Shown piece by piece: positions 1 to 64,000 of a DNA stretch of 64,000 nt (within the stretch, counting starts at the first letter, position 1; every line of letters begins with the position of its first letter). The notes under the pieces were generated by a model. That model was not told where the DNA came from. It searched no databases and was given only the letters and a program-made list of their open reading frames with translations. The DNA is taken from IMG/VR virus record IMGVR_UViG_3300029288_000077, positions 1 to 64,000 of that record. The stretch is one strand, 5' to 3'. This stretch comes from a virus. Taxonomy: Duplodnaviria > Caudoviricetes. The position numbers and the translations under genes are program-made.

Positions 1-219
1 TTTCCAGATCTGAGTTGGAGTACTATCTAACTTCTTCAGAGACAGTGTTGTGTCAATTGGATGGGCAGTTTACTAGTCGCCCAGCCATTTCCCACAAGAG
101 CAATGATCGTACAAATATGTTTGGATCTGAGGGGCTAAAACCAACTGAACTGATGATGCCTCCTTATGAGGAATATTTGCCAGACGCTTTTTCCAGGAGT
201 CCAGATGCTATTCCTATGA

Positions 220-1110
220 TTGGGGTTCCAAAATAATTTAGTATCGAAAAGGATCGAACAAGTGGCAGAAAAGAAAACACCGCAGGGTGAAGTGTCGTCC
301 CAAGTTTCTGGTATTTCACAAGAAAAAATAAAAGAAATACCATACGGGGATCCAAAATGTCGCATTTGTAAGCTTCCTGTAGAAGACATAATACGCATAC
401 ACAAATTGAAGTTTGAAGAAGAGTATTCGTATAAAAAGATACGACAATTTCTGAAGGACAATTATGGTATAGGTAATGGATATAATTATCTGACAGATCA
501 TTTTCTGCGTCATACTGACAAGCGAACTCAAAAGCTTGTGGAGCGCAAAAAACAAGAGATACTAAAACCAGAAATATTAGAAGTGCTGGAACCTGTTGCC
601 AGAATAGGTTCTGAGAACGGGGAAAAGATAGAAAAAGCCTTTAACAAAATGGTTGGCTTGGTGTCTAAGTTTGTGGATCATATAGAAGTGGCCGCCAATC
701 ACCTCAACAAAAAACTATCAGAAATGGATGTTGAGGATGATAAATTTATAGAGGGTCTCGACTATACTAATACTTTGAATCTTATGAATCACATACTGAG
801 AAGTGCACGAGAACAGATAAAGGAGATAAGTGCACTTCGAGCACCTAAAGTGATGGTGATGCAATTTCTGTCTGATGCTGTAGATAGGTCTATTTTTGAG
901 ATCAACGGGGTGATGGCAGATTTATTTAGAAACGTACAAACAGAGGTTACCAGAGTGACCAAGACGGCGGGTTTTGATTTAGATCAGAAGGTGTTGATAG
1001 ATGTGATGAGTAAAGCAGCTTCAGATTATAAAAACAGGATACTTGAAGTCAGAAGAGATAATATAAAGAGAGCACAAAGAGCATTGGAAGAACTTGAAGA
1101 TTTGTTTTGA
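220..1110 (+). CDS. hypothetical protein with CxxC/HTH-like N-terminal domain and helical C-terminus (possible terminase small subunit-like)
   Basis: CRICK...SYKKIRQFL...HFLRH putative Zn-HTH; remainder helical; function is a guess. Confidence 0.3.
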   Translation: MGFQNNLVSKRIEQVAEKKTPQGEVSSQVSGISQEKIKEIPYGDPKCRICKLPVEDIIRIHKLKFEEEYSYKKIRQFLKDNYGIGNGYNYLTDHFLRHTDKRTQKLVERKKQEILKPEILEVLEPVARIGSENGEKIEKAFNKMVGLVSKFVDHIEVAANHLNKKLSEMDVEDDKFIEGLDYTNTLNLMNHILRSAREQIKEISALRAPKVMVMQFLSDAVDRSIFEINGVMADLFRNVQTEVTRVTKTAGFDLDQKVLIDVMSKAASDYKNRILEVRRDNIKRAQRALEELEDLF

Positions 1111-1119
1111 GGAGGGAAC

Positions 1120-1599
1120 ATGTTTTTAACAGTGGCGATGTCTGTAGAAGATCTTATGCGTGCGATTGATGTAGATGCAAGTGATAGAGCGGGTAGATGT
1201 GCAAGTAATATCTCTTCCTTTAATTTTGACACAGGAACACTCAATTTTATTACTAGGTGCTCGGGCTCCAGGAATTCGTGGCAACAAAGGATAGTGGTAG
1301 GAGACTGGGATGTGGTTCTAACAGATGAGTTAAAACAAAATAAACTTACCTGGGATCAGTTCAAAGTGCAGTTTCCTGAGATATTGAATTCAGATGTAAG
1401 AGTGGGGTGTACCTGTCCGTGGTTTCAAATGGGCGGTCCTGCGTATATACTTGATCAATTTGATGCTGGTGAGCTATCACTGACAAGGTACAAGAATACT
1501 AGAGGTCCGGAAGGCAGATATCCCAGTATGCGTGATCCAGACCTGGACCACACTTTATGCAAGCATCTGATAGCCGTGCTTCGTAAATACTTCAAATGA
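1120..1599 (+). CDS. SWIM zinc-finger protein
   Basis: VRVGCTCPWF ... LCKHLIAVL (CxC...CxH); GGAGG RBS upstream. Confidence 0.65.
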   Translation: MFLTVAMSVEDLMRAIDVDASDRAGRCASNISSFNFDTGTLNFITRCSGSRNSWQQRIVVGDWDVVLTDELKQNKLTWDQFKVQFPEILNSDVRVGCTCPWFQMGGPAYILDQFDAGELSLTRYKNTRGPEGRYPSMRDPDLDHTLCKHLIAVLRKYFK

Positions 1600-1609
1600 G
1601 TGAATATAC

Positions 1610-1637
1610 TTTACTCCTGTTTACATTATAGTATAAC
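1610..1637 (+). promoter_or_regulatory. promoter TTTACT-N16-TATAAC
   Basis: intergenic; same geometry as six other sites in window. Confidence 0.55.
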
Positions 1638-1685
1638 AATGTTGGATCTGGTTCTGATGTATAAACATCGAGAATAGGAAAGTAC

Positions 1686-2297
1686 ATGCTCATAGGAGTT
1701 CCAGAAAAGAAGAAAAAGATTTTTGTTCAGGATAAGACGGAATGTGATAGGTGCACCCCATATCCGTCATTTATGGCAGAAGAGGAGAAGAAGTCAGCAA
1801 AGGTGGTAGTAAGTAGGGGCGTGTATGTGGGTCTGAAGAAGATTCACGCACACATGACCAAAAATGGAATACCGTTGGTGGACGAAAACAAAGCACTGTT
1901 GGTTGCCAAAAAGATAAAGGAGGAAAAAGCATCAGTTTGGATTGAGCGCAATCCGGAAAGGTATGGGATAGGTTCAATAAATGGGTTCGAGTGCCAAGAA
2001 GCCCTAGAAGGAGGAACGAAAATGTCCAAGAAGAGTGAAGCAAAGGTTGATAAGCCGTCCGAGAAGAAGGTGTCTATTCGTGCGTTTATCGTAAACGCAC
2101 TGAAGGAGAAGCCGCACACCAAGTCTGACTTGGCAAAGGCCATCCTTGAGGCCAAGATTACGACCCAAGAGCCAGCCACGCTCATCAAGTACCTGAATGT
2201 CACGTTCAACAAGCTGCGACACACTGAGGGCATGGAGTTGGTTTCCGAGCCATCTGCCGACAAGAAATGCTCGGTGTATAGCCTGAAGAGCAAGTAA
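1686..2297 (+). CDS. hypothetical protein; C-terminal Lys-rich winged-helix-like DNA-binding domain
   Basis: ORF; in-frame internal ATG at 2022 preceded by AAGGAGG. Confidence 0.45.
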   Translation: MLIGVPEKKKKIFVQDKTECDRCTPYPSFMAEEEKKSAKVVVSRGVYVGLKKIHAHMTKNGIPLVDENKALLVAKKIKEEKASVWIERNPERYGIGSINGFECQEALEGGTKMSKKSEAKVDKPSEKKVSIRAFIVNALKEKPHTKSDLAKAILEAKITTQEPATLIKYLNVTFNKLRHTEGMELVSEPSADKKCSVYSLKSK

Positions 2298-2307
2298 ACG
2301 TGCGTTA

Positions 2308-2391
2308 GGGCAGGTGGCCGAGAGGCTGAAGGCGTCTGACTGTAAATCAGATGGGTGCATACCCACGGTGGTTCAAATCCATCCCTGCCCA
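2308..2391 (+). tRNA. tRNA-Tyr(GTA)
   Basis: acceptor GGGCAGG/CCTGCCC, anticodon arm TCTGA-CTGTAAA-TCAGA, long variable arm, GGTTCAAATCC T-loop; no encoded CCA. Confidence 0.95.
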
Positions 2392-2406
2392 TATGGTGGG
2401 TGATTC

Positions 2407-4311
2407 ATGAATAACATTGAGGAACTAAGAAAGAAGCTTGTGATAGCATCTTACTATTATTACAACGAACAACCTACTATGTCAGATGATGAGTACGATG
2501 GTCTCAAAGAGCAGTTGAAGAAGCTGAGTCCATCAGATGAAGTTTTGAAATTGGTTGGTGCGCCTGTGCCCGGCACAGCAAAGAAGGTGGAGCACAGGAT
2601 CCCTATGGGCAGTTTAGACAAAGTGGTGCGCGAGGATGAGTTCAAAAAGTGGGCAGAAAAAATCGGCGTTGGTAACTTTGTGATCGAGGAAAAGTTAGAT
2701 GGGATCAGTGTTGAGTTGGTTTATCAGGACGGGTTGTTGAGGTCTGCTAGCACACGTGGTGATGGTAAGGTGGGGGAGGAAATCATTCACAATATGGTGC
2801 TGGTGCAGAACGTGCCAGTGTCTGTAAAGCACAAGGGTGAGTTGTGTGTGCGTGGAGAGCTGGTGTTGAGCACAGAAAATTTCGACCAGCACTTTTTTAA
2901 TGAATACAGAAACCCGCGCAACACGGTTAGTGGTTTGTCTCGTAAAAAGGGTTTTAACCCACTGATGCAACACATGTCATTTGTGTGCCATGATGTATTG
3001 GTAAGTGTTTCAAAGGAGTCTGACAAGCTTGTGCTTGCACGCAACTTGGGGTTTGAGGTAGTAAAATACCATGTGGTTGGAGTAGATAACGCCATTAAGT
3101 GGTATGATAAATACGTAACAGAGCTTAGGGATGAGTGTGAATATGAAATCGATGGGTTGGTAGTGAAGTGCAATGATCTGTCGATTTCTGCTCAGGAGGA
3201 TCTAGATTCGGTAATTCAGTCAGGCACCCCCAAATATCAGATTGCCTGGAAGTTTCCTTCACAAACAAGTGTTAGTGTGATTCGTGCTGTTGAATGGAGT
3301 GTGGGTGTTGGTGGAAGGATCACCCCCGTTGCAATCATTGATCCTACGGACATTGGTGGGGTGACCATTACTAGGGTGAATCTACATAATTTGAGTAATA
3401 TTCAGTCCCTTGGTCTGAAGATCGGCAGCACTGTCTCTGTGAGCAGACGCAATGATGTAATTCCGCACATTGAAAAGGTGCTGTTGTCTGGTGAGGGAGA
3501 AGCCATTGGTGTGAGTGTGTGCCCTGAGTGCGGAGAAAAGATCTCGTGGGTTGGTGAATTTGTTGAATGTCATAATCCTGCTTGCAAGTCCAAGCTGTTT
3601 GGAGATCTAAAGAAGTGGATTCAAGTGATGGAACTGGATCAACTTGGTGATTCTTTTATTGAAGATGCTATTAATAGGTTTGGGGTGTGTTGTGTGGCTG
3701 ATTTATATAAGATCCCTCAAGAGGTGATGACAACCTTTGAGGGATATGGGCCGTCCAAGGCAAATACTATTATTTCTTCAATCCAGTCGAAGAAGAAGGT
3801 GAGTTTGCCAAAATTTATGGCTGCGTTGAATATTGGTGGCGTGTCTGAAAGTACTTTTAGCCTATTGTATGATAATGGATTCGATACGCTCGATAAGTTG
3901 TATTCGGCCACTGTCTGTGTTGTGGATGCTGTTCCTGGAATTGGACACAGCAAAGCGCTGGCTATTTTTGACGGCATATCGAAGAAGAAGATGGACATTG
4001 AACTGTTGTTGGTGGCTGGGATTGAAATTGAAGAAAAGTCAAATGATACCAGTCTGCCGTTGTGCGGTATGAGCTTTTGTTTTACGGGCGCACTTAGCAT
4101 CAAACGCAGTAGTGCCGAAAAGTTAGTCAAAAAGTTGGGCGGAGACGTGAAAAGCACGGTTACCAAGGGTCTGACATACTTAGTGCAGGCCGACCCAAAT
4201 TCTACCTCCAGCAAGTCGGTGAAGGCCAGGCAAAACGGCACCAAAATCATCAACGAGGATGGGTTTGTGGAAATCACTGGCTTTTCTATTGATGCCATAG
4301 CAGGTTTATGA
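2407..4311 (+). CDS. ligA: NAD-dependent DNA ligase
   Basis: EEKLDG adenylation motif, STRGDG, NPRN, DGLVVK, Cys4 Zn finger, HhH repeats, C-terminal BRCT (FCFTG...GG). Confidence 0.97.
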   Translation: MNNIEELRKKLVIASYYYYNEQPTMSDDEYDGLKEQLKKLSPSDEVLKLVGAPVPGTAKKVEHRIPMGSLDKVVREDEFKKWAEKIGVGNFVIEEKLDGISVELVYQDGLLRSASTRGDGKVGEEIIHNMVLVQNVPVSVKHKGELCVRGELVLSTENFDQHFFNEYRNPRNTVSGLSRKKGFNPLMQHMSFVCHDVLVSVSKESDKLVLARNLGFEVVKYHVVGVDNAIKWYDKYVTELRDECEYEIDGLVVKCNDLSISAQEDLDSVIQSGTPKYQIAWKFPSQTSVSVIRAVEWSVGVGGRITPVAIIDPTDIGGVTITRVNLHNLSNIQSLGLKIGSTVSVSRRNDVIPHIEKVLLSGEGEAIGVSVCPECGEKISWVGEFVECHNPACKSKLFGDLKKWIQVMELDQLGDSFIEDAINRFGVCCVADLYKIPQEVMTTFEGYGPSKANTIISSIQSKKKVSLPKFMAALNIGGVSESTFSLLYDNGFDTLDKLYSATVCVVDAVPGIGHSKALAIFDGISKKKMDIELLLVAGIEIEEKSNDTSLPLCGMSFCFTGALSIKRSSAEKLVKKLGGDVKSTVTKGLTYLVQADPNSTSSKSVKARQNGTKIINEDGFVEITGFSIDAIAGL

Positions 4312-4337
4312 CTATATATGACCATACGCTGTGATAC

Positions 4338-4366
4338 TTGACAGTGAGTTCGAGCTGTGGTAGAAT
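4338..4366 (+). promoter_or_regulatory. sigma70-type promoter for the phage sigma gene
   Basis: TTGACA-N17-TAGAAT. Confidence 0.7.
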
Positions 4367-4441
4367 CGATCCTGAATGGTGGTTAGTGATCTAAGTTTAA
4401 CAATTACTGGGAACCACTTGAATTCATAAACAAATAGGAGA

Positions 4442-5056
4442 GTGATGATGACGCCGACCATCGACGTTATGGAGTATCAAGGTTTGGTTGTGTCGATTGC
4501 CCGTCGTTATTGCCGAAACGGGCAGGAGCTGTTAGACTTCATACAAGAGGGCAACATTGGTTTGTTGAAAGCCAGGGATAAGTATGACCCTGATCGTCCA
4601 GCGAAGTTCTCAACCGTAGCCCACCACTGGATTACCAAGTATGTTCGTATGGCGGCCATGAAGCGCGGGCTGATTCATGTGCCGTTCCGGGTGCAGTACA
4701 CCGCTCGACGTGTCAACCGTGAGTGTGCCAAAACCTATGCTCGTACAGGTATGGATCTCAGACAAACCAATTTTTACGCTGATACCTCAACTTCTACTGC
4801 TGATGGCGTTGAGTGTGAGGAGCTGCCTGTGGAATGTTGTGCTGACGGTGTTCTTGAGAATCGAGAAGAACGAGCATTGATCAACCAGGCTTTTGAACTG
4901 CTGTCTGACAAGGAAAGGGACGTACTTCTGTTTCGTATGGAGGGGGAGGAGCTGCAAGCGATTGGTAGTATGCTTGGGTGTTCGAAGCAGCGAGTCAATC
5001 AGATCTTCAACAAGGCGGTGTGCAAAATCCAGTCTTTTGTTCAGTTGAACTCCTGA
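4442..5056 (+). CDS. RNA polymerase sigma70-family factor (regions 2 and 4)
   Basis: LVVSIARRY, DFIQEGNIGLLKA..KYDP..KFSTVA.HWI; region 4 LSDKER...LQAIG..LGCSKQRVNQI. Confidence 0.9.
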   Translation: MMMTPTIDVMEYQGLVVSIARRYCRNGQELLDFIQEGNIGLLKARDKYDPDRPAKFSTVAHHWITKYVRMAAMKRGLIHVPFRVQYTARRVNRECAKTYARTGMDLRQTNFYADTSTSTADGVECEELPVECCADGVLENREERALINQAFELLSDKERDVLLFRMEGEELQAIGSMLGCSKQRVNQIFNKAVCKIQSFVQLNS

Positions 5057-5111
5057 CGCACCTTTATCCAGCCACAGTTAGAGATGGTATGTTTACCTTA
5101 GGAGGTGTTAC

Positions 5112-5612
5112 ATGCCTGACAAGGTGATGTTGAATATACCAGAAAAGTTGGTGATACTGCCAATACCAATAAAGATTACAAGTCCTTTCGGTGATCGGGT
5201 ATTAAAAGACAAAGAACTGCGCGGAGGAAAAAAACACTTTCATAATGGTGTGGATTTGAGTGCTCCTGTTGGCACCCCATGTTTGTGTCCGTTGCCTGGT
5301 AAAGTAGTGAAGAGGTACTGGTCAGATTTGGGTGGGTGGCAGTTGATCATAAAACACGAAAATAACTTGTTTACGGGATGGGCGCACCTTAGCAAATACG
5401 CAGATGGGGTGGTGGTTGGTTCAGAACTGAAGACAGGTCAAGTATGCTGTTATACTGGCAACTCTGGAGTCAGCGGCAAGAAGGACGAGAAAACTGGTGA
5501 GTTGTTAAAGAATGGGTATGTCCCGCATCTGCACTTTACCTTGAGAGTTGGTAAGGTGTTTATTGACCCTGAAATTTACATAGCCCAGGGTGTTAATTTA
5601 ATAGCTGGTTGA
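5112..5612 (+). CDS. M23 family metallopeptidase (peptidoglycan hydrolase)
   Basis: ITSPFG, HNGVDL, AHL, GNSG, PHLHF motifs. Confidence 0.9.
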   Translation: MPDKVMLNIPEKLVILPIPIKITSPFGDRVLKDKELRGGKKHFHNGVDLSAPVGTPCLCPLPGKVVKRYWSDLGGWQLIIKHENNLFTGWAHLSKYADGVVVGSELKTGQVCCYTGNSGVSGKKDEKTGELLKNGYVPHLHFTLRVGKVFIDPEIYIAQGVNLIAG

Positions 5613-6252
5613 GTACGTATCCTGTCCGGTGTTCTTGTATGTAATCCAAATCTTTTTCTGTAACCAAAATTCCATTGTAATGCAGATCGTGCAGTTTCCA
5701 CTCCCGAAACACAAAGGTGTCTTTTAGATAGTCAGAATATAAATATGTATTCGTTGCACGGGTTACTATTTCTGCGTTCAAGAATAGCTGCGACTTTTGT
5801 TTATCATAGTGTTTCTTGGTTTCATTGGTTTCTTCTGTCTTTACTCCCATTGGATAAGTAAGGAAAATGTGTTGTAGGTGTTCTGGCTTTATGCCAATAC
5901 TTTGTAACATTTTTTCATATGCTTCGTTTATGTACTTGTTACTAGATGGGGCGCTCCAATCTCCTTGATATATAAGCGATGAAAACCAAAACCTGTCTAT
6001 GAGTATTGGTTGACTGGCGTGTGTTGCTTCTGCCAAAGCCTGCTTTTGTTCATTTATTAGTGCATCTAGCCAGTTTTTCTTTACTGTTTCGTAGTCTGGT
6101 GTTCCTTTCATAGTTACCAAGTCTGAAAAGGCTTTACTAGAACACAGTGATTGTGATGGAAAAGCAAGGCGAGTACATTTTACTTTCTTTGAAACCCTGT
6201 CTATTAGACTAGTCTTTCCGGTATTGTCGATGCCATCTATGGTTATGATCAT
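5593..6252 (-). CDS. thymidylate/deoxynucleotide monophosphate kinase-like protein
   Basis: IITIDGIDNTGKTS P-loop, LIDRFWFSSLIYQG; only convincing minus-strand gene. Confidence 0.8.
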   Translation of the reverse strand: MIITIDGIDNTGKTSLIDRVSKKVKCTRLAFPSQSLCSSKAFSDLVTMKGTPDYETVKKNWLDALINEQKQALAEATHASQPILIDRFWFSSLIYQGDWSAPSSNKYINEAYEKMLQSIGIKPEHLQHIFLTYPMGVKTEETNETKKHYDKQKSQLFLNAEIVTRATNTYLYSDYLKDTFVFREWKLHDLHYNGILVTEKDLDYIQEHRTGYVLNQLLN

Positions 6253-6304
6253 TGGGCCTCCGTGTTTCCTTTTATTTACCTTTTACTAGATCGGAGTAAA
6301 CCTG

Positions 6305-7066
6305 GTGTGTATGGTGCCTAGTGCAATAAAAGAAGTGGTTAACAAACTGCGATACATGTCTGGGGTAAATGAAAAAGCCGCAGCATACTTCAATGAAGAA
6401 TTGAAAAGATATAAGGTCATACACAAATATGTTCTAGATAGAGTGAGTGATAAGTGTGTTGATAAATTCAGAATTGGTTTTGTGTCTGGAAAAGGGATAG
6501 AGGAGTTTGTCAGTAAAGGTGTTGTTAGTAAACAAGATTTGCTATCTGTGGGTCTTATTCAAGAAAAAGGAGTACCTTACTTTTTTAATAGGATACTTAT
6601 ACCCATTTATAATTTCGGGCTGTATACTGGGTTCAGTGCTCGTACGGTAGATGGCTCAAGTCCTAAATATATCAATACCAAGTCAAACATGTTATATGAT
6701 AAAAGTAGGACACTGTTTGGATTGCAATACGCCAGAAAGTTCATATACGAAAAGAAATATGCAATTATAGTTGAAGGATACTTTGATTTTTTGACACTGT
6801 TTTCTTTGGGAGTAAAAAACGTGGTGGCATTGGGTGGTACTGCGTTTACTGACAAACACGCTGCCATTTTACTGAGGTACGCAAATCATGCTGTGGTGGT
6901 GTTGGATGGTGATGGTGCAGGCAGAGAAGCCACAAAGAGAGTGAAAATCAAGTTGGCTGCTGCTGGAGTAAGTTCTGCGGTGTACAAGTTGCCGGACAAA
7001 ACGGATCCAGACGAGTATGTAACTAGAGTTGGTGTGAACGAATTCTATAAGGAGATTGAAATATGA
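6305..7066 (+). CDS. DnaG-like DNA primase (catalytic/TOPRIM core, no Zn-binding domain)
   Basis: FFNRILIPI, GFSAR, PKYIN, IVEGYFD, ALGGTA, LDGDGAG, DPDE. Confidence 0.9.
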   Translation: MCMVPSAIKEVVNKLRYMSGVNEKAAAYFNEELKRYKVIHKYVLDRVSDKCVDKFRIGFVSGKGIEEFVSKGVVSKQDLLSVGLIQEKGVPYFFNRILIPIYNFGLYTGFSARTVDGSSPKYINTKSNMLYDKSRTLFGLQYARKFIYEKKYAIIVEGYFDFLTLFSLGVKNVVALGGTAFTDKHAAILLRYANHAVVVLDGDGAGREATKRVKIKLAAAGVSSAVYKLPDKTDPDEYVTRVGVNEFYKEIEI

Positions 7067-7704
7067 GTGGATATGATGTTGTTTTAGCCGATCCGCCTTG
7101 GCGGTATGATGATAAGTGTGTGGCTGGTAAAAGGGGGGCAGATTTCAAGTATAGCACCATGAGTTTCGACGAACTGAGGCTGTGTGGCGTTCACAGAATC
7201 ATATCCAAGAACAGTTTGTTGTTTCTTTGGACCACTGGTCCGATGATGCATGACGCCATCTCGCTTATGCCAGCGTGGGGGTTTGATTTCAAGACTGTCG
7301 CTTTTGTGTGGATAAAGGCGTCTCTTAGAAAGCTTACCAAAAAAAGGATCCAATCTATGCTGTGGTGCTATGGGAAGACTGGTAGTATTGGTTCTATTGA
7401 AGATTTTGTGTCGCTATTCTGGGGAATGGGCAGCACCACGCGAGTCAACGCCGAATTTTGTCTTTTGGGTGTTGGGGGCAAAGGCGTAAAAAGAAAGAGC
7501 GCGTCAGTTCATCAAGTGGTTTTGCATTCTAGACTTGCACAGCACTCCGCCAAACCTGATGAGGTACGTAACAGGATTGACAAGCTTGTTGGTAATGAGG
7601 TATCGAAAGTTGAGTTGTTTGCGAGAGAGAGAGCAGTTGGGTGGGACGCCACCGGCTTGGAATTGGACGGCGTAGACATAAATGACTTCACAAAAGTGAG
7701 ATAA
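7063..7704 (+). CDS. MT-A70 family adenine methyltransferase
   Basis: LADPPW, LFLW, WGF, HSAKP, ELFARE. Confidence 0.9.
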   Translation: MSGYDVVLADPPWRYDDKCVAGKRGADFKYSTMSFDELRLCGVHRIISKNSLLFLWTTGPMMHDAISLMPAWGFDFKTVAFVWIKASLRKLTKKRIQSMLWCYGKTGSIGSIEDFVSLFWGMGSTTRVNAEFCLLGVGGKGVKRKSASVHQVVLHSRLAQHSAKPDEVRNRIDKLVGNEVSKVELFARERAVGWDATGLELDGVDINDFTKVR

Positions 7705-7723
7705 TGTAGGATAAAGAAGTGCA

Positions 7724-7752
7724 TTGACTCAGTGATTGTTAAGCAGTACAAT
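7724..7752 (+). promoter_or_regulatory. sigma70-type promoter
   Basis: TTGACT-N17-TACAAT, intergenic. Confidence 0.6.
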
Positions 7753-7787
7753 AAGAGTGAACGTGGTTAGATACCACACTTAGAAAG

Positions 7788-8288
7788 GTGAAGAAAATGG
7801 AAGCAGTTGCTGAGAAGAATGAAGAGTCCGAGGAGATGGATGATCGCCCGGTTACGACCCCCGAGGAGCGAAAGGAATACGCCAGACAACAGCGCAAGTT
7901 TCTGATCGATAAGGGGATCAAGAATCCGAAGAACATCATTCGGATCTTCAAGATCGCCGGTCCTGGCCAGATCCAAGAGAGCTGGAAGCTGGCCACTTCC
8001 AAGGACTGGACCACTGAGACAGGTGAGGCCGAAAAGGACCTGTTGATGTGCATCCTGGTCGGTTCGAGGGAGAACCGACTTGGGTGGGACCGTACCAGCG
8101 CAGTTCTGGAAGACACTGGGTTCTATGTACCGGAGGCGTTCAATGCTCGATGCTTCTACCGCACCCTTCGAGGGGCGCAGGAAATCCTGGTTCCTAATTC
8201 CGTGCGCCTGTCAAAGGAAGAGGAGATGGAGGTCGCAGACACCCTTGAACAGTACCTTGCAAGCAGAGAAAACGCGCAGCAACAGTGA
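7788..8288 (+). CDS. hypothetical protein
   Basis: ORF behind promoter with C/G-ending codon bias. Confidence 0.5.
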   Translation: MKKMEAVAEKNEESEEMDDRPVTTPEERKEYARQQRKFLIDKGIKNPKNIIRIFKIAGPGQIQESWKLATSKDWTTETGEAEKDLLMCILVGSRENRLGWDRTSAVLEDTGFYVPEAFNARCFYRTLRGAQEILVPNSVRLSKEEEMEVADTLEQYLASRENAQQQ

Positions 8289-8480
8289 CCTGTCCAAAGA
8301 AGATATTGAGCGTTCGAAGGACATGGTTATTGATGCGCTCAATGTGGCCTATGCTGCGTGGAGAAACACAAACGGCGTGGATGTTGAATCTGTGACCATG
8401 ATGGACAAAACACACCGTTTGGTGATAGATTACATTGAATCCCTGCTCGGAAACCAGCAGACCATCCCACTGATATCCAA

Positions 8481-8846
8481 ATGATTACGATTGTGGCTGG
8501 GTCAAGGTCGATAGTTGACTATGACCTGGTGAAGAAGTGTATCGAGGAGTCAGGTGTTGGTATTACGGAATTGGTGTCTGGGTGTGCTGTGGGCGTTGAT
8601 AAATTGGGCATCAGGTGGGCCTTGGAGAATCAAGTACCGGTGAAAAAGTTTCCTGTGACTGATGAAGATTGGAAAGTGTTTGGAAAACGTGCAGGTATTT
8701 TGAGGAACGAAAAGATGGGTCATTACTCAGAAGCTTTGGTTGCGGTGTGGGACGGAAAGTCTAGCGGTACCAAACACATGATCGATTTTGCGATCAGACT
8801 TGGATTGCTCGTGAGAGTATTTACTGTGGGTGATGATGCAGTATAA
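8481..8846 (+). CDS. SLOG/YspA-like (DUF2493-type) protein
   Basis: IVAGSR, VSGCAVGVD, AGILRNEKM, WDGKSSGTKHMI. Confidence 0.8.
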   Translation: MITIVAGSRSIVDYDLVKKCIEESGVGITELVSGCAVGVDKLGIRWALENQVPVKKFPVTDEDWKVFGKRAGILRNEKMGHYSEALVAVWDGKSSGTKHMIDFAIRLGLLVRVFTVGDDAV

Positions 8847-8847
8847 C
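8820..8847 (+). promoter_or_regulatory. promoter TTTACT-N16-TATAAC
   Basis: matches recurrent motif; ahead of ORF 8877. Confidence 0.5.
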
Positions 8848-10474
8848 ATTATTAGAGATAGTTACGAGAGGGTGTTATGAACAACGACATTCAATTCCTT
8901 AGAAAGAATCCAGATAGATGCAATCAAGTACTGAAGTCTTTTCCCGGTATTGTTCTTAAGTACTTCCCAGACGGACGTTCTTGGATGCTGCTTTTGGCGG
9001 TTTGCCCACTCTCCAAGAAGAGAGATCTCAAGATGTTTAAGCTGTTTGACGGTGCTTTTAAGAAGGACCCCAAGAAAGCTTTTGGTATCATGTTTAGCAT
9101 GCTGACCGATCACCTACTTGCGGAATCTTTTAGACTTGGCTTGCCACAAGTCATGATTTCTCGTGTTTGTGCCGGGCACTGTACAACAAGTATTTGATGC
9201 CATTGGGGAGAATCTTCCGGTGATTGATGACATTTTGATCAGCAAAATTGGTGTTGCTTTTGATGCTGGTAACGGTACCTCGTACTCTCTTGCAAATCGA
9301 GAAGAGGTACTGTCTTTTCTGGAACAGCACCGTGGAAAGAAAGTGTTCACCGTTTCGTGGTGAGGTGCAAGTATGCGAGAAATTGGGTACAATCACGAAG
9401 TTGCGGTAGAAGTAAAAGAGGCGTCATATCGTTATGAGTGTGTTGCGGTGTTTCAGATTGTGAACAAGAAGACTGACACTGACAAACTATCAGAATACAT
9501 CCACAATGAATTAAGCAAACTAGAAAATCAATCTAATGGGTATATGCAGGATGAGTCTAGGTGGTTGTTTGAAGTAACTAAAAAGCTGAAGGTTACTATC
9601 AAATGGACCATGGAATGCTGTACGAAAAGCGCAAACCCAATCCAAGACGTGTTGAATAGAGTATTTTCCCTCATCCACGGGTCTTGTGAATGTAGAATTC
9701 TAAGTTTGACAGCAGATGTCGAGAAGGTTTCTGAAACATTCAGTGCTTGTGTAAGACCTACGTATGAAAGTTGGAGGTAAATTATGAAGCGTAAAGATTT
9801 GCATGATGGAATGCACGTAGTTGTTAACACTGGTGAGAACCACCGCGAAGAACGTACAGAGGCATACATCGTCCAGAACGGTGGATGGGCTGCTGTGCAG
9901 GAGATTCGGAAGGGCAAGACACCTGCATTCAAAACTCCTGTTACGATGTTTGAAAACCCGTACACAAACACCCCAAAGTACTTTGTCTGTGGTGAAGGCT
10001 TGCCACACGTTGCAATAGCAGTATTGCATACGTTCCCTGCATATAAGCATGCTGGAGTAAACTACCCCGAGCAAACTTTGTGGATTCCAATGGTCGTGGC
10101 CCCCGAGAAGGTTATTTGTACATGGAAGCGACATCTGGAGAAGTTGGAAGAAGAGAAGAAGCGCCAGGAAGAGCAGAAAAACGAAGCAGAGAAGCAGAAG
10201 TTAATAAGGCAAGAAAAAGAGTTTCTCAAGGAAAAGATTAGAAGGGGCCTATACGATCTTGGCCTGAGGAAGATCCAGTTTCCTGGGCTTACTTACGATG
10301 AGAGCTATGACGATGAGGATAGTGTAATTACTGAAGAGAATGATATTATTCTCGATATGTATGAGTTGAAGGTGTTGTTGGATAAAATAGCCTGTACAAA
10401 CCTTTAAATGGAGGAACTTGGAACAAATGATGTAGAGTGGTGTGAACAGTAGTAAGGTTGAGAGCATGGAATGT

Positions 10475-10546
10475 GCCCCCATAGGCTAACGGCAAAACCG
10501 AGGCGTTTATACCGCCTGATTCTCCGTTCGAATCGGAGTGGGGGCA
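10475..10546 (+). tRNA. tRNA-Ile(TAT)
   Basis: acceptor GCCCCCA/TGGGGGC, anticodon arm AGGCG-TTTATAC-CGCCT, T arm CTCCG-TTCGAAT-CGGAG, discriminator A. Confidence 0.85.
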
Positions 10547-10813
10547 TTTCATCAAAGGTGGTAGTAAAATGAGACTGGCAATCTCCATTGAAGTTGGTCC
10601 TGATGATGGAAATGAAGAAGAGACTGTATTAGAATCAAAAAATATTATTTCTTCCTTGTTGCCGCACTCTAACAAATATGTTGTAAAGGCAGCTTTGGTT
10701 AGAGATGGAGATCGCAGCCAGGGTAATTTACTGTACCCAAAATTGGAAGGAAGATTTGGGCAACACTATAGGAATAAAAAGGTTGACATTAGAGAAATTC
10801 TAAAGAAGGAATA

Positions 10814-11821
10814 GTGGTGGTGTACGGGGACAAAAATTTATGTTTAGCGTGTGGTAAAGAGTATGTGTATAAGAATTGTGGTGCATGCAATAAAACGATA
10901 TGTGGATCATGTGCAGTAAACTTGAGAAGATTCAAAGTAAAGAGGACGATGCTCGAATATAAAGGTGGTAAGTGTCAAATTTGTGGTTTTGACAAGTATC
11001 TGGCGTCTTTGGCTTTCCATCACACAGCTAATGATAAATCGTTTGAGATATCTGGGGATCATTCAAGATCGTGGGAAAATATTAGAAAAGAATTAGACAA
11101 ATGTGTTCTATTGTGCCAAAATTGTCATGCAGAGGAACACGAAAGAATTGACATTATTAGACGTAAAGATGATCAAGACAGCAATAGAGTGTGTGCCACA
11201 TGTGGAAAACATTATAAATACTTCAGAGGGAACAGTAAAGGTCACATGGCTAGTATGTGCAATTCATGTTTATCCCACATAAAACGGGCTAAGTTTAAGA
11301 AAAAGGCGGTTGAGTACAAGGGAGAAAAATGCGAATGGTGTGGGTATAATAAAAACGCGTGTGCACTAACGTTTCATCATATTGAACCAAGCAAAAAAGA
11401 ATTCTCTTTAAGTGGAATGAAGAGCAAAAGTTGGGCTTCAGTCGAGAAAGAATTAGATAAGTGTCTGTTGCTGTGTTTTAATTGTCACCAGGAATTGCAC
11501 GCTCGTGAATCTAAATACTATAAATTCTACTACGGCGAGCTTGCCGACCCAGGAAGTACTGTCAAGCTATATAGGAAAACTGAAATAAAGGAATATGTAC
11601 CAAGGACCGGCATTTGTCCGGTATGTAATAAGTCTTTTACTGGGGACGGAAAGTACTGTTCCCACGAATGTGCTCATTTTGCCCAGAGAAAGGTAATTAG
11701 GCCATCGAAGGAAGAGTTAGAGAATTTATTGAAAGAGCACAGTTGCAGAGCGGTTGGTAAGATGTTTGGTGTATCCGATAAATGCATTTGCAAGTGGTTG
11801 AAGGTGTATAATAAGAATTAA
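10814..11821 (+). CDS. HNH homing endonuclease with two tandem HNH domains and C-terminal HTH
   Basis: two copies of YKG.KC..CG....L.FHH...KELDKC.LLC.NCH.E.H; C-terminal RAVGKMFGVSDK HTH. Confidence 0.85.
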   Translation: MVVYGDKNLCLACGKEYVYKNCGACNKTICGSCAVNLRRFKVKRTMLEYKGGKCQICGFDKYLASLAFHHTANDKSFEISGDHSRSWENIRKELDKCVLLCQNCHAEEHERIDIIRRKDDQDSNRVCATCGKHYKYFRGNSKGHMASMCNSCLSHIKRAKFKKKAVEYKGEKCEWCGYNKNACALTFHHIEPSKKEFSLSGMKSKSWASVEKELDKCLLLCFNCHQELHARESKYYKFYYGELADPGSTVKLYRKTEIKEYVPRTGICPVCNKSFTGDGKYCSHECAHFAQRKVIRPSKEELENLLKEHSCRAVGKMFGVSDKCICKWLKVYNKN

Positions 11822-11851
11822 CTTTCAAACCAACGATAGTATAATATAAGA

Positions 11852-12685
11852 GTGAAGTGCCTGGGTGGTGTAATGAGAAAAATAAGAAAATGTAAACTGT
11901 GTGGCAAAGATACGAGGAATCCGGTATACTGTTCTAGTAAGTGTTCTGTGTCTGACACCAACAAGCTTAGAAAAAATACAAACGATCACATATGCATAGA
12001 CTGTGGCGGTGAACTGCTGAATAAAAAGTCTGTGAGGTGTATGAATTGTTACCGCAAACACGTAAGGAAATATGATACTTGTGATAATAAGATAACTGAG
12101 TTATACGACAGTGGAATTGGGTGCAGAGAAGTCGCCAGGCAGTGTGGTGTTCCTGCATCACGTGTGTACAGGATCATAAAAAGAACAAGAGGGAAATTAA
12201 GAGACAGTGATCATTATATGCATAGACTAAGTGTTAATAATGGTATTAGTGAAATAAAATTTACTGCAAATGATGACAAACTACGCAAGGCTGCCGAAGA
12301 TTATTTGAAGTTTTTGTGCAGAATCTCTGGTTATAAATTTCTTGATCCTGATGAAAGTGAATCATATGATTTAATGGTAGATTTTGGTGGTGGTTGGAAG
12401 AAAGTGCAGGTGAAATCATCGTGTTGCAATAATGGTAAGAAAAATTACTATTTTAAATTGATAAAATGCAGAACTAACACAAAGGAGGTAAGAAAAATTA
12501 AATATACTGAGAGCGATGTTGATTACTTCTTTCTTATGGACAAGAATCTGAATTGTTGGTTAATACCCTTTAATAAATTGTGCTGTAAAGTCGGTGTTGT
12601 CCCTGGAGATGTATTTTCTGGTTTTAAGGTGGTATTGAATATGCCTGGGTACTCGAAAGGCACAGAGGCTACACTCAAAATGTAG
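11852..12685 (+). CDS. PD-(D/E)XK endonuclease with Zn-finger and HTH (likely start ATG 11873)
   Basis: YDLMVD...KKVQVKS, Y...DVDYF; N-terminal CxxC clusters; 3' end overlaps tRNA-Leu. Confidence 0.8.
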   Translation: MKCLGGVMRKIRKCKLCGKDTRNPVYCSSKCSVSDTNKLRKNTNDHICIDCGGELLNKKSVRCMNCYRKHVRKYDTCDNKITELYDSGIGCREVARQCGVPASRVYRIIKRTRGKLRDSDHYMHRLSVNNGISEIKFTANDDKLRKAAEDYLKFLCRISGYKFLDPDESESYDLMVDFGGGWKKVQVKSSCCNNGKKNYYFKLIKCRTNTKEVRKIKYTESDVDYFFLMDKNLNCWLIPFNKLCCKVGVVPGDVFSGFKVVLNMPGYSKGTEATLKM

Positions 12686-12723
12686 TTCCGAAAGGAGTGC
12701 GGGTTCGAATCCCGCCCCAGGCA
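12643..12723 (+). tRNA. tRNA-Leu(CAA)
   Basis: acceptor GCCTGGG/CCCAGGC, anticodon arm CTACA-CTCAAAA-TGTAG, variable arm TCC-GAAA-GGA, GGTTCGAATCC. Confidence 0.93.
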
Positions 12724-12728
12724 TTGTA

Positions 12729-12757
12729 TTGACTTGAAGTAGTTTTGATAGTATAAT
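12729..12757 (+). promoter_or_regulatory. sigma70-type promoter
   Basis: TTGACT-N17-TATAAT, then AAGGAG RBS for ORF 12775. Confidence 0.7.
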
Positions 12758-13858
12758 GTATAAGGAGTAGCAACATGAAAAAGAAAGCAGTTGTGGATCT
12801 AGAGAGCGTGCGTACAGCGGTGGCAGATTATATGGAAAGTGAGGGGTGTTCCTGTTGTAGGGACGTGGATAATCACAGCATACATAACGCTGTGCTTGCC
12901 AAGCTCCTTCATGTTAGAAAGTATAAGGACGGTTCTGGTTATGATTTTGGTAAGTACGTTTCTAAGAAGCGTTAGTGAGGTGTTTTATGGTTAGGTGGCT
13001 CAGTACTTTGAACAAAATCATACAAAGGATGGGTTACAGGACTGAATTTAGGCGGTGGACCTACAACACTGACAGACCGTTGCGAGGTACTAGACTTAGG
13101 CACATTGGTAAGGGAAGAAAAGGGTATAGGTTGGTGGTGAGGGATCCTGTCACCAACGAAGTGCTGCTTGATCATACTTCGTCTGAGACGTACAGAAGCA
13201 ACTCGGAAGTGATTGAGTGGATCGTAAAGCACGGAGGTACGGTGACATGATTGACCGTGAAACACTTTTGAATGCTGTTGGTGATTTTTCCTGGCTGTGG
13301 AACGACTGCTTCTTCATTGAGACAGAAGAGCACGGCAACTTTTTGTGGAGTGATCCAGAATACCGAGGTGACAACACCATACGAAAAACTGATATGTCAC
13401 TGAAGGAGTACTTGACTGTCGTGGGGGTGCCGTATGGACGTAGCAAAGGCAAGCACATCATCCGACGATACGTGGGTGAGGATGCGATTTGTGTTTAATT
13501 ATCAATTCTACAATTTGCTGGTTGGACAATTGCGGATGATCTGTTATCCGTATGTGGGTTTGACAGAGGATAGTATTAATGTTGGTGAGCTAATGGAAAA
13601 CGGAGATAGGATAGAACTTGTTTACAATTTGATGCCCTGTACGGATAAAAAACCGTTTATTATTTACATACTGGTATTGAACAAAGATTTGACACTGGAT
13701 GTAGAGTACGCCAAGAAAAATCCGCACGGCACTTTCGCGCTCGGTTCAAGGAAAAATAGGATGAGACAATCCTTGGCTATTGAAGATGTATACGAACTTT
13801 GGTCACAGTGGATTTTGCTGACTGGTGGAAAATATCATGTTTGGGATAATAAAGGAGG

Positions 13859-14188
13859 ATGATGCTAATGAACACTAAAATGATCAATAAGACCGTTCGT
13901 GAGGCATGCTGGAAGTGCGAGGGAAGTGGAAAAATCAGGATTGGTAAGTCTTGGGAGTTGCATGAATGCGATAATTGTCACGGTACTGGTTTTGAACCCC
14001 CACGGCGTGCAGACGACGAGGAAGACTGCCCGCATTGTAGAGGTACTGGTCGTATCAAGAAGCAACACAGAGATCAACCCGCAGATTACAATAATGTTAA
14101 GAAAACCATATATACATGCCCAAGTAAGTCTATATCGGTGGACTCTTGGAAAGAACCATTTAACAGTCCAAACAAGGCACTGAAATAG
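13859..14188 (+). CDS. DnaJ-type zinc-finger protein
   Basis: three CxxCxGxG repeats. Confidence 0.7.
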   Translation: MMLMNTKMINKTVREACWKCEGSGKIRIGKSWELHECDNCHGTGFEPPRRADDEEDCPHCRGTGRIKKQHRDQPADYNNVKKTIYTCPSKSISVDSWKEPFNSPNKALK

Positions 14189-14456
14189 CAGTGAGGTGTG
14201 TGATGTACGAATACCATATTGAGAACACTGTTTGGATTACAGTAAATGATTTGGAACTTGATGGCAAAGACAATACCATTAAAGTTCCTGTATCTTTCCC
14301 TTTGAGAAGCATAAGGATGTTGCGTAATGACACTTTTAATGGAAAACCGTGTTGTACTATTTTACTATCAAAGGATGGAGTTGCTGATAGGATTGATTCT
14401 GACACTACCAGGGAAGAATTGATGAAGATCATTACTATGTGCATTGAAGGAAAGAA

Positions 14457-14669
14457 ATGAGTACTAGATATACAGTAACATTTGATGATGTTCTTGAACA
14501 ACAAATTAACGCACTTGCCAAAGAGTGTGGGATGAAAAAATTGGTCTTTCTAAGGTATGCGCTATCTATGGGTGTACACATAATCGATAACAACATCGAA
14601 CTGTATACTAAGAAAGGTGATGAATTGGTTAGTCTTGAATTTGTTGGAATGCCAAAGAGGAGAACATGA
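14457..14669 (+). CDS. ribbon-helix-helix-like DNA-binding protein
   Basis: RYTVTFDD..EQQINALAKECGM...FLRYAL pattern. Confidence 0.5.
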   Translation: MSTRYTVTFDDVLEQQINALAKECGMKKLVFLRYALSMGVHIIDNNIELYTKKGDELVSLEFVGMPKRRT

Positions 14670-15214
14670 TTTGGTTCACTGCAGATACCCACTTTTCTCA
14701 CAGAAATATTCTGAGATTCTGTGAACGTCCTTTTCCTAATATCCACGAACATGATGAAGCACTAATCAAGAACTGGAACGAGTGTGTTTCAGAGAATGAT
14801 ACTGTGTACCATCTTGGTGACTTTGGATACCGTGCTTCGAGAAAATACTTAATTGGTGTGGTAGAAAGGCTGCATGGTAAAATCATGTTGGTGAAAGGTA
14901 GCCACGACAAAAAGTTGGTGCGAGGAGATTTGGCAGCCAAATTTCATGCAATACACGATTATGGCGTAGAAGTGATCCTTGACAGCCAATTAATAATTCT
15001 ATGTCATTATCCTATTTTCAAGTGGTGTAAATCATACTACGGTTCGTGGCAATTGCATGGACACTGCCACGGTAAAATTGAAGCAGATAATGTAGGTTTA
15101 TGCAGGATGGATGTCGGTGTGGATGTGTACAATTATAGACCAATTAGCTTTGAAGAGGTACAACGAATCATGGAGTTGAAGAGGTCTAGGAAAGTGTTGG
15201 TGCAGGAGGATTGA
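14666..15214 (+). CDS. calcineurin-like metallophosphoesterase
   Basis: ADTHFSH, HLGDF, GSHD, CHYP, LHGHCH, DVGVD. Confidence 0.9.
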   Translation: MIWFTADTHFSHRNILRFCERPFPNIHEHDEALIKNWNECVSENDTVYHLGDFGYRASRKYLIGVVERLHGKIMLVKGSHDKKLVRGDLAAKFHAIHDYGVEVILDSQLIILCHYPIFKWCKSYYGSWQLHGHCHGKIEADNVGLCRMDVGVDVYNYRPISFEEVQRIMELKRSRKVLVQED

Positions 15215-15417
15215 TGGGATCTTATATTGTGGTTGCAGCCTCAAATGATTCTTCTTTGCTAGCAAATGAAATCATGCAGGCTGTTTGCAAGGAATTTGGT
15301 GGTAAAGGCGGCGGTAGACAAGACTTTGCCCAGGGTGGTGGTATGCAGGAATTTGATGTAGAAAAAACGTGTGCTATTATAGAAGAGTACCTAAAAACAA
15401 AAAAGGAACATAAATGA
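15211..15417 (+). CDS. stand-alone DHHA1 / AlaRS C-terminal-like domain
   Basis: A.EI...V...FGGKGGGRQDFAQGGG signature. Confidence 0.75.
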   Translation: MMGSYIVVAASNDSSLLANEIMQAVCKEFGGKGGGRQDFAQGGGMQEFDVEKTCAIIEEYLKTKKEHK

Positions 15418-16926
15418 GCACGTCCTATGATTGGAAGACCTACACGTTAGAATGTAACTGCCTCTCACCAGAACACATCTTACGTTTTTACTTTGATCCG
15501 GACGATAAGTGGATTAGTATGACGTATCATTTATATATGCCCGATTCATTTTTCAAGCGGGTATGGTATGCGATTAAGTACATTTTTGGTCACAGACGGC
15601 ACTTTGGTTATTTCTCAGACACCTTGCTGATGGCCGATGACATTAAGAAGTTTAAGGAGTATATAGATGCGTGCTATGTTGTGCTTGAGAACCCCACTCC
15701 GCGTATGCCCATTCATGGTGAGAAGGTAGCTAAATAGTATGACCAAAGAACAAATTACGGCGATGTTTGATGCAAATTATGGGAGACTGAAGTCTGACCC
15801 AGAGGAAATTGGCCTCGGTGCTTTTGATGAAACTATTTGGGACGCTAGAGCGTTTTTCTTGAACGTGTGTGAGATTTTGAATGGAGTTGGTCTTACTGAT
15901 GCTCCGTTGCCCGTTATAGGTCCAGCAGGCAAGGGGTCAATAGACTTTCATTGGAAGCAGGATAAATTTGAGTTGCTGATAAATTATTCAATGGAAGGTA
16001 ATATCGACTTTTACGCCGACAACTACAAGGATTCAAAGATACAAGGTTGCTGTACTAAAGAGGTATTCTTTTCTATTCTAAATATGTGGAGAGGGAGGAT
16101 TGAATGCAACTAAGAAAAGTCAAATTTCCTAATTCAGATAAGTTTTATTTTGAGAAAGTTATTAATGTAGGTAGCACAGTTTGGTACATAGCTGCGCCTG
16201 GGTTGTTCGTAAAATGTAAGGTAACAGAAATAGAAACATATTTTAGAGATACTTCTCCAGGATCATACCTATTTTATGATATTGATGAGCCTGTGGGGCA
16301 TAGCGTGGGGGGAGATGAGTTATTTCCATCATTAGAAGCTGCAGTCAGTTTTTTCATTGACCGCCTGCAAAATGGTTTCCGAGATCTGTTAAAAGAAGGG
16401 TGTCCTAGCATTCTCCCGGAAAATCTGTCACTAGATAATGAAAGAAAGAAAGATATAGATTTTATTAGGAGTACACAGGGAAAACACGCTGCACCGCTAG
16501 AAGAATGGGCCATACACTACCCGAAGAAAGAACGAGGAGTAGACTGGTTTACTGTTTGGGATCTCGTAACGGAGGAGATATGAATATTACGAATAAAGAA
16601 AAGGACGTAGAATTCGAGTACGAAGATAATGTAAATCTCTTCTATTGTGAAAGGTGTCACAGATTCCTGATTACTGAATTTGACGACAAGGAGCCCAGAG
16701 AGTGTTTCTGTTCTTGTGAGCACGGGAAAGGTATAATGAAACCTATTCTAGCATGCGACGATTTTGAGCTAAGAAGAAACCTGCAGGACGTGATGAATCA
16801 ACTGAATGATTTGATCTCGTTTAGGATCGCGCTGTCGGCAACGGCTTGTGACGAGTGCGAGGAGCAGAACGATGACCCAGGATCTGCGGGATATAAGAAC
16901 TAAAACGTTTAACTTGGAGAGGCTGC

Positions 16927-17256
16927 ATGAGTATAAAGATATCTAGCATTCTAAAGATTGTTGGTATATCTATTGGTATTTTAGCTGGACTCGCTGGTAT
17001 TGGTTATGGTACCTATTGGCGTCTAACACATTTGTGCGTAGAGTGGGAGACGGTGCCTACTGGAGAAAAATGCGTAGACTGGAAAACCACGCACCACATG
17101 TGTACTACTACTGACTATAATGGGCACATAAAGTTTGGTACGTGTAGCGAAACGCACTGTGTACGATATGTTCCCTGCAAGGAGTGCATTCGAATAGAGC
17201 ATGTCGATAATGCTCCTGCTGAACTAGAAAAACCCCAAGACAGGTGTGGGTGGTGA
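16927..17256 (+). CDS. membrane-anchored Cys-rich protein
   Basis: N-terminal hydrophobic helix then multiple Cys. Confidence 0.5.
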   Translation: MSIKISSILKIVGISIGILAGLAGIGYGTYWRLTHLCVEWETVPTGEKCVDWKTTHHMCTTTDYNGHIKFGTCSETHCVRYVPCKECIRIEHVDNAPAELEKPQDRCGW

Positions 17257-20200
17257 AATGAAGAGAAATGCAGATTTGGAGCCCGTTCTTGCTGACATTT
17301 TCTGTTCTGATAAGAGCATAGAAATAAAGGAATTATACGTCAAAGCAACTATTCTAACGGAGAAGTACCCAGGATGCCCAGCAGAATGGTACCATGGCAT
17401 AGATATATCCGGTAAGGCTGAAATAAAAATACCGTCAGAAAGTACTGTGTCTGTTGAAGCTCTTCTTAACAAGGTGTTCTCTGTAAAAATAGAATTAGAA
17501 GATAAGCGTGTAATTTTGCTATGTGACTGTTTAGCCGGTTCCTGTAGCCGCGTCTGTGAAATTGATAAGATTTCAGAGTGCTCCATAGAATTTGTCGCTA
17601 GAAGCATCAGCCCTGCATTCGATTGCGGATTTGAGCAACTATTTATACAACGAGAAAAGGCCAGGAATAGCTCCTCTGCTGTAGTTCGAGATTCAATTTC
17701 TCCGTCCAAGGATGGCAAGTCAGATAATGTTACTGTGGGTGGTCCTATGAATACCGCTACCAGTAACGATAGCCTGTCGGTGTTCGTTAAGCCAAGCTCC
17801 CTGGTGCAATACCTCGAACTCTGGTGGGATATGACATACGGCGGCATGGAAGATCCTGTACTACTTGAGTTTGAAAAAATGCTGAATGTGTTATATGACG
17901 CGTTCCCTGAAGGAGACAAACAGGAGCTTGATAGCATAGTAAAGTTGCTGAAAAGGAGACGCCCAATGGACTGTACTGAAAAAGTTGTTCCCTTTACTTC
18001 TCCGTTCAGTGGAGTAACACATGATTGGTTTAGGTTGGTGAAGGGAAAGTACAAGACCAAAGTGGGAGAAATAGAGAGCGTAAATGAGGATCAAGGATCT
18101 TATAACGTAAGAATCTGCGCTTCTTTCCCTGAAAATTGTAATTATACATTCGAATTGCTCAATGCGGATATTAGTGAAAAGGATCTGCCTCTAAAAATCA
18201 ACGATGCGGTGTGTATAATCGAGGGTTTAGTAGATCACATTAGAGACGGTCATTTGACAGGTCAACGTTCGAGGATTTATATGGTAGAAGTAAAACACAT
18301 TGGAAGTATCATAGACGAAGACAATCCTGCTAATTGTAAGTGTGGGTTATAAGGAGTAATATCATGGAAGAACTATCACGGTGCCCGAATTGTAAAAACG
18401 ATTCATTCCTAATTATTTTTGGAGAAATTGAATGGGACAAGTCCTATGTGATGTGGTGTTCTTCTTGCGGATTGGTACGAGTAGTTACTAACAAGAAGGA
18501 CTTCACTAAAGAACAAAAAGAAAAGTACAAAACGGCTTCTAGAATTACCAACTTTTACATTACGCAAGAAGGTATGGATGTTTCAGATTCTGGTAAAAAA
18601 ATATTAGATGAATCATACTCAATTGAAGAGGTCGATGTAGAAATCCGTAAAGCTGGAGGAGATCCAGAAGCAATAGGCAAACGTGGTGAAGAAGAAGTAC
18701 AAAAGATTCTTGAGAGACACAAGAAGTTTATGCGTGGTGACGAAAGCGATACGATTCCATTAGAAGAAGCATTAGGTATCATGGATAAGGAAACAGAAAA
18801 AAGAGTGTATGAACAAGGTCGGGCTGGTAAAAGCAGACGAAAATGACCAGTAAAGACAACAGAACACACTGCGGTTGGTGCAAAAGAAGGGTGCGAAAAG
18901 TGTACTCTGTGTGGGACTGGTGGGTATGTATATTTTGTGTGCGTGAATTACAGAAAGACTCTGTGCCTCCAAGTTACAGAAATAGAGACAAGCAAGGAAG
19001 ATTTTGCAGGTAAGGAAACAGTTAAAAAGATAAGAGGTAATAAATGAGCACTGCAATGATCTTGTACATAATCTCTCTTGTGTGCTACTTTTCGGCGCAG
19101 GCTCTTGTTGCAACTATACCTGTAAATGAAGTGCACATTAAGTATCACTACAAGAAATTTGTGGTCCTTTTTCTTGTAGTAGGATTTCTTGGCACCGGAA
19201 CTGCAGGGTTGTTTATGACAGATTGGGCATAAAGTGATAGCCAAATATCCACCACTTGGACCATTGTTGGTTGATGATCCTTTATACAGCAAATTTAGAA
19301 TCAAAGGTGAGTTCATAGATCGTTGGGTATTTAACGAAGAAAAAGCACTAATAGAGCTATTAAATGAGGGAGTGTGCTTCTTCGGTTCTAGTTGGGATCC
19401 GCACAAAGACACGTCCGAAGAAGGCGCATTTCTTTGTATTGGCGTGTTCCTGAACATGAATGATACATTCGGTTGGGCCACCGCAGAGGGGGAATCTTTT
19501 GATCATTATGATGTTGAAGATATTTATAGGTTGTGGAAGAGCAAGGGTGGAGACGGAGTAGTTGAGTGGGTTTGTCTCAAGCGTAAATTGCAACCTATTA
19601 GACCAGTAAAAGATAGCATGATTAAAGCGGGTCATTGGACGGAAGAACTGGAAAAATTACCAGAGAATGGGAGGTAAAATGGAAGAACAATTTTACAAGG
19701 CAAGCTTTCTTCCGTTCTGGTGGCGAGTATACTTTTTCTTTAGAAATATCTTAGTAAAACTTCACATTCTAAAACCTATTAATTGGATGTTTTATGAAAA
19801 AGAAGGGGTTGCCATAGGAAGTCTGCAATCCGTGCGGGTTGTTGGTGGAGGCAGAAAAAGAATAAGGCGAGGATTAAAAAAATGCCTATAATTTCAACAC
19901 CTGGGTTAGAAGACGCCTGGAAAGATATATCTATAGCCCGCATAAAAGAGGCAGAAAAATTGTGTGAAATTATAGAAAGCGGAGATAAAGGTACAGTACG
20001 AGGCACTTATATGGGAACCTGGCGTGTAATGGAACAGTTTGAAAATATAGCCCAAATGCAACCTGTTTTTGCCGGAGAGCTAATTTCGAAATCGTATACA
20101 AAAATGCTGGTAAAAGCAGGGTTAGTAGGAAAAGACAATAATGGCGATTATATCTTAACCGAGGATGGTGCAGCGATGTGGAAGTTGTTTAAAAGGATAA

Positions 20201-20431
20201 AGTAATGAGTAAATTTATTATAAGACTCACCACAAAAGATTTTCTAGACGCAATTGAACGAGAACAAGACCCTGTTAACAAAATACTGTTAAAGATCATA
20301 CTTGAGAGTATGGAAGAAGAGAGTGTGCGTGAATTTAGGAAAACGATGGGAGAAATTGAAAAAGGGTGTGCAGAAACCCACATAGATTTCAATAATTATC
20401 TGTTTTTTTGCGAACAGAATGGAGAAGTAAA

Positions 20432-20950
20432 ATGCCAAGAGAAATAGAACGTAAATTCTTGCTAAAAAATTTTAACAAGAAACTGATAAAGCCAATGTAT
20501 CCGTGCCCGGAGGTGATTACCCAAGGGTACATAATTAGTGATGAAGAAATAGCTGTACGTATCCGCTCCATTAAAGATTGTTCATACGGAGTGTTGTGCA
20601 TAAAGCGCGCATATAATGAATTCGAACGTTCCGAAATAGAAATAACTATTCCACATTTGAATCAAGTAAAATCTCTTATGAACATGTGCAGCCACGTATT
20701 GAAGAAAAGTAGGGTTAAAGTAAAAGTGGGTAAGCACATTTGGGACATAGACACTTTTATGGGTGACAACAAAGGACTGGTGCTGGCAGAGGTAGAATTG
20801 AAACGAGTAAACGAGAAGTTTAAATGGCCAACTTGGGTGCGCCCAGAAGATGAAGTTACCAACAGTCCGTTTTATTTGAATTGTAATTTGGCAAAATATC
20901 CATACAAATCAGGTCTTCTTAAAATACACCCATTTGATCACGAGCTTTAA
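20432..20950 (+). CDS. CYTH domain protein (triphosphate tunnel metalloenzyme)
   Basis: MPREIERKFL, ITQGY, VRIR, LVLAEVEL, EVT..PFYLN..LA. Confidence 0.9.
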   Translation: MPREIERKFLLKNFNKKLIKPMYPCPEVITQGYIISDEEIAVRIRSIKDCSYGVLCIKRAYNEFERSEIEITIPHLNQVKSLMNMCSHVLKKSRVKVKVGKHIWDIDTFMGDNKGLVLAEVELKRVNEKFKWPTWVRPEDEVTNSPFYLNCNLAKYPYKSGLLKIHPFDHEL

Positions 20951-22125
20951 CTGCCCCGAGGAGCCTGCATGGAACTTTTTGTGATTGGTGCGTGTATGAT
21001 TTTATTTACCGGAGTATTCGGTTTAGCTGGGTTTATTGGGGTACTTTTGTATATTCCGATTAACATTAGCACTAAAATAATCTTTGCAGACGAGTTCGAG
21101 GAGGTCTAACATGCCACGTTGGCAAAAACTCTGTAAGCCCGGTGAACAGCCATCTGAGTTCTACGACAATAAGGAATTCGAGAGGCGATTTAACATCAAG
21201 TCCGGTTTTGGTCCATTAGACGAAACCGGGCAGATGAGGTGGAACCGTTGTTGGTCGTGCCTGCCTAAAGAGTGGGAACGCGGTGTAGATTGGCTGTTAG
21301 CTAAAATTAGATTTAAATACCGATTGGAAACGCTGGAGGATCCTGAAAACTCTAGTGAAGTGCAGGTTATAGTTTCTCAAGCAAAAGATAAATATGGATC
21401 TTTAAGATTTTACTTTGATCTTCAGAACCTAGATAATTATGAGGAAGCGTACAAAGAGATAGAAGGTTGGATTGACGAGTGCGAAAAAATGCTGAAGGAG
21501 GATGACCTTTACTATGGAATCCCTTACTGAAATAGAAGAGCTGGATGAAAAACTGTGGAAAGAGTACTTGGGTGGCCTAGAAAAAGCCAAAGCAGAAAAA
21601 ATGATAAGAAACTTTCGCGTGTTTGACTACGAAAAGAGAATCGTAGAGATACAACCATACTTTTCTGTGCGTCCGTTGATTAGGGTGTCTTGGACAACTG
21701 AGGAGATAACGAAATGAGCGATGAAGTGGTGTTACTTACAATAGACGAATGGACAAACCCAGACAAGTGTTCACCGGTAGAAATAGCAGTAGCTGAAGCT
21801 ATTTTACAAGGCAAAGGACCAGATGATGTACCAGATCGTGACCGAGAAGACTCACTACTTATGGAACTAGCTATGCGCGCCTGTTGGACGAATTGTACCG
21901 TTCTTGAGACATGTAAAGGTAGAGGGCACAAGTTGTGTAGGACTTGTAACAGACGGGATAAGTCATGAGCAATCTGTGGCTAAATCTTAGGATCTGGTGT
22001 TATCACATTCAATTTGGTGATCCTAAATGGTGGAGTATTTATATACGTAAAAATCCTGTGCACGAAAATAAACCAATTTACTCTATTAAACTGCATGAAT
22101 TACGTTGGCCTTGGTAGGTAACTAA

Positions 22126-22392
22126 ATGGCAGCCACACATCTTTCCAAAGCAAAGCGTATATTTAAGAAACCTTACAATAGAGTATTTACATTTGAAAAA
22201 GACGGTACGGTGTCAGCATCCGTTCTAGAATTTGTTGGGTGTTATACTTTTGGTAAAACCTTAGAAGAAGCTAATAGCTATCTTCAAGAAGCCGCTGAGT
22301 GCTGGGTTGCTGCCTGTTTGTCGATGAAACAATTTGTACCAGGACCGATTAGAGACTTCTATGGTGTTCAAAAGAAGTTGGGTATGAAATAA
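22126..22392 (+). CDS. HicB-like antitoxin domain protein
   Basis: ASVLEFVGCYTFGKTLEEA...LQEA..W......VPGP. Confidence 0.75.
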   Translation: MAATHLSKAKRIFKKPYNRVFTFEKDGTVSASVLEFVGCYTFGKTLEEANSYLQEAAECWVAACLSMKQFVPGPIRDFYGVQKKLGMK

Positions 22393-23552
22393 TGTACATA
22401 ATGTTTAAAGGCAAGGGCTGTGAAAATTGCCCGTTTATGACTATTAGTAGTTCGTATGCATTTGATGGGGATATACTGTGCAATCTTAGTGAAATTGAAG
22501 ATTGTGATGGTACTAGATTACCAAAAATTGAAGCAAGTTGGGGTGAGAAGCCAAAAGAGTGCCCATTTTCAGACGGACTGCAGCAAGTAGAGATAGGAGC
22601 AGAAACCAATGAATGATAAAAAGTATGACGGAATAGAAGGTTTCGTGAAAGATTTAGGGTGTGATGTTAGGGAGTGTATAGACTGTGGCTGTTTAACCCC
22701 CGGGGGGCCAACACGGTGCAAAAGATGTGCTAGTGAAATAAAATCAGATGAATTTGTGTATCACTGTCTTGGGTGTAATAAGCTGTTGTCGGAAGAGGAA
22801 CACAAAGAACACAATTGTAACAAAAACGGTGACTTGTTTATGATGAGTGGTATTGAGGCATTTAAGAATAAAGTGTATCATATCCTGAAACCAAAATTGT
22901 CGTCTGCAAGAGAGGAACTAGAAAGGTGTCTAGAGAACATGAAAGAGGGTGCGGGCACGATACCGCATTTTAGAATTGAAAATGTGTACATAGACGAAAA
23001 AGACCCCACTAAGGTACACTGCGATGTGCGGGCGCACCCGGATCTAATAGAGTTTATGCTGAACCATGAATTCATTAAACTGACCCCCACCGAGGATGGG
23101 TATACTTTTTCTACGGAAGGACTTGACTTTCCAATTCTGGGTGGTACTCGAAAAGAAACGAAACATGAGGAGATCATGAGTACAGAGAACAAGAATCGCA
23201 AACAAGGACCATTTACCTCTTACATCAGGCTGGGTGGGAAAGGTGCTATTACTTTAGTGTGGGATGAACTAGATGATGGCTATAAGGTAGGTATCTCGTT
23301 TTGTGCTCCGTGTGATAAATTTGATAAAAACCGTGGTGGGTGGTTTGCGTTGTGTAAATACAACAACACACCAATTGTGGTACCCAAGGTTGGTGGTTTG
23401 AAGAAATCTGTGATTGAGTACCTGAAGTACAACTTGGTGCACAGCGATAAGTTACACGTAAAGGTGTATAGGAGCCATGATGATAGGGCCTCCGGTAATT
23501 TTGTGCACTGGCTTGAAGAATTCTTAGTAAACACCAAGTCACTGAATTTGAA

Positions 23553-24035
23553 GTGATTATCACAGTACAGCAGCGCGGGGGCGCAAAGCTAGACCACCAA
23601 CTGCTGGTGGATACCTTTGTGTTTTGTGTGTGCACTGCCAGCTCGGAGATGCACAAAAACATAAAAAAAGTAATAATAAATATCACCAGTGTTATAGAAA
23701 AGAAAAGCTGGGCTTACTGTATTCCAGATAAAGGTGTGTTTGTCCTAAGAGTTAAGAAGGATCTCAGGTTGAGTGAAAAGCTTATATGTGTTATACATGA
23801 GGCGGGCCATTTTATACAGTACGTTGAAGGCAGGTTGGTTTGGGCAGGCAGCAAGAAAAGCAAACTGCTGTTTGAGGGCAAGGATACAAAAGACCAGAGT
23901 GTAATGGATAGATGTGAGAAAGAAGCCACGGATTTCGAAAAACTGATGTTTGATAAGTTTTTGAAAAGTAAAGGGCTGACACGTTCAGATGTGTGCGTTA
24001 ACTCTAATAAGTATATACCAAAAGCGAGGGTGTAA
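23553..24035 (+). CDS. zincin metallopeptidase-like protein
   Basis: IHEAGHFIQ and downstream EKEA. Confidence 0.6.
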   Translation: MIITVQQRGGAKLDHQLLVDTFVFCVCTASSEMHKNIKKVIINITSVIEKKSWAYCIPDKGVFVLRVKKDLRLSEKLICVIHEAGHFIQYVEGRLVWAGSKKSKLLFEGKDTKDQSVMDRCEKEATDFEKLMFDKFLKSKGLTRSDVCVNSNKYIPKARV

Positions 24036-25408
24036 TGCGAGTGGAGGTGTGTGGGTATACCGTTCCGGTGTGTGATAAGTTTGGTTGTTCCTTTTCTCCG
24101 ATTTTATCGCCAGAGCCTGTTTCTGCGGCGTTTGCCAGAATCTCGCGTTCTACAAAATCAGTGGATGAGTTGGTGTGCGAGTCAGTGCAAGATGTAGAAT
24201 CTGCGCGCAAGTCAAATGAGACCATAGTATTTGATTATGGCCACGCTAGCATTGCAGAGCACGCAGTGTTCAATGTGAATGTAATTGGTGTTTCTAGGTT
24301 GTGTACTGAGTTCATAGAAAGTCATCGTTTGGCTAGTTACACAGAAAAGTCACAACGTTATGTAAAGTTCGAAAATGATTTCCACGTACCAGAAGAAATA
24401 GAATGTTTTGGTTCTGCGGTGATAAATAAATACTGTGAAATCATGGAAAAGCACTTTAACTGTTACAAGAAAGTATCAGAAGGAATTGACAAGAAAAATA
24501 AGAATGCCTTTGAAGACGTAAGGTACATACTTCCTCTTGCAACCAATACGCAACTTGGGATGACCGTCAATGCCCGCGAGGCTGAATTGATGGTCAGAAA
24601 AGGCATGGTTCATAGGCTTGCTGAGGTTCGCAGTTTTGCCGATAAACTATATTTGGAAATTCAGAAGATTGCCCCCTCACTAATAAAAGCCAGACCGATG
24701 GTAGACGTTGATTCACTATTTTCTGAGTTTGTGAAAGAAAATGGACCGATTGATGGGTCTGCTGATAATGCAGCAAATATGTTTATTAGGGAGTCTAATG
24801 ATTTGATTGATTCAATATTGTACGATGAAATAATCAAACAGTATTTGCAAAGCGAAGTATCAAATATATCCATACCTACTTATGGGTATATAATAGATCA
24901 ACTGTGTGAAAAACTGGACCCGTTTACTCTTCCAAGGTTCATGGAATTGGCCGAATTTGACTTTATGATTTATCTTTCTGCAAGTGCTTTTGCGCAGATA
25001 AAGAGACACAGGATGGGAACACTTATACCTAGACCGTATCTTAGAGACAGAGGCAACATTTACGAGAAGTTTGACGTGAACAACTGTGTAATACCGGAGT
25101 CATTGAAGTGGAATCAAGAGTACATGGGAAGTATGATTGCATGCATGCAGGAATCGGTGAAGTTTATTTATGAGAATAACGTGCCGTTGTGTGTGGCAGA
25201 GTATTTTGTAACTAATGCTATGAAACGGTGGGTTAGATATAAGATCAATGCCAGGTCTTTTGGTAATTTTAGTAGACTTAGACGCGATTCACACGCACAA
25301 TGGGAGATTAGAGACCTAGCTAACCAGATGTTTGAAAGAGTGAAAATGGTGGCCCCAATAACTAGTAAACTATACTATCCAAGGGAGTGCGGTGATGAAA
25401 GGTCTTAA
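24035..25408 (+). CDS. thyX: FAD-dependent thymidylate synthase (two-domain form)
   Basis: YGHASIAEH, SR......HRLASYTEKSQRY, RYILP, second QIKRHR and LRRDSHAQWEIR. Confidence 0.9.
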   Translation: MRVEVCGYTVPVCDKFGCSFSPILSPEPVSAAFARISRSTKSVDELVCESVQDVESARKSNETIVFDYGHASIAEHAVFNVNVIGVSRLCTEFIESHRLASYTEKSQRYVKFENDFHVPEEIECFGSAVINKYCEIMEKHFNCYKKVSEGIDKKNKNAFEDVRYILPLATNTQLGMTVNAREAELMVRKGMVHRLAEVRSFADKLYLEIQKIAPSLIKARPMVDVDSLFSEFVKENGPIDGSADNAANMFIRESNDLIDSILYDEIIKQYLQSEVSNISIPTYGYIIDQLCEKLDPFTLPRFMELAEFDFMIYLSASAFAQIKRHRMGTLIPRPYLRDRGNIYEKFDVNNCVIPESLKWNQEYMGSMIACMQESVKFIYENNVPLCVAEYFVTNAMKRWVRYKINARSFGNFSRLRRDSHAQWEIRDLANQMFERVKMVAPITSKLYYPRECGDERS

Positions 25409-25710
25409 AATAGAAACAATTGGCCGCCAAGAAAATCCTAGAACTGTTGGTAGCACCTTCCTTAAAATCTGCGGTGTTCAGATCGGTGGTGTACGTGAGC
25501 TTCAGTACACAGTTGATGCTAGAGACTTAAAACCTAAAATGGTACTTGTGTTTGAGTTTGAACCAATCATTCCTTCTGAAAGTGGCAAAGATTTTATGTC
25601 TGTGGTTGAAGACCTTAGGTATATTTGCAATGCAGACATATTAACCCCTACGCAGTGGATACTCATAGAGCACGGTCAAGTGATTGTAAACCAGAAACCA
25701 GAGCAATGAT

Positions 25711-26199
25711 ATGAAGAAGAAAACCTTTCGCAAGTGTGTGTATGTGAGTAGTGCCCTTAGTGGCGACATCAAGAGAAATCGCAGACTTGCTATAGAATAT
25801 TGTAAGTGGACTTCGAAGCAAGGAGCGGCTGCATACGCGCCGCACGTGCTTTGTACTATTTGGCTAGATGACACCGTACCGGAAGATCGTAAAGAGGGCA
25901 TGGAAAATGGTGACGCATTTTTAAATAAGTGCGACGAAATGTGGGCGTTTTTTCCAAAGAAAGGTGAGTATAACTGGTCTAAGGGCATGACCAGTGAGTT
26001 CAAACAGTTTGCTAAAGAACACCCATTGCAGCCAATACGAATGTTTGTTAGAATTGGAAAGATGAAGTACAAGGAAGTTAGTGACTATAAACTATGGCCA
26101 AGATTTAAGGGCGTGAAGGTAAAAAGAGTATATCAAGACATATACAATGCTATATTGACACCACAGGAGTGGACTGGTTTTGTTAAGAACACCAAGTAA
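25711..26199 (+). CDS. nucleoside deoxyribosyltransferase-like (DUF4406-type) protein
   Basis: VYVSSALSGD, APH, LDD..PEDR..G, CDEMWAF, SKGM..E. Confidence 0.65.
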   Translation: MKKKTFRKCVYVSSALSGDIKRNRRLAIEYCKWTSKQGAAAYAPHVLCTIWLDDTVPEDRKEGMENGDAFLNKCDEMWAFFPKKGEYNWSKGMTSEFKQFAKEHPLQPIRMFVRIGKMKYKEVSDYKLWPRFKGVKVKRVYQDIYNAILTPQEWTGFVKNTK

Positions 26200-26278
26200 T
26201 GTCTCCAAAGTACGTAAATAGTCACGTCAGCTAATACTGTTGAACTGTTGAATGTTATTGTGGGGATGAGGTTATAAC

Positions 26279-26491
26279 GTGATGTTTGTACTTGCAGTCA
26301 TAAAGAAACTCCGAAAACAGGACGTAGATCCAGACAAACCACTTTCAGAACAAGTTTGGGGTGTGTACACAAAAGACGGTAAAAAGTTACTTGGACGCCA
26401 CAAATCTAGATCTTCTGCGGAGAAGCAGCTTGCCGCGATCGAAATAAATAAGCATGGATACATAGAAAAAGCCATTAGAGAACTGGTGTAA
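26279..26491 (+). CDS. small basic phage protein
   Basis: GVYTKDGKKLLGRHKSR..AEKQLAAIE; C-terminal YIEKAIREL tag. Confidence 0.5.
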   Translation: MMFVLAVIKKLRKQDVDPDKPLSEQVWGVYTKDGKKLLGRHKSRSSAEKQLAAIEINKHGYIEKAIRELV

Positions 26492-26492
26492 C

Positions 26493-27575
26493 ATGGGCTT
26501 TCGAGTAGATTTAGAAACCGAGAAAAAAGTGTGTGAATTATACAAGAGTGGTGAAACTATACAAAAAATAGCGGATTGGTGTAACATTACTAATAAAACC
26601 GTGTATAGAGTAATAGACAGGTATGGTGTTCCTAAGATCAGAAATGAGTGGTTTAGTAGGACCATAGAAACATCTATCGGAATGTATAAAGGATGTAGTA
26701 AATGTAAACAATCTTTAGAAGCAACAAAGGAATTTTGGATGTCGGACGGCAAAAGACTTGGCTGTTATTGTAAACGGTGTGATTCTGAGTATAGAAGGAA
26801 CAGATATCCAGAGTTAGCGAACAAAATATCGGAGCGTGGTAAAAAGTACCATTCCGAAAATAGAGAAAAAAGAAATGCTGCGTGCAGAGAGTGGCACAAA
26901 AATAATCCAGAAAAATGGAAAGAGTTAAGGAAGAAATGGTGCAGCGAACACAAAGAATGGGAGAGAGAAAGAAGCAAGAGAAGAAGGATTGAGGCTGGTC
27001 CAATTATACTAAAAGATCTTGAACTTATAAGAGAATATGGTATTACACTTCAACAGTATGATGGTGTGTTGTTATCGCAAAACAATGTTTGTGCGATTTG
27101 CAGAAAACCAGAAACTGCTGTTGATTCTAGAACAGGAAAAGTGCGCTATTTATCTGTTGATCACAATCATAAATTCGGTAAAAAAGATGCTGCTGGTCAT
27201 AGAGGTTTGTTGTGCAAGAATTGTAATTTGGCTATAGGTAGGATTGATGACCTAGAAATAATTGACAGTGCTATTGTTTATTTGAGCGGTTACACAAAAG
27301 AACATAACTGTGTGTCTATGAAACAATTTAGAGATGTGCACACAAAACTTCAGAACAATAAATGTAAAATTTGTGGTAAACCAGAAAAATCAATCAATCC
27401 GTACACAAAGACGGCACACATTTTGTCGTTGGACCATGATCATAGTATGGAAAAGAAGGATCCCAGGAGCTGGCGTGGTTTGATATGTATGAGATGTAAT
27501 ACTGTGATTGGTTTCTTTTATAATAAAATACTGTTGTTGTCAGTAAAAAGATACTTAGAAAAATATGGATTGTGA
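26493..27575 (+). CDS. endonuclease VII-family homing endonuclease, two nuclease domains
   Basis: YGITL, Q...CAIC...LSVDHNH...RGLLC..CN..IG occurring twice; N-terminal HTH. Confidence 0.85.
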   Translation: MGFRVDLETEKKVCELYKSGETIQKIADWCNITNKTVYRVIDRYGVPKIRNEWFSRTIETSIGMYKGCSKCKQSLEATKEFWMSDGKRLGCYCKRCDSEYRRNRYPELANKISERGKKYHSENREKRNAACREWHKNNPEKWKELRKKWCSEHKEWERERSKRRRIEAGPIILKDLELIREYGITLQQYDGVLLSQNNVCAICRKPETAVDSRTGKVRYLSVDHNHKFGKKDAAGHRGLLCKNCNLAIGRIDDLEIIDSAIVYLSGYTKEHNCVSMKQFRDVHTKLQNNKCKICGKPEKSINPYTKTAHILSLDHDHSMEKKDPRSWRGLICMRCNTVIGFFYNKILLLSVKRYLEKYGL

Positions 27576-27981
27576 AATGGCTCGAATAATCATATGTGAT
27601 GATAGTATTTCATTTTGTGAGATGATGAAAGATATGCTATTAAAATGTTCTAATAAGAGGTATGAATCTTCTTTTGAGTTAAAAGTGGATGGAGCACACA
27701 GTGCTGTTGAGTTTTTTGATATGATAAAATCACGTAATTATGAATTGGTGATATTGGATATAATATTGGCTCGTGATGATGGCTGGGCAATTTTGTCGGA
27801 GATTCGCAAGGACAAATCTAAGTCTGATCTTCCAGTGATAGTGGTGTCTGCTGTAGATAGCGTAGATTTGAAGTATGAGTCGATAAGAAAAGGTGCGGTA
27901 GATGGTTTTGCTAAGCCTCTTCGGGGGGAAGAGCTAAAGCGTTTTGTGGATGTGGTATTCAACTTGGTCGTGGACAGGTAA
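27565..27981 (+). CDS. single-domain response regulator (receiver)
   Basis: IIICDDS, LVILDI...DG, PVIVVSA, GA...AKP. Confidence 0.88.
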   Translation: MDCEMARIIICDDSISFCEMMKDMLLKCSNKRYESSFELKVDGAHSAVEFFDMIKSRNYELVILDIILARDDGWAILSEIRKDKSKSDLPVIVVSAVDSVDLKYESIRKGAVDGFAKPLRGEELKRFVDVVFNLVVDR

Positions 27982-28000
27982 CACAAAGGGGACGGGCTAC

Positions 28001-28486
28001 ATGGAAACTCCACAAATAGTTACGTTGGCGGTTGCGGTATTTGCTGCTTTCATGACTCTTATTATAGGTGTGTGGTTGAAGAAACTGTTTTCATCGTTTG
28101 TTGACAGCATAAAGGAAAAGGTTGACAAGTCTGTAGATAAAGAATCGTTTGAAGCATTTAAGAAAGAAATACAAAATAACGTGCAGGCAGTTTTAGGGAA
28201 AGTGGGTGGTATAGAGCGAGAATGTAAAGATATAGACCAAGTAAACCGAGGCCAAGAAAAAGACATCACCAGACTTCAAGAGTGCACGCGTGATCTAGAC
28301 TCAATAAGAAAACAAATGCTTGTTATTGAATCGTTGAAGTCTGAATTTTTGGAGAAATTTACGCGTCGCGGGGACTTTATACGTGAAATGCAGTTGTTGA
28401 ATTCGCAGTTGGAAATCATACAGAAAAAGATTGATAAGCTAGATGAGCGCATAAACAGACGTGCGTTCAAAGTGGTAGAGGAGTGA
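28001..28486 (+). CDS. membrane-anchored coiled-coil protein (holin-like possible)
   Basis: single N-terminal TM helix plus heptad-rich tail. Confidence 0.45.
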   Translation: METPQIVTLAVAVFAAFMTLIIGVWLKKLFSSFVDSIKEKVDKSVDKESFEAFKKEIQNNVQAVLGKVGGIERECKDIDQVNRGQEKDITRLQECTRDLDSIRKQMLVIESLKSEFLEKFTRRGDFIREMQLLNSQLEIIQKKIDKLDERINRRAFKVVEE

Positions 28487-28720
28487 TAGGTAATGGGCAC
28501 TAACACTATCAAGGAAAGATTTGCACACGTAATAGACAAATTAACTGGTATGAATGGTGGTGGTAAGTTAGAATTGAAGAAGATGGTTGAAAGAGGTGAA
28601 ATCGATGATGTGGAAGCTAGCATCATTGAAACATACGCGGTATGTGAAAAGATAAAGAGATCTATAGACAGACTATCAGAAGCCGTATAACTATTAATAA
28701 CGAAACGAAAAGCAGGCTCG

Positions 28721-29281
28721 ATGATCACCAAATTCAATCAAAGTATAGGTGATGTGGTGTTGGTGGAGTCTTCGAAGTACGAAGACGATCGTGGGTTTTT
28801 GTCAGAAGTATTTAACGAAATGGAGTATGAGAAGGCAATTGGTAAGTCTATTAGTATCAAACAGTTGAATACATCGTGTTCAAAGAAGGGTGTTATTAGA
28901 GGAATACACTATGCTGTTAATAACCCGCAGGGGAAATTGGTGCAGGTGTTGAGTGGTGCTGTGTACGATGTAGCCGTTGATTTGAGAGCAAATTCTCCAA
29001 CCTTCAGCAAATGGTGTGCTGCATTTTTGATGAATGACACTGATGCGTGTAGATTGCTGTGGATTCCACCTGGGTTTGGGCACGCTTTTATGGCCTTGGC
29101 AGATAATACCATCATTCAGTATTTGATGACTGAAGTGTATGAAAAAGATAATGACAGAACGATTTTATACAATGATCCTACTATTAATATTAGGTGGCCA
29201 ACATTTTTTGTTGATAAAGTGGTTGTGTCGGAAAAGGACAAAAACGGTAAAAGGCTGACAGAAGCAGAAGTGTATGGTTGA
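28721..29281 (+). CDS. rfbC: dTDP-4-dehydrorhamnose 3,5-epimerase
   Basis: DDRGF, GVIRGIHY, QGKLV, DVAVDLR.NSPTF, LWIPPGFGHAF, YNDP.I.I.WP, SEKD. Confidence 0.95.
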   Translation: MITKFNQSIGDVVLVESSKYEDDRGFLSEVFNEMEYEKAIGKSISIKQLNTSCSKKGVIRGIHYAVNNPQGKLVQVLSGAVYDVAVDLRANSPTFSKWCAAFLMNDTDACRLLWIPPGFGHAFMALADNTIIQYLMTEVYEKDNDRTILYNDPTINIRWPTFFVDKVVVSEKDKNGKRLTEAEVYG

Positions 29282-29763
29282 TTTAATAGGAAAATGGGTA
29301 AAATTGTACAACGGTATCATTATGAATGTAGTAAAAGAAATTGATGCTGATTACGTGTTGTGTGCGTTTATACCATGCTCCAAGAACTCGAAGAGGTATA
29401 AAATAAAGAAGTCAGATATTGTGGAAGTAACTGATAGGGAAACAAAACGTCCAGCAGGGTGTGTTTAATAGCTTGATTGTGTGGCTGATTTGTGGTATGA
29501 TTGCGTTGGAGGTCATATGACTGAAGCTGTGAAAATAGAGATGCCATCTAAGTTGCTGGTTCTGACTGATGAAGATGATATCAAGCTTGCTACAAAGATG
29601 TGGCAATTGTGGAGTGTGGTGCATGAAGCAGTTTGGGGTGATTTTTACATGACCAAAATCAAGCACGGTGAGTGTGATGAAAAAACCCGTGCCGCGTATG
29701 AAGAGTACAGAGATTTTATTTTTAGGTGTCTGGAAGAACACGGTATAGACATTAATGAATAAT

Positions 29764-29837
29764 ACCCCCGTTGTCTAATAGGAGAAGACACCTGGCCTCT
29801 ACCCAGGTAACTGCGGGTTCGAGTCCTGCCGGGGGTG
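29764..29837 (+). tRNA. tRNA-Arg(TCT), atypical anticodon loop
   Basis: acceptor ACCCCCG/CGGGGGT, D stem GTCT/AGAC with A20, anticodon arm CCTGG-CCTCTAC-CCAGG, GGTTCGAGTCC. Confidence 0.75.
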
Positions 29838-29841
29838 TTGT

Positions 29842-29916
29842 GCACCGTTAGCTCAACTAGGTTAGAGCGCGTGGCTGTTAACCACGAGGTTGAACGTTCA
29901 ATTCGTTCACGGTGCG
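29842..29916 (+). tRNA. tRNA-Asn(GTT)
   Basis: acceptor GCACCGT/ACGGTGC, anticodon arm CGTGG-CTGTTAA-CCACG, T arm GAACG-TTCAATT-CGTTC. Confidence 0.95.
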
Positions 29917-30265
29917 TGTGGTTGCAATGAAACTGGCGGGTGTACTTCTGAAAGGCGGTACAATACGTGACCGATGTACCAGTAGTAAACATAAAAGTGG
30001 ATTTGCTTACATTGTTGTGTGCTGTTCAAGATTGTTGTCTGGGTGAGTACTCCAGGACAGGCGGTTTTTTGAAAATAAACAAGGATAATGAACTGCTCGA
30101 TGGATACCACAGGCTGGTGGAGTGTATGGTGCTGGGTGTAAAAGAATTGAGGTGTGAAGTAGGAAACGGTGATACTAATCCTGCAAGGGAGGAATTTATT
30201 GCAAAGCCGAACGACAGGTTTTGTGGTTTGGAAAGATATTATGATGCAAGTGTGCTTGAAGATGT

Positions 30266-30628
30266 GTGTTGTGCGCTAGGAGGTGGCGTGTGATTAATGT
30301 TGCGAATGTAAGATACACCAAATACAGCAAAAATGATCCGACTGTGATATATGTAGGGCGAAAAATGAAAGATTTTGGTGGCTCTGTGTTGGGCAATCCA
30401 TATAAAATAAACAAACAGGACAATGTTTTAGATACTGGAAGAGATAAAGTAATTCGTAAGTACAAAATGTGGTTGTTAGAGAGAATGAAAGACAAAGAGT
30501 CCGATCAGTTCAAGGAAATGATCAGACTAAAGAGACTGTCTGAGGCAGGGAATTTGACGTTGCTGTGTTGGTGTTGGCCTTTGCATTGTCATGGTGATGT
30601 AATAAAGGAGATACTTGAGAGTATGTAA
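30266..30628 (+). CDS. DUF4326-like protein (true start probably ~30290)
   Basis: IYVGR...GSVLGNPY...R..VI.KY..WL...L.CWC.P..CHGDVI. Confidence 0.8.
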   Translation: MLCARRWRVINVANVRYTKYSKNDPTVIYVGRKMKDFGGSVLGNPYKINKQDNVLDTGRDKVIRKYKMWLLERMKDKESDQFKEMIRLKRLSEAGNLTLLCWCWPLHCHGDVIKEILESM

Positions 30629-30656
30629 TTTACTTCCTTTGCGAATGCAGTATAAT
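30629..30656 (+). promoter_or_regulatory. promoter TTTACT-N16-TATAAT
   Basis: intergenic, followed by AGGAGG RBS. Confidence 0.65.
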
Positions 30657-30676
30657 ATCAATTAGGAGGTACTTAC

Positions 30677-31177
30677 GTGACAGACAAGAGTGTTGCTACA
30701 CCGAGATCGATTCCGGAAAATTATTACAGCAACTACTTGGGTAGATATGTCTTGGAGTTGTGTGATCGGTACAACAAAAGTTTGACAGATGTTGCGCACA
30801 GGCTCCACTGCGGGAGACCTACGCTATATGCATTTGTGACTGGAAGACGTAAGTACATTGACAGCACCATTTTGGATCGACTGGGAGCAGTATTCCCCAA
30901 TGTTGATATGGATAACGTGCGCAGGCTTGAAAAGATGGATGAAGAGGAAAACGTGCGCCGAAGACCGGGCGTGAAGGTCATCAAGAAATGGAACAAAACT
31001 GGTAGTGTGGTGACGCCAGAAAAGGTGATTGGCGCACCAGTTGGCGTGGACTCTGTATCTAGAATAAAATTGGCTCTGTGGGATACGCTGGACGGATCAC
31101 TTACTCTGTCTACTGCTAGGTCTATTTTAGAAACCATGCTTGATGCGATGACGTCACCAACGTCGGAGAAAAAGTGA
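30677..31177 (+). CDS. XRE-like HTH protein
   Basis: SLTDVAHRLHCGRPTLYAFVTGRR. Confidence 0.6.
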   Translation: MTDKSVATPRSIPENYYSNYLGRYVLELCDRYNKSLTDVAHRLHCGRPTLYAFVTGRRKYIDSTILDRLGAVFPNVDMDNVRRLEKMDEEENVRRRPGVKVIKKWNKTGSVVTPEKVIGAPVGVDSVSRIKLALWDTLDGSLTLSTARSILETMLDAMTSPTSEKK

Positions 31178-31442
31178 TGGATGCAATCCTTGCAAAGTGC
31201 CCATTTTGTGGTCAGCAACAGACTTTTACCACAGACAAACTTTGTCAAATAGGGATTACTGCACGTGGCAGCAAGTCCAAAATGTACAGGGTCGGTGATG
31301 CTGTAAGACCTGGAGGCATGTGCAGATCAGATGCCAAACTTGTACTGGACAGTGAGTGTCCAGGGTGTCACGAAAAGCCTGTGTTGGCCTTGAAGGGGTA
31401 CAAGATTGGTGGCATGTTACGTAGCGCGGACGAGAATCTAAC

Positions 31443-31943
31443 ATGACATTGGTAGCCAAAGCCATAGAGTTTGCCAAGATTGCCCACGGCGATCAAAAGT
31501 ATGGTGATAAGCCATATTTTCAACATCTGCTTGAAGTGGGTATGGCAGTAACGCTGTCCAAGATGCACTATAAACATGTGGGTGATGATGAGGTAATATG
31601 TGCCGCGTTTTTGCATGATGTGCTTGAGGATACTGAAGTTACGCGCAAACAGTTGATTGAGGAGTTTGGAGTCAAAGTTGCAGATTTAGTTTTTGCAGTC
31701 ACTGATGAGCCTGGCATCAGCCGGAAGGAAAAGAAGGCAAAAACTTTATTGAAAATTGCGGGGGCTGGTGATGCCGCCACGCTAATCAAGCTGTGTGACA
31801 GGATCTGTAACATGCGTAACAGCGCCGGTACTAGTTTTATGGATATGTATAAGAAAGAGGCAGCAGAATTTAAAAGGGTGTTATATAGGAAAGGGCTGTT
31901 CGAGGAATTGTGGTCAGAATTCGATGCGCTGGTGAAATCATGA
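31443..31943 (+). CDS. HD-domain (p)ppGpp hydrolase-like (small alarmone hydrolase/Mesh1 type)
   Basis: AH.DQKYG.KPY..HL.EV, AAFLHDVLEDT, FG..VA.LV..VTD, IKL.DRI.N. Confidence 0.88.
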   Translation: MTLVAKAIEFAKIAHGDQKYGDKPYFQHLLEVGMAVTLSKMHYKHVGDDEVICAAFLHDVLEDTEVTRKQLIEEFGVKVADLVFAVTDEPGISRKEKKAKTLLKIAGAGDAATLIKLCDRICNMRNSAGTSFMDMYKKEAAEFKRVLYRKGLFEELWSEFDALVKS

Positions 31944-32049
31944 AGACGAAATATGCGCGATCATTTAGTGGGGCGCGGGTGGGCTTGTCTCGGCACGTCC
32001 AGGCACACCTCGGTACGGCTTGGGTAGCTAAATATCAAGAGGAGAACAT

Positions 32050-32760
32050 TTGATGAAAGTGATTGATAGCTTCCGTGGTGAACATGCTTTTCTGTCTAAT
32101 TTTTATGCATGTAACATATCTGTCGGTCTCAATTGTTTTAGCTCTTCGGAACAGATGTATCAGTATTATAAGACTACGGACGCGAAATTCAGAAAATTGA
32201 TTCTGTCTGATGGTGGCAACCCATCTGTAGCCAAGAGGCTTGGTTGTAAGGCTCCACTACATGAAGATTTTGAGAAGAACAAGCTGAGTATTATGTATTT
32301 GGTGGTATTTGAGAAATTTATTCAAAATCTAGATTTGCGTGATAGACTTTTACAAACCGAGAACGCCAAATTGGTAGAGGGCAACAACTGGAAAGATGTG
32401 TTTTGGGGCGTGTGTGGAGGTAAGGGTGAGAATCACTTAGGAAAGATCCTGATGCAGGTGCGCCACCATTTTCAGTGTTGCCGTAATTCCAAAATTTACA
32501 TGGAAACAGTAGATTTTGTTGGTGGTACGTTGGACGATGTTTATGAGAAAAAAAGTGAAAATGAGAGAAGGCAGCAAGACGAGAAGGTCGTTAGGAATAT
32601 TGCTAAATGCAAGAAGTGTGGTGACGTAATAGAATCTAAATATCGACATGATTTCGTTCAGTGTAAGTGTGGTGCTATTTTTGTTGATGGTGGACACGAC
32701 TATTATAGGCGCGGTGGTAACTTAGAAGATTTTGATGAGATTGACCCCTCCGTTGATTAA
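32050..32760 (+). CDS. NADAR (YbiA-like) protein fused to C-terminal Cys-rich domain
   Basis: FLSNFY, SSEQ.YQ..K, KF.QN..L...LL.T, LVEGN.W.D.FWG, GENHLGKILM; tail CKKCGDVIES..RHDF..C.CG...VDGG. Confidence 0.88.
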   Translation: MMKVIDSFRGEHAFLSNFYACNISVGLNCFSSSEQMYQYYKTTDAKFRKLILSDGGNPSVAKRLGCKAPLHEDFEKNKLSIMYLVVFEKFIQNLDLRDRLLQTENAKLVEGNNWKDVFWGVCGGKGENHLGKILMQVRHHFQCCRNSKIYMETVDFVGGTLDDVYEKKSENERRQQDEKVVRNIAKCKKCGDVIESKYRHDFVQCKCGAIFVDGGHDYYRRGGNLEDFDEIDPSVD

Positions 32761-33385
32761 ATAATACGTTATAACCCATAGTACAATAATGCAACTGGGA
32801 GGAAATATGCTATCCAGATTTGTAGCTGCATCAATAAAATGTTTGTCACAGGAAAAAGAGCAGGAATTTGATGTATCAAAGATGACTCTTGAAGAAATAC
32901 AGGAATTAATTGATAAGGGGGTTGGTTTAGAGCCTTCAGGCAAAAATAAGTTATATGTTGAATACGAGCAGGCCGGTAGTCCCGATAAACTAAGAATACA
33001 TATACCAGGCGGGTATTTTTGGGATGTAATACCACAGCCAGATGGAAGAATACAAATACAACCAATAGATGTTAAAATCATTTATCCAACTGACAAAAGA
33101 AAGGTGTACAAGGATTGGGACGATGCTTTGAAAGCGCTCCCTAAAGGCTGGTTGGTGTACAAAGAAGAAAAAGAGGAAGTACCGCAACAAAAATCTGCGT
33201 GGCTTAGACTTGCAATAAAGGTAATATCACAGATGAAAAATATAAAAACCCGCAAGATGGTGTTGTGTCCAAACTGCAAGACTATTCAAAGAGACAATGC
33301 CCCATGCCCAAACTGTAAATATCCTATAGGAAGTGGCCTTCCTACCGACAAAGAACGAAAAGGATCGAAGAACAAGGGGGCATGA

Positions 33386-33757
33386 ATGCTGTTTATAACC
33401 AAGGCTATAGCATTTTTCAAGTCTGCCGGATTGTGGATTGTCAATAACTTCAAATTGTTCATGATCATAGCTGGACTAGTGATTGTTACTATTTTGGTAT
33501 TGCTGTGGCGCAATAAAAGCAATAAGATTAAGCAATTGCAGGCAGAACTGTTTTTAGCGCAGTCTAAAATACAATTGGCCGATCTTGCCCGTAAGTATGC
33601 TGTGTCCATGGCGCAATTTATGAACTTGAGACAACAGGATGTTGTTTTAGACAAAAAACTGAATGAAATAGAGAAAGATTTAGCAGAAAAGGTTGATCCT
33701 GACATGACGGCAGAAGAAGTAGCAGCCAAATTTAGAGAAATGGGAGTCAGACCATGA
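33386..33757 (+). CDS. TM plus coiled-coil protein (inner-spanin-like)
   Basis: N-terminal TM, coiled coil; coupled to next gene by ATGA overlap. Confidence 0.4.
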   Translation: MLFITKAIAFFKSAGLWIVNNFKLFMIIAGLVIVTILVLLWRNKSNKIKQLQAELFLAQSKIQLADLARKYAVSMAQFMNLRQQDVVLDKKLNEIEKDLAEKVDPDMTAEEVAAKFREMGVRP

Positions 33758-34152
33758 AGCGCACCTTTTTCGTGTTGGTGCTGTTGGTATCTGCGCCATC
33801 TTATGCACAAGACGACATTCGAGTACAACAAATAGACGGAAAGAGTTTTGTGTGTTTCACAGAAGATGATGCCAAAGTGTTGTTGCAATTACGGTTAGAT
33901 TATCCTAAAATGAAAGAGAAAATACTTATCCTTGATGAACGAATAGAGTTAAAGAATAAAATGGTGATGTCACTTGAGGATGCCAATGAGTACCTAAACC
34001 AACAAAATGGGTTGCTTTTGAAAACCAACGCTGGATTGGAAGAAAAATTAGATTCTATGGATTCGTGGTATCGGTCTCCCATATTATGGAGCGTCGTGGG
34101 CGTTGTTATAGGTGTTGGCATCACTGTGGGGGTAATGTATGCAGTTAAATAA
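33754..34152 (+). CDS. signal peptide + coiled coil + C-terminal TM protein (spanin-like)
   Basis: MKRTFFVLVLLVSAPSYA signal; C-terminal hydrophobic helix. Confidence 0.4.
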   Translation: MKRTFFVLVLLVSAPSYAQDDIRVQQIDGKSFVCFTEDDAKVLLQLRLDYPKMKEKILILDERIELKNKMVMSLEDANEYLNQQNGLLLKTNAGLEEKLDSMDSWYRSPILWSVVGVVIGVGITVGVMYAVK

Positions 34153-34429
34153 GTACATCAAGTTGGCAGTTGGTGAATTAGAAGATAGAGTATCTGAGGA
34201 TGTGGCCAGAGAGGTTGGTGAAGCGATAGGGATTGATTGGGACGAAGTTGAATTTACACCCAAAGACCTGGCTGCTGGTATGATGGTAGAATTGGAGCAT
34301 GGATCCAAAGATGCTAATACGGACGTGACTGGTGATGATTTGGAGATGACTGCTAAGATAGCTTGGGCTCATCTAAAAGAATCTCCTAAATACTATAAAT
34401 TATTGGACAAGATGGAAAAAGATTTTTGA
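34139..34429 (+). CDS. DUF5661-like phage protein
   Basis: GM.VELEH...TAKIAWAHLKE.P.YY..L..ME. Confidence 0.7.
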   Translation: MQLNKYIKLAVGELEDRVSEDVAREVGEAIGIDWDEVEFTPKDLAAGMMVELEHGSKDANTDVTGDDLEMTAKIAWAHLKESPKYYKLLDKMEKDF

Positions 34430-34908
34430 CTCCTTCCTTTCTTGTAGTAGAATGGTTACATGGCTGTTATAGAAATAGAAACCGAGCCCGTTTCTGTCCC
34501 GGTGGATAAATACAGATTTGTGGTTTCTATTTTTGATACCATTAGAAGAATATACGAAATAACAATTCCTTCTTATCTATACAAGAATATTGAAGAAAAA
34601 ATAAAATCAAAACATTTTTACATGAAAGATTACAATACTATGAGACACAATCCTGAAGTATCCATAAAACTACTCAGAACTGAACAAGAAGTAGATTGTG
34701 TAAATGAAGGTAAGCCTACCCATAAAAATGTTTCAAAATACGTAACCCGAATACCAGCCATAATGAAAATATCTGATGAACTAGCAAAACGCGGTCAGAA
34801 TTTTGATGAGATCATGGATGTGTTGGTAAGTACCTTTGACGATGAGTCTATGAGAGACAAGCACTCTCCAATACCAGACATAGTTAGAATTTCTATTTCT
34901 GAGGAATC

Positions 34909-35565
34909 GTGATGTGGGGGATAGTTGTAATAAGCAATGATGTGTTTTGTGTGAGGTCTGTTCCTGCCCAAGAATCAATTATCAAAGCATTTATGAATAT
35001 CAATAAACTGTGTGAAGCTGGTATCAGAGACATAGTAGTATCGGTGAATTCATCGTTTGTTGGGGACGTGGTTCAGTATTTTGCCAACAGAAAAGACATA
35101 GATGCCAACTTGGTGTATGTGAGTTATGATGACAGCACAGACATGTTGTCTGGGGTACTTGCCTGTAAAAGTGTGGTTAAAGGGAATTTGTGTATTGTGG
35201 TAGCAAACAGGATCATAGATCATATTATACAAAACTATGTAAATAAATTTATGTCTATACACATTGAGAGTATGCCAATACTTGTAGAGTACAAGGCAGG
35301 AAGCCCAGCGGTGCTGGTTTCGGACGGTGGGAATACGGTTTCGTTTGAAGAAGACCCGTCAGAAGTGTGGGTGCAAGAAAAATGTAAGCATGTTGGATAC
35401 TCGGTGAAAGGGGTGTCTAATGTTCACTTTTTCTCAGAGGTGGTATTTGATTACATAAGAACAGCCAGATCAAGAGGATCTGTGTGTAAAACTATGTCTG
35501 ATTTATACAACTATTTGCGACTAATCGGGATCTCTGGGGTTGCTTTTGTGAATAAGGAGGAATAA
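34909..35565 (+). CDS. degenerate sugar-phosphate nucleotidyltransferase (RmlA-like)
   Basis: L.EAGIRDIVV...NLVY...pattern aligns by eye with RmlA; GxGTRL motif absent. Confidence 0.55.
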   Translation: MMWGIVVISNDVFCVRSVPAQESIIKAFMNINKLCEAGIRDIVVSVNSSFVGDVVQYFANRKDIDANLVYVSYDDSTDMLSGVLACKSVVKGNLCIVVANRIIDHIIQNYVNKFMSIHIESMPILVEYKAGSPAVLVSDGGNTVSFEEDPSEVWVQEKCKHVGYSVKGVSNVHFFSEVVFDYIRTARSRGSVCKTMSDLYNYLRLIGISGVAFVNKEE

Positions 35566-35957
35566 ATGTCTGCTAAATATGAACATACAGAACAACTAGT
35601 GCAAGCACAAGCAGAGAAACTGAAGGAGTTTGATTCTACCATTAAATCTCTAAAAGATACTATTAGGGACAGGGACGATGAAATATCTACAACATATAGA
35701 ATTAATAAGGCTTTAGAAACAGAAAATGATAATCTTAGGGACCGGAATGAGGAATTAGAAAGCAAGATGCGCGAATTAAAAGGTGAGTTGAAGAGACAAG
35801 AAGTTGGGTCGTCGATTGATGAATATTCAATCATAGGCAGAGAGTTGGTAGAATTTTTGCTGAGCAGAAACAACGGACAGTGGTGGGTTAAGTCTCCAGT
35901 AGAAGTGGTTAGGTCCTTGATGGTGGAGTGGGACTCAGTTCGCGAAAACAATGATCC

Positions 35958-36449
35958 GTGTATGTTCACGTGAGGTGTAAAATGGGTGTACATGTGCTTG
36001 AAACGCTGTTGAGAAAAAAGCCCAATTCTGTACAAAATGGGAATTCTGTACAAAATAAAAGACATGCACCGGCAGAGGCCATAGTCATACGCGACCGATC
36101 TAAGGAATTAAAAGTGGAACAAGCAAAAGTAGAGTCTCAAGAACAAGAGAAAAAAGAGCAACAATCGCCCTCTTTAGATGTGGTTAGAAAGTCTATGGAA
36201 GAAATCAAAATGCTCACCTTTTCCTATGAGTCGCATGGTGACAAGAAAATTCGTAAGGTTGAACCTTACAAGCTTATGAGGAACAACAAAGGTGAGATCA
36301 TTTTGTACGCATACTGTGTGGAATCGAATGGAATACGCGCTTTCAAAATAGACAAGATCGTGGAGTGTGCTGCTGTTGAAGAAACGTTTATGCCTAGGTG
36401 GCCGGTTGAAAATCAATTAGATCCAAAACCAGATCCAGACAAGAAATAA
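35958..36449 (+). CDS. WYL domain protein
   Basis: LTFSY......RKVEPYKL......LYAYC.....RAFKIDKI. Confidence 0.8.
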   Translation: MYVHVRCKMGVHVLETLLRKKPNSVQNGNSVQNKRHAPAEAIVIRDRSKELKVEQAKVESQEQEKKEQQSPSLDVVRKSMEEIKMLTFSYESHGDKKIRKVEPYKLMRNNKGEIILYAYCVESNGIRAFKIDKIVECAAVEETFMPRWPVENQLDPKPDPDKK

Positions 36450-36453
36450 TATA

Positions 36454-36481
36454 TTTACTGGTGTGTGCACTGACGTATAAT
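36454..36481 (+). promoter_or_regulatory. promoter TTTACT-N16-TATAAT
   Basis: recurrent motif, intergenic. Confidence 0.6.
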
Positions 36482-37350
36482 TGTGGCGGAGGTACTTTCC
36501 GTGTCGTATGAAGGTTATACCCAGGCGTTGTGTAAAAATGGGCACCTTCATGTTTATGAATGCTACGATGATCCCACTTCATGTCCGCAGTGGATGGAAG
36601 AGAAAGACTTTGTGCCTTGGAAATGTCCGGATTGTGGAGCACCGCTAGCTTGGTGGAACACGGTTGACCAGACCAATTGTTGTACCAGCAAGTGTGACTA
36701 TGGTTTGACAGAGGCAGAGCAAGTGGTGTGCAGAGGTCATGGACACGGCTATGCAGATTTGGAAGTAATAGAGGAATATGTTTGCGTTTGTGAAAAGTGC
36801 GGGAACAAACACCGTAGCGAAGTAACCCGCTATAAGATTCCGGAGAACAAAGGGCACAGGCAGTGACAGTCTCTGAACTCATAGCGAATCTGTGCCAATA
36901 CGATTTAGACAAGGAAGTGCGTGTGTGCACTTTTTGGGTACAGGGATCACAACACTCAATGGGTGTGACTACGGACAAAGACGGTAACGTGGTGGTGTTT
37001 TCTCAAGAAAGAAGGAGCGAGGATGACCAAGGAAGAGCAGGCTAAGGTGATTGCCAACAAGCAATCTGGAGATCAATTTGATTCAGCTATGAAGCGCGCT
37101 GGCCTAGACAGCATGTTCCCTATTCAAAAGATGGTAGACGGTGAGTGGTGTAATGCTGATTGGTGCAATTTGAAATACGGGGACGTGTTCAGAGAAGTAG
37201 ACGCTTTTGGGAATCCTAAGTCTGTGGTAATGGTGTCTATCAAGGACGCCGAAAGAGTTGAAGACAAGAACGGTGAAGTGCATTGGTGTGTGTCTAGCCG
37301 CCCCCGCAACTGAGCTATTATCTTACATATACCTACACATTCAGAAACTA

Positions 37351-37378
37351 TTTACCTTTGCGGTAGTGGTGGTATAAT
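37351..37378 (+). promoter_or_regulatory. promoter TTTACC-N16-TATAAT (ORF 37385 would be leaderless)
   Basis: recurrent motif; ATG 6 nt after the -10. Confidence 0.6.
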
Positions 37379-37721
37379 GCTATTATGAAGCGATACCTAG
37401 TATACCCAGAAGGTTATTCACCAGAAATCGCGTCTGGGCCACCTACTCCCTTTCTTCTGGAAATTGGATGTAATTGGACTCCAGAGGACACAGAAAAGAT
37501 GAAGGAATTGGAGAAGGGTGCAGAGATTCACGATCATGTGATCTATGGTAGAGCCTGTCTTGAAATTACCTGTGGTATGTGCCAGCAACACGGTTACAAG
37601 TCAAGCCTTTGTGAAATGGACGAAAACGGAGAACCAGACGTGCCTAACTGCGGGGTTTGTTATTGTGACGAACACGAACCAGCTTGCGACAAGTTCAAGC
37701 TAAAGTACTAGGAGCTAAATC

Positions 37722-38447
37722 ATGTCTAATGCGTTTGAGAAGAAGGAAACCCACCCGTCTTACGGAACCGTGATGTTTGCTCGTCAAGAGATTGGTGGCA
37801 CGAACAACCCACATAGGCTGTTTGGTTCTTCTCTAAGGAATCATGCCAGGACTGTTATTCTTCGTATTTGCAAGGCGGACTTGTACCACGAATTGGGCAG
37901 GGACTGGGTTTTTGGACACGACGTTTTGGCGGAAGTTGAGTTGTCTGCGGCCCAATTCTCAGAACTGCTCACCACCATGAATGTAGGGTCTGGTGTTCCT
38001 TGCACCATCCGACACATGAACGGGATCGGTAAGCCGGAGGATCCCCCTTTCAATGAAGTGGAGATTGATAGGACCCACGACCACTTTAAGGAATCTCTCA
38101 AGGAGACTGTTGCTTTTATCGAGGAGAGTCAGCGGCAAATGGCCGCTATCCTGGAGAAGCCATCAATTGGTAAGGCAGACCGTCTGAAGCTTGCTGATGT
38201 CCTGGATAGAGTGCACATGAACATCACGAAGAACATGCCATTCTACTTGGACCAATTCAACCAGGCGGCGCAGCGCGTGGCGAATGCGGCTAAGGCCGAG
38301 GTTGATGCCTTTGTTACTGGAATGGCTATCAAGCTGGGCATCGCAGAGTTGAAGAAGCTTTCCATCGGTTTCGGTGAGGAGGATAAGAAGCAGTTGAATG
38401 CTCCAGATGGTGATGCATTTGGCCTCGAAGACGTAGGAGATAAGTAA
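37722..38447 (+). CDS. hypothetical phage protein
   Basis: 241 aa ORF with AGGAG RBS and biased codons. Confidence 0.5.
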   Translation: MSNAFEKKETHPSYGTVMFARQEIGGTNNPHRLFGSSLRNHARTVILRICKADLYHELGRDWVFGHDVLAEVELSAAQFSELLTTMNVGSGVPCTIRHMNGIGKPEDPPFNEVEIDRTHDHFKESLKETVAFIEESQRQMAAILEKPSIGKADRLKLADVLDRVHMNITKNMPFYLDQFNQAAQRVANAAKAEVDAFVTGMAIKLGIAELKKLSIGFGEEDKKQLNAPDGDAFGLEDVGDK

Positions 38448-41400
38448 GTGTTTAGGAATATTTGCACTGTAATTATGCTGGCCGCCATATATGCAAATGA
38501 TGTAGGCAGCCCGTCTAAACCACACGGGCTTACGGGATTTGGGAAGGTACTAACGAATGGACTAAGTATCAGTGAGTTCGCTGCGCTGATAAATGCTTAT
38601 GTGGGTAAGTAAAGGAGCATGTGCTGTGAGCCAGAAAGAACTTGAAACCAAATTGCAGGAATTGTGTCAGTACTACAGAAACCTTTCAGAAAACATGTTA
38701 AAGAATATTCATACAGTGTCTAACACGCATCTGGCAAAAGTGCTTTCCATGGTAGCTGTAAACATCGAAGATGTGCTGGAAGAAGTAAAAGAGAAGCAGT
38801 TGGATGCCACAGGTGAGGTGGTGTCTCAAGAGGAAATTAATGACATGACTGATGAAGAGTTGGCAGAATACATTAAGAATGGATAAATATGATGAAACCC
38901 TTTTACTCACACTACGATTGGCTTGACGATAATTTCTACCAATTCTTGATTAATTTAGGAATAGGGCATATATGTGCTCTAGCTAACACGAGTTTAATTG
39001 TAGCGCACGGGGACAAATGTTATCAATATAGTAAACGGTTTGAGCAGGCAGGGCTCCCTCTTGAGTACGGTGTTGCTATCTATCTGCTTACGCATATTAG
39101 TCCATGGAGCACGGAGTGCAGGGAAACGAAAAATGGTTGGGTTGATCCTTGTGAATGGGTGATCGCTAACAAGGACAGGTTTTTGAAACATTTGCCACCT
39201 GCAATGAAGAAGGAGCAGGATAGATGATTGACACTAGATTGGCGGCATTTCATGTAGATGAAAAAGACCGCATAGTGTTTTACGTTGAGGGGTGTTACCC
39301 CGAAGACGTGGGTGGGTATGAAAAGATCATGGAACTAACCACCAATGATGTGGTTCAACTCATCGGTGCTGGCATAACAGAAAATTCTCAAGACTGGATT
39401 AGTACGTATCACAATCTTGTAAAACTCTTCCCAAACAAAGGATATACAGCCATAAATGTTCACCTTGGAGAAGTTATAGCAATCTACAAAAGGGACTTTG
39501 ACTGGTTTCTTATCAAGATGAAGAGTAAGATTGAAATTAAAGACTTAGAAAAAAGGGTTAGGAAGATTGATTCTAAGGATCACCTTATTAAATAAGGAGC
39601 AGGTTAATGAACATGTTTAAGTTTCCTGTTCTAGGGGATCCTCCATTTACTTCACTGAGTAAGGATAAAGCAGTTGCTGAATTACATAATGCGGGAGTTG
39701 CACGAGAAAGGGTGGTAATTAGCTATAGTGAAGTATGTAAGGACAGCGAATTTACGCCATCGGGGTGTGCTTGTTGGAAAACTGTGTACTCTGTTAAAGC
39801 AAAGGTTAATGACTGGGAGTTTTATAGGGATTGGTGCTATTGGGTTGCGTCGGCAGAGAGGGGTGGCGGTCTTACTAAAAGTCAAGCAGAGGGCTTGAAT
39901 AAGTTGTACCGTAAAGAGATTAGAGCATACGGGTTTGCTGGTGGTACAGACATAGGAGGCGCTGATCATACCATGGTTCATCTGTATCATATTGATACTA
40001 CGCGTGGGTTAAAGGTGTTTGTAGATATATTGCAAAATAGAAAACGTGTGAGGATCTGACGTGAAAGATCTTTTGCTATGCAGATACCGCATAGATCACG
40101 GGTGTGGGTCAAGCTATGTGGTGGATGTTCCATTAGAAGAAGATGATGTAAAGTTCACGGATGACATAACATGCGCTACGTTGTATGAAAGAAACGATAT
40201 TCCGTTGTCTATGTGCGATGGAATTCTAGGCCCAGCAAAAGATACGTTTGTGACTTGTAGGGTCGTAAGAGAAAATGTAAAGTTGACTGTGGAGAACGAA
40301 GAAGAAATAATTGTATAAAGGGGCAATGAATATGAAATTTGTAACGCAATGTGTACTAACAGTAGAAGATACTAATCTTATGTGTAATGTTGTAACTTAC
40401 ACAGGTCATTGTAGCGCAGACAAACTTCATCAGACAATTTGTAACTACACGAAGCATGTACTTAGAGTAAATAAATCCTTTAACAGGTATACTCGTTTGT
40501 GTGCTGAACTGTTCTATACACTCAGAATGTGTATGTAGGATGTGGAGGAGTAAGTTATGGAATACTCTCGCAGAACGTCTGGAACTCACATGGGCGCTGT
40601 TCGACGTTGGATTCAGACTCGGTTTCATAACGGAGATACTGTCCATTGGAGTAGTCAAGAAAAGCTGTTTGGGGTAAGTGATTCTATTACCCCAGCCATC
40701 TTAGAGGAGGCGGCCCAAGTGGTGCACGACGCGATGTTGAAGGAATTTGCCAAGTTCCTTCGACAGCATACCGGGGTGTGCTCCCCTTCGGACAAATTCG
40801 TTCCTAATACCGATAGACCGCTTATGTGTAATAAATGCGGTATGCACAAAGACGTTCATGATCTGGTAGATGTTTTGAATGGTTTGGAAGGATCGGTTGA
40901 CGTGCTGTAGGAGGTAAGCAATGTCTAACCATGCAATTAGTGGCTTAATTGAGGCACTCAACATCTTCAAAAAGTATGCAATCAATGAGCATGGTGAGGA
41001 GAAATCCTATGTAACTAGCGCCGAGCATGATGTGATCTATGTGAATGTAGATCCTGAGAATGTGCGTGATGAAGATAAGAAGAGGTTAGAGGAGTTAGGT
41101 TGGAATCCTGATGAAGGGGTGGGATTCAGATACTACACATGAAGGGGGTTTGACATGGACAAGAATCCTGTGCGTAATTGGACCCCAAACCTTACAGCAG
41201 AGTTTGACTGCAACAGGCCGCTGCCAACCCTCACGCTACAGAGAATAGAAAAGTTTACTTACCAGTCAAGAGGCGTATGGCGTAGCTATGGAAAATAATG
41301 AAAAAGGCAGAAACAGGATTGAGGAAAGAACGGTACTGAAGTCATTTAAAATTAGGACCAGCCACTCTCATAGTGCCAAATGCCATTTGTTTTGTACATA

Positions 41401-43473
41401 CTTTGAAATTGTTAAAATACCCGTTGAGGATAGTGTGTCTGTGGGCATGAGGTGCGCTTTATTTAACACCCCTTTGTTGTATGGTAATTTCACAGGTAAA
41501 TTTGAGAACGAATTGGTGAGGATGTGTAGAAAAAAGGGGAAAGGCGTGCTACAACCATATAGATGCATTGAGTGCATTACAGCCGAAAAAGTGTGTAATA
41601 GTGCATCAGCACTGAGGAACTTGTGATATGTGTCAGCCAAAGTGTGTGGTTGAAAAGGATGAGATCAAGTTTATTGATATGACCCCGGATGATTTATTGC
41701 CAACCAGGATCTTAATAGCCTATCTCAGCAGCACTTATTCAACCTGGGAAACGGAAGGTCTAGATGACAGCCAAAAGAAGATGTATGACATATTGAATCA
41801 AGCACAACTGGAGAGACGAGACATACTGCGCAGCGCGATTGACCTGTTGCATACCTTCCCATTTGGTGTCAAGAAGTGACTATACTACAACTACAAGAGT
41901 TGCACGGTGCGTTACTTGAAGCGTGCATAACTATGAAGCGCGTGTTGTGTGGGGTGAAGTTCGAAGGTGTATTTCAAAATGAAGTATCCAGACCATTGGC
42001 TGCAGTAAGTAAACAATTGTTTGTAGTCAAGAAGCTGATAGAGGAAGCAAATAATGTTGGTGGTAAACAGCAATTTTGAAGAAGTAAAACTGTGTGACAC
42101 GTTTGAGTTGCTGTCAAACGATTTGTGCAGAGTATTTGTTTCCGGGGACACAATTGTTGTTAGGAAGAGAGATGGCATACATATGTTGGATATGTATGTG
42201 GGTGAAATCTTTGTGTGCGGTGTTCATATAAAGATGGTGTCAGGACCAATAGGCGAAACATATGTTGTTTTGTGGAAAGATGAGTGGCCCGATGAAAGTT
42301 TGTTGGGGTGTGTGCTATATAATGATGGTGACAACTTAGATGATCGGTATAAGACAGTGTTGAGGTTGTTGTTTGATGAAGTGAAAGGTGAGTGTGGTGA
42401 GTGCAATGAAACTGCCTGAAATTCTAATAGTATCGGTGCTTGCAGCTCTTGTTGTATTTACTTGTGCGAACATACCTAAGTATGCGCCGCCCGAAATGCC
42501 GAAACCTTCCGAGTGTGAGTTAGTGATTGACAGGATCACTAATTCGTTGAATGAGGCCCGGGACGCACTGAAGACTAGCATCAAAGGAAAGATAGTTCAT
42601 TTCGAAAATAGACTGCTTTCGGTCATGTGCTTGGAGAAGGAGCATGTGGCGGTACATGTCATGCTCGATGCAGTTATCAAGCTGGAAGGTGACAAGGCAC
42701 CACACGTGTGTATCTCTTCGCTGTTTATTATAGAAGGAGAATTTAGTAAAGATGGTGAATTGGACGCAAAATTGTTGGGCGTGTACCCCGGCGAAGAAAC
42801 GATTTGTGAGTACCAGGAAGAGTAGTCGTGCGGAAAAGCAAGGAATTTTATATTGCCAGGACCGCCTCTGTCCGTGAGTTGTATTTACTGGGGGTTGGCG
42901 TTCATCAGATAAAGAAATATCTGAATGTGCCTAATGGTACAAGTGTCAAGAATATGGTTAAGGATTTGGAATACGGATCAGATTTTGATTTGGACGCTGT
43001 TTGTTTATATATTCTTCATAGAGGTGATGTAGTAGAACTGTACTGTAATGAACACAAATCTATAGCGTTTATTGCAAATAAGTATAGTGTAAAAGGTGCT
43101 GTCATAAAGCAGGTGCTCAAAACTGTGGGCGTTGTTATTGACAACCGCAGGCGCATGAGCGAACTAGAAGAAAAGACGCTGTGCGCAGTAAAATTACTTG
43201 GATGGACACCATTTGGTGGTATGTGGTTAATGGGCGCAAACAAAATTAACTGGATAATTCATGAGCACGAAGAAAGAGTGAGCCGCAAAAGAGTAGGTAA
43301 AATAGAACAAAAGAAAATCGAGCAACCAATTAGACCTGAGCTAAGTAAGATCAAGGATGCGGCGCACCAAAATGTGGGTGTGTTTTTGAATGCGCGAGAG
43401 TGTCAAAGGCTGTACCTGATAAACTTGGATTACAGCAAAATATGACCACACATGACCATACGTTGTGGGTATA

Positions 43474-43501
43474 TTTACTCCCTGACGATTGATGGTATAA
43501 T
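43474..43501 (+). promoter_or_regulatory. promoter of the non-coding locus, TTTACT-N16-TATAAT
   Basis: -10 ends a few nt before first stem of structured region. Confidence 0.7.
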
Positions 43502-43905
43502 ACATTTGAAGATAGCAGAGATCATTGGAAATCGGCGGCACTAGAAAAAGCCAAGAAATGGAGGTTAAATATGGACTGGTCGAGTACAAAGCCCTGACCA
43601 AGCTTTGACGTACGGCAGAGCGAGGAAGGGATCTTCAAGCTTGTGTGGTGTGCTGGTCTGGCCAGGCTAACACAGGTGCGAGGAAGAGTATTGGACCGTG
43701 AAAGTACGCCCCCAGGGATGGGACGCCACCCTGGAGTCACGGTTTCCTTGAAATCCAAAATCTAAGAAAGATGGTGCTCCAATGCGCTAGTTTGATTTGA
43801 CACCAAACCGTTTGACATGTGAATGCTGAAAGACGAAAGTGTGATTGAGTATAACAAATTAATGGAGCGCAAATGCTGTGGCGGTATAAATCCGTAAGGC
43901 ACCAT

Positions 43906-44385
43906 GTTCTTTGAAAAGTAATGTTCTTCTAACCAGGTGCGTGTGGCGACCGAAGACTTTTGTTGTTTTCGGTTTTGTGCTAACAGGTATTTGGTTAGAG
44001 GAAAAGGAGGCTGGCTTACGTTGCCGGAAAACTGGCGGGCTAGCACGCTGTGTGGTGGTAGAAATCCACAAGCCTCCTTCGTTCTTTGAAAAGTAATGGC
44101 TGATGTGGTGGAAAACCGCCCCGCGATTGACTGTCGCACATCATTTGATCCTGGGAGGGCTTGATCACCCTCCCCGATAAAATGACTGGTGTGGGGTGCC
44201 TACGTGCTGGGCTCAAACCATCCAATAGTCAAGGAAAGCGAGCACGCGCATCAGCCAGTTCTTTGAAAAGCGGGTGTTGCGATCTTATGTTGATGTGCAC
44301 AGAGACATAAGACAGGCGACTTGCTACTGCCACGGTGGGATGCAAGTGTGGTTCAATTCCACGAACGCCCATTCTGTTCTTTGAA
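43906..44385 (+). repeat. four boxA-like direct repeats GTTCTTTGAA(AAGTAATG)
   Basis: copies at 43906-43923 and 44081-44098 (18/18 identical), 44258-44270, 44376-44385. Confidence 0.9.
44272..44371 (+). ncRNA. tRNA-like element (acceptor stem + T arm, no canonical D/anticodon arms)
   Basis: GGGTGTT/AACGCCC-A and TGTGG-TTCAATT-CCACG. Confidence 0.65.
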
Positions 44386-44810
44386 TTTTTGCGGTTTGGC
44401 TCGTGCTACCGTTCCGTGCAAACCGGTACTGTCTGGTAGAGTCAGGCCACGAGCCAATAATGTTCCCGAACTGCATACCGGCGGTCGTGCAGGCGGTTGG
44501 TGTGTGGTCGGGATCTGGGGGCCTGATTAGCCCCGCCTACTCCAGGGTGCCCTTAAGTGGACGCCTAAGTGGTGCCGCCGCAGTGCGACGCCCGGAGTAG
44601 TTGTCCCACTGCATTGGTAGATGCAGTGTGTTCGTGCCTGTGCTAAAGGACGAACATGGGGAGCCGCCGTCCCCTAGGAGCAAGGAGATGTCCTACCAGA
44701 GCATCGAACGGCACTTTTGGAATCGCTTAGGGCAGCATCCTTGGCACATGGGCCTAACGTCGGATGGCCAACTACGTGCACGGGATGCTGCCCATTGTTG
44801 CAGGTGAAGC

Positions 44811-44948
44811 ATGAAGATCTTGATCCTAGAAGACTCTGCGAACGCTGTTGGGTGGAACAACATCAAGGCGGCGTTGCCCAATGCTATCAAGGCACCCAAT
44901 CTGTGGGAGTACTTTGATGAAGTGTTCAGGATGCTGAAACTGCCGTGA
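44811..44948 (+). CDS. 45-aa ORF, possibly internally deleted receiver-like domain
   Basis: MKILILED fused directly to SANAVG..NIKAAL. Confidence 0.35.
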   Translation: MKILILEDSANAVGWNNIKAALPNAIKAPNLWEYFDEVFRMLKLP

Positions 44949-45761
44949 TAACTTCACCAAATGGGTGGTTGTCACCTGATGGTGTTTTTCATGAATGTGC
45001 ACACGCAAGGCACGCTGATTGTGCCGGGAAAATAGCTAGAAGTCACTTACCAGAAAATGAGCCCATTTTTGACTCAGAAAAGATATTAGAAGAGTGGGGG
45101 TATATTAAGATACTTGACGGCGGGGCATGTGTGGCGTATGCTACTGGCGTGGTACACAAAAGGCCGACGCAAGCACAAATCGATGCGGTGTTCGATTACC
45201 ACCAGAAATGTAGGAAGGAACTTCCATATTGGATTGGAGAGCAGGAATGAAAGTTACTCTTGAAATGGATGAAAACCAAGCACGTATCGTACTGCAGGCT
45301 TTGGACTGTTTGTCAAGATTGTACTCCGGGCAAGTAGATGTAGTCCTGCACACAGTGCTTGTACACAGCAAGCGGTGGAAGGAACTGTGTGAGGTGACTG
45401 GTGGGCATGGTTCTGCTATTGAGTCTATCAGACACCTAGCTTTGTTGATCGGTGAGTTGATGACTGGTTTGCCTAGTGGTACTTTCTGGAGTATTGGTAA
45501 CAGACGAGACATGCATGAAAATGCCCAAACTGCTTGGGACATCAATGAAGTGTTGAGACATGCGCTGGCTTGGTTCAGGAATCCTAAAGGCGGAGCAACT
45601 GTTGACTTTGGCGAGCCAATGCATTGGAATCCAGATCAACCACTCCCCAAAGTAAAAATCGAATGAAGCTGTTGCTGTTGGCATTACTGCTGTTTGTGGT
45701 TCGTTTGCTAATCATTGACAATCATTAATCTACATCATAAATAAATAGAGTATAATGCAAG

Positions 45762-47678
45762 GTGATGGGTGCTGCACTGAATATGAAAGATGGCCTGTTC
45801 CGTGACATAGATAATATCATAAATGGGGAAAGTATAAGTACTTTTACCAGTGTGGTGAATACTGGTTTAGTGACCCTCGAACGCCCACCAAATGAAGTAG
45901 TTTTTATAGAATCACCTAAATTTCTAAATGGCCCAAAGGAGCTGTGGCCAGAACAGTATAGGTTTACAAGAGACTTCTACGAGCTTAGTTGTCCTGTCTG
46001 CAATGACTTGGACAAAATGTACCGTGGTGGTGAAATTAAAAGAGAAGACGATGTACTGTTTGAGTATAATGTGTGTCCAAAATGTGGTGCTAGAAAAGAA
46101 GATGTTGTAGAAGCACTCAATTTTTATTATAGCATTAACGGTGTGGTGGGGATGCGTTCCGGTAAGTCTACTGGCATGGGGTGTTTTTTGGCTGCATTTA
46201 CTGCCGATATTTTGTGTGTACCTGATCTGCACAAAAAGCTGGGTATAGTTGAATCGGATGCTTTGGATGGCACGTTTGTGGCCGCTGCACAAAAGCAAGC
46301 TTCAGATACTATATGGAGCAAATTTAAGGGCATGTATGATAATAGTCCTTGGTTCCAGTACTACAAACATGCTTTGCTTGATATTGAGGTGAACGATAAG
46401 CGGTTTAGGCGCGGTGAGTTGTACTGGGAGACAGACAATCTCATACACTGGCAAGATAAACACATACGGCTTACTGCTGTGCCCACCAACTCAGCTACGC
46501 AGGCTGGACGCACGCGCATTTTTGCGGTGATAGACGAGCTGGCTAGGTTAGACTCAGGAGAAAGCAAGCGGTCTGCATCAGAAGTGTACCGCGTGCTTGA
46601 AAACTCATTGTACACTGTGCGTCAAGCTGTGTCTGAGTTGCGTGCAAAAGGCAATATAGAGATACCAGATGCTGTGATGGCTTCTATATCTTCCCCGTTG
46701 TTTCAAACCGACAAGTCTATGAGTCTGTTGGATGATGCTAAGATCGACAAGCGCATATATGCTTTCAAGAAGGCTACGTGGGAATTCAATCCACACTCCA
46801 AAAAAGAAGATTTTGCTTCATTATACGCACGCGATCCGATAGGCACAGAGCGCGATTTTGGTGCCAACCCGCCTGGAGCCGAAAACCCGTTTATTAAGGA
46901 CCCAAACATAATCAAGGCATGCACGGATTACAAGCGCACCTCGTGTTTTACTCTTAGAGAAAATTACTTTGATCTCAAAGCAGGAACAGAAGGTAATGAA
47001 GCTACATTCCATTTTGTGAAGATGGATATTTTGAATATGTCTTATATGAATTTAGCTGAGTACGTGATACACTGTGACCCAGGCGAAACCGGAGACAGCT
47101 TTTCACTTACACTAGCACACAAACAAGACGGTGTTTGTTGTATAGACGGTTACATAGAAATACGCCCGGTTCCGGAGGGAAGTCAATTTAGTAAAGTACC
47201 TCGTTCCGTACACTTTCCCTCAGTGGTGAATTTGATATTGGCTTTGCACAAAAAGATAAAAATCAGATTGGTGACATACGACAAATGGAATAGTACTGAA
47301 CAAATACACCGCCTCATAGATGCAGGTATTATAGCCATAGGTAAAAACCTGACCAGGGATGATCATCTAAATTTCCTGGAAGGTTTGAATAGTGGTTGGG
47401 TTAGTATGCCTGCACCGGAAGTAGAGGTAGCCGATCCTTCAAATATGAGAAATGTGCCGTGTGCCCAGGCACTGTATGAATTGAGTAAATTAAATGATAA
47501 TGGAGCAAAAGTAGATCACCCACCGTATGGTCACAACGACATTATACAGGGCGGGGTTGGGGTATACCGATCTTTGATGCATCCAGACCTAATACCAATT
47601 GAAAAGAAAAAGACCAAACAAACGTGGCAAAACCGACAGAAAGTGCCGCCAGTTACTTTAACCAGACTTAGACGTTAG
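45762..47678 (+). CDS. terminase large subunit
   Basis: Walker A GMRSGKST, Walker B IFAVIDELA, ISSP coupling motif, nuclease IHCDPG..GDSF, TYDKWNS, DHP..GHNDI. Confidence 0.88.
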   Translation: MMGAALNMKDGLFRDIDNIINGESISTFTSVVNTGLVTLERPPNEVVFIESPKFLNGPKELWPEQYRFTRDFYELSCPVCNDLDKMYRGGEIKREDDVLFEYNVCPKCGARKEDVVEALNFYYSINGVVGMRSGKSTGMGCFLAAFTADILCVPDLHKKLGIVESDALDGTFVAAAQKQASDTIWSKFKGMYDNSPWFQYYKHALLDIEVNDKRFRRGELYWETDNLIHWQDKHIRLTAVPTNSATQAGRTRIFAVIDELARLDSGESKRSASEVYRVLENSLYTVRQAVSELRAKGNIEIPDAVMASISSPLFQTDKSMSLLDDAKIDKRIYAFKKATWEFNPHSKKEDFASLYARDPIGTERDFGANPPGAENPFIKDPNIIKACTDYKRTSCFTLRENYFDLKAGTEGNEATFHFVKMDILNMSYMNLAEYVIHCDPGETGDSFSLTLAHKQDGVCCIDGYIEIRPVPEGSQFSKVPRSVHFPSVVNLILALHKKIKIRLVTYDKWNSTEQIHRLIDAGIIAIGKNLTRDDHLNFLEGLNSGWVSMPAPEVEVADPSNMRNVPCAQALYELSKLNDNGAKVDHPPYGHNDIIQGGVGVYRSLMHPDLIPIEKKKTKQTWQNRQKVPPVTLTRLRR

Positions 47679-47704
47679 TGAATAACATCATTGGATTTGG
47701 GTGG

Positions 47705-47732
47705 TTTACTGGTGTATAACAGGTAGTATAAT
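47705..47732 (+). promoter_or_regulatory. promoter TTTACT-N16-TATAAT
   Basis: heads the tagged-protein block; AAGGAG RBS follows. Confidence 0.65.
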
Positions 47733-48044
47733 ACTACAAAGGAGTAGGTATAATGAAACGAAGAGCACAAGAAGTTGAGCCTGATTTTTCTGATAGAGAG
47801 TACTGGGTGGCGGCCGTAGAGAATTTGCAGGATGCCTATGAACATGTGCAGGAGGCCGTCAGAAAGTTTGACGAAGCCAATGAAAACATGACTCACACTT
47901 CAGATCCTGAGGCCAATCCTGAATTTTATGCCCATGACATTAACGAAATCTTTTCCTATGACCGAGAGATACTATACAAGGCATTGACCATGCTGAGTGA
48001 GCTTCAGGGCAATATTGAGAAGATGTACATGGAGTAGGTTTTAC

Positions 48045-49277
48045 TTGTCGTATCTAATCAGAAAAGCTATACTTTGTTTACAGGCAAAGTATGTAACGCC
48101 TCGTCAAAGTGATATCGATAAATTTCGAGATGACTTTCTTGTGCTTATGAAAAATGTCAAGCTTTTGAGCCCAGACGACAAAGAGACTGCTGAAGAGTTC
48201 AAGCAAATAGCCAATCGTTATACTGTGCAACTGCGTGGTTACTTGCAATCGCTGTTGAAGGCGATGGAAGAAAAGAAAACCTCTTTTGATTTGAATCAAA
48301 AACACCCTAAATTCTATCCGTATGTTTCTCGTGTTTGGGCACAAGTGCCATTTTACGTGAAGCAGTCTAAAGTGGTGTGGAGTTTTTTGCATGAATTGCA
48401 AGATTTGTACTATGGAGACGCATTGTCATCTTGGGCTTCGCGTACCAAGCGCAAGGCGCGGGCCGCTTGGAAGTGGTTTGAAACTGTCCTTTCATTTATT
48501 GACGAAAGACGTACTTCTGGCGGCACAGAAGATGATTTGAAGATGCAAGTCTTAGAAGAGGAGCTGGTTAGTACAGCAGGTTTCGATGTGCAATTGGTTG
48601 GATATGAAGATACAGAGAGCCATCAGAAGTGGTTAGGTATACTGCGCTCGGCTTTGAGGGTGTTTAAAGAAAAAGCCAACAAGGTGGTGCCGTGGATAGT
48701 AGAGTATGCTCTTCCTTTCCGAGTTGAGTTTTCATTTGAAAGAGGGTCTTCTGCAGGTGCCTACGGCTATTCAGGTACATATGAATATGACCACATCAAT
48801 GTTTACCCATGGTCTTTTGGTGACGTAAATAAGGTGGTGCACACTTTAGCGCATGAAATGGGCCACCACATGTTTAGGTCGATGTCTGCTGAACACGTAA
48901 AAGAGTTTACGGAATTGATGAAAGGTAACGAAGAGTGGGATCTCATGGAGCTGGTGCTGTTGTATGACGCAAACGCAGAAGAGTCAGAACTTGCTTTTGA
49001 ACAGCGCATCAAGTCACAGTATCCGGACATCTATTACAAGTGGATGGCGGCTGCCAACAAATATGAAGGATACAACTTTCATTTCATCCAAAAAGTGGTG
49101 GAATACTTACAGGGTGGCGGAGATCCGAAGGTAAACATACCATCTAAGATAGTCACACCATATGGCACCAAAAATCCAGAAGAAGCTTTCTGTGAAACTG
49201 TAGGTATGTTGGTGGCTTATGGATCACGCACTGTAGATGAAGAAGTAAGAGAACTATTCAAAAAGCTGAAACTGTGA
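48045..49277 (+). CDS. zincin metallopeptidase domain protein
   Basis: TLAHEMGHH and TPYGTKNPEEAFCE; start assigned to in-frame TTG 48045 after GGAG. Confidence 0.7.
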   Translation: MSYLIRKAILCLQAKYVTPRQSDIDKFRDDFLVLMKNVKLLSPDDKETAEEFKQIANRYTVQLRGYLQSLLKAMEEKKTSFDLNQKHPKFYPYVSRVWAQVPFYVKQSKVVWSFLHELQDLYYGDALSSWASRTKRKARAAWKWFETVLSFIDERRTSGGTEDDLKMQVLEEELVSTAGFDVQLVGYEDTESHQKWLGILRSALRVFKEKANKVVPWIVEYALPFRVEFSFERGSSAGAYGYSGTYEYDHINVYPWSFGDVNKVVHTLAHEMGHHMFRSMSAEHVKEFTELMKGNEEWDLMELVLLYDANAEESELAFEQRIKSQYPDIYYKWMAAANKYEGYNFHFIQKVVEYLQGGGDPKVNIPSKIVTPYGTKNPEEAFCETVGMLVAYGSRTVDEEVRELFKKLKL

Positions 49278-49868
49278 AGGAGAAGGTTTATGAACCCAAT
49301 ACAGTCCGCCATCAAGGCGCTGTCCGAAAGCAAACACATAGTACGTGGTATAGAAGTGGGTGATACATTAGTAGCAATCGATGATCATGTGGTGGGTGGT
49401 GGTCCTGGGCAGCCAGAGGTTTTTGTGTCTGCTGGTGAACATGTGCGTGTCAAAGAAATACACGATGCTTCAGTTACTGTAAAGTTGGTAGATCGCACAG
49501 AATTGGAAAAAGAGTGGGGCAAGTATGAAGTCAACCGCGTTGATTTAGATCTGTCTGATCTTGACCATTATGTGGATGCCAAGGTATACTAAAAGGAGTA
49601 ATTCGTGCCAGAGCTAGATACACCCTTTACCGATGATAACCTTTACTCCAGGTATAGGAGTGAAGTCATTAGGATTATCAAAAACAGTGTCTTTCCGGTG
49701 CTTGAACAGTATTTAGAAGAGTTAGCTGAGGATTTGGCTGAAGACGGTGCAACAGAAGATTCAGAGTATGTGGAAGAACTGCTTACGAACAACAGGTATC
49801 AATTAACCAGGGAGTACAAGAAGATACTAAAAACGTTGTTAGACTTTCCTGGGTTTGGAGAATAACGG

Positions 49869-50579
49869 TTGAAACGTGTGGCACAGTCTCCTGCTCTTTT
49901 TGATGCAGACGCTCGCTTAGATCCTGCTGTGCGTGAAGTCCTGTTGCAAATAGCTCAAGACATCTTAGATGCTTTAAATGAAGAGGGCGTGCACGTACCC
50001 CCGAAATTCCTGGTGCTTACCGGATCCATGACCGGTTTTGACTACAAAGAGACATCAGACATAGACTTGCATATAGGCTACGATCCGTTAGATTTTGAAG
50101 ATCCTCAAGCCGTAAAGCTGCTGTTCCGTTACTATCAGAAAAGTTTCAATGCAGAGCCGTATGATTTACGAGATCACCCCATTGAGTTGTATTTTCAAGA
50201 CGTGAACGAAGAGCACGTGTCGCCTGGCGTATATGATTTGATCAAGGATGCCTGGGTTAAATGGCCGGAGTCTCCTTCGTATATTAATGAAGAGGCTGTA
50301 GAAGAGTTTTATAATGGCACCACATATCTCATAGACAACTTCATCGTCGTTTATGAGCAGCAAAAGGGCAGCATGACCATGAATGATAGGAAGCGCTTTC
50401 TTTCAGACGTAAAGGCGTTGAAAGACTTTATACGGGAAAAACGGTCAGAAGGTCTTCACTCTCCTGCGGGCGTGTATTCAGTACAAAATCTTGGATTCAA
50501 GCAGCTCCGTGAGCACTTAGACTTAGATAACTTGAATGCACTGGTGCATCGAGTGCAAGACGATATCTATGAGGCATGA
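49869..50579 (+). CDS. pol-beta-superfamily nucleotidyltransferase
   Basis: LTGS...DY...SDIDLHI, PIELYFQD, GVYDL..D.W, R..GL...G.YS..NL.FK.LR. Confidence 0.8.
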   Translation: MKRVAQSPALFDADARLDPAVREVLLQIAQDILDALNEEGVHVPPKFLVLTGSMTGFDYKETSDIDLHIGYDPLDFEDPQAVKLLFRYYQKSFNAEPYDLRDHPIELYFQDVNEEHVSPGVYDLIKDAWVKWPESPSYINEEAVEEFYNGTTYLIDNFIVVYEQQKGSMTMNDRKRFLSDVKALKDFIREKRSEGLHSPAGVYSVQNLGFKQLREHLDLDNLNALVHRVQDDIYEA

Positions 50580-51322
50580 TGTTTGTATCAGCCAAATTGC
50601 GTAATGAGTTGAGGTCCGTAAAGGACCTGCTTACCATGTCTAACGCTGACAAGGGTTTTGATCTGGCTGTGATGGATCCAAACATGTTTCTTACCTGGTA
50701 CAGAAAAAATGTTGGTGAAGCAAACTTTGAGGATGAACAGCAGTTCATTGAAAGTTTGTATGCAACGGATAAATCGGTGTTAGGTAACTATTTCGATGAT
50801 GGAGATGTGCGGTACAGTTTGCTTAATGATCCTGATGCACCACCTTTTTTGTTTATGGACTTTGAAGAAGCTGTCTTTAATAAATGGATGATTCATTTTA
50901 CGGATAGTGCGTATAATGTGGCTTTGAAAGGCTTTAAATACGGCACACCAAATTTGGAGAGTTTGCCCTATACGAGACATACTCCACAGAAATATAAAAC
51001 GGGTGGGTATAACTTTGCGTATGATTTGGATGATCTGCACTATGCTTTTACGGGTAAAGGTACTAAGTATGGAAAAGAAGCGGTAATGTTTCAAGCTACT
51101 GGTATAAAAGTATATCATCACGGTGATGAAGAGCCGCAGGTAATATTTTGGGGTGAAACCGCCAGGAATTTTGTACCAATCCTTGTCAATGGTGATACAG
51201 ACGATTGGGCTGTTGGAGAAGACAAAGAAGGTTTTCCGGTATACCATCACGAAAGTTTAGATAAGGTCGTGGATTGGGTGGTAGCCAATTTCAATCAATA
51301 CAAGGGAGTCTTAATAGTATGA
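50576..51322 (+). CDS. possible ADP-ribosyltransferase-fold protein
   Basis: IHFT......KGF, GYNFAY, YG...V, DEEPQVIF spacing resembles ART fold; weak. Confidence 0.35.
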   Translation: MMFVSAKLRNELRSVKDLLTMSNADKGFDLAVMDPNMFLTWYRKNVGEANFEDEQQFIESLYATDKSVLGNYFDDGDVRYSLLNDPDAPPFLFMDFEEAVFNKWMIHFTDSAYNVALKGFKYGTPNLESLPYTRHTPQKYKTGGYNFAYDLDDLHYAFTGKGTKYGKEAVMFQATGIKVYHHGDEEPQVIFWGETARNFVPILVNGDTDDWAVGEDKEGFPVYHHESLDKVVDWVVANFNQYKGVLIV

Positions 51323-51636
51323 ATTCTGTACATCAAGCTATTCGAGTTTTGTCCCGTACTTTGTTTTGGGTAACTGATAAGTATGGATTTTTCACCACTG
51401 CAGTAGACAGCCTGGTAGCTGATCGAATCGTCAAGAGATTTGGACTTAATAAGGATCATGATTTTCACCACGCAGATCGTTACGAAGGTAAGGGCATGGA
51501 AGTCATGAAAGATAAAGGGAGTTGCCGCGTGACCGCCTACAATGAAAAAGCCAAGAGACTCATAGAGGATGTACTGTGATGTAGGTGTTGTGCCCACATC
51601 GGGTATAATAAACGTAAACGATAAGAGGAGATTGTA

Positions 51637-52476
51637 ATGTACCAAGTGAGATCAATGATTCAGGGCATCTTTTCCCTTTCGCTCGAACGTGGCGTGCTGA
51701 ACATGCAACCGGGACATATGTATGACCTGGAATTATACTGTTCTAGGCAGTGGATAGCAGAAAACCACATATTGAATAATTTACTCAATCGTGGTATAAT
51801 AAAAGTGACTTATGATTCTCAAAAGGATCCACACCCTAAGCACAATCTCAAGAATGCGGGGAAGAAAGTACAACCCGTGTTTGTGAGAAAAGAACAGTTG
51901 GAACCAAAACCACAGCCAAAGAAAGTACCTGTGCCGCAGGGGCGCGGCAATGTGACTATCATTGAATACGTGGATGGGAAGCGTGTAGACAAGGTGGACC
52001 CAGGTGATGCGGAGTGTGATGCTGTGGTACCTGAGGATTGGAATACACCTCCTGGAGTGGTGAAGGCATCAGACCAGCCCGAGGTACCAGCAAAGCCAGA
52101 GGAAGTACCTCCGGAGGTCAAGGAAGTACCGAAGACTGATCCTGTACCAGAGGAAGTGAAGATAGGCACGCCTGCGTTCGAAGGTGCGTTGAAAGATTTG
52201 GCTGACGAGGTGATTAAGAAGCAAGCCAACAAAATCTTGAAGAAGAAGATGAAGGAAGAGGCTTGGGAAAAGTTAGAGGAAGCGCACAAGGCAATGGACG
52301 AAAAGAAAGTCGAAGAGCCGATAGTGACTAGTGGTCCTATAGATGAGACACCGGTATTGACTGAGAGTTACTTGAATGAACTTTCCACCAAGGATCTCAA
52401 GAAACTGGCCAAAGAGCGTGGTATGAAGAGCAACTTGAAGAAGCAGGAATTGGTACAATCACTGATAGGAAAGTAG
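51637..52476 (+). CDS. Pro/Glu/Lys-rich protein with C-terminal Rho-N/SAP-like domain
   Basis: LNELSTKDLKKLAKERGM....KKQELVQSL. Confidence 0.6.
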   Translation: MYQVRSMIQGIFSLSLERGVLNMQPGHMYDLELYCSRQWIAENHILNNLLNRGIIKVTYDSQKDPHPKHNLKNAGKKVQPVFVRKEQLEPKPQPKKVPVPQGRGNVTIIEYVDGKRVDKVDPGDAECDAVVPEDWNTPPGVVKASDQPEVPAKPEEVPPEVKEVPKTDPVPEEVKIGTPAFEGALKDLADEVIKKQANKILKKKMKEEAWEKLEEAHKAMDEKKVEEPIVTSGPIDETPVLTESYLNELSTKDLKKLAKERGMKSNLKKQELVQSLIGK

Positions 52477-53483
52477 GTGTGACATGCCATTGGATCCTAA
52501 AACCAGGAAACTGTTGAGAAGCGTTGCTGAAGCGAGACGTGTGTTAGGTATCTTAGAAGAAGCTATCATGCACAATGAAATTACTGCTGGTGTATTAAAT
52601 CAGTACATGGATTTTGATGTGTTTGATAGAGAGGTTGATGGCATATTAGATGATGTTGCTGGGTGGATAAATGATGCATTTGAAGATATGTCTAGATCGG
52701 AGGGCTAATATGAAGTCTATAGACAAAGCGGTGCAAGTCATTGGACAAGAGCGCAGACACAGCATGCCTGCTAATATACCAAGTGGTTGGGACCAGGCTT
52801 GGCTGGCGGGGTTTTTGAAGGAAATAGAAGCGCACTATGATTCGGTGCAGGAGTTTCAAAGGAGCATAGATGCTGTGCTGCAAGAGTTAGACAGCAGTGA
52901 TGAAAGACTTGGTGTTGGAGCGTATTTGAAAAGTCTTATGGCTGCAGCCAGCAAGTTTGAGGATGCATTGGAAACTGCACACAATTTCTTGAACGTGGAT
53001 CCAGAACACACTGGTATACCTATAGACTGAGGTGTGTTGTGGGTGCTTACCTTAACAAAGCAGTAAAGGTTTTGAGCGGTGTTCCTGCCATACTGTATTC
53101 TCACCCCGAGATTCGGGATTATTACAGAAAAAATGATGAAAAGGTGGTTACTGCTTGGGGAGCTTTATCTGGGCCTGCACACGGCATGCGCATTTATGTA
53201 CAAACAAGGAGCCCAGAACGCATAGATACCTGGAGTCATGAGAAAGGGTTTTGGCATATCGTAGACACACGTAAAGTGGATGTGTAGTGTGGGTCTGCAT
53301 CGAGAGTTTGTGGTATCTGAACCATGTGGGCCTGGTGGATATGACTGTGCGTGCTGTTACGATGGTAGGTCCGGTAAGCGTGGTGCCAAGAAACACAAGC
53401 GTTGTAACCATGCGCGTAAAAGTGGTTTGAGACAAAGAGCAAAGCAAGAAACTGCACGAGATACACTTTGAGATCGGATCGAA

Positions 53484-54239
53484 ATGCTTTCTGAGTCACA
53501 AAAAGGTATCACCAAGGATGAGTTGATCCTCATCTATGAACTCATGTACAAGTGGGGTATGATACAATCTTATGAGCGTGAACATGGGTATTTACCAGAT
53601 CATGTGCTGCGATATGCCACGAAGATAGAGTCTGATCTTAGGTTTCACATAAAGCAAGGATTAGAAGCACTCATAGAAGCATGCGAGGCGTGGATAGAAT
53701 ATCACACATTTGACCAAGATGGTTGGTATGTGGACATTTTAGAAATTGATTCATTGAAAGAACAGATCAAACACGCTATGGCAACTTTGTTGATAGACAG
53801 GCACGATGTACTGAAGGTCATAAAAAAGCTGATACCTGTGTACTTAAATGGATATAATGAAAAAGACCTGTGGTCGATAGTGCATCAATTAGAAGATGAA
53901 ATAAAAGCTATTCATAAAGAGTTTTTTTATGAACTTTCTGAAGATGAGTATAAACACTGGATGAATCACCCAGTAGTTAAATCGATAGTGCACATGAAAA
54001 ATAGCTTACAAATACATACTGATGATTTAGGTGATTTAGTATCTGCTTTTAATAGAGGAGTGTCAACAGCACACCACCACGGTCAATTAGGTGAGTATAT
54101 TTTGAAAGACTCCGGTCCACAAATTTTTGATGATCTCTCTTCAGGCAAGTACACAGGACAGTGGGACAAAGACTTGGAAAAGATCTTAGGTAGGAAAGTG
54201 TCAACCTTAATCCTCGCTGCTATAAAGGAGCTGACCTGA
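53484..54239 (+). CDS. hypothetical protein, paralog of 57699..58493
   Basis: shared W...HTF, H..G...E.IL, DDL....Y, LG.KV.T motifs. Confidence 0.6.
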   Translation: MLSESQKGITKDELILIYELMYKWGMIQSYEREHGYLPDHVLRYATKIESDLRFHIKQGLEALIEACEAWIEYHTFDQDGWYVDILEIDSLKEQIKHAMATLLIDRHDVLKVIKKLIPVYLNGYNEKDLWSIVHQLEDEIKAIHKEFFYELSEDEYKHWMNHPVVKSIVHMKNSLQIHTDDLGDLVSAFNRGVSTAHHHGQLGEYILKDSGPQIFDDLSSGKYTGQWDKDLEKILGRKVSTLILAAIKELT

Positions 54240-54479
54240 TCATGGACATCGATGTCGTTTTGTTTGAAAATCTGGGTAAAAATGGAGATCTAGAGAGCCT
54301 GGAGATAAATTATTGCATTGGAAAGAGAGAGGCTACGCTATATTTAGACAAAGATGAAGTCGATGGTTTATATCGATTGCAGCAGTGTGATAAAATAGAC
54401 GAGTTAGAAGATGTGCAAGTAAAAGATACTATTTATGAAGAAGTGTTGCACTACGTAGAAAACATGAAAGGGTAAAGAC

Positions 54480-54980
54480 ATGAACTGGTTGAAAAAAGCA
54501 GTGGGTGTATTGGGTGTGGATATGCACGATAAATTCAGACAGAACGTTGAAAGCGGTAAGTGGTTGATAATGAAAATACCACTCTACGCTCGTCGTTTTC
54601 TGGATAACAAACTTGGTAAATTATTTCCATATTATGCTAGTGAACGTCCACAACTGCCTTCTGCTGGAAAACCAGTTACATCGTGGACCCTACCAAGTGG
54701 TTCTAGTGTTCCGTGTCTGGTATTTTTGCCAGGAGACGAAGACATAGCTATGCAATACTTAGATGAGGCCAAGAAATCCCGAACCCAAGAAACCGAAGAG
54801 GGTGCGATTGGGGCAGTTGATAGGGCAATTGCTGTATGGGAACAAAATGGTCCCTTTTTACTAAAAGAGATAACTAATGCTGGGGACACAAAAATAGTAG
54901 CACAGGAACTGCGCAAAGCGGGGTTTGAAATGCGTGCTCTTCCAATGTATGGCAGCCCTAGAGTGTGGTATAAAAGATGA
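54480..54980 (+). CDS. hypothetical protein with MNWLKKA leader (cargo X)
   Basis: ORF; first 20 nt identical to ORF 55155. Confidence 0.6.
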   Translation: MNWLKKAVGVLGVDMHDKFRQNVESGKWLIMKIPLYARRFLDNKLGKLFPYYASERPQLPSAGKPVTSWTLPSGSSVPCLVFLPGDEDIAMQYLDEAKKSRTQETEEGAIGAVDRAIAVWEQNGPFLLKEITNAGDTKIVAQELRKAGFEMRALPMYGSPRVWYKR

Positions 54981-55072
54981 TTATCAAGGCGCAAGAAGTC
55001 CTTCCAGTCAACGTGGCTATCACTGATACTACTCAGTTGCAAGACGTGTTTGAGAGCAGTGTGGTAAAATAG
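54977..55072 (+). pseudogene. truncated copy of the 5' end of gene 55456
   Basis: MIIKAQEVLPVNVAITDTTQLQDVFE then early stop. Confidence 0.8.
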
Positions 55073-55154
55073 ATGAGTTAGAAGATGTGCAAGTAAAAGA
55101 TACTATTTATGAAGAAGTGTTGGCTTATACTGAAAACATGAAAGGTAAATTGAC

Positions 55155-55454
55155 ATGAACTGGTTGAAAAAAGCCATTGAAGAAATGGACAAATATGCTG
55201 ATTTGTTTGTGGTGTCATACGTTGTTAGAGATCCTGAGCGCGGAAATAGAAACAGTGGTGCTTACTTAGTGCGTGCCAAGTCTAAGCTGGACGCAATTCA
55301 AGTAGTAAAAAACATAGCAGAGGATTATTTTAGGGTTTCTGCCACACCGGCTGATAAATACTACCGAGATGATTATGATAGCGTAGAAGAGGCTCTAGAG
55401 GGCAAGAAATTACCTGCAATGAATAAATACCTTCTCCTGTACAGTGGTACATAA
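55155..55454 (+). CDS. hypothetical protein with MNWLKKA leader (cargo Y)
   Basis: ORF; body unrelated to 54480. Confidence 0.6.
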   Translation: MNWLKKAIEEMDKYADLFVVSYVVRDPERGNRNSGAYLVRAKSKLDAIQVVKNIAEDYFRVSATPADKYYRDDYDSVEEALEGKKLPAMNKYLLLYSGT

Positions 55455-55455
55455 A

Positions 55456-56928
55456 ATGAAGATTTCAGCGCAGGAAGTCCTTCCAGTCAATGTGGCTATC
55501 ACTGATGTCACTCAGTTGCAAGACGTGTTTGAGCTGTCTTTAGATGAAGCCATGAATTTAGCTATGTCCAATACCCGCAACGGTATCTTGAATACTGCGT
55601 GGTATGAAGGCATCTTGGCCAAGTTGGGTGAAATTGAACGCGATGCATTTACGCTAGGTTTGGCTTCGGCTGGTGTACAAGTCATCAACGAAGTAGAAGA
55701 GCTGCCCATACAAGCCAACGACGTAAAAGTGCAGGTCATAGACACTTCCACCAACAAAGTGATAGAAGAAACTACTGGTGACAACCAGGAAGAGCAAAAG
55801 TTCAAGGATTTGACAAATAAGTATCCTGACAAGAATAAGAATGTGGTGCAAGTCGTAGACAATACCACCAAAAAGGTGATGAAGTCTAACGCCAGCCTTG
55901 GGTATAATGCCCTTCAAGAAAAAATACTTATAGCTACTGACAAGCTGTCTGTGCTGAAGCGGGCTGGTAAGTCCGTGTCTTTAGAAGAAGTAGATGTCAT
56001 CCTGGGCGACCTACCTGGTTGGGCCGTGGAATGTGTACGTGATAGAGTAAAAGACGTAAAAAAAGACGTGCGCAAGAACAAGAGACAGGTCCATAAGACT
56101 GACAGAGAAGAGTCTGATTACCAGAAAGATGTGAGGAAGATCATGCAAAAGCCGAACATAAAAGACGTAAAAGGTGGCAGAGATGACGGGTTGAGCGCCG
56201 GTACCCGCAATGCCTTGATGATCATTGAGAATGATAAGAAATTTTTGGACCTGGCACTTAGTATCATTGCAGATGGTGGTTGGGAAAGTGAATTGTTCAA
56301 GGCTTTTGATGATGTGGTGGGCGGCAATTTACCAGCGTATGCGCGCAGTAGTGTGGTGGACTGGAAATTCGTAGCAGAGTATCTAAGGAAAGAATGCTCC
56401 ACATCTTTGTTTGAGGAGGATGCTTGTGATGTGAAGCGCATGGAACCAGGCAGGGACGAGTGGCACCACGGCGCTCTAGACGTAGATGCTGATCATCTTG
56501 AGCAGGAAAAGCGCGAGCTAGAAGATATAGTGATGAAGCGTCAAGATGAACTACCTAATTGGAAGAAACTGCTTGATAAAATCAAGAGAGCACTGTCTAT
56601 CTCTGAGGTACGTGAAGTGTGGGACGACGTAAAAGACACGGCTACTATAGCTGAAAGTGAGGCTTGTGACATGACTGCAAAGAGAGCGCAATTGGAAGAG
56701 GATCAAGAAGACTTTGATGAGGGTGAAGACTTGAAGGAGACTGACCCAGAGACTTGGATCGCTGAGAGTTACATCAATGGCAATTTGCAAGACATCAAGC
56801 ATGAGTTGAAGAGCATGCAGCCTATGGAAGCCATTTCATTGGCCATAGCTGCCTATTACTACCTGTTGGACATGGATCGCAAAGAGGCCGGTGCCTACTT
56901 GCGCTGGCTCATGAGGACAGGCGCTTGA
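55456..56928 (+). CDS. multi-domain acidic hypothetical protein (putative internal virion protein)
   Basis: MKISAQEV start; internal KRAQ. Confidence 0.5.
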   Translation: MKISAQEVLPVNVAITDVTQLQDVFELSLDEAMNLAMSNTRNGILNTAWYEGILAKLGEIERDAFTLGLASAGVQVINEVEELPIQANDVKVQVIDTSTNKVIEETTGDNQEEQKFKDLTNKYPDKNKNVVQVVDNTTKKVMKSNASLGYNALQEKILIATDKLSVLKRAGKSVSLEEVDVILGDLPGWAVECVRDRVKDVKKDVRKNKRQVHKTDREESDYQKDVRKIMQKPNIKDVKGGRDDGLSAGTRNALMIIENDKKFLDLALSIIADGGWESELFKAFDDVVGGNLPAYARSSVVDWKFVAEYLRKECSTSLFEEDACDVKRMEPGRDEWHHGALDVDADHLEQEKRELEDIVMKRQDELPNWKKLLDKIKRALSISEVREVWDDVKDTATIAESEACDMTAKRAQLEEDQEDFDEGEDLKETDPETWIAESYINGNLQDIKHELKSMQPMEAISLAIAAYYYLLDMDRKEAGAYLRWLMRTGA

Positions 56929-57698
56929 TAGTACGTGCTTCACAAGTCTTGGGTGCTGGCAAGAGGTTTTTGCTATATGCACATCTTACTTTGACAGGCA
57001 GAGCACCCAAAGTGTTGAAGGTACTTAGTGAAGAGCAACGTGATGGATATGTAATCAGAAAAGAGATGTGGGACACAGCCGGTCTTGTGCCAGAGCCCAT
57101 GGAGATGATTACGTGTTACACACCGTCTGGTGATTGGATAGGTGAGGAAAAGACAGCCAAATTTTTGGTAGAAGAGATGGGCATAGCTCCTGAACTGTCA
57201 GACCCAGATCATTCAGTGTGCAGCACAGGATTTTGTGCCAAAGAAAATAGATGGTACGGGTGGTCACACCGCGCCATCCACGGATTTGGTGTAGGTGATA
57301 AGTTTGAAGAGTGGTACCCAGAAGGCGGAGTTGAAGGTAAAAAGATAGAAACACTAGAAGAGGCAAGGGCTGCTGCTAAAGCCTTTGCTGAATCAGTAAG
57401 CTGAGGTGTTGTATGAGTTCCTTTCACATTGAAAATCTGAAAGAAGATTTGCAGTATTTTACTAGGGAGTTCAAAAAAGTGATGTCACAGGTAGATGCTG
57501 CATCGCACACCTTAGATCAAGTGATGAGCGAAGTGAATAACAGCATCGGGCATGCAAATAGATATGAGACACAAACACGTAGCATGCAAGAGTCAAGGGA
57601 GATAGCCCACTTTTCTGAGAAGTTAGAGACTTTGGCCCTGCAAATGGACCGTGTAGCTAAATTACTTGACGATGCTGTATTATCTACGGTAAAATGAT

Positions 57699-58493
57699 AT
57701 GATGGTATTGGGCGCATACGGTGATCCTATAAATCAACAACAGTTTGTTTCTTTGTGTGAGCGTGCAGACGAGTTGCATGCTAAGCTGGGTTACGCTTAT
57801 GTCATCAAAAGAAAGACTGGGTGGTTGTCAGATTCAGCTATGTCTTATGTTGGTAAGATGGAGCAAGAATTAGATTTAACATTAAACCAGATCTTTGACT
57901 TGGTGAAGGAATCATTAGATATGTGGGTGGATTTTCATACATTTGAAGGATCGTTAGAACACATACTGGGTGGTGTCGCGTCTGGATTAGATGCTGAATA
58001 CTGGTACAATCAATTTACTGAGTGGGTGGGGTCACAACCAGCACTGGACAGACTCATTTATTCAGCCACCAAGCACACAGAATCACATGCCACGTGGGCG
58101 TATGAATCTTTTGATCATGCCTTTAATAAAGATAAAAATACATTCATCAAGATTTGGAAGCGGGTATACCCGTATTTTATGAAAAGCTACCCAAGCCTAA
58201 ACAAAGCTTTGGTCAATACACAAAACGTGTTATCAGAAATGCAGTCTCCTCCCGCAGATTTGATGGATAAGGCTGCTTTATACCAAAAGTTTATGAATCT
58301 GGTACATTCTACTGGCCCAATGTTAGAGCACATACTTGAGGATGATAGCATGGCCAGGAAAGTGATGGATGATTTAGCACACAATCGTTATATAAACGAT
58401 ACTGAGTGGAAGAAGGAAGTAGAAAATAAGTTGGGGAGTAAAGTGGCTACTAGGTATCTGGTGTTGGCAATAAACGTGTTGGGTGAAACATGA
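57699..58493 (+). CDS. hypothetical protein, paralog of 53484..54239
   Basis: shared motifs with 53484..54239. Confidence 0.6.
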   Translation: MMVLGAYGDPINQQQFVSLCERADELHAKLGYAYVIKRKTGWLSDSAMSYVGKMEQELDLTLNQIFDLVKESLDMWVDFHTFEGSLEHILGGVASGLDAEYWYNQFTEWVGSQPALDRLIYSATKHTESHATWAYESFDHAFNKDKNTFIKIWKRVYPYFMKSYPSLNKALVNTQNVLSEMQSPPADLMDKAALYQKFMNLVHSTGPMLEHILEDDSMARKVMDDLAHNRYINDTEWKKEVENKLGSKVATRYLVLAINVLGET

Positions 58494-58975
58494 AAAAGCC
58501 GATTGAAAAGGTAGATCCTGTGGAAAAACACTTCCTCAAACAGGCCGCTAAAGCCACAAAGCTGTCCACAGTACGGGCTTGTATTGAGGTGGGTGGGTGT
58601 CAAATACAAGCCTTTGTGGCCGAGACACAGCTACAAAAACAGGCCGGTCTAAGTGTATTGGCTGCACTAGGCAACTATGAAGGTATGTACTTTCCGTTCA
58701 AGGAAAGACAGTCAGTCACTTTTCACATGGGTGGTGTGAAGTTTCCCATAGACATCATATTTTTGACCAAAGATGATGAGCACAACTATATGAAGGTGGC
58801 TAGAATTATTAGTGATGTGGAACCAGACGATAAAGAGAGCTGGACAGAAGAGGCGGATGCCGTGTTAGAGGTGGGTGGCGGTCTGTGTGCATCGCACGGT
58901 ATAGGCATCGGAGATGCATGTAAGATCAAGTACTCTGTGTCCGAAACATACGCTGGTAGCGTATCAACACTGTAG
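58490..58975 (+). CDS. DUF192 domain protein
   Basis: VAET......GL, GMYF.F, FHM..V.FPIDIIFL, VLEV.GG....GI..GD. Confidence 0.8.
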   Translation: MKKPIEKVDPVEKHFLKQAAKATKLSTVRACIEVGGCQIQAFVAETQLQKQAGLSVLAALGNYEGMYFPFKERQSVTFHMGGVKFPIDIIFLTKDDEHNYMKVARIISDVEPDDKESWTEEADAVLEVGGGLCASHGIGIGDACKIKYSVSETYAGSVSTL

Positions 58976-59096
58976 TTATACTACACTGTGCAAGATTGTA
59001 GTATAATCATACCTATAAAACTCGTTGGTTAATAGCCTCATCCTCCAACCCAGTACAATATAAGGCGCGTATAACCTTACCAAGAGGTAGGATTCT

Positions 59097-60368
59097 ATGA
59101 AAGTACAAGCCCAAGAAGTCATAGACCAGCCGATGTTTCCGCTCGAAGAGGAGCACCCTCTTGAAGATGTGGAGGGCGTCTCTGTTGAGCCCAACGAAAT
59201 CACTGAAGACAGTGCACTGACTATAGCCAAGACTTATTGGATGATGGGCTACAACTGGTTAGAGATAGAGATGCTGCTAAAGGATCGGCACTACCCAGAG
59301 TCTATGATATCCAAGGCCGTGAAAGCTGCACAAGCGTATGCCAAAGAGATGTTGTCCAACGGACCGTTTGCTGGTGCTGTTAATGGGCAATACGTCAAAC
59401 TCAAGAATGGTATGTGGGGTGTGGCTGCGCAGCTTACACCCAAACAGGCTGTGTTGACTCTTGAAGATGGCACCAAGCTAAAGACCGAGATCGAGCACAT
59501 AGACGTAGAAGCTACCAAACTGTTGGCTGAATCATTCAAGTTACGTAAGCAGGCCGAACTCATCCTTAATGCCATCCCCAAAGAGTACGTGATACCGGAG
59601 ATGGAGGGGCAACCTGACATGGAGGTTGACCCAGACATACAAGAGTCTTACAAAAGTCTTGTTCAAGAGCGCGCCCCCGCTGGCTGGTCTGAGATCTCGC
59701 CTGAAATCGGTGAGGCTGAACCGGTACATGCTGTGTTGCATAATGTCATCAACAACCTGGAGGGACTGCGGGCGCTGAAAGATGAATTGCAAAAGAGCAT
59801 CAAGAAAGTCAAGGACGAGCAGTTGATGCCGTTGCAGGAGCAGTTCAAGGCCCTGGCGGGCGACGAACAGCAAGAGTTGAGAAACGCTTTCATGATCGTG
59901 GAGCAAATGGAAGACGGTTTGAGTGAAATAGATAAGACGATCTTTAGGGACTATGAAGGTGAGTTGGTGGGCTTCCAGAACAAGATAGTGGAAAATCCGA
60001 TGCCGCCCACCGTGGCTGATGAGTTAGATGCCCTAAAGAAAATCATTGCAGAAAATCATAAAAAGATAGCTCCTGGAATCTTTGCAGCTTTAGAGCAATT
60101 TATGGAGGCCAACACCAAGATTGAGCGCGAACTGCAAAAGACGTTTGCTAAGTACCCGTACCGCAAGCGTCCGAAGAAGGGGCAGTTGGTGGAGAAGGTA
60201 ACTGGTTGGTTCAAGGGCTTGTGGAAGTCTTTGTCAAAGACCATCACTGGTCTTTACGAGACGGTACTCCCCGAGGCAGAAGAGGCCACGGAAGCCGTGC
60301 AAGAGATGAACAGGCAGCTCGATAGCTACCTGAAGACTGCTGCTGTCAAGAAAATCGTGAAAGGGTAA
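59097..60368 (+). CDS. coiled-coil hypothetical protein, probably abundant (putative head/core protein)
   Basis: 423 aa, strong C/G-ending codon bias, MKVQAQEV start. Confidence 0.45.
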   Translation: MKVQAQEVIDQPMFPLEEEHPLEDVEGVSVEPNEITEDSALTIAKTYWMMGYNWLEIEMLLKDRHYPESMISKAVKAAQAYAKEMLSNGPFAGAVNGQYVKLKNGMWGVAAQLTPKQAVLTLEDGTKLKTEIEHIDVEATKLLAESFKLRKQAELILNAIPKEYVIPEMEGQPDMEVDPDIQESYKSLVQERAPAGWSEISPEIGEAEPVHAVLHNVINNLEGLRALKDELQKSIKKVKDEQLMPLQEQFKALAGDEQQELRNAFMIVEQMEDGLSEIDKTIFRDYEGELVGFQNKIVENPMPPTVADELDALKKIIAENHKKIAPGIFAALEQFMEANTKIERELQKTFAKYPYRKRPKKGQLVEKVTGWFKGLWKSLSKTITGLYETVLPEAEEATEAVQEMNRQLDSYLKTAAVKKIVKG

Positions 60369-63300
60369 AGACATGAAGTCACTAGTAAAAGCAATAAGAG
60401 TGTTATCAGGGACACAAACACTAAAACAGTGGATTGGTAATACTACTTCTGAAAAATATAGTATCCCTGCTGGTGAAGCACCGTCTTCCGCGCCCAAAGA
60501 TCCGAAAGATGCTGCATATAAATTGATGACTAAAGATGAAATTTTAAAAACATTTGATGGAGATGCACAAGGCAACCTCGATTTGAATTACGATAGGTGG
60601 ATCGCTGCAGATGATTCTGCTAATGCACCCAGTGTCATATACCAAACTCAGGGCAGAGATAAAACCGGTGCTTTGAACAAGCGTGCTAGTAGAGACAGCA
60701 AAGAGTGGGAGAAGTGGGAGTTTTTGAAAGAAGTGATGGGTGTTGAAGCCCTGTTATATGAAGTGTTGATAGGTATGAGCAACAAAGAAGCTGAGGATAT
60801 GATTGAGTGGATAGCTCGTATGCATGACATCCACGATCCAATACTGGGTGATGAACCAGAAGAAGATGAGGCTGAGGAAGAGGAAGACACCGAAGACGAG
60901 GAAGAGTAACATGGATCGTGATGCGCTAAGACAGCACATCCTCAAGCATTGGGATGACTTGCAACACGCAGAGTTGAATCTCAATACACCTGAGATTTTA
61001 GAGTGCATATTGACTCACGGCAGTGAGACATCTTTGAATCAATTAGAGTCTGAGGTGGAGTTTGCTTTGACTGAGTACAGTGACGTGATGAACGGAGCAT
61101 GACATGGATAGGGAAGCTGCTGATGTAAGAAGAAAGCTCGAAACTTTGTTTGATAATTATGCAAACAAACTGCTTGATTATAGGGATAAGGTAGAAGGAA
61201 TTGAAAATAAAATAGATAATGATGCTGAAGATTTAGACGAAAAAATACTTGAATTAGAGGCTGCAATAGATTCAGATGATGCAGACGCAAAAATTGTAAT
61301 TAAAGAACTTCGAAAATTGGTGAAATTGTTTAGTAAGATGGAAGACGGTGTGTCTAATCTTGTGGTAAAAGTAGACAATCTGTTTAGTGAGCTGGGGTGG
61401 TAGATCCTTGAGTGCTCCTATAAAATACAAGATTTATACTTTAGACGAAGACGGTAAGTTGCGCTTTAAGAAAAAGGGTAACGGCTTGTTTTATGTGCCT
61501 GAGGTGAACAAGTCAGTGGTGGACATAGGAGATCATATCACACTTGATTTAGGTGATACACAGATATTTATAGAGTTAGCATCATTCAAGGCGGTGTGCG
61601 CTGCTTTTATGAACAAGAAAGAGACGAAGAAAAACATAGTACAATTGAAAGTCGTAAATGGAGGAAAGACATGAATTTTATAGCGAAAGCTGTTGATGTA
61701 TTAGCTGGTTCGAAAGAGAAGCAATTGATCAACAAAATTGTCAAGAAAATTGATGGTGAATTTGCCAGGTATCTGTGGTCTGATTTGTGGACTCACTTTG
61801 ATGAGGAACAAATAGAGGAGTATGCTGACAAATTTGGCATTAAATACACTGGTAACCCCTCTGAAACTATTGATATGATTAGTGGTAAAACTTCTGACGA
61901 TGAAATAAAACAAAACCTAAAGGAACTGTTGACTAACATCTATGATTTAGATATGTTGGTGGCACTGTGGGGAGATGTGGGTGGTGATGTGGAACAGTAT
62001 GAATCACAAACTGTGATAAACTTAAAAAAGGAACTGGAAGACATTGGTGTTCCTGTTAAAAATGTCTATTTAAGTGATGATGCAAGTGCAAGGTTTTCCA
62101 ATTCTTTTTACATAATAATAGATACTGTAGCTGATACAGAAACTTTATCAAAAATAAAAGATTTTGTGCGCAACTTAGATGGAAATGCAAAATTTAAGGA
62201 AATCGTGTACAACAATAAACCTGCTAAAGAGGGTGAATATTACCGTTTAGTGTGTGATATTAATAAGAGTGCAATGAAAAAATTGAAAATGCGAGGAGGT
62301 CTTCTATGAAGCTGTATTACGATGTCATCTCGAAGATGTACTCTTTGGAGACTGAGCAGGGACCTGAATTCCTGGGTCCCTTTGCTCATACCCTGCTCAA
62401 GTTGAAGCAGGCTGGTTTGACTGAAGACCAGTCACGTGAAGCCGTGCTCAAAGCCATGTTTGGCTACGGTCGAGCGATTTGCTTAGACGCTGTTATAGCT
62501 GATAATTTAGTGGGTGGGTTGAAAGCCGTACATAATCATACGTACGGAAAGGACAAGGCTGATGAATAACTATCTGTTCCGTGCAATCGCTCAGTTGAAG
62601 GAGTATGTAAGTCCAAGTGTAAAGACACAAGTACCTTTTACTATATCAGAAGAACATCCGCTACCAGTACAAGTGTTACCTAAGGATGAAGAATGCATAC
62701 TAAAATTTATAAATAAAGAAGAGTGCGAAGGTGAGTATGTTACGTCAAGAAGAGACAGCATAGGAACACTAGAATTGTTGGTTGATGGGTGGCACGTAGC
62801 ACAATGGTACCGTCGTAAGATACTTACTGTACCACCAGACACCGAATTAGAGGGTTATCAAAAGAAAGTGGTGGATTTTTTGAAGGAAGTAGGGGGACTA
62901 CGTGTAAAGGACTGGAGAAGCGTTAAAGAAGAAAGCCCCGGCCAGCAAATACCATATTATATGGGCATGCAGTTTGATAGATCGCTAAATAAACGCAGTG
63001 CACAGAACATAATGAACAGCATACTGCGCAATTTGCCGGATGGGTTTATGGTGTATAAGGGCAGAGTCGATTACGGACCGTGGGATGGAAAAGTATATAC
63101 TTTATACGATAAGATACTTGCTTCTGTTATTGGTGTACTTGTTCGTAAAGATAGTAAGCATAAAATAAAGGAATTTATGAATGCAGTTAACTCTATGGAT
63201 GGTGTAACTGAAGCATACTTACTTAGAGACATAGATCACAACATGCTTGATGTGTGATTTATAATATGATAGCAGGTAATTTAATTGGGTGTTTCAAAGC

Positions 63301-64000
63301 AGTACACAATGAGACGTATGGAAAGGAGGAGAGTGATGAATGAGGCACTTGCACTAATAAGAAAGGTAATGTCACGTTACAGATCTTTCTTTGCGGGTGA
63401 ACCCGAAAGGGAATTGGCTGCTCAGGCAAATGATTATTTGGAAATTATACGTGCTGATTTTGAAGATATGGGTAAAGAGCAATTAATAAACAAAATCATG
63501 GAATTGTATGCTATTTATGATCCTGATTTCATTAAACAGCAAGTAAGAGAAATGATTGCTGACGTAAAGGGAGATATAAAATACGATCAATATGAGGAAA
63601 ATCAACGCAAAAAGAGAGACAGATTTCTGGCACCATGATTTTTCTTTCTTCCATATTGATTTCTAAGGACAAGCGAGTCATCTTTGATGCTCCTTGCAAT
63701 ATAGCTGCTGGAGTGCTGTTCAACCCTGTTTGTGAGTACTCTGGTTTGAAAGACTGTGCTGAGTGTTGTGAAAAGATGAAGAAGGATTGGTTATTGCAGA
63801 CGATAGTTTGTAGTAGGAAAGAGCTGTTTTATCAAGCATAAGGATAAAATACGTGGCAGACAAGGATAAGAAAAAGCCCACCAACAGCAGCGCTATCATA
63901 GTTAAGGCCAGTGATTTTAGGGACAACCCTGACGAAGGCAAGATTGAAGGCCAAAAGGATATGGTTTATGGTCGATACCGAAGCATAGCCAGTGTCAATC

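Follow-up and report, generated by a model that had tools for sequence, protein, structure and literature searches.

Phage genomes encode tRNAs, tmRNAs and a small number of giant RNAs, and to our knowledge the expression of their untranslated RNA genes has seldom been studied. In the tRNA region of T4, small stable RNAs (species 1 and 2, rnaC/rnaD) are co-transcribed in a stable-RNA cluster and matured by tRNA-processing enzymes via their tRNA-like ends; we know of no boxA punctuation in T4.

Bacterial rrn leaders and 16S-23S spacers, with their boxA, Nus-factor antitermination complex (rrnTAC) and leader-trailer helices, belong to an untranslated unit driven by a strong promoter. Within a few nucleotides of boxA comes the 5' strand of the long-range helix that encloses a stable RNA. 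The locus described here is alike in these respects and carries the same 12-nt boxA as the spacers of many phyla. It differs in that the cargo is not rRNA, the element is phage-borne and no boxB or boxC was recognized. In addition, rrn has a single boxA per leader or spacer, whereas the array has four, plus one or two that have decayed, at a spacing of ~120-177 nt. The nut sites of lambda (boxA-boxB plus the N protein) likewise present a phage boxA to host NusB-S10 just after a promoter, a role that we infer for the array. However, the rrn consensus fits the boxA of the array closely and that of lambda less well, neither boxB nor an N analogue was identified here, and here large structured RNAs lie between several boxA copies.

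GOLLD and ROOL (RF02032, RF03087) are, like the array, large structured phage-encoded RNAs with tRNA-like elements nearby, but the array looks modular rather than like one conserved fold and is without a known homologue family. The array also resembles the tRNA, tmRNA and GOLLD islands of large phage genomes (IMG/VR loci L005, L006/L040, L017/L028, L035 and L046), in which GTTCTTTGAA lies a few nucleotides 5' of stem-closed stable RNAs and several units stand in tandem. In contrast to those islands, its cargo is not a recognizable tRNA, tmRNA or GOLLD, and it has no sequence likeness to them beyond the motif.

On a phage-like contig of 184 kb, the array occupies ~1.3 kb without a credible gene, just 5' of the genes for DNA packaging. 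The window referred to below is the whole stretch of DNA that was analyzed (64,000 nucleotides). Because the array is structured and punctuated by boxA, the phage probably makes its own stable RNAs as its host makes rRNA.

Promoter, gene content and folding of the array

The preliminary description of this DNA had placed a TTTACT-N16-TATAAT promoter ahead of the array. The promoter is present, scores 10/12 and is the top sigma-70 match within 42500-46000; transcription is predicted to start near 43508. Coding resumes 3' of the array and extends as far as the large terminase subunit, and the packaging and structural genes are all on the + strand:

43474-43501, + strand: sigma-70-type promoter, with -35 TTTACT, a 16-nt spacer and -10 TATAAT preceded by TG (extended)
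44811-44948, + strand: first ORF 3' of the array, 45 aa, with AGGTGA ahead
45762-47678, + strand: large terminase subunit (TerL; phrog_17415, E 5e-65)

The region was said to lack any credible gene, and this agrees with what we found. Between 43452 and 44807, + strand ORFs reach at most 69 aa, and the codon-usage score is below 0 from ~43300 to 44800 (contig median +13.5). As for a protein ORF across the region, raised earlier as the contrary case, none of ten candidate ORFs (61-125 aa, both strands) matched Pfam or PHROG at E<0.1. The GC content, described as raised, is 0.50-0.60 in the array region compared with 0.39-0.46 in its flanks.

Comparison with shuffled sequences bears out the proposal of an RNA structured on the + strand with the help of G-U pairs. 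For the region 43474-44800, the + strand MFE was -504.7 kcal/mol, against -419.5 +/- 11.7 kcal/mol for the shuffles (z -7.3). The excess is beyond that of the - strand (z -4.1) and of seven coding controls of equal length (z +0.57 to -2.70). The full-length MFE was -516.9 kcal/mol on the + strand and -415.3 kcal/mol on the - strand, an asymmetry that arises because 56 of the 416 predicted pairs are G-U. All eleven stems listed in the preliminary description are complementary where it had placed them, and each recurs in the MFE structure of the full region or in that of its domain folded alone. From 5' to 3', the predicted structures are as follows:

43505-43640, + strand: domain A, multibranch, closing stem UUUGAAGAU/AUCUUCAAG
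43641-43744, + strand: two hairpins, at 43641-43676 and 43694-43744 (domain B, stem ACCGUGA/UCACGGU)
43771-43905, + strand: domain C, ~135 nt, 8-bp closing stem
43924-44003, + strand: domain D, an 80-nt near-continuous long hairpin with 4 G-U pairs in its outer 17 bp
44004-44079, + strand: domain E, 76 nt, 9-bp closing stem and an inner AAAA-loop hairpin
44098-44256, + strand: domain F, 159-nt multibranch with a 10-bp closing stem; z -3.9 (+), -3.3 (-)
44272-44371, + strand: domain G, a tRNA-like four-way junction with two long arms
44396-44457, + strand: domain H, a hairpin with a 10-bp closing stem; z -3.4 (+)
44471-44728, + strand: a GC-rich (58-60%) run of hairpins, at 44462-44514, 44518-44534, 44537-44600, 44607-44628 and 44631-44654
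44730-44793, + strand: terminal hairpin N, with a 12-bp outer stem, 17 nt ahead of the next start codon; z -5.5 (+)

The excess of structure differs between domains. Domain D has a z of -10.1 on the + strand, where none of 200 shuffles folded as well, and of -3.5 on the - strand. The + strand values of domains B, G, E and C are -3.2, -2.8, -2.5 and -1.5, respectively, and the main hairpins of the 44471-44728 run have z -4.7, -3.6 and -4.2. Domain A, whose closing stem is lost in the full-length fold, has z -2.1 (+) and -1.4 (-) in isolation, and segment 44660-44728 (z +1.3) does not outdo its shuffles; in domain A, domain C and this segment the excess is absent or slight. Because hairpin N is without a U-tract, it is not an intrinsic terminator, and the promoter/terminator scan found no + strand terminator at the array end.

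The folds bear on whether the region is a single large ornate RNA of the GOLLD or ROOL kind, kept intact over 1.3 kb with the boxA copies as uncleaved flexible linkers. The full-length MFE structure does include some long-range pairs, and GOLLD and ROOL occur near tRNA islands and have disordered linkers, in some cases with tRNAs (PMC12286853). In two of the IMG/VR loci (L017 and L028), GOLLD starts behind the same motif. However, each domain of the array is closed by its own stem and capping the pair span at 250 nt costs just 12 kcal/mol, so little long-range structure is needed. Elsewhere in phages the motif separates independent genes (tRNAs, tmRNA), and even at E<=10 an Rfam search of the region returned only two chance-level matches (E 3-8). 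We consider a single large RNA unlikely.

The linker between the domains

A repeated linker, and with it a layout of repeat, structured cargo and repeat, had been noted earlier. The layout holds, with four exact linkers between stem-closed domains, and so does the repeat; it is not anonymous, however, but matches the consensus of rrn-type boxA. The linker reads GTTCTTTGAA(AAG). Exact copies of GTTCTTTGAA start at 43906, 44081, 44258 and 44376, all on the + strand, and there are none elsewhere in the window. A search of the 184 kb contig with the linker 12-mer, allowing up to one mismatch, gave no comparable cluster. The copies lie 400-900 nt past the promoter and 4-10 nt ahead of closing stems:

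43906-43918, + strand: boxA copy 1, GTTCTTTGAAAAG, within an 18-nt exact repeat ending at 43923
44081-44093, + strand: boxA copy 2, GTTCTTTGAAAAG, within the same 18-nt repeat, ending at 44098
44258-44270, + strand: boxA copy 3, GTTCTTTGAAAAG
44376-44385, + strand: boxA copy 4, GTTCTTTGAA, then TTTTTG
43743-43754, + strand: degenerate boxA-like linker (weak call, from sequence only), TTTCCTTGAAAT, 9/12 identical to GTTCTTTGAAAA
44462-44470, + strand: possible decayed linker (weak call), GTTCCCGAA, placed after a stem as the boxA copies are

The boxA consensus of gamma-proteobacteria is GYTCTTTAANA (PMC5725501). The linker matches it at 10 of 11 positions. Its first 12 nt are identical to GTTCTTTGAAAACTGAAT, a primer for the mycoplasma 16S-23S spacer (PMC4312986). 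Scanning genome contigs for GTTCTTTGAAAA-N115-145-GGTGGATGCC gave at least 120 matches, where ~2 were expected by chance. Among the matches listed were Bacillota, Mycoplasma, Rhodanobacter/Dyella, Vampirovibrio and Saprospiraceae, as well as Acidobacteriota, Gemmatimonadales, Planctomycetota, Paceibacterota and Saccharibacteria. At least 120 genomes, spread over many phyla, carry the same 12-mer ~110-120 nt ahead of their 23S rRNA. When six such loci were searched with Rfam, the motif lay in the 16S-23S spacer of the five that have both rRNA genes, 3' of the spacer tRNAs where present and ~110-120 nt ahead of the 23S gene. Going by these matches, the linker is a consensus rrn-type boxA, an identity that suggests antitermination or chaperoning by host Nus factors and the biogenesis of stable RNAs. 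In thermodynamic folding the boxA copies are not clearly single-stranded (mean P(unpaired) 0.40-0.70, compared with a region mean of 0.36), and weak CUUU/AAAG pairing is predicted between neighboring copies.

The motif also recurs ahead of stable RNAs in other phages. We collected 45 IMG/VR loci with two motif copies, of which at least 12 are non-coding arrays. In such phage arrays, the motif ends 3-6 nt ahead of tRNA-Pro, tRNA-Arg and tmRNA genes, and it lies ~455 nt ahead of the Rfam-matched GOLLD core in L017 and L028. What is new here is the repetition of boxA inside the array. We found no paper that brings GOLLD and boxA together, or that reports boxA in phage tRNA arrays, in a literature coverage that was incomplete and does not prove novelty.

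The linker could serve a purpose unrelated to Nus factors. Being A/U-rich and having stable stems on both sides, it might be a single-stranded endonuclease site (for RNase E, Y or G). Alternatively, its TTGAAA, which has 5/6 of the -35 consensus, might be the -35 of an internal promoter for each unit, and a weak -10 (9/12) lies seventeen nt past copy 3. However, only one of the four copies has such a -10-like hexamer, and in Bacteroidota-type phage arrays the motif stands 3' of the promoter and is not part of it. An exact 10-13-mer common to the rrn spacers of many phyla and to the BoxA consensus also exceeds what a loose RNase site needs. We regard this pair of readings as quite improbable.

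tRNA-like domains and searches for relatives

At the 3' ends of domains C, E and G, a T-arm-like hairpin is predicted to stack on an acceptor-like stem. In domain C, this hairpin (GCGG-UAUAAAU-CCGU) adjoins the closing stem. Domain E (GUGG-UAGAAAU-CCAC) has the size and shape of a tRNA without an anticodon loop. Domain G has a 7-bp acceptor-like stem (GGGUGUU/AACGCCC), a discriminator A with CCA not encoded, and a canonical-looking T arm (UGUGG-UUCAAUU-CCACG); its MFE structure is also the centroid, and its - strand z is -0.5. Domains C and E have a common 3' module, GCUGUG..GYGG-UAKAAAU-CCRY-AAG, followed by the closing strand and then by boxA, and one pair of the 4-bp hairpin differs between them by a compensatory change (C-G to U-A). 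Judged by this likeness, the two modules are paralogous, and domain G has the same architecture. The domains had been called unrelated in sequence, which does not hold for C and E and, in architecture, for G.

A tRNA assignment (RF00005), which would call for a cloverleaf comprising D arm, 7-nt anticodon loop and T arm, was rejected: ARAGORN made no call in 43400-44900, either by default or with introns allowed, and Rfam gave no match at E<=10. Domain G has the acceptor and T arms only, and domain E has a 4-nt loop at the place of the anticodon loop. ARAGORN calls E a tRNA only at a lowered threshold; calls made at lowered thresholds were of low confidence and overlapped one another on both strands, and they were not trusted. 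A tmRNA, standard or two-piece, combines a tRNA-like domain with pseudoknots and a reading frame for the tag; here a permuted tmRNA appeared only at the 80% threshold and with an atypical tag, and the region had no match to the Rfam tmRNA clan.

The array could also be a decaying tRNA island, in which former tRNA genes behind boxA persist as functionless pseudogenes. In this case, the T-arm and acceptor-like ends kept in C, E and G would be remnants, ARAGORN does call E and others at relaxed thresholds, and real tRNAs stand in the same layout in other phages. The strong excess of structure (z -7.3) speaks against decay. Units of 80-160 nt, one of them a near-perfect 80-nt hairpin (z -10.1), are also unlike the remnants of 75-nt tRNAs, and four linkers remain identical. 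We find such decay highly improbable.

Searches of known families and for homologous loci gave no counterpart of the array. Across the whole window, Rfam at gathering thresholds returned only four tRNAs, all outside the array. The lack of a recognized match, noted earlier, was borne out, GOLLD and ROOL included, and no covariance model of any other large RNA in Rfam matched. CRISPR repeats are 23-50 nt long, have unique spacers of similar length and lie near cas genes. The array was rejected as a CRISPR, with repeats of 10-18 nt, structured intervals of 100-165 nt and no cas among the neighbors scanned.

A blastn search of the array against 50,697 phage records found no match. The 18-nt linker and the pattern of T loop plus boxA each had one chance match in IMG/VR, inside a gene. 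Against the collected IMG/VR loci, blastn and nhmmer recovered the motif alone. Scanning metagenomes for two 13-mers 150-178 nt apart gave, among the matches listed, a family of dispersed ~166-bp repeats that is unrelated to the array, comes from a single sample set and was set aside. Syntenic loci upstream of related terminases had been suggested as a source of comparison, but all five relatives (48-59% TerL identity) lack the array and have dense coding in its place; in the closest, TerL alone is conserved. The search for antisense targets in the phage or in the small genome co-binned with it gave nothing beyond chance (best 15 nt, E 1.3).

An rrn-style operon as the favored reading

We hold with moderate confidence that the locus is an rrn-style operon of putative phage stable RNAs, in which each unit consists of a boxA and a stem-closed RNA, is transcribed by a Nus-modified polymerase and is probably cut apart. 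For this operon we infer transcription, Nus binding, processing and a function of the cargo. The strong promoter at 43474-43501 would give a ~1.3 kb untranslated + strand transcript, in whose units a single-stranded boxA (GUUCUUUGAAAAG) would precede, by 4-10 nt, an RNA enclosed in a terminal stem of its own. As boxA does in the leaders and 16S-23S spacers of rrn, each copy would load host NusB-S10 and the other Nus factors on RNA polymerase, and this loading would prevent early termination of an untranslated and highly structured transcript. The 5' strand of the closing stem would be tethered near the RNA exit channel, which may help the stem to form; for rrn, boxA tethering promotes the leader-trailer helix according to one model (PMC10250234). 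Host nucleases that process tRNA and rRNA would probably free the stem-closed units as separate stable RNAs. Since the array has no terminator at its 3' end, transcription by the modified polymerase would also extend into the packaging and structural genes.

That last step could be the main role of the locus. The array might be a cis-acting, nut-like leader of the late operon, whose boxA copies and hairpins load Nus factors and whose domains are regulatory or incidental rather than products. It lies directly 5' of the terminase and structural genes, which share its + strand, and ends without an intrinsic terminator, and lambda nut sites and rrn leaders act in this way (PMC10250234). Yet one boxA suffices in rrn and in lambda, and loading would not call for four exact copies with differing stem-closed RNAs. 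The five TerL relatives do without such a leader, and neither boxB nor an N-like protein was identified. A leader alone therefore appears doubtful to us, but it is compatible with an operon of stable RNAs, and both could hold.

The RNAs might also act as a weapon. If abundant, stem-closed and tRNA-shaped RNAs, each released with or beside a consensus boxA, could titrate NusB-S10 from host rrn, or mimic the substrates of host tRNA-directed enzymes (anticodon nucleases, RNase P/Z, the CCA-adding enzyme), while the boxA copies also make the late-gene polymerase termination-proof. We view this as a long shot.

The occurrence of boxA between the units of the array and ahead of tRNA, tmRNA and GOLLD in unrelated large phages suggests a general rule, by which phages transcribe and fold their own stable RNAs with machinery borrowed from rrn. 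Outside rrn operons, boxA may thus offer a cheap sequence handle for new phage non-coding RNA genes. Some of the cargo RNAs of the array are predicted to be tRNA-shaped yet non-decoding, with nothing alike in Rfam.

A candidate host is the co-binned small genome. The array has no match in 60 of its relatives, and a search of 400 other genomes from its phylum did not find TerL. Rho was not detected in the co-binned genome, and the motif does not occur ahead of its tRNAs. It encodes NusB and has the boxA-like variants GTTCTCTGACAA ahead of 23S and GTCATTTGAAAT ahead of 16S, which differ somewhat from the phage linker. Because of this variant boxA, the lack of a tRNA motif and of a detected Rho, and the absence of TerL from the 400 genomes, it is uncertain which host the phage has and whether Rho antitermination is needed, and the motif would neither confirm nor exclude the co-binned genome as host.

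The first hairpin of domain F has an AAAA loop, as does the inner hairpin of domain E; the placement of these two hairpins is unlike that of boxB.

Promoter, gene content and folding of the array

The preliminary description placed a gene-free, GC-rich stretch of structured RNA directly behind a promoter, and the sequence agrees on each of these points. Within 42500-46000 the highest-ranking promoter-like site is the TG-extended TTTACT-16-TATAAT at 43474-43501. From there to 44811, where the next credible start codon lies, + strand ORFs reach 69 aa at most. ORFs of the region gave no Pfam or PHROG matches on either strand, and a codon-usage score trained on the long ORFs of the contig is negative throughout. 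GC content is 0.50-0.60, compared with 0.39-0.46 in the flanks. Directly upstream of the promoter lies a gene for a 205-aa protein (42828-43445) that has no Pfam or PHROG match. Two helix-turn-helix-like segments can be seen in it by eye, which makes the protein a candidate for a phage transcription factor acting at the array promoter.

All of the stems proposed earlier are complementary at the coordinates given for them and present in the predicted folds. With pairs limited to 250 nt and 40 dinucleotide shuffles, the + strand of 43504-44800 folds at -504.7 kcal/mol vs -419.5 +/- 11.7 for the shuffles (z -7.3). In the same test the - strand reaches z -4.1, and seven coding controls of the same length range from +0.57 to -2.70. 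Without the span limit, the strands lie ~100 kcal/mol apart. G-U pairs, previously read as a sign of selection on the + strand, make up 56 of 416 predicted pairs. The predicted structure exceeds chance and is strand-specific. The support is uneven, with single-domain z values (200 shuffles) of -10.1 for D, -5.5 for N, -3.4 for H, -2.8 for G, -2.5 for E and -1.5 for C. Predicted folding is convincing for D, N, the GC-rich hairpins, F, G and H; for A, C and 44660-44728 it is not convincing on folding energy alone. The linkers between domains are not clearly unpaired in the predicted folding.

A boxA linker and its cargo

The linker motif GTTCTTTGAA has exactly four copies in the window (boxA1-boxA4, starting at 43906, 44081, 44258 and 44376), all on the + strand, and no comparable cluster was found elsewhere in the 184 kb contig. 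Three copies reach GTTCTTTGAAAAG and two reach an 18-mer. The earlier claim of one repeated linker between domains is thus upheld, and the repeat now has an identity. It matches the gamma-proteobacterial BoxA consensus GYTCTTTAANA (PMC5725501) at 10 of 11 positions. The standard mycoplasma 16S-23S spacer primer starts with GTTCTTTGAAAA (PMC4312986). In 185,579 species genomes, the combination of GTTCTTTGAAAA and, 115-145 nt further on, the conserved 23S 5' sequence GGTGGATGCC turned up at least 120 times, vs about two expected by chance. The matches listed include Bacillota, Mycoplasma, Rhodanobacter/Dyella/Luteibacter, Vampirovibrio, Saprospiraceae, Acidobacteriota, Gemmatimonadales, Planctomycetota, Fibrobacterota, Paceibacterota and Saccharibacteria. 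Six listed loci were searched with Rfam. In all five with both rRNA genes, the motif lies in the 16S-23S spacer, following any spacer tRNAs and ~110-120 nt ahead of the 23S gene. Given the consensus match, the primer identity, the genome scan and the Rfam-mapped spacers, the linker is, judged by sequence, the boxA that is widely conserved in rrn spacers.

The order of elements is promoter, A, two hairpins, degenerate linker, C, boxA1, D and E, boxA2, F, boxA3, G, boxA4, H, possible decayed linker, GC-rich hairpin cluster, N and first ORF. The imperfect linkers are:

43743-43754, + strand, degenerate linker (9/12 positions)
44462-44470, + strand, possible decayed linker (by sequence)

From the end of boxA to the next closing stem there are 4 nt (G), 7 nt (F), 8 nt (D) or 10 nt (H). 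D is a near-perfect 80-nt hairpin, and E and F each contain an AAAA-loop hairpin. C and E have paralogous 3' ends (GCUGUG..GYGG-UAKAAAU-CCRY-AAG, then the closing-stem 3' strand, then boxA), which differ in one stem pair (C-G in C, U-A in E). G shares this architecture in canonical tRNA form, with a 7-bp acceptor-like stem, a discriminator A and a 5-bp T stem whose loop reads UUCAAUU. Identity as tRNAs was rejected for C, E and G, as the D arm and the 7-nt anticodon loop are both missing; none of the three is called by ARAGORN (default settings) or matched by the Rfam tRNA model.

The boxA system of rrn operons and lambda nut are both in the textbooks. New here are an exact consensus boxA repeated as punctuation inside an array, and cargo RNAs that match no known family, some of them tRNA-shaped yet non-decoding. 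Our literature search, of incomplete coverage, found nothing linking boxA with GOLLD or phage tRNA arrays.

Conservation and boxA arrays in other phages

No homologues of the array were found in the phage records, IMG/VR, fetched loci, co-binned relatives and metagenomes searched, and there is therefore no cross-species covariation. Syntenic loci upstream of related terminases had been proposed as a source of homologues; all five relatives (48-59% identity) are densely coding there and lack the array, which makes it lineage-specific.

The layout does recur. When IMG/VR was scanned for pairs of motif copies 150-180 nt apart, 45 loci came up. Some two thirds of them lie inside long ORFs, as coincidences or repeats in proteins; non-coding arrays account for at least 12. 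Within these arrays, genuine tRNA-Pro/tRNA-Arg (L006/L040, L046) and tmRNA (L005, L035) genes begin 3-6 nt after the end of the motif. In two further loci it lies 455 nt before an Rfam-matched GOLLD 3' core (RF02032, 308-315 bits):

L017, motif at 4824 (reverse complement), GOLLD core at 5288-5683
L028, motif at 3164 (reverse complement), GOLLD core at 3628-4038

In both, GTTCTTTGAA directly follows a Bacteroidota-type promoter and a tRNA follows the core. At 455 nt, the motif would sit at the expected start of the GOLLD variable 5' domain. Because promoter, motif and core lie in series, GOLLD may be transcribed behind a boxA leader. The present array, where the motif ends 4-10 nt before a closing stem, has the arrangement seen at these tRNA and tmRNA genes. 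The motif is the only sequence that it has in common with the tRNA, tmRNA and GOLLD arrays.

Some of these arrays also contain tRNA-like genes of 110-160 nt, in which a mid-insert of 50-100 nt accompanies normal acceptor, D and T arms (L021, reverse complement ~10505-10660; L035, reverse complement ~20-175; L040, 586-700, 1062-1165 and 1190-1320). ARAGORN made no call for these genes, which may be expanded tRNAs or contain introns. In L040 a conserved TTGGCACG-N4/5-TTGAT element (155-187, 1325-1375, 2270-2315) precedes several motif copies, ~15 nt before GTTCTTTGAA, and looks like a -24/-12 promoter of the sigma-54 type. In one sample group, >80 contigs (L052-L131; Ga0209149, Ga0209339 and related metagenome contigs) carry a very abundant ~166-bp repeat that has GTTCTTTGAAAAG at its borders and contains a palindrome, CCAAGATGGCGGATCTCCGCCATCTTGG; this repeat is unrelated to the array.

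Proposed mechanism and candidate host

For the Nus-factor antitermination complex of rrn operons to assemble, boxA is both necessary and sufficient; in a current model its tether to NusB-S10, at the exit channel for RNA, holds the leader strand, which pairs with the trailer once that emerges (PMC10250234). In the present array the 5' strand of a closing helix around a structured RNA follows boxA by a few nt, which is the same design, used four times. The most likely reading of the region is therefore an operon of phage stable RNAs on the rrn pattern. Beyond the sequence anatomy, we infer that a Nus-modified polymerase would transcribe the array, each boxA renewing or reinforcing the complex and helping its own unit to close. 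Host tRNA/rRNA-processing nucleases would release the units, with C, E and G as RNase P/Z-type substrates. No terminator was found after hairpin N, so the same polymerase would run past N into the packaging genes. For that reason, a role as a cis-acting late-operon leader is compatible with the stable-RNA operon and does not exclude it.

The window spans 64 kb from the start of a 183.8 kb contig (42% GC) in a 1.26 Mb assembly. Since its long ORFs are nearly all on the + strand and it carries a terminase gene, the contig is a large phage-like genome. What remains of the assembly looks like a bacterial genome of very small size (relatives 0.5-1.0 Mb) with unlinked 16S and 23S genes, whose lengths far exceed the models and thus indicate large insertions or introns. 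The genes concerned are:

45762-47678 (window), + strand, large terminase subunit (TerL; phrog_17415, E 5e-65; PF27249 in its relatives)
G000 C1:428217-429964, - strand, 16S, 1748 nt vs 1533 in the model
G000 C1:678254-682496, + strand, 23S, 4243 nt vs 2925 in the model
G000 C1:302445-302846, NusB

The phage terminase was not found in 400 other genomes of this bacterium's phylum, and the co-binned genome is therefore unproven as host. Its rrn leaders hold only variants related to the linker, GTTCTCTGACAA and GTCATTTGAAAT, the boxA-like GTTCTCTGACAA lying 168 nt upstream of the 23S gene. A Rho RNA-binding domain was not detected in the assembly (rated 97.6% complete). If this genome, with NusB but no detectable Rho, is the host, boxA would serve chaperoning or speed, not Rho antitermination.

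The gene right before the terminase (45229-45666) matches a PHROG 'transcriptional regulator' (phrog_36225, E 5e-8), and the terminase relatives have a WYL-domain protein at the corresponding position before TerL.

Follow-up and report, generated by a model that had tools for sequence, protein, structure and literature searches.

A boxA-like sequence recurs four times between predicted RNA modules in an ORF-poor gap of a putative phage genome

Four exact copies of the 10-mer GTTCTTTGAA punctuate a structured, ORF-poor gap in a putative phage contig. The repetition is genuine and not random, and the repeated element very probably serves as a functional RNA signal belonging to the rrn boxA family. 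In rRNA operons, boxA is the NusB-S10 site that nucleates an antitermination complex together with NusA, NusG, SuhB, and S4. On balance, we read the repeat as a reiterated Nus-factor loading site that also helps to close each of the RNA modules it separates, and the phage probably borrows the rRNA elongation machinery of its host to make and fold an RNA of its own.

The window (the whole stretch of DNA analyzed, 64,000 nt) comprises the first 64 kb of contig C2 (183,765 bp), which belongs to a 1.26 Mb assembly of 10 contigs, and all of its long ORFs lie on the + strand. Because C2 carries a large terminase gene (45762-47678), whose nearest relatives are found on phage-like contigs of up to ~184 kb, we take it to be a phage genome that was binned together with a small bacterial one. 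The array occupies a gap of 1365 nt (43446-44810), extending from the stop codon of a 205 aa ORF (43445) to the ATG of a 45 aa ORF (44811-44948, + strand) with AGGTGA placed 4 nt before its start. ORFs within the gap reach at most 69 aa on the + strand and 125 aa in any frame, the longest lying on the - strand; a small-protein content was rejected on the grounds that six gap ORFs of 61-125 aa gave no match in a Pfam scan. The GC content of the gap is 0.50-0.60 compared with ~0.42 in its surroundings. Near the upstream end, a sigma-70-type promoter-like site (43474-43501, + strand) was recognized by its match to the consensus at 10 of 12 positions; TTTACT and TATAAT stand 16 nt apart, and the TG extension is present (TTTACT-16-TGgTATAAT). 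From this sequence, the start of an untranslated transcript is presumed to lie near 43505. Downstream of the 45 aa ORF come two further ORFs (101 and 145 aa) and then the large terminase gene, so the array may be the leader of a terminase operon.

The four main copies and their spacings, as given in the original prediction, were borne out by exact matching on the + strand: GTTCTTTGAA begins at 43906, 44081, 44258, and 44376, with start-to-start distances of 175, 177, and 118 nt. Identity extends to the 13-mer GTTCTTTGAAAAG at the first three sites and to the 18-mer GTTCTTTGAAAAGTAATG at the first two. Copies 1 (43906-43923) and 2 (44081-44098) therefore read GTTCTTTGAAAAGTAATG, copy 3 (44258-44270) reads GTTCTTTGAAAAG, and copy 4 (44376-44385) is the shortened form GTTCTTTGAA, followed by TTTTT. 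Based on composition, 0.002 copies of GTTCTTTGAA are expected in 1365 nt, and the occurrence of four on one strand has a Poisson P of ~1e-12. No other 10-mer of the 183,765 bp contig has at least four spaced copies within 600 nt, and the rest of the contig lacks the motif. Across both strands of the 1.26 Mb assembly, 12 exact copies of GTTCTTTGAA were counted vs ~4 expected from composition; the remaining eight lie in ordinary coding-looking sequence and resemble chance matches. Equal frequency in coding DNA, named with the original prediction as a ground for refuting it, was not observed, and the four-copy cluster is unique in the contig. A fifth, degenerate copy that had been claimed at 43744 (TTCCTTGAAA; TTCCTTGAAATCC over 43744-43756, + strand) did not hold up. 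It differs at 2 of the 10 positions compared, is mostly paired in the fold model, and falls at chance level, with 12 one-mismatch matches found in the window vs 7.5 expected. Tandem duplication was also rejected as the source of the array: Tandem Repeats Finder (TRF) finds nothing, and the modules between the copies are not homologous in a MAFFT alignment, where the sole invariant run of at least 10 nt is the motif itself, besides a short T-arm-like similarity.

Between and around the copies, the + strand is predicted to fold into a succession of modules. The first structured stretch, U0 (43505-43743; z = -1.9), has no Rfam match. U1 (43771-43905; z = -1.4) is closed by an 8-bp stem (43771-43778 with 43898-43905) and has a predicted T-arm-like hairpin, GCGG-UAUAAAU-CCGU, near its 3′ end. 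A long near-perfect hairpin, U2a (43924-44003; z = -8.8), is followed by the tRNA-sized U2b (44004-44080, 77 nt; z = -2.5), for which the fold predicts a 7-bp acceptor-like stem (GGAGGCU with AGCCUCC) and a T-arm-like hairpin (GUGG-UAGAAAU-CCAC). U3 (44097-44257; z = -3.6) is a multi-hairpin domain closed by pairing of UGGCUGAUG with CAUCAGCCA. The closest mimic of the top of a tRNA is U4 (44272-44370; z = -3.4), with a predicted 7-bp acceptor stem (GGGUGUU with AACGCCC) and discriminator A; its T arm, UGUGG-UUCAAUU-CCACG, is predicted to stack on the acceptor stem with canonical geometry, while two other hairpins replace the D and anticodon arms. The remaining module or modules, U5 (44386-44800; z about -3), form the GC-richest structured stretch, with GC up to 0.60. 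An acceptor/T-arm top resembling that of tRNA is thus predicted for three modules (U1, U2b, and U4), the likeness being weaker in U1 and U2b. Apart from U2a, module z-scores range from -1.4 to -3.6, and one coding control reached -2.7, so the z-scores alone prove little.

Several known classes of structured RNA were considered for these modules. A tRNA search of 43300-45000 with ARAGORN and with the Rfam tRNA model (E up to 10) returned nothing, U2b and U4 included. U2b was accordingly rejected as a tRNA, and the modules as a set were rejected as canonical tRNA genes, only their acceptor/T-arm half being tRNA-like. A scan of the gap with Rfam 15, including GOLLD and ROOL (gathering cutoffs and E up to 10), retrieved no family at E < 3, and the modules were rejected as a known large phage RNA (GOLLD, ROOL, or another Rfam family) for want of a covariance-model match.

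The position of the copies relative to these folds was largely as first described. In the module folds, each copy starts 0-5 nt past the last paired base of the previous module, confirming that the copies adjoin closing stems, and the closing stem of the next module begins 1-5 nt past each copy. Because the motif abuts closing stems on both sides, it constitutes essentially the entire linker, and all copies lie outside every separately folded module. The conclusion once drawn from this arrangement, that the copies are single-stranded, is not implied by the ensemble of the whole transcript. In that equilibrium ensemble, copies 2 and 3 are predicted to pair partly with each other (CUUU with AAAG), which lengthens the stem of module 3, and the mean unpaired probabilities of copies 1-4 are 0.54, 0.36, 0.40, and 0.65, the value for the whole region being 0.36. 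During synthesis, as modeled, copy 2 would be free for ~170 nt until copy 3 exists.

The sequence of the motif places it close to boxA elements of rRNA operons. The E. coli rrn boxA is UGCUCUUUAACA, and the Gram-positive type has the core UCUUUGAAA (PMC5725501, PMC13753749). This core is common to the phage motif and to the B. subtilis leader boxA, AUGAUCUUUGAAA, for which binding of NusB was demonstrated by NMR (PMC13753749). Relative to GYTCTTTAANA, the consensus used by Baniulyte et al. to search for boxA (PMC5725501), the motif is identical save for an A-to-G change that is also present in non-enteric leaders; copies 1-3 match G-Y-T-C-T-T-T-R-A-N-A in full, and copy 4 matches it without the final position. 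UUCUUUGAA is present in all four copies, and since NusB-NusE recognition is limited to 8 nt of boxA (PMC3177189), the shortened copy 4 could still serve. Closely related sequences were read directly from rRNA operons of other bacteria, namely GATCTTTGAAAAC in the 16S leader and spacer of Eubacterium and GTTCATTGAAAC in the rrn leaders of two Saprospiraceae. The resemblance to boxA proposed originally is therefore well supported by the fit to the consensus, the core shared with B. subtilis, the likeness to rrn leaders and spacers, and the enrichment beside viral tRNA genes described below.

Comparison with the predicted host, which is assigned by binning only, gave a more qualified answer. The binned genome (G000) and its relatives measure 0.5-1 Mb, and their rRNA genes are unlinked and insert-bearing. 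The 23S leaders of nine genomes of the genus share a conserved GTT(A)CTTTGACAA after a boxB-like hairpin. In G000, the 23S leader has GTTCTCTGACAAC and the 16S leader has GTCATTTGAAAT. Identity to the phage motif amounts to only 10 of 13 positions at the 23S leader. Among all the boxA sequences compared, the phage motif lies inside the family, nearer to the cross-phylum consensus than to the sites of its putative host. If the bin is the host, the relevant partners would be its NusB (C1:302445-302846) and NusG (C1:491193-491495); no gene for either protein was found on the phage contig. A search of 300 other genomes of the order retrieved no related terminase.

These genomes also bear on the suggestion, made originally, that the copies protect a long untranslated transcript from Rho. 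No Rho RNA-binding domain was found in G000, and none passed the cutoff among 31 genomes of the genus, compared with 8 of 14 control genomes. With NusB and NusG present and no Rho found, we doubt that the copies protect against Rho; if the bin is the host, such protection would not be the purpose of the array. Since this apparently Rho-less clade keeps NusB and a conserved rrn boxA, both must serve it in a Rho-independent role.

Evidence from outside the contig was gathered by genome mining in IMG/VR, where target words were required to lie 7-30 nt downstream of the tRNA T-loop word GTTCGAATCC. In sense orientation, GTTCTTTGAA was retrieved at 111 loci representing 88 distinct contexts; the antisense motif was found at 11 loci and the reversed motif, used as a control, at 1 locus. 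An enrichment of the enterobacterial boxA GCTCTTTAAC after viral tRNAs had also been predicted and was not observed (2 loci vs 7 for its reversed control), so the tRNA-linked signal is specific to this motif and does not reflect a general rule of host boxA. On these sequence counts, the signal is real, operates at the level of RNA, is tied to stable-RNA genes, and is specific to this type of boxA. A separate IMG/VR scan for motif pairs 155-180 nt apart identified 41 loci, among them tRNA arrays (on contigs of 148 and 208 kb), tmRNA genes, and GOLLD-plus-tmRNA loci, in which the motif is co-oriented with the RNA genes and often stands 4-8 nt ahead of the mature 5′ end. The RNA-gene block contains 5 of 6, 5 of 8, and 2 of 3 motif copies in three large viral contigs. 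Some viral contigs have tmRNA and GOLLD genes headed by the motif, and beside ordinary phage tRNA genes it occurs mostly in one or two copies per locus.

Other matches were of a different kind. The single IMG/VR match to the 18-mer (L005) is due to chance and falls within coding sequence. Several motif pairs in the bacterial MAG contigs L195, L199, L201, and L203 reflect simple tandem repetition of homologous units and differ in this from the array, and a metagenome scan yielded few useful loci, being dominated by an unrelated dispersed repeat of ~170 nt that starts and ends with the 12-mer. Homologues of the array itself were sought in three ways. A blastn search of the 1.5 kb region against 50,697 phage records gave no match, comparison of the region with 60 related genomes retrieved only its own genome, and the flanks of terminase relatives sharing 45-59% identity (L049, L050/L051, L333, L334, and L335) contained no boxA array. 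Two of the latter (L334 and L335) have large noncoding gaps that are AT-rich and lack the motif.

A working model for reiterated Nus loading can be drawn by analogy with rRNA synthesis. The motif would act as an rrn-type boxA, that is, a site for NusB and S10 (NusE), present four times in the linkers of a promoter-driven, untranslated array of 1.3 kb. As in the rrn system, each nascent copy leaving RNA polymerase would bind host NusB-S10, and the bound boxA, with NusG and NusA, would convert the polymerase to, or re-arm it in, the fast form known from rRNA synthesis, which resists pausing and termination. While tethered, boxA would hold the 5′ half of the upcoming closing stem at the RNA exit channel until its 3′ counterpart has emerged. 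Such tether-aided closing of modules is suggested by the location of the copies 1-5 nt before closing stems, together with the model for the 16S leader-trailer helix, in which boxA tethering precedes a long-range helix (PMC10250234). The modules would then probably be excised by tRNA-type end-processing enzymes, a manner of release suggested by their tRNA-like tops, and the linker would be discarded. Mature rRNAs offer a parallel in that boxA is discarded from their precursors. No terminator-like site was found 3′ of the gap or of U5, so the modified polymerase may run on into the downstream terminase operon. One Nus loading site is normally thought to be enough, which counts against four-copy loading; the additional copies might re-arm the complex after each module or provide one tether per helix. 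The Nus-loading interpretation is also weakened by the 10/13 identity of the host 23S boxA, by the lack of enrichment of GCTCTTTAAC, and by the pairing of copies 2 and 3.

A more specific form of this model, which we advance tentatively, supposes a Rho-less host lineage, still equipped with NusB, NusG, and rrn boxA, in which the Nus complex serves mainly as a clamp for co-transcriptional RNA folding. The phage would place one boxA at the foot of each module and thereby close its tRNA-mimic modules by the type of tether-and-loop mechanism proposed for 16S and 23S rRNA. If this is true, the array would offer a naturally occurring model, on a small scale, for how Nus factors assist the formation of long-range helices.

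The strongest rival explanation, although unlikely in our estimation, holds that the motif is a recognition or cleavage site for a host or phage endoribonuclease and has no role in elongation. The geometry of the linkers agrees with such a processing signal, since the motif nearly fills them and abuts the closing stems, and so does its placement in other viral contigs, where it lies 1-17 nt past the 3′ ends of tRNAs and 4-8 nt ahead of the 5′ ends of tRNAs and tmRNAs, the positions at which precursors are cut. Strand specificity would suit any RNA-level signal, and rRNA precursors show that boxA and processing can go together. Against this explanation, 13-18 nt are identical here, and the sequence equals rrn boxA. 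To our knowledge, the nucleases that act on tRNA precursors (RNase P, RNase Z, and RNase E/Y) need no specific sequence of 10-13 nt, which counts against processing; RNase E is not universal, and we know of no evidence that rrn boxA is a cleavage signal. No candidate nuclease gene was found adjoining the array.

It is rather improbable that the array works as a decoy, in which the transcript or its released linkers would soak up NusB-S10 or another reader and so lower rRNA synthesis and ribosome assembly in the host. Four sites per transcript behind a near-consensus extended -10 promoter-like site would be fitting for a sponge, and the proximity of the motif to the pan-bacterial boxA consensus, closer than the sites of the binned host, is what would be expected of a high-affinity competitor. 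The usual arrangement beside ordinary phage tRNAs, with one or two copies per locus, is better suited to a cis-acting signal.

Slightly less credible still is a binding site for a small regulator-like protein encoded downstream, which would recognize the motif either in DNA, as an operator or promoter element, or in RNA. The 145 aa ORF located 850 nt downstream has a weak match to a PHROG annotated as "transcriptional regulator", and the terminase relatives encode a WYL-domain protein at the same position, directly before the terminase gene. The WYL-carrying relatives lack the motif array, however, and the tenfold strand bias relative to tRNA genes favors a role at the RNA level. The motif also contains TTGAAA, which is -35-like, and a weak -10 is suitably spaced from one of the copies. 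A -35 box or promoter was nevertheless rejected: the other three of the four copies lack a -10-like partner, no peak of a -10 element at a fixed distance after the motif was seen in the 88 distinct viral contexts, and its absence from the rest of the 184 kb contig argues against a general phage promoter. Finally, we give very little credence to a functionless remnant of the duplication or recombination that built the array from cassettes; the 18 nt common to copies 1 and 2 would allow for recent copying, but the linker is identical although the modules are non-homologous, and its sequence, which is found next to RNA genes in many viral contigs that are unrelated, equals a known functional RNA signal.

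Interpreted as a series of Nus loading sites, the array can be compared with characterized boxA systems. Like the boxA elements of rrn leaders and spacers, it has the core UCUUUGA in an untranslated and, as predicted here, highly structured transcript, occurs more than once per transcript (in leader and spacer in the case of rrn), precedes the 5′ strand of a long-range closing helix, and is part of a linker that is probably discarded on maturation. The differences are that rrn operons have two copies more than 1.5 kb apart, whereas four lie within 480 nt here, and that these enclose RNA modules of 100-165 nt in place of rRNAs. With 7-9 bp, the closing stems lack the length of an RNase III stalk; a conserved boxC was not seen, and the array is phage-borne.

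Outside rRNA operons, boxA is described upstream of suhB, other genes, and CRISPR arrays (PMC5725501; cited in PMC13753749). As described there, these are cases in which a cellular boxA is reused on another transcript, including long untranslated ones, which is also proposed for the array, and in which a single site at the 5′ end of a host transcript acts through Rho. The array differs in being reiterated, phage-borne, and possibly set in a Rho-less background. The proposed recruitment of host Nus factors by boxA in the phage's own transcript, for processivity downstream, would resemble lambda nut. In that system, boxA is combined with a boxB hairpin, and the site is read by the N protein and host Nus factors; the alignment showed no boxB-like hairpin common to the stretches after the four copies. 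Lambda boxA is, moreover, a weakened variant that needs N, whereas the motif of the array is near consensus, as in rrn, and nut sites precede protein-coding operons, whereas the copies here precede RNA modules.

The nearest counterparts are the boxA-led tRNA, tmRNA, and GOLLD loci of other uncultured phages (L007, L008/L039, L017, L028, L034, L044, and L079), which have the same 10-mer in the same orientation, likewise within a few nt of a stable RNA's acceptor-type closing stem. There, the usual place of the motif is at the head of a block or behind a single tRNA, whereas in the array it stands at every module boundary, and the modules are not canonical tRNAs.

The textbook roles of boxA and the Nus factors are in rRNA synthesis and lambda antitermination. 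Nowhere in the literature searched are they described as a standard feature of phage stable-RNA genes, and no paper linking boxA to phage tRNA, tmRNA, or GOLLD genes was found. To the loci retrieved from other viral contigs, the array adds the reiteration of boxA at module boundaries, the tRNA-mimic modules, and possibly a Rho-less host. It represents an unusually clean case, with four identical sites at the bases of small, separately folding modules. If the Nus-loading interpretation is true, many phages make noncoding RNAs with the rRNA transcription machinery of their hosts, and the chaperone role proposed for the rrn complex would become testable on modules of 100-160 nt in place of whole rRNAs. 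The candidate Rho-less host would, in addition, separate that chaperone role from antitermination.

Promoter-like words accompany boxA in phage tRNA arrays. On L039, a 148-kb IMG/VR contig with a phage tRNA array, sigma-54-like words of the form TGGCACG-N4-TTGA occur at 140–180, 1325–1350 and 2270–2295, each 13–20 nt before a boxA copy or the start of a tRNA, and such words are likewise present on L008. Other boxA copies of the L039 array are preceded by Bacteroidota-type TAnnTTTG promoters. Copies of boxA also flank unannotated tRNA-like genes at 1195–1325 and 1065–1170 of L039 and at 1870–2030 (minus strand) of locus L034. These genes combine a normal acceptor stem, a class II-type D arm and a T arm with an anticodon/variable region enlarged by 60–90 nt, and they were detected by neither ARAGORN nor Rfam. 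A recurrent order was encountered in further IMG/VR loci (L215, L219, L222, L230, L232, L249, L250, L261, L266, L269, L272, L280 and L287), in which a tRNA is followed after a few nucleotides by GTTCTTTGAA and, about 15–20 nt later, by the ATG of a small ORF encoding a membrane-like product with the N-terminus MEQILAFVLG.

Partial tRNA sequences appear to be repeated upstream of intact tRNA genes at two bacterial loci. On the minus strand of L006 (G000:C1:426717-431464, from the bacterial contig of the binned assembly), three stretches located about 900–1300 nt downstream of the 16S gene begin with GCGCGGTTAGCTC, which corresponds to the 5′ portion of a tRNA. In the first two this start leads into unrelated sequence; the third is a complete tRNA gene that has a strong terminator. 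The arrangement resembles a set of repeated 5′ fragments of a tRNA preceding the genuine gene. A Chitinophagales MAG contig (L205, 707–1216) carries six tandem 82-nt units, with an intact tRNA-Thr immediately downstream of the sixth. In each unit a spacer of about 12 nt separates GTTCTTTGAAAAGG from the 5′ half of a tRNA-Thr, and a GC hairpin completes the unit.

Other repeats lie on the bacterial contig and on metagenome contigs. Besides the phage array, the sole clusters in the whole assembly in which some 10-mer occurs at least four times within 600 nt lie on the bacterial contig, near G000:C1 103600–104040, 541820–542250 and 717150–717310, where the repeats are arranged in tandem or interspersed. 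More than 100 short JGI metagenome contigs (L075–L194; Ga0209149, Ga0209150, Ga0209339, Ga0209428 and others) carry a dispersed repeat, about 170 nt long, that starts with GTTCTTTGAAAAGCCCAGTTAAGCTTACATAAC and ends with GGGGTCCAATAATGG, directly before the next GTTCTTTGAAAA. This repeat has no relation to the phage array; a mobile element and a satellite are candidate identities.

Among relatives of the phage large terminase, two contigs contain AT-rich non-coding gaps of 1.0–1.4 kb with several GC hairpins (L334, 3086–4455; L335, 3854–4882), each at the point where leftward and rightward gene blocks diverge. The boxA motif is absent from both gaps, which may be regulatory or origin regions.

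The rRNA genes of the binned bacterial genome are unlinked: the 16S gene (G000:C1:428217-429964, 1747 nt) and the 23S gene (G000:C1:678254-682496, 4243 nt) lie about 250 kb apart, each with its own promoter and leader. Both far exceed model length and therefore carry insertions. In 23S leaders aligned from nine genomes of the binned host's genus, a CCGCC-loop-GGCGG hairpin followed by a T-rich run is conserved immediately 5′ of the conserved boxA (L052, 1260–1330). This element looks like an intrinsic terminator; it could play the part of boxB or act as an attenuator within the leader.

Follow-up and report, generated by a model that had tools for sequence, protein, structure and literature searches.

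A candidate capsid-targeting leader: an N-terminal amphipathic helix that recurs on unrelated proteins of a 184-kb uncultured phage

Between its terminase and portal genes, an uncultured 184-kb phage encodes a series of proteins that start with much the same short peptide and differ thereafter. This locus raises the question of whether the common start is an address and, if so, where it would send its carriers. An original prediction, made from the letters of a stretch of 64,000 nucleotides (here called the window), had read the peptide as a portable and position-independent label that loads variable cargo into the phage head for injection. We analyzed the window together with the rest of the contig, the other contigs of the bin, and related phages. 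The features of the window are listed in Table 1.

Occurrence and sequence character of the tag

All of the ten N-terminal peptides originally predicted (10/10) were found at the coordinates given. The corresponding genes start with TTG at 48045, GTG at 53039, and ATG in the rest, the ATG starts being preceded by a Shine-Dalgarno-like sequence. A profile built from these ten peptides identified seven further carriers on the same contig, namely, the window gene 56925 and the contig genes 65723, 66433, 67415, 68324, 86980, and 87563. At least 17 otherwise unrelated proteins of this phage begin with a common amphipathic helix of 10 to 12 residues. The statement that the rest of each protein is different held at the BLAST level, as no pair of sequences gave an E value of <0.005 once the first 16 residues had been removed; paralogy was restricted to the pair 53484/57699 and, weakly, to 66433/67415.

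Table 1. Features of the terminase-to-portal block and of the DUF5661 gene, in window positions
Feature	Position	Strand	Match or remark
DUF5661 protein outside the block, N-terminal tag (MQLNKYIKLAVGELE)	34139..34429	+	PF18905, E 7.7e-15, residues 23-94
Large terminase subunit, left border of block	45762..47678	+	phrog_17415, E 4.7e-65; 59% identical to L007 terminase
Tagged 410-aa protein (MSYLIRKAILCLQ, TTG start), HEMGH zinc-peptidase motif	48045..49277	+	
Tagged 100-aa protein (MNPIQSAIKALSE)	49290..49592	+	profile, 21.1 bits
Tagged 86-aa protein (MNSVHQAIRVLSR)	51319..51579	+	profile match
Tagged 106-aa protein (MKSIDKAVQVIGQ)	52710..53030	+	profile match
Tagged 82-aa protein (MGAYLNKAVKVLSG, GTG start)	53039..53287	+	25.8 bits
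251-aa protein, C-terminal end LILAAIKELT, paralogue of 57699	53484..54239	+	blastp E 1e-14
Left boundary repeat, copy 1	54381..54499	+	3' end of gene 54242, ribosome-binding site, first 7 codons (MNWLKKA)
Tagged 166-aa protein (MNWLKKAVGVLG)	54480..54980	+	profile match
Right boundary repeat, copy 1	54965..55054	+	remnant of gene 55456 start, reads MIIKAQEVLPV
Tagged 99-aa protein (MNWLKKAIEEM), in duplicated slot	55155..55454	+	
Core 490-aa protein, conserved in relatives, tag-like N-terminus MKISAQEVLPV	55456..56928	+	
Tagged 159-aa protein (MIVRASQVLGAG, TTG start), absent from the original prediction	56925..57404	+	14.5 bits, start-proximal
264-aa protein, tag-like peptide YLVLAINVLGET at extreme C-terminus	57699..58493	+	15.2-15.5 bits
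Core 423-aa protein, untagged, conserved in relatives	59097..60368	+	41% identical to L007 6408; 33% to L006
Tagged 178-aa acidic protein (MKSLVKAIRVLSG), closest to consensus	60373..60909	+	26.4 bits
Tagged 212-aa protein (MNFIAKAVDVLAG)	61671..62309	+	profile match
Tagged 231-aa protein (MNNYLFRAIAQLKE)	62562..63257	+	N-terminus similar to that of contig gene 65723
Portal gene start (contig 63853-65730)	63853..64000	+	phrog_16240, E 1.2e-79

The leader exists and is enriched on this contig, as seen in several ways. (i) A simple regular expression matched the N-termini of 10 of the 289 contig genes, against 0.94 expected. (ii) In a six-frame profile scan, which is blind to gene calls, 20 matches of at least 12 bits were obtained on the 184-kb contig, and 16 of them were start-proximal (0 to 5 residues after the start codon), whereas in the control, the other nine contigs of the bin (1.08 Mb), this applied to only 1 of 18 matches of at least 12 bits. 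(iii) For the start-proximal matches that lay outside the profile training (56925, 65723, 66433, 67415, 68324, and 87563), the Poisson P value is ~3e-8. (iv) Tagged genes make up 17 of the 39 genes in the intervals 47.7-69.4 kb and 85.9-88 kb and 0 of the 250 genes elsewhere; the Fisher P value of 4e-17 is descriptive and not an independent test, because the intervals were delimited with the positions of the tagged genes already known. On this contig, all 17 start-proximal copies flank terminase, portal, protease, or capsid genes. A match at contig position 178637 was excluded as a false positive, since it is the N-terminus of a ribonucleotide-reductase-like protein.

The tag follows the consensus [ILV]-x-[KRQ]-A-[IV]-x-V-L-[SGA]-G, and its alanine falls at residue 5 to 10. 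The leader corresponds to an 11-residue basic amphipathic helix that has charged residues within it and a mean hydrophobicity of 0.24; the mean helical hydrophobic moment of the tags is 0.50, compared with a value of 0.30 ± 0.16 over the full set of contig N-termini. The invariant alanine is encoded by GCT (6 cases), GCA (5), GCG (4), and GCC (2), residues that match between tags have identical codons in only 37% of cases, and both leucine and both serine codon families are in use, with conservation extending to codon 12. Because synonymous codons are scrambled, selection acts on the peptide, and on this codon evidence the tag is selected at the protein level. In AlphaFold2 models, the DUF5661 domain and the 48045 peptidase are predicted with confidence (pLDDT of about 90 or more), and the leader helices have low scores (pLDDT of about 50 to 78); the leader looks like an appendage and not like a part of the fold. 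The peptide is best explained as a portable N-terminal leader, a single amphipathic helix ending in a Ser/Gly cap. A Sec/Tat or lipoprotein signal was considered and discarded, as there is no hydrophobic core of at least 10 residues with a signal-peptidase site and the leader is amphipathic and charged inside. In IMG/VR, a degenerate DNA pattern encoding M-[KN]-x-hydrophobic-x-K-A-[IV]-x-V-L-[SA]-G had no match.

Slot duplication, displaced copies, and relatives

Within the block, one slot has been duplicated in tandem. A second copy of the left boundary repeat is located at 55055-55174 (90% identity over 91 nt) and a second copy of the right one at 55444-55533 (84% identity over 90 nt), so that the duplication kept both flanks, the first seven tag codons included. 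Boundary DNA is alike at 54480, 55155, and 60373, and the L007 counterpart of the core protein 55456, at the right flank, has the N-terminus MIIKAQDVLSV. The locus has features of a hypervariable one, namely, a duplicated slot with conserved leader and flanks and tagged genes that are absent from the portal-centred locus of the relative L006. Comparison of the block with a phage collection by megablast gave no match, nor did a tblastn search of the same collection with 59097 and 55456, the core proteins, as queries.

Copies of the motif at other positions are of unequal value. Both of the C-terminal cases claimed in the block (53484 and 57699) are present; being paralogous (E 1e-14), they count as one case. 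The C-terminal motif of gene 26279 is conserved in a relative, whereas the internal match claimed for gene 32789 is at chance level. Overall, three C-terminal profile matches of at least 10 bits were found versus 0.26 expected (P ~0.002), and internal matches are at background level except for two internal-Met cases. The term position-independent is upheld weakly, by the C-terminal matches and by in-frame internal copies that still start with Met. These in-frame copies are situated at module junctions, in 66433 and 86980 of the contig and in P0223, P0224, and L015 6012 of the relatives. In P0223 and P0224, the peptidase continues in frame into the 51319 unit, whose tag is internal there; in P0224, the N-terminal part of a 53484-type protein is also fused to the peptidase; and in Rctr197k a single ORF of 2175 aa fills the terminase-to-portal interval. 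In-frame tag copies within longer ORFs are unexpected for a strictly N-terminal signal.

Among the relatives, L007 and L008, whose portal proteins are 62 to 67% identical to that of the present phage, carry the tag on 4 to 5 genes each. Two orthologue pairs have kept it, that of the DUF5661 protein and that of contig 86980 and L008 22733 (51% identical), whereas the L007 orthologue of 60373 (47% identical over residues 50-159) is without tag and linker; orthologues have both gained and lost the tag. In L006 (portal 55% identical), the 21-kb portal-centred locus, from the terminase to past the portal, keeps only untagged core genes and contains no homologue of any tagged protein, and the tagged genes are therefore lineage-specific additions. 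The motif was absent from Rctr197k (portal 37% identical) and from five relatives at ~55% portal identity, and no tagged N-termini were present in L009 to L012. The contig L015, from the same sample as L007, probably represents the same phage. In it, homologues of 47753, 48045, 49290, 49869, 50579, and 53484 are located away from the terminase-to-portal interval, and its syntenic stretch holds a similarly tagged 121-aa gene (MKPINTAIQCLG), a putative counterpart of 49290. The claim that the block lies directly downstream of the terminase is accurate for this phage, but the position is not conserved, given these six homologues elsewhere in the L007/L015 relative. With many genes away from the head genes there, the argument from neighbourhood is limited to the present phage.

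The motif reported for 34139, outside the block, proved to be a genuine tag at the N-terminus of a protein of the DUF5661 family. Its orthologues in close relatives are tagged as well (MNFLRKAILHLTS and MNDLKIAIHLVS), whereas most sampled DUF5661 homologues, those on bacterial-size contigs included, begin directly at the domain and are without the tag. In the AlphaFold2 model of 34139, the domain has a pLDDT of >90 and the tag helix one of 48 to 78. The original notion of a portable label is in agreement with the protein-level selection, the unrelated carriers, the two tagged orthologue pairs, the untagged orthologue of 60373, and the leader swap in the peptidase family described below; by these comparisons the tag is portable between proteins and between lineages.

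Head machinery and the possible roles of the leader

Among the gene products of the phage are a prohead protease (phrog_18299, E 5e-30) and a homologue of the phage G capsid protein gp27, with a scaffold-like protein of 467 aa encoded between the two; these genes lie at contig 81604-85843. The genome has no match to PF03420, the Pfam model for the protease family of T4 gp21, and the prohead protease thus belongs to another family. The deposited chain of gp27 in the solved phage G capsid begins near residue 86 of the capsid protein studied here, which suggests that the latter has a propeptide of ~85 residues, perhaps cut after a conserved Glu. Given this set of protease, scaffold-like protein, and phage-G-type capsid protein, the best reading of the tag is a T4-style capsid-targeting signal, which by analogy would lead to packaging and which we hold with slightly less than even confidence. 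According to this reading, the phage lineage would have placed the leader on fast-changing accessory proteins encoded among head genes; the leader would dock these proteins into the assembling prohead, where its putative binding partner may be the scaffold core or the inner face of the capsid; the docked proteins would be packaged and, as with the T4 internal proteins, could be ejected and enter the host cell along with the DNA; and the prohead protease may remove the leader. No conserved cleavage site was evident after the tag in the 17 tagged proteins, with no Glu at a fixed distance; a Glu occurs within 10 residues past the tag in 13 of the 17, which is no enrichment over the ~59% expected from composition. 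The tag profile had no match in the protease, scaffold, capsid, and portal proteins. Mimicry of the N-terminal extension of the protease, of the scaffold N-terminus, or of the capsid propeptide was discarded, as there was some likeness by eye and the profile scores equaled background.

The same helix could instead be a docking handle for another shared partner, such as a modifying or unfolding enzyme of phage or host, a chaperone, a membrane, or a host target, which we consider rather unlikely. The evidence for portability is silent on the identity of the partner, a basic amphipathic helix could also bind a membrane, and in the L007/L015 relative tagged genes occur outside the head module too. 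However, in the present phage every one of the 17 copies flanks head genes, a Sec or Tat signal would be longer and less polar than the tag, and a search with PHROGs (30 block proteins) and Pfam (8 larger ones), which covered contig 65.7-69.4 kb in part, revealed neither a modifying enzyme nor a chaperone whose occurrence follows that of the tag. A RiPP-like maturase beside the tagged genes was likewise not found by PHROGs or Pfam in the window block and a few downstream genes, a search that divergent enzymes could escape. If the leader does bind another partner, it would still point to a hub, so far undescribed, in contact with many accessory proteins.

Distinctly less probable is that the helix is the first element of a mobile module that spread by boundary duplication or recombination and has no addressing role, serving at most as a linker or as a polyprotein cutting site. 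The occurrence of modules as separate genes or fused in frame would fit such an origin, as would the tandem slot with its conserved flanks, the similar boundary DNA at three tagged genes, the internal copies at junctions, and the long ORF of Rctr197k. Against it, similarity at the DNA level is confined to a few recent copies, and across the 17 the codons are scrambled and the residue pattern is kept; the tag was moreover retained on DUF5661 orthologues that had been relocated in the genome, and recombination alone leaves the preserved hydrophobic face unexplained. We judge it very improbable that the signal acts at the mRNA level, as a favoured translation-initiation region (A-rich second codon, weak structure) of highly expressed late genes: the second residue is Asn or Lys in 11 of the 17 and GAAAGG(G)T precedes the start of several tagged genes, but the conservation of residues to codon 12, the use of all four Ala codons and of both Leu and both Ser families, and the C-terminal and intra-ORF copies, which cannot be initiation regions, speak against it. 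Chance, which would require alanine-rich amphipathic N-termini to be common, has a negligible probability; single weak matches such as the excluded ribonucleotide-reductase-like N-terminus do occur elsewhere, but neither the proportion of start-proximal matches relative to the control nor the P value for held-out matches is compatible with it.

Known systems and leaders of other lineages

Several known systems can be compared with the tag. Encapsulin cargo-loading peptides are short, are found at either terminus, and dock unrelated cargo on the inner face of an HK97-fold shell; encapsulins are not known to have a portal, scaffold, or protease, and their cargo motif is Gly/Ser-rich and extended, in contrast to the helix of the tag. 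In phage P1, N-terminal determinants of the Dar antirestriction proteins load defence-countering proteins into heads; this loading is hierarchical and dependent on specific partner proteins, whereas the tag is one common short motif. The capsid-targeting sequence (CTS) of T4 reads MKTYQEFIAE. Like the tag, it is a short N-terminal peptide on otherwise unrelated proteins, encoded at polymorphic loci with conserved flanks, in a phage with a scaffold core and a prohead protease. The two sequences differ, however, and the T4 leader terminates in an (L/I)-x-E cleavage site, of which none is conserved at the tag. The present phage, which is related to phage G and not to T4, has a minimum of 17 carriers, the tag occurs in some cases internally or at the C-terminus, and packaging of the carriers is putative. 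In T4, the CTS of ~10 residues is the sole common part of a diverse and fast-evolving set of internal proteins, IPI, IPII, IPIII, and Alt, and the internal-protein loci of T-even phages are hypervariable, with conserved flanks and only the CTS conserved among the cargo (PMC3012670). The slot duplication described above recalls these loci. In SPN3US, a phiKZ-like giant phage, propeptides are present at the N-termini of head and ejection proteins, many internal head proteins among them, and are cleaved by gp245 after A-x-E; two are short, with 20 and 24 residues, and the authors drew on the T4 analogy to suggest that the propeptides have a targeting role (PMC10052503). What that study reports as common to these propeptides is a cleavage motif, not a leader sequence. 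After the tag, no cleavage motif is evident.

If the leader is a capsid address, ~6% of the genes of this phage would be devoted to packaged proteins. The zinc peptidase and the many small acidic proteins would then rank as promising effector candidates, acting to disarm the host as the phage enters, and short tags could become available for loading foreign proteins into capsids.

The 48045 peptidase has about 60 homologues with lineage-specific leaders. In this HExxH family, the leader differs between huge-phage lineages: the same conserved core is preceded by at least three leader types, namely, RVAARF/Y, YSYDR, and the 48045 type, and some members are leaderless. We consider it possible, although on balance doubtful, that various lineages of large and huge phages have short N-terminal leaders of their own as interchangeable address labels, that the HExxH peptidase and the DUF5661 protein swapped leaders between lineages, and that the label works at polyprotein junctions and loads a rapidly diversifying arsenal into the capsid, to be delivered together with the DNA. 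If true, this would amount to a general and evolvable protein-delivery system, and not to a peculiarity of T4, with enzymes and small acidic proteins as cargo. Should the leader be a capsid address, the pattern of one cargo family whose leader changes from lineage to lineage would let cargo sets be read from sequence alone in uncultured phages. The AlphaFold2 model of 48045 has a mean pLDDT of 88, with ~50 for the leader helix (residues 2-12); in a fold search against the PDB it had no match at E <=0.001, and the weak top matches were mostly zinc peptidases. On a 490-kb phage contig, leaders of the RVAARY and YxYDR types also head other small proteins nearby.

Distribution of the tag and its maintenance at the protein level

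The analysis shows that the tag, a 10- to 12-residue amphipathic N-terminal helix with the consensus [ILV]-x-[KRQ]-A-[IV]-x-V-L-[SGA]-G (mean hydrophobic moment, 0.50 vs 0.30 for all N termini), is a portable peptide that is under protein-level selection and is attached to lineage-specific accessory proteins. All ten N-terminal copies listed in the original prediction were found in place. A profile was built from these peptides and scanned in six frames against the whole bin (completeness rating, 97.55%), which comprises contig C2 (183,765 bp, with nearly all genes on the plus strand; the window is its first 64 kb) and nine other contigs totaling 1.08 Mb. Seven additional copies were retrieved (see the table). 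Of the strong matches (profile score of >=12 bits), 16/20 on C2 were located just after a start codon, vs 1/18 in the other 1.08 Mb, a count made without any gene calls. The six matches outside the training set, i.e., all additional copies except that at 86980, correspond to a Poisson P of 3e-8. The carriers were all found within 47.7-69.4 kb or 85.9-88 kb (17/39 genes vs 0/250 elsewhere; Fisher P = 4e-17); since these bounds were set after the carriers had been located, this value describes the clustering and is not a test. C-terminal copies were slightly above expectation (3 vs 0.26). Genes 53484 and 57699 do bear the C-terminal motif assigned to them but are the only clear paralogues within the window (E 1e-14), so that their two motifs represent one event. 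A tag-like C-terminal end (YIEKAIRELV) was also observed in a small protein encoded 5' of a response-regulator gene; its counterpart in a relative (L014 3717-3917), likewise 5' of a response-regulator gene, ends in FIYKAIIGLLR.

Features located on contig C2
Feature	Position	Size or sequence	Match or remark
Additional tag copy after start codon	56925	MIVRASQVLGAG	
Additional tag copy after start codon	65723		
Additional tag copy after start codon	66433	MNMKGAINKAIEVLAE	
Additional tag copy after start codon	67415	MSNIAKAIEVLAG	
Additional tag copy after start codon	68324	MKKMIVKAIDMLS	
Additional tag copy after start codon	87563	MIVKAIEVLS	
Additional tag copy	86980	MIVKAINIVS	
Small protein with tag-like C terminus	26282-26491		
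Large terminase	45762-47678		phrog_17415, E 4.7e-65
HExxH peptidase-like protein	48045-49277		
Duplicated gene slot	54381-55533		
Portal	63853-65730		phrog_16240, E 1.2e-79
Head maturation protease	81604-82464		phrog_18299, E 5e-30
Scaffold-like protein	82535-83938	467 aa	
Conserved protein	83974-84669	231 aa	
Major capsid protein	84710-85843		Locus L013 3710-4843
Mutually paralogous ORFs (three)	88003-89241, 140590-141678, 169611-170750	362-412 aa	
tRNA genes (five, scattered among early-region genes)	2308-2391, 10474-10547, 12642-12724, 29763-29917		Tyr, Ile-tat, Leu-caa, Arg-tct, Asn

A few tag copies stem from recent duplication of DNA. One stretch, made up of the 54242 3' end and the first seven codons (MNWLKKA), is repeated 674 bp downstream (91 nt at 90% identity), and the start of gene 55456 is also repeated (90 nt at 84% identity). 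As both flanks were copied, a single gene slot was duplicated in tandem, and its copies now hold different genes (54480 and 55155). The right-flank remnant, MIIKAQEVLPV, is closer to the version of a relative than is MKISAQEVLPV of the live gene 55456. Over the 17 copies, the invariant Ala is encoded by all four codons (6, 5, 4, and 2 times), both codon families are in use for Leu and also for Ser, and codons match at only 37% of the identical residues. Codons scrambled to this extent argue that the pattern is maintained by selection on the peptide.

Carrier proteins and leader exchange

The claim that the remainder of each carrier is different was borne out, since no pair was significantly similar once the first 16 residues had been removed. 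Two carriers, 66433 and 86980, each continue the reading frame of an ORF upstream, with no intervening stop codon. For the block, PHROGs was searched with 30 proteins and Pfam with 8 of the larger proteins, and almost no annotation was returned; the exceptions were 48045, which contains the zinc-peptidase motif HEMGH, and 34139, a DUF5661 protein.

The family of 48045, with ~60 peptidase-like members (P0223-P0283) that have an HExxH motif and are encoded on large phage contigs, gives the clearest picture of leader exchange, with at least three alternative leaders. Ahead of a conserved core (LRKDFLTLMKN), we found (i) a leader of the RVAARF/Y type in 15 or more members, (ii) a YSYDR type in 7-9, (iii) the type of the C2 phage in 3, and (iv) no leader in a few. 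On a 490-kb phage contig, RVAARY- and YxYDR-type leaders are also present at the head of other small proteins nearby. In the closest homologues, the peptidase is followed, in the same reading frame, by a fused 51319-like unit; the tag of this unit is internal and comes right after the residues A-N-E-M. The AF2 model of 48045 has a mean pLDDT of 88; a PDB search with the model gave no clear match, and the weak fold matches were mostly to zinc peptidases. In the models of both 48045 and the DUF5661 protein, the leader is a low-confidence helix attached to a confidently folded domain.

Occurrence of the tag in related phages

Portal homologues delimit a large uncultured clade, in which portal genes often encode ~1000 aa with intein and LAGLIDADG domains (P0003, P0025, P0034, and others). 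Five relatives with a portal identity of ~55% (L006 and L009-L012) have just 4-5 genes between terminase and portal and lack the tag; in L006, these genes are homologues of the untagged 51637, 55456, 58520, 59097, and 62306, and an exonuclease gene lies close behind the portal. The closer relatives L007 and L008 (62-67%) contain 4-5 tagged genes each. In this group, the tag is present on the homologue of 55456 (MIIKAQDVLSV), on the DUF5661 orthologue (MNFLRKAILHLTS), and on two further proteins, one of 258 aa and one of 237 aa (MTKLIIKAVDILG), the latter encoded after the portal. The L008 orthologue of 86980 (51% identical) has retained the tag, and the L007 orthologue of 60373 (47% identity across the conserved domain) is without both the tag and a 45-residue linker. 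Among 27 DUF5661 homologues, most begin directly at the domain, including those on bacterial-size contigs, and the leader was seen only in close relatives of the C2 phage. A 62562-type tag is internal to a 348-aa protein in one relative.

The location directly downstream of terminase holds for the C2 phage but is not a conserved position. In L015, a contig that shares its sample with L007 and is probably from the same phage, the homologues of 47753, 48045, 49290, 49869, 50579, and 53484 are encoded elsewhere than between terminase and portal, so that the post-terminase position is specific to the C2 phage. The terminase-to-portal interval, with ~30 genes in C2, is filled in the distant relative Rctr197k (KX853510; L004 13120-19647) by a single 2175-codon reading frame that contains one in-frame stop and is annotated as a misc_feature instead of a CDS.

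Head genes and possible roles of the tag

By portal, the nearest phage-collection records were Rctr197k (37%), phage G, and the Erwinia and Dickeya jumbo phages. A profile of the C2 capsid protein and six relatives matched the solved capsid protein gp27 of phage G (6WKK; E 5e-40). The deposited 6WKK chain, whose start we take as the mature N terminus, begins near residue 86 of the C2 protein, with a conserved Glu immediately before it. The ~85 residues ahead of this point therefore look like an N-terminal propeptide, and a Glu-directed protease may cleave it off.

The original prediction viewed the tag as a candidate capsid-packaging label, and the best functional analogy of the tag is the capsid-targeting sequence of T4. 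The machinery required for such a system is encoded in the C2 phage, and in giant phages such as SPN3US the head also contains numerous internal proteins, a subset of which bear short propeptides at the N terminus (PMC10052503). Two observations count against this role: no conserved cleavage site was found at the tag among the carriers, and the tag resembles no head protein. On balance, a capsid address is the favored reading, but a tentative one that may well prove wrong. That the tag instead docks to another shared partner appears rather unlikely, and an element that marks module boundaries and serves no addressing function would be more improbable still.

Directly 3' of the tagged gene 87563 lies the first of the three mutually paralogous ORFs; this first ORF starts with a KIRLYPN motif that presumably resembles TnpB-type transposon proteins.
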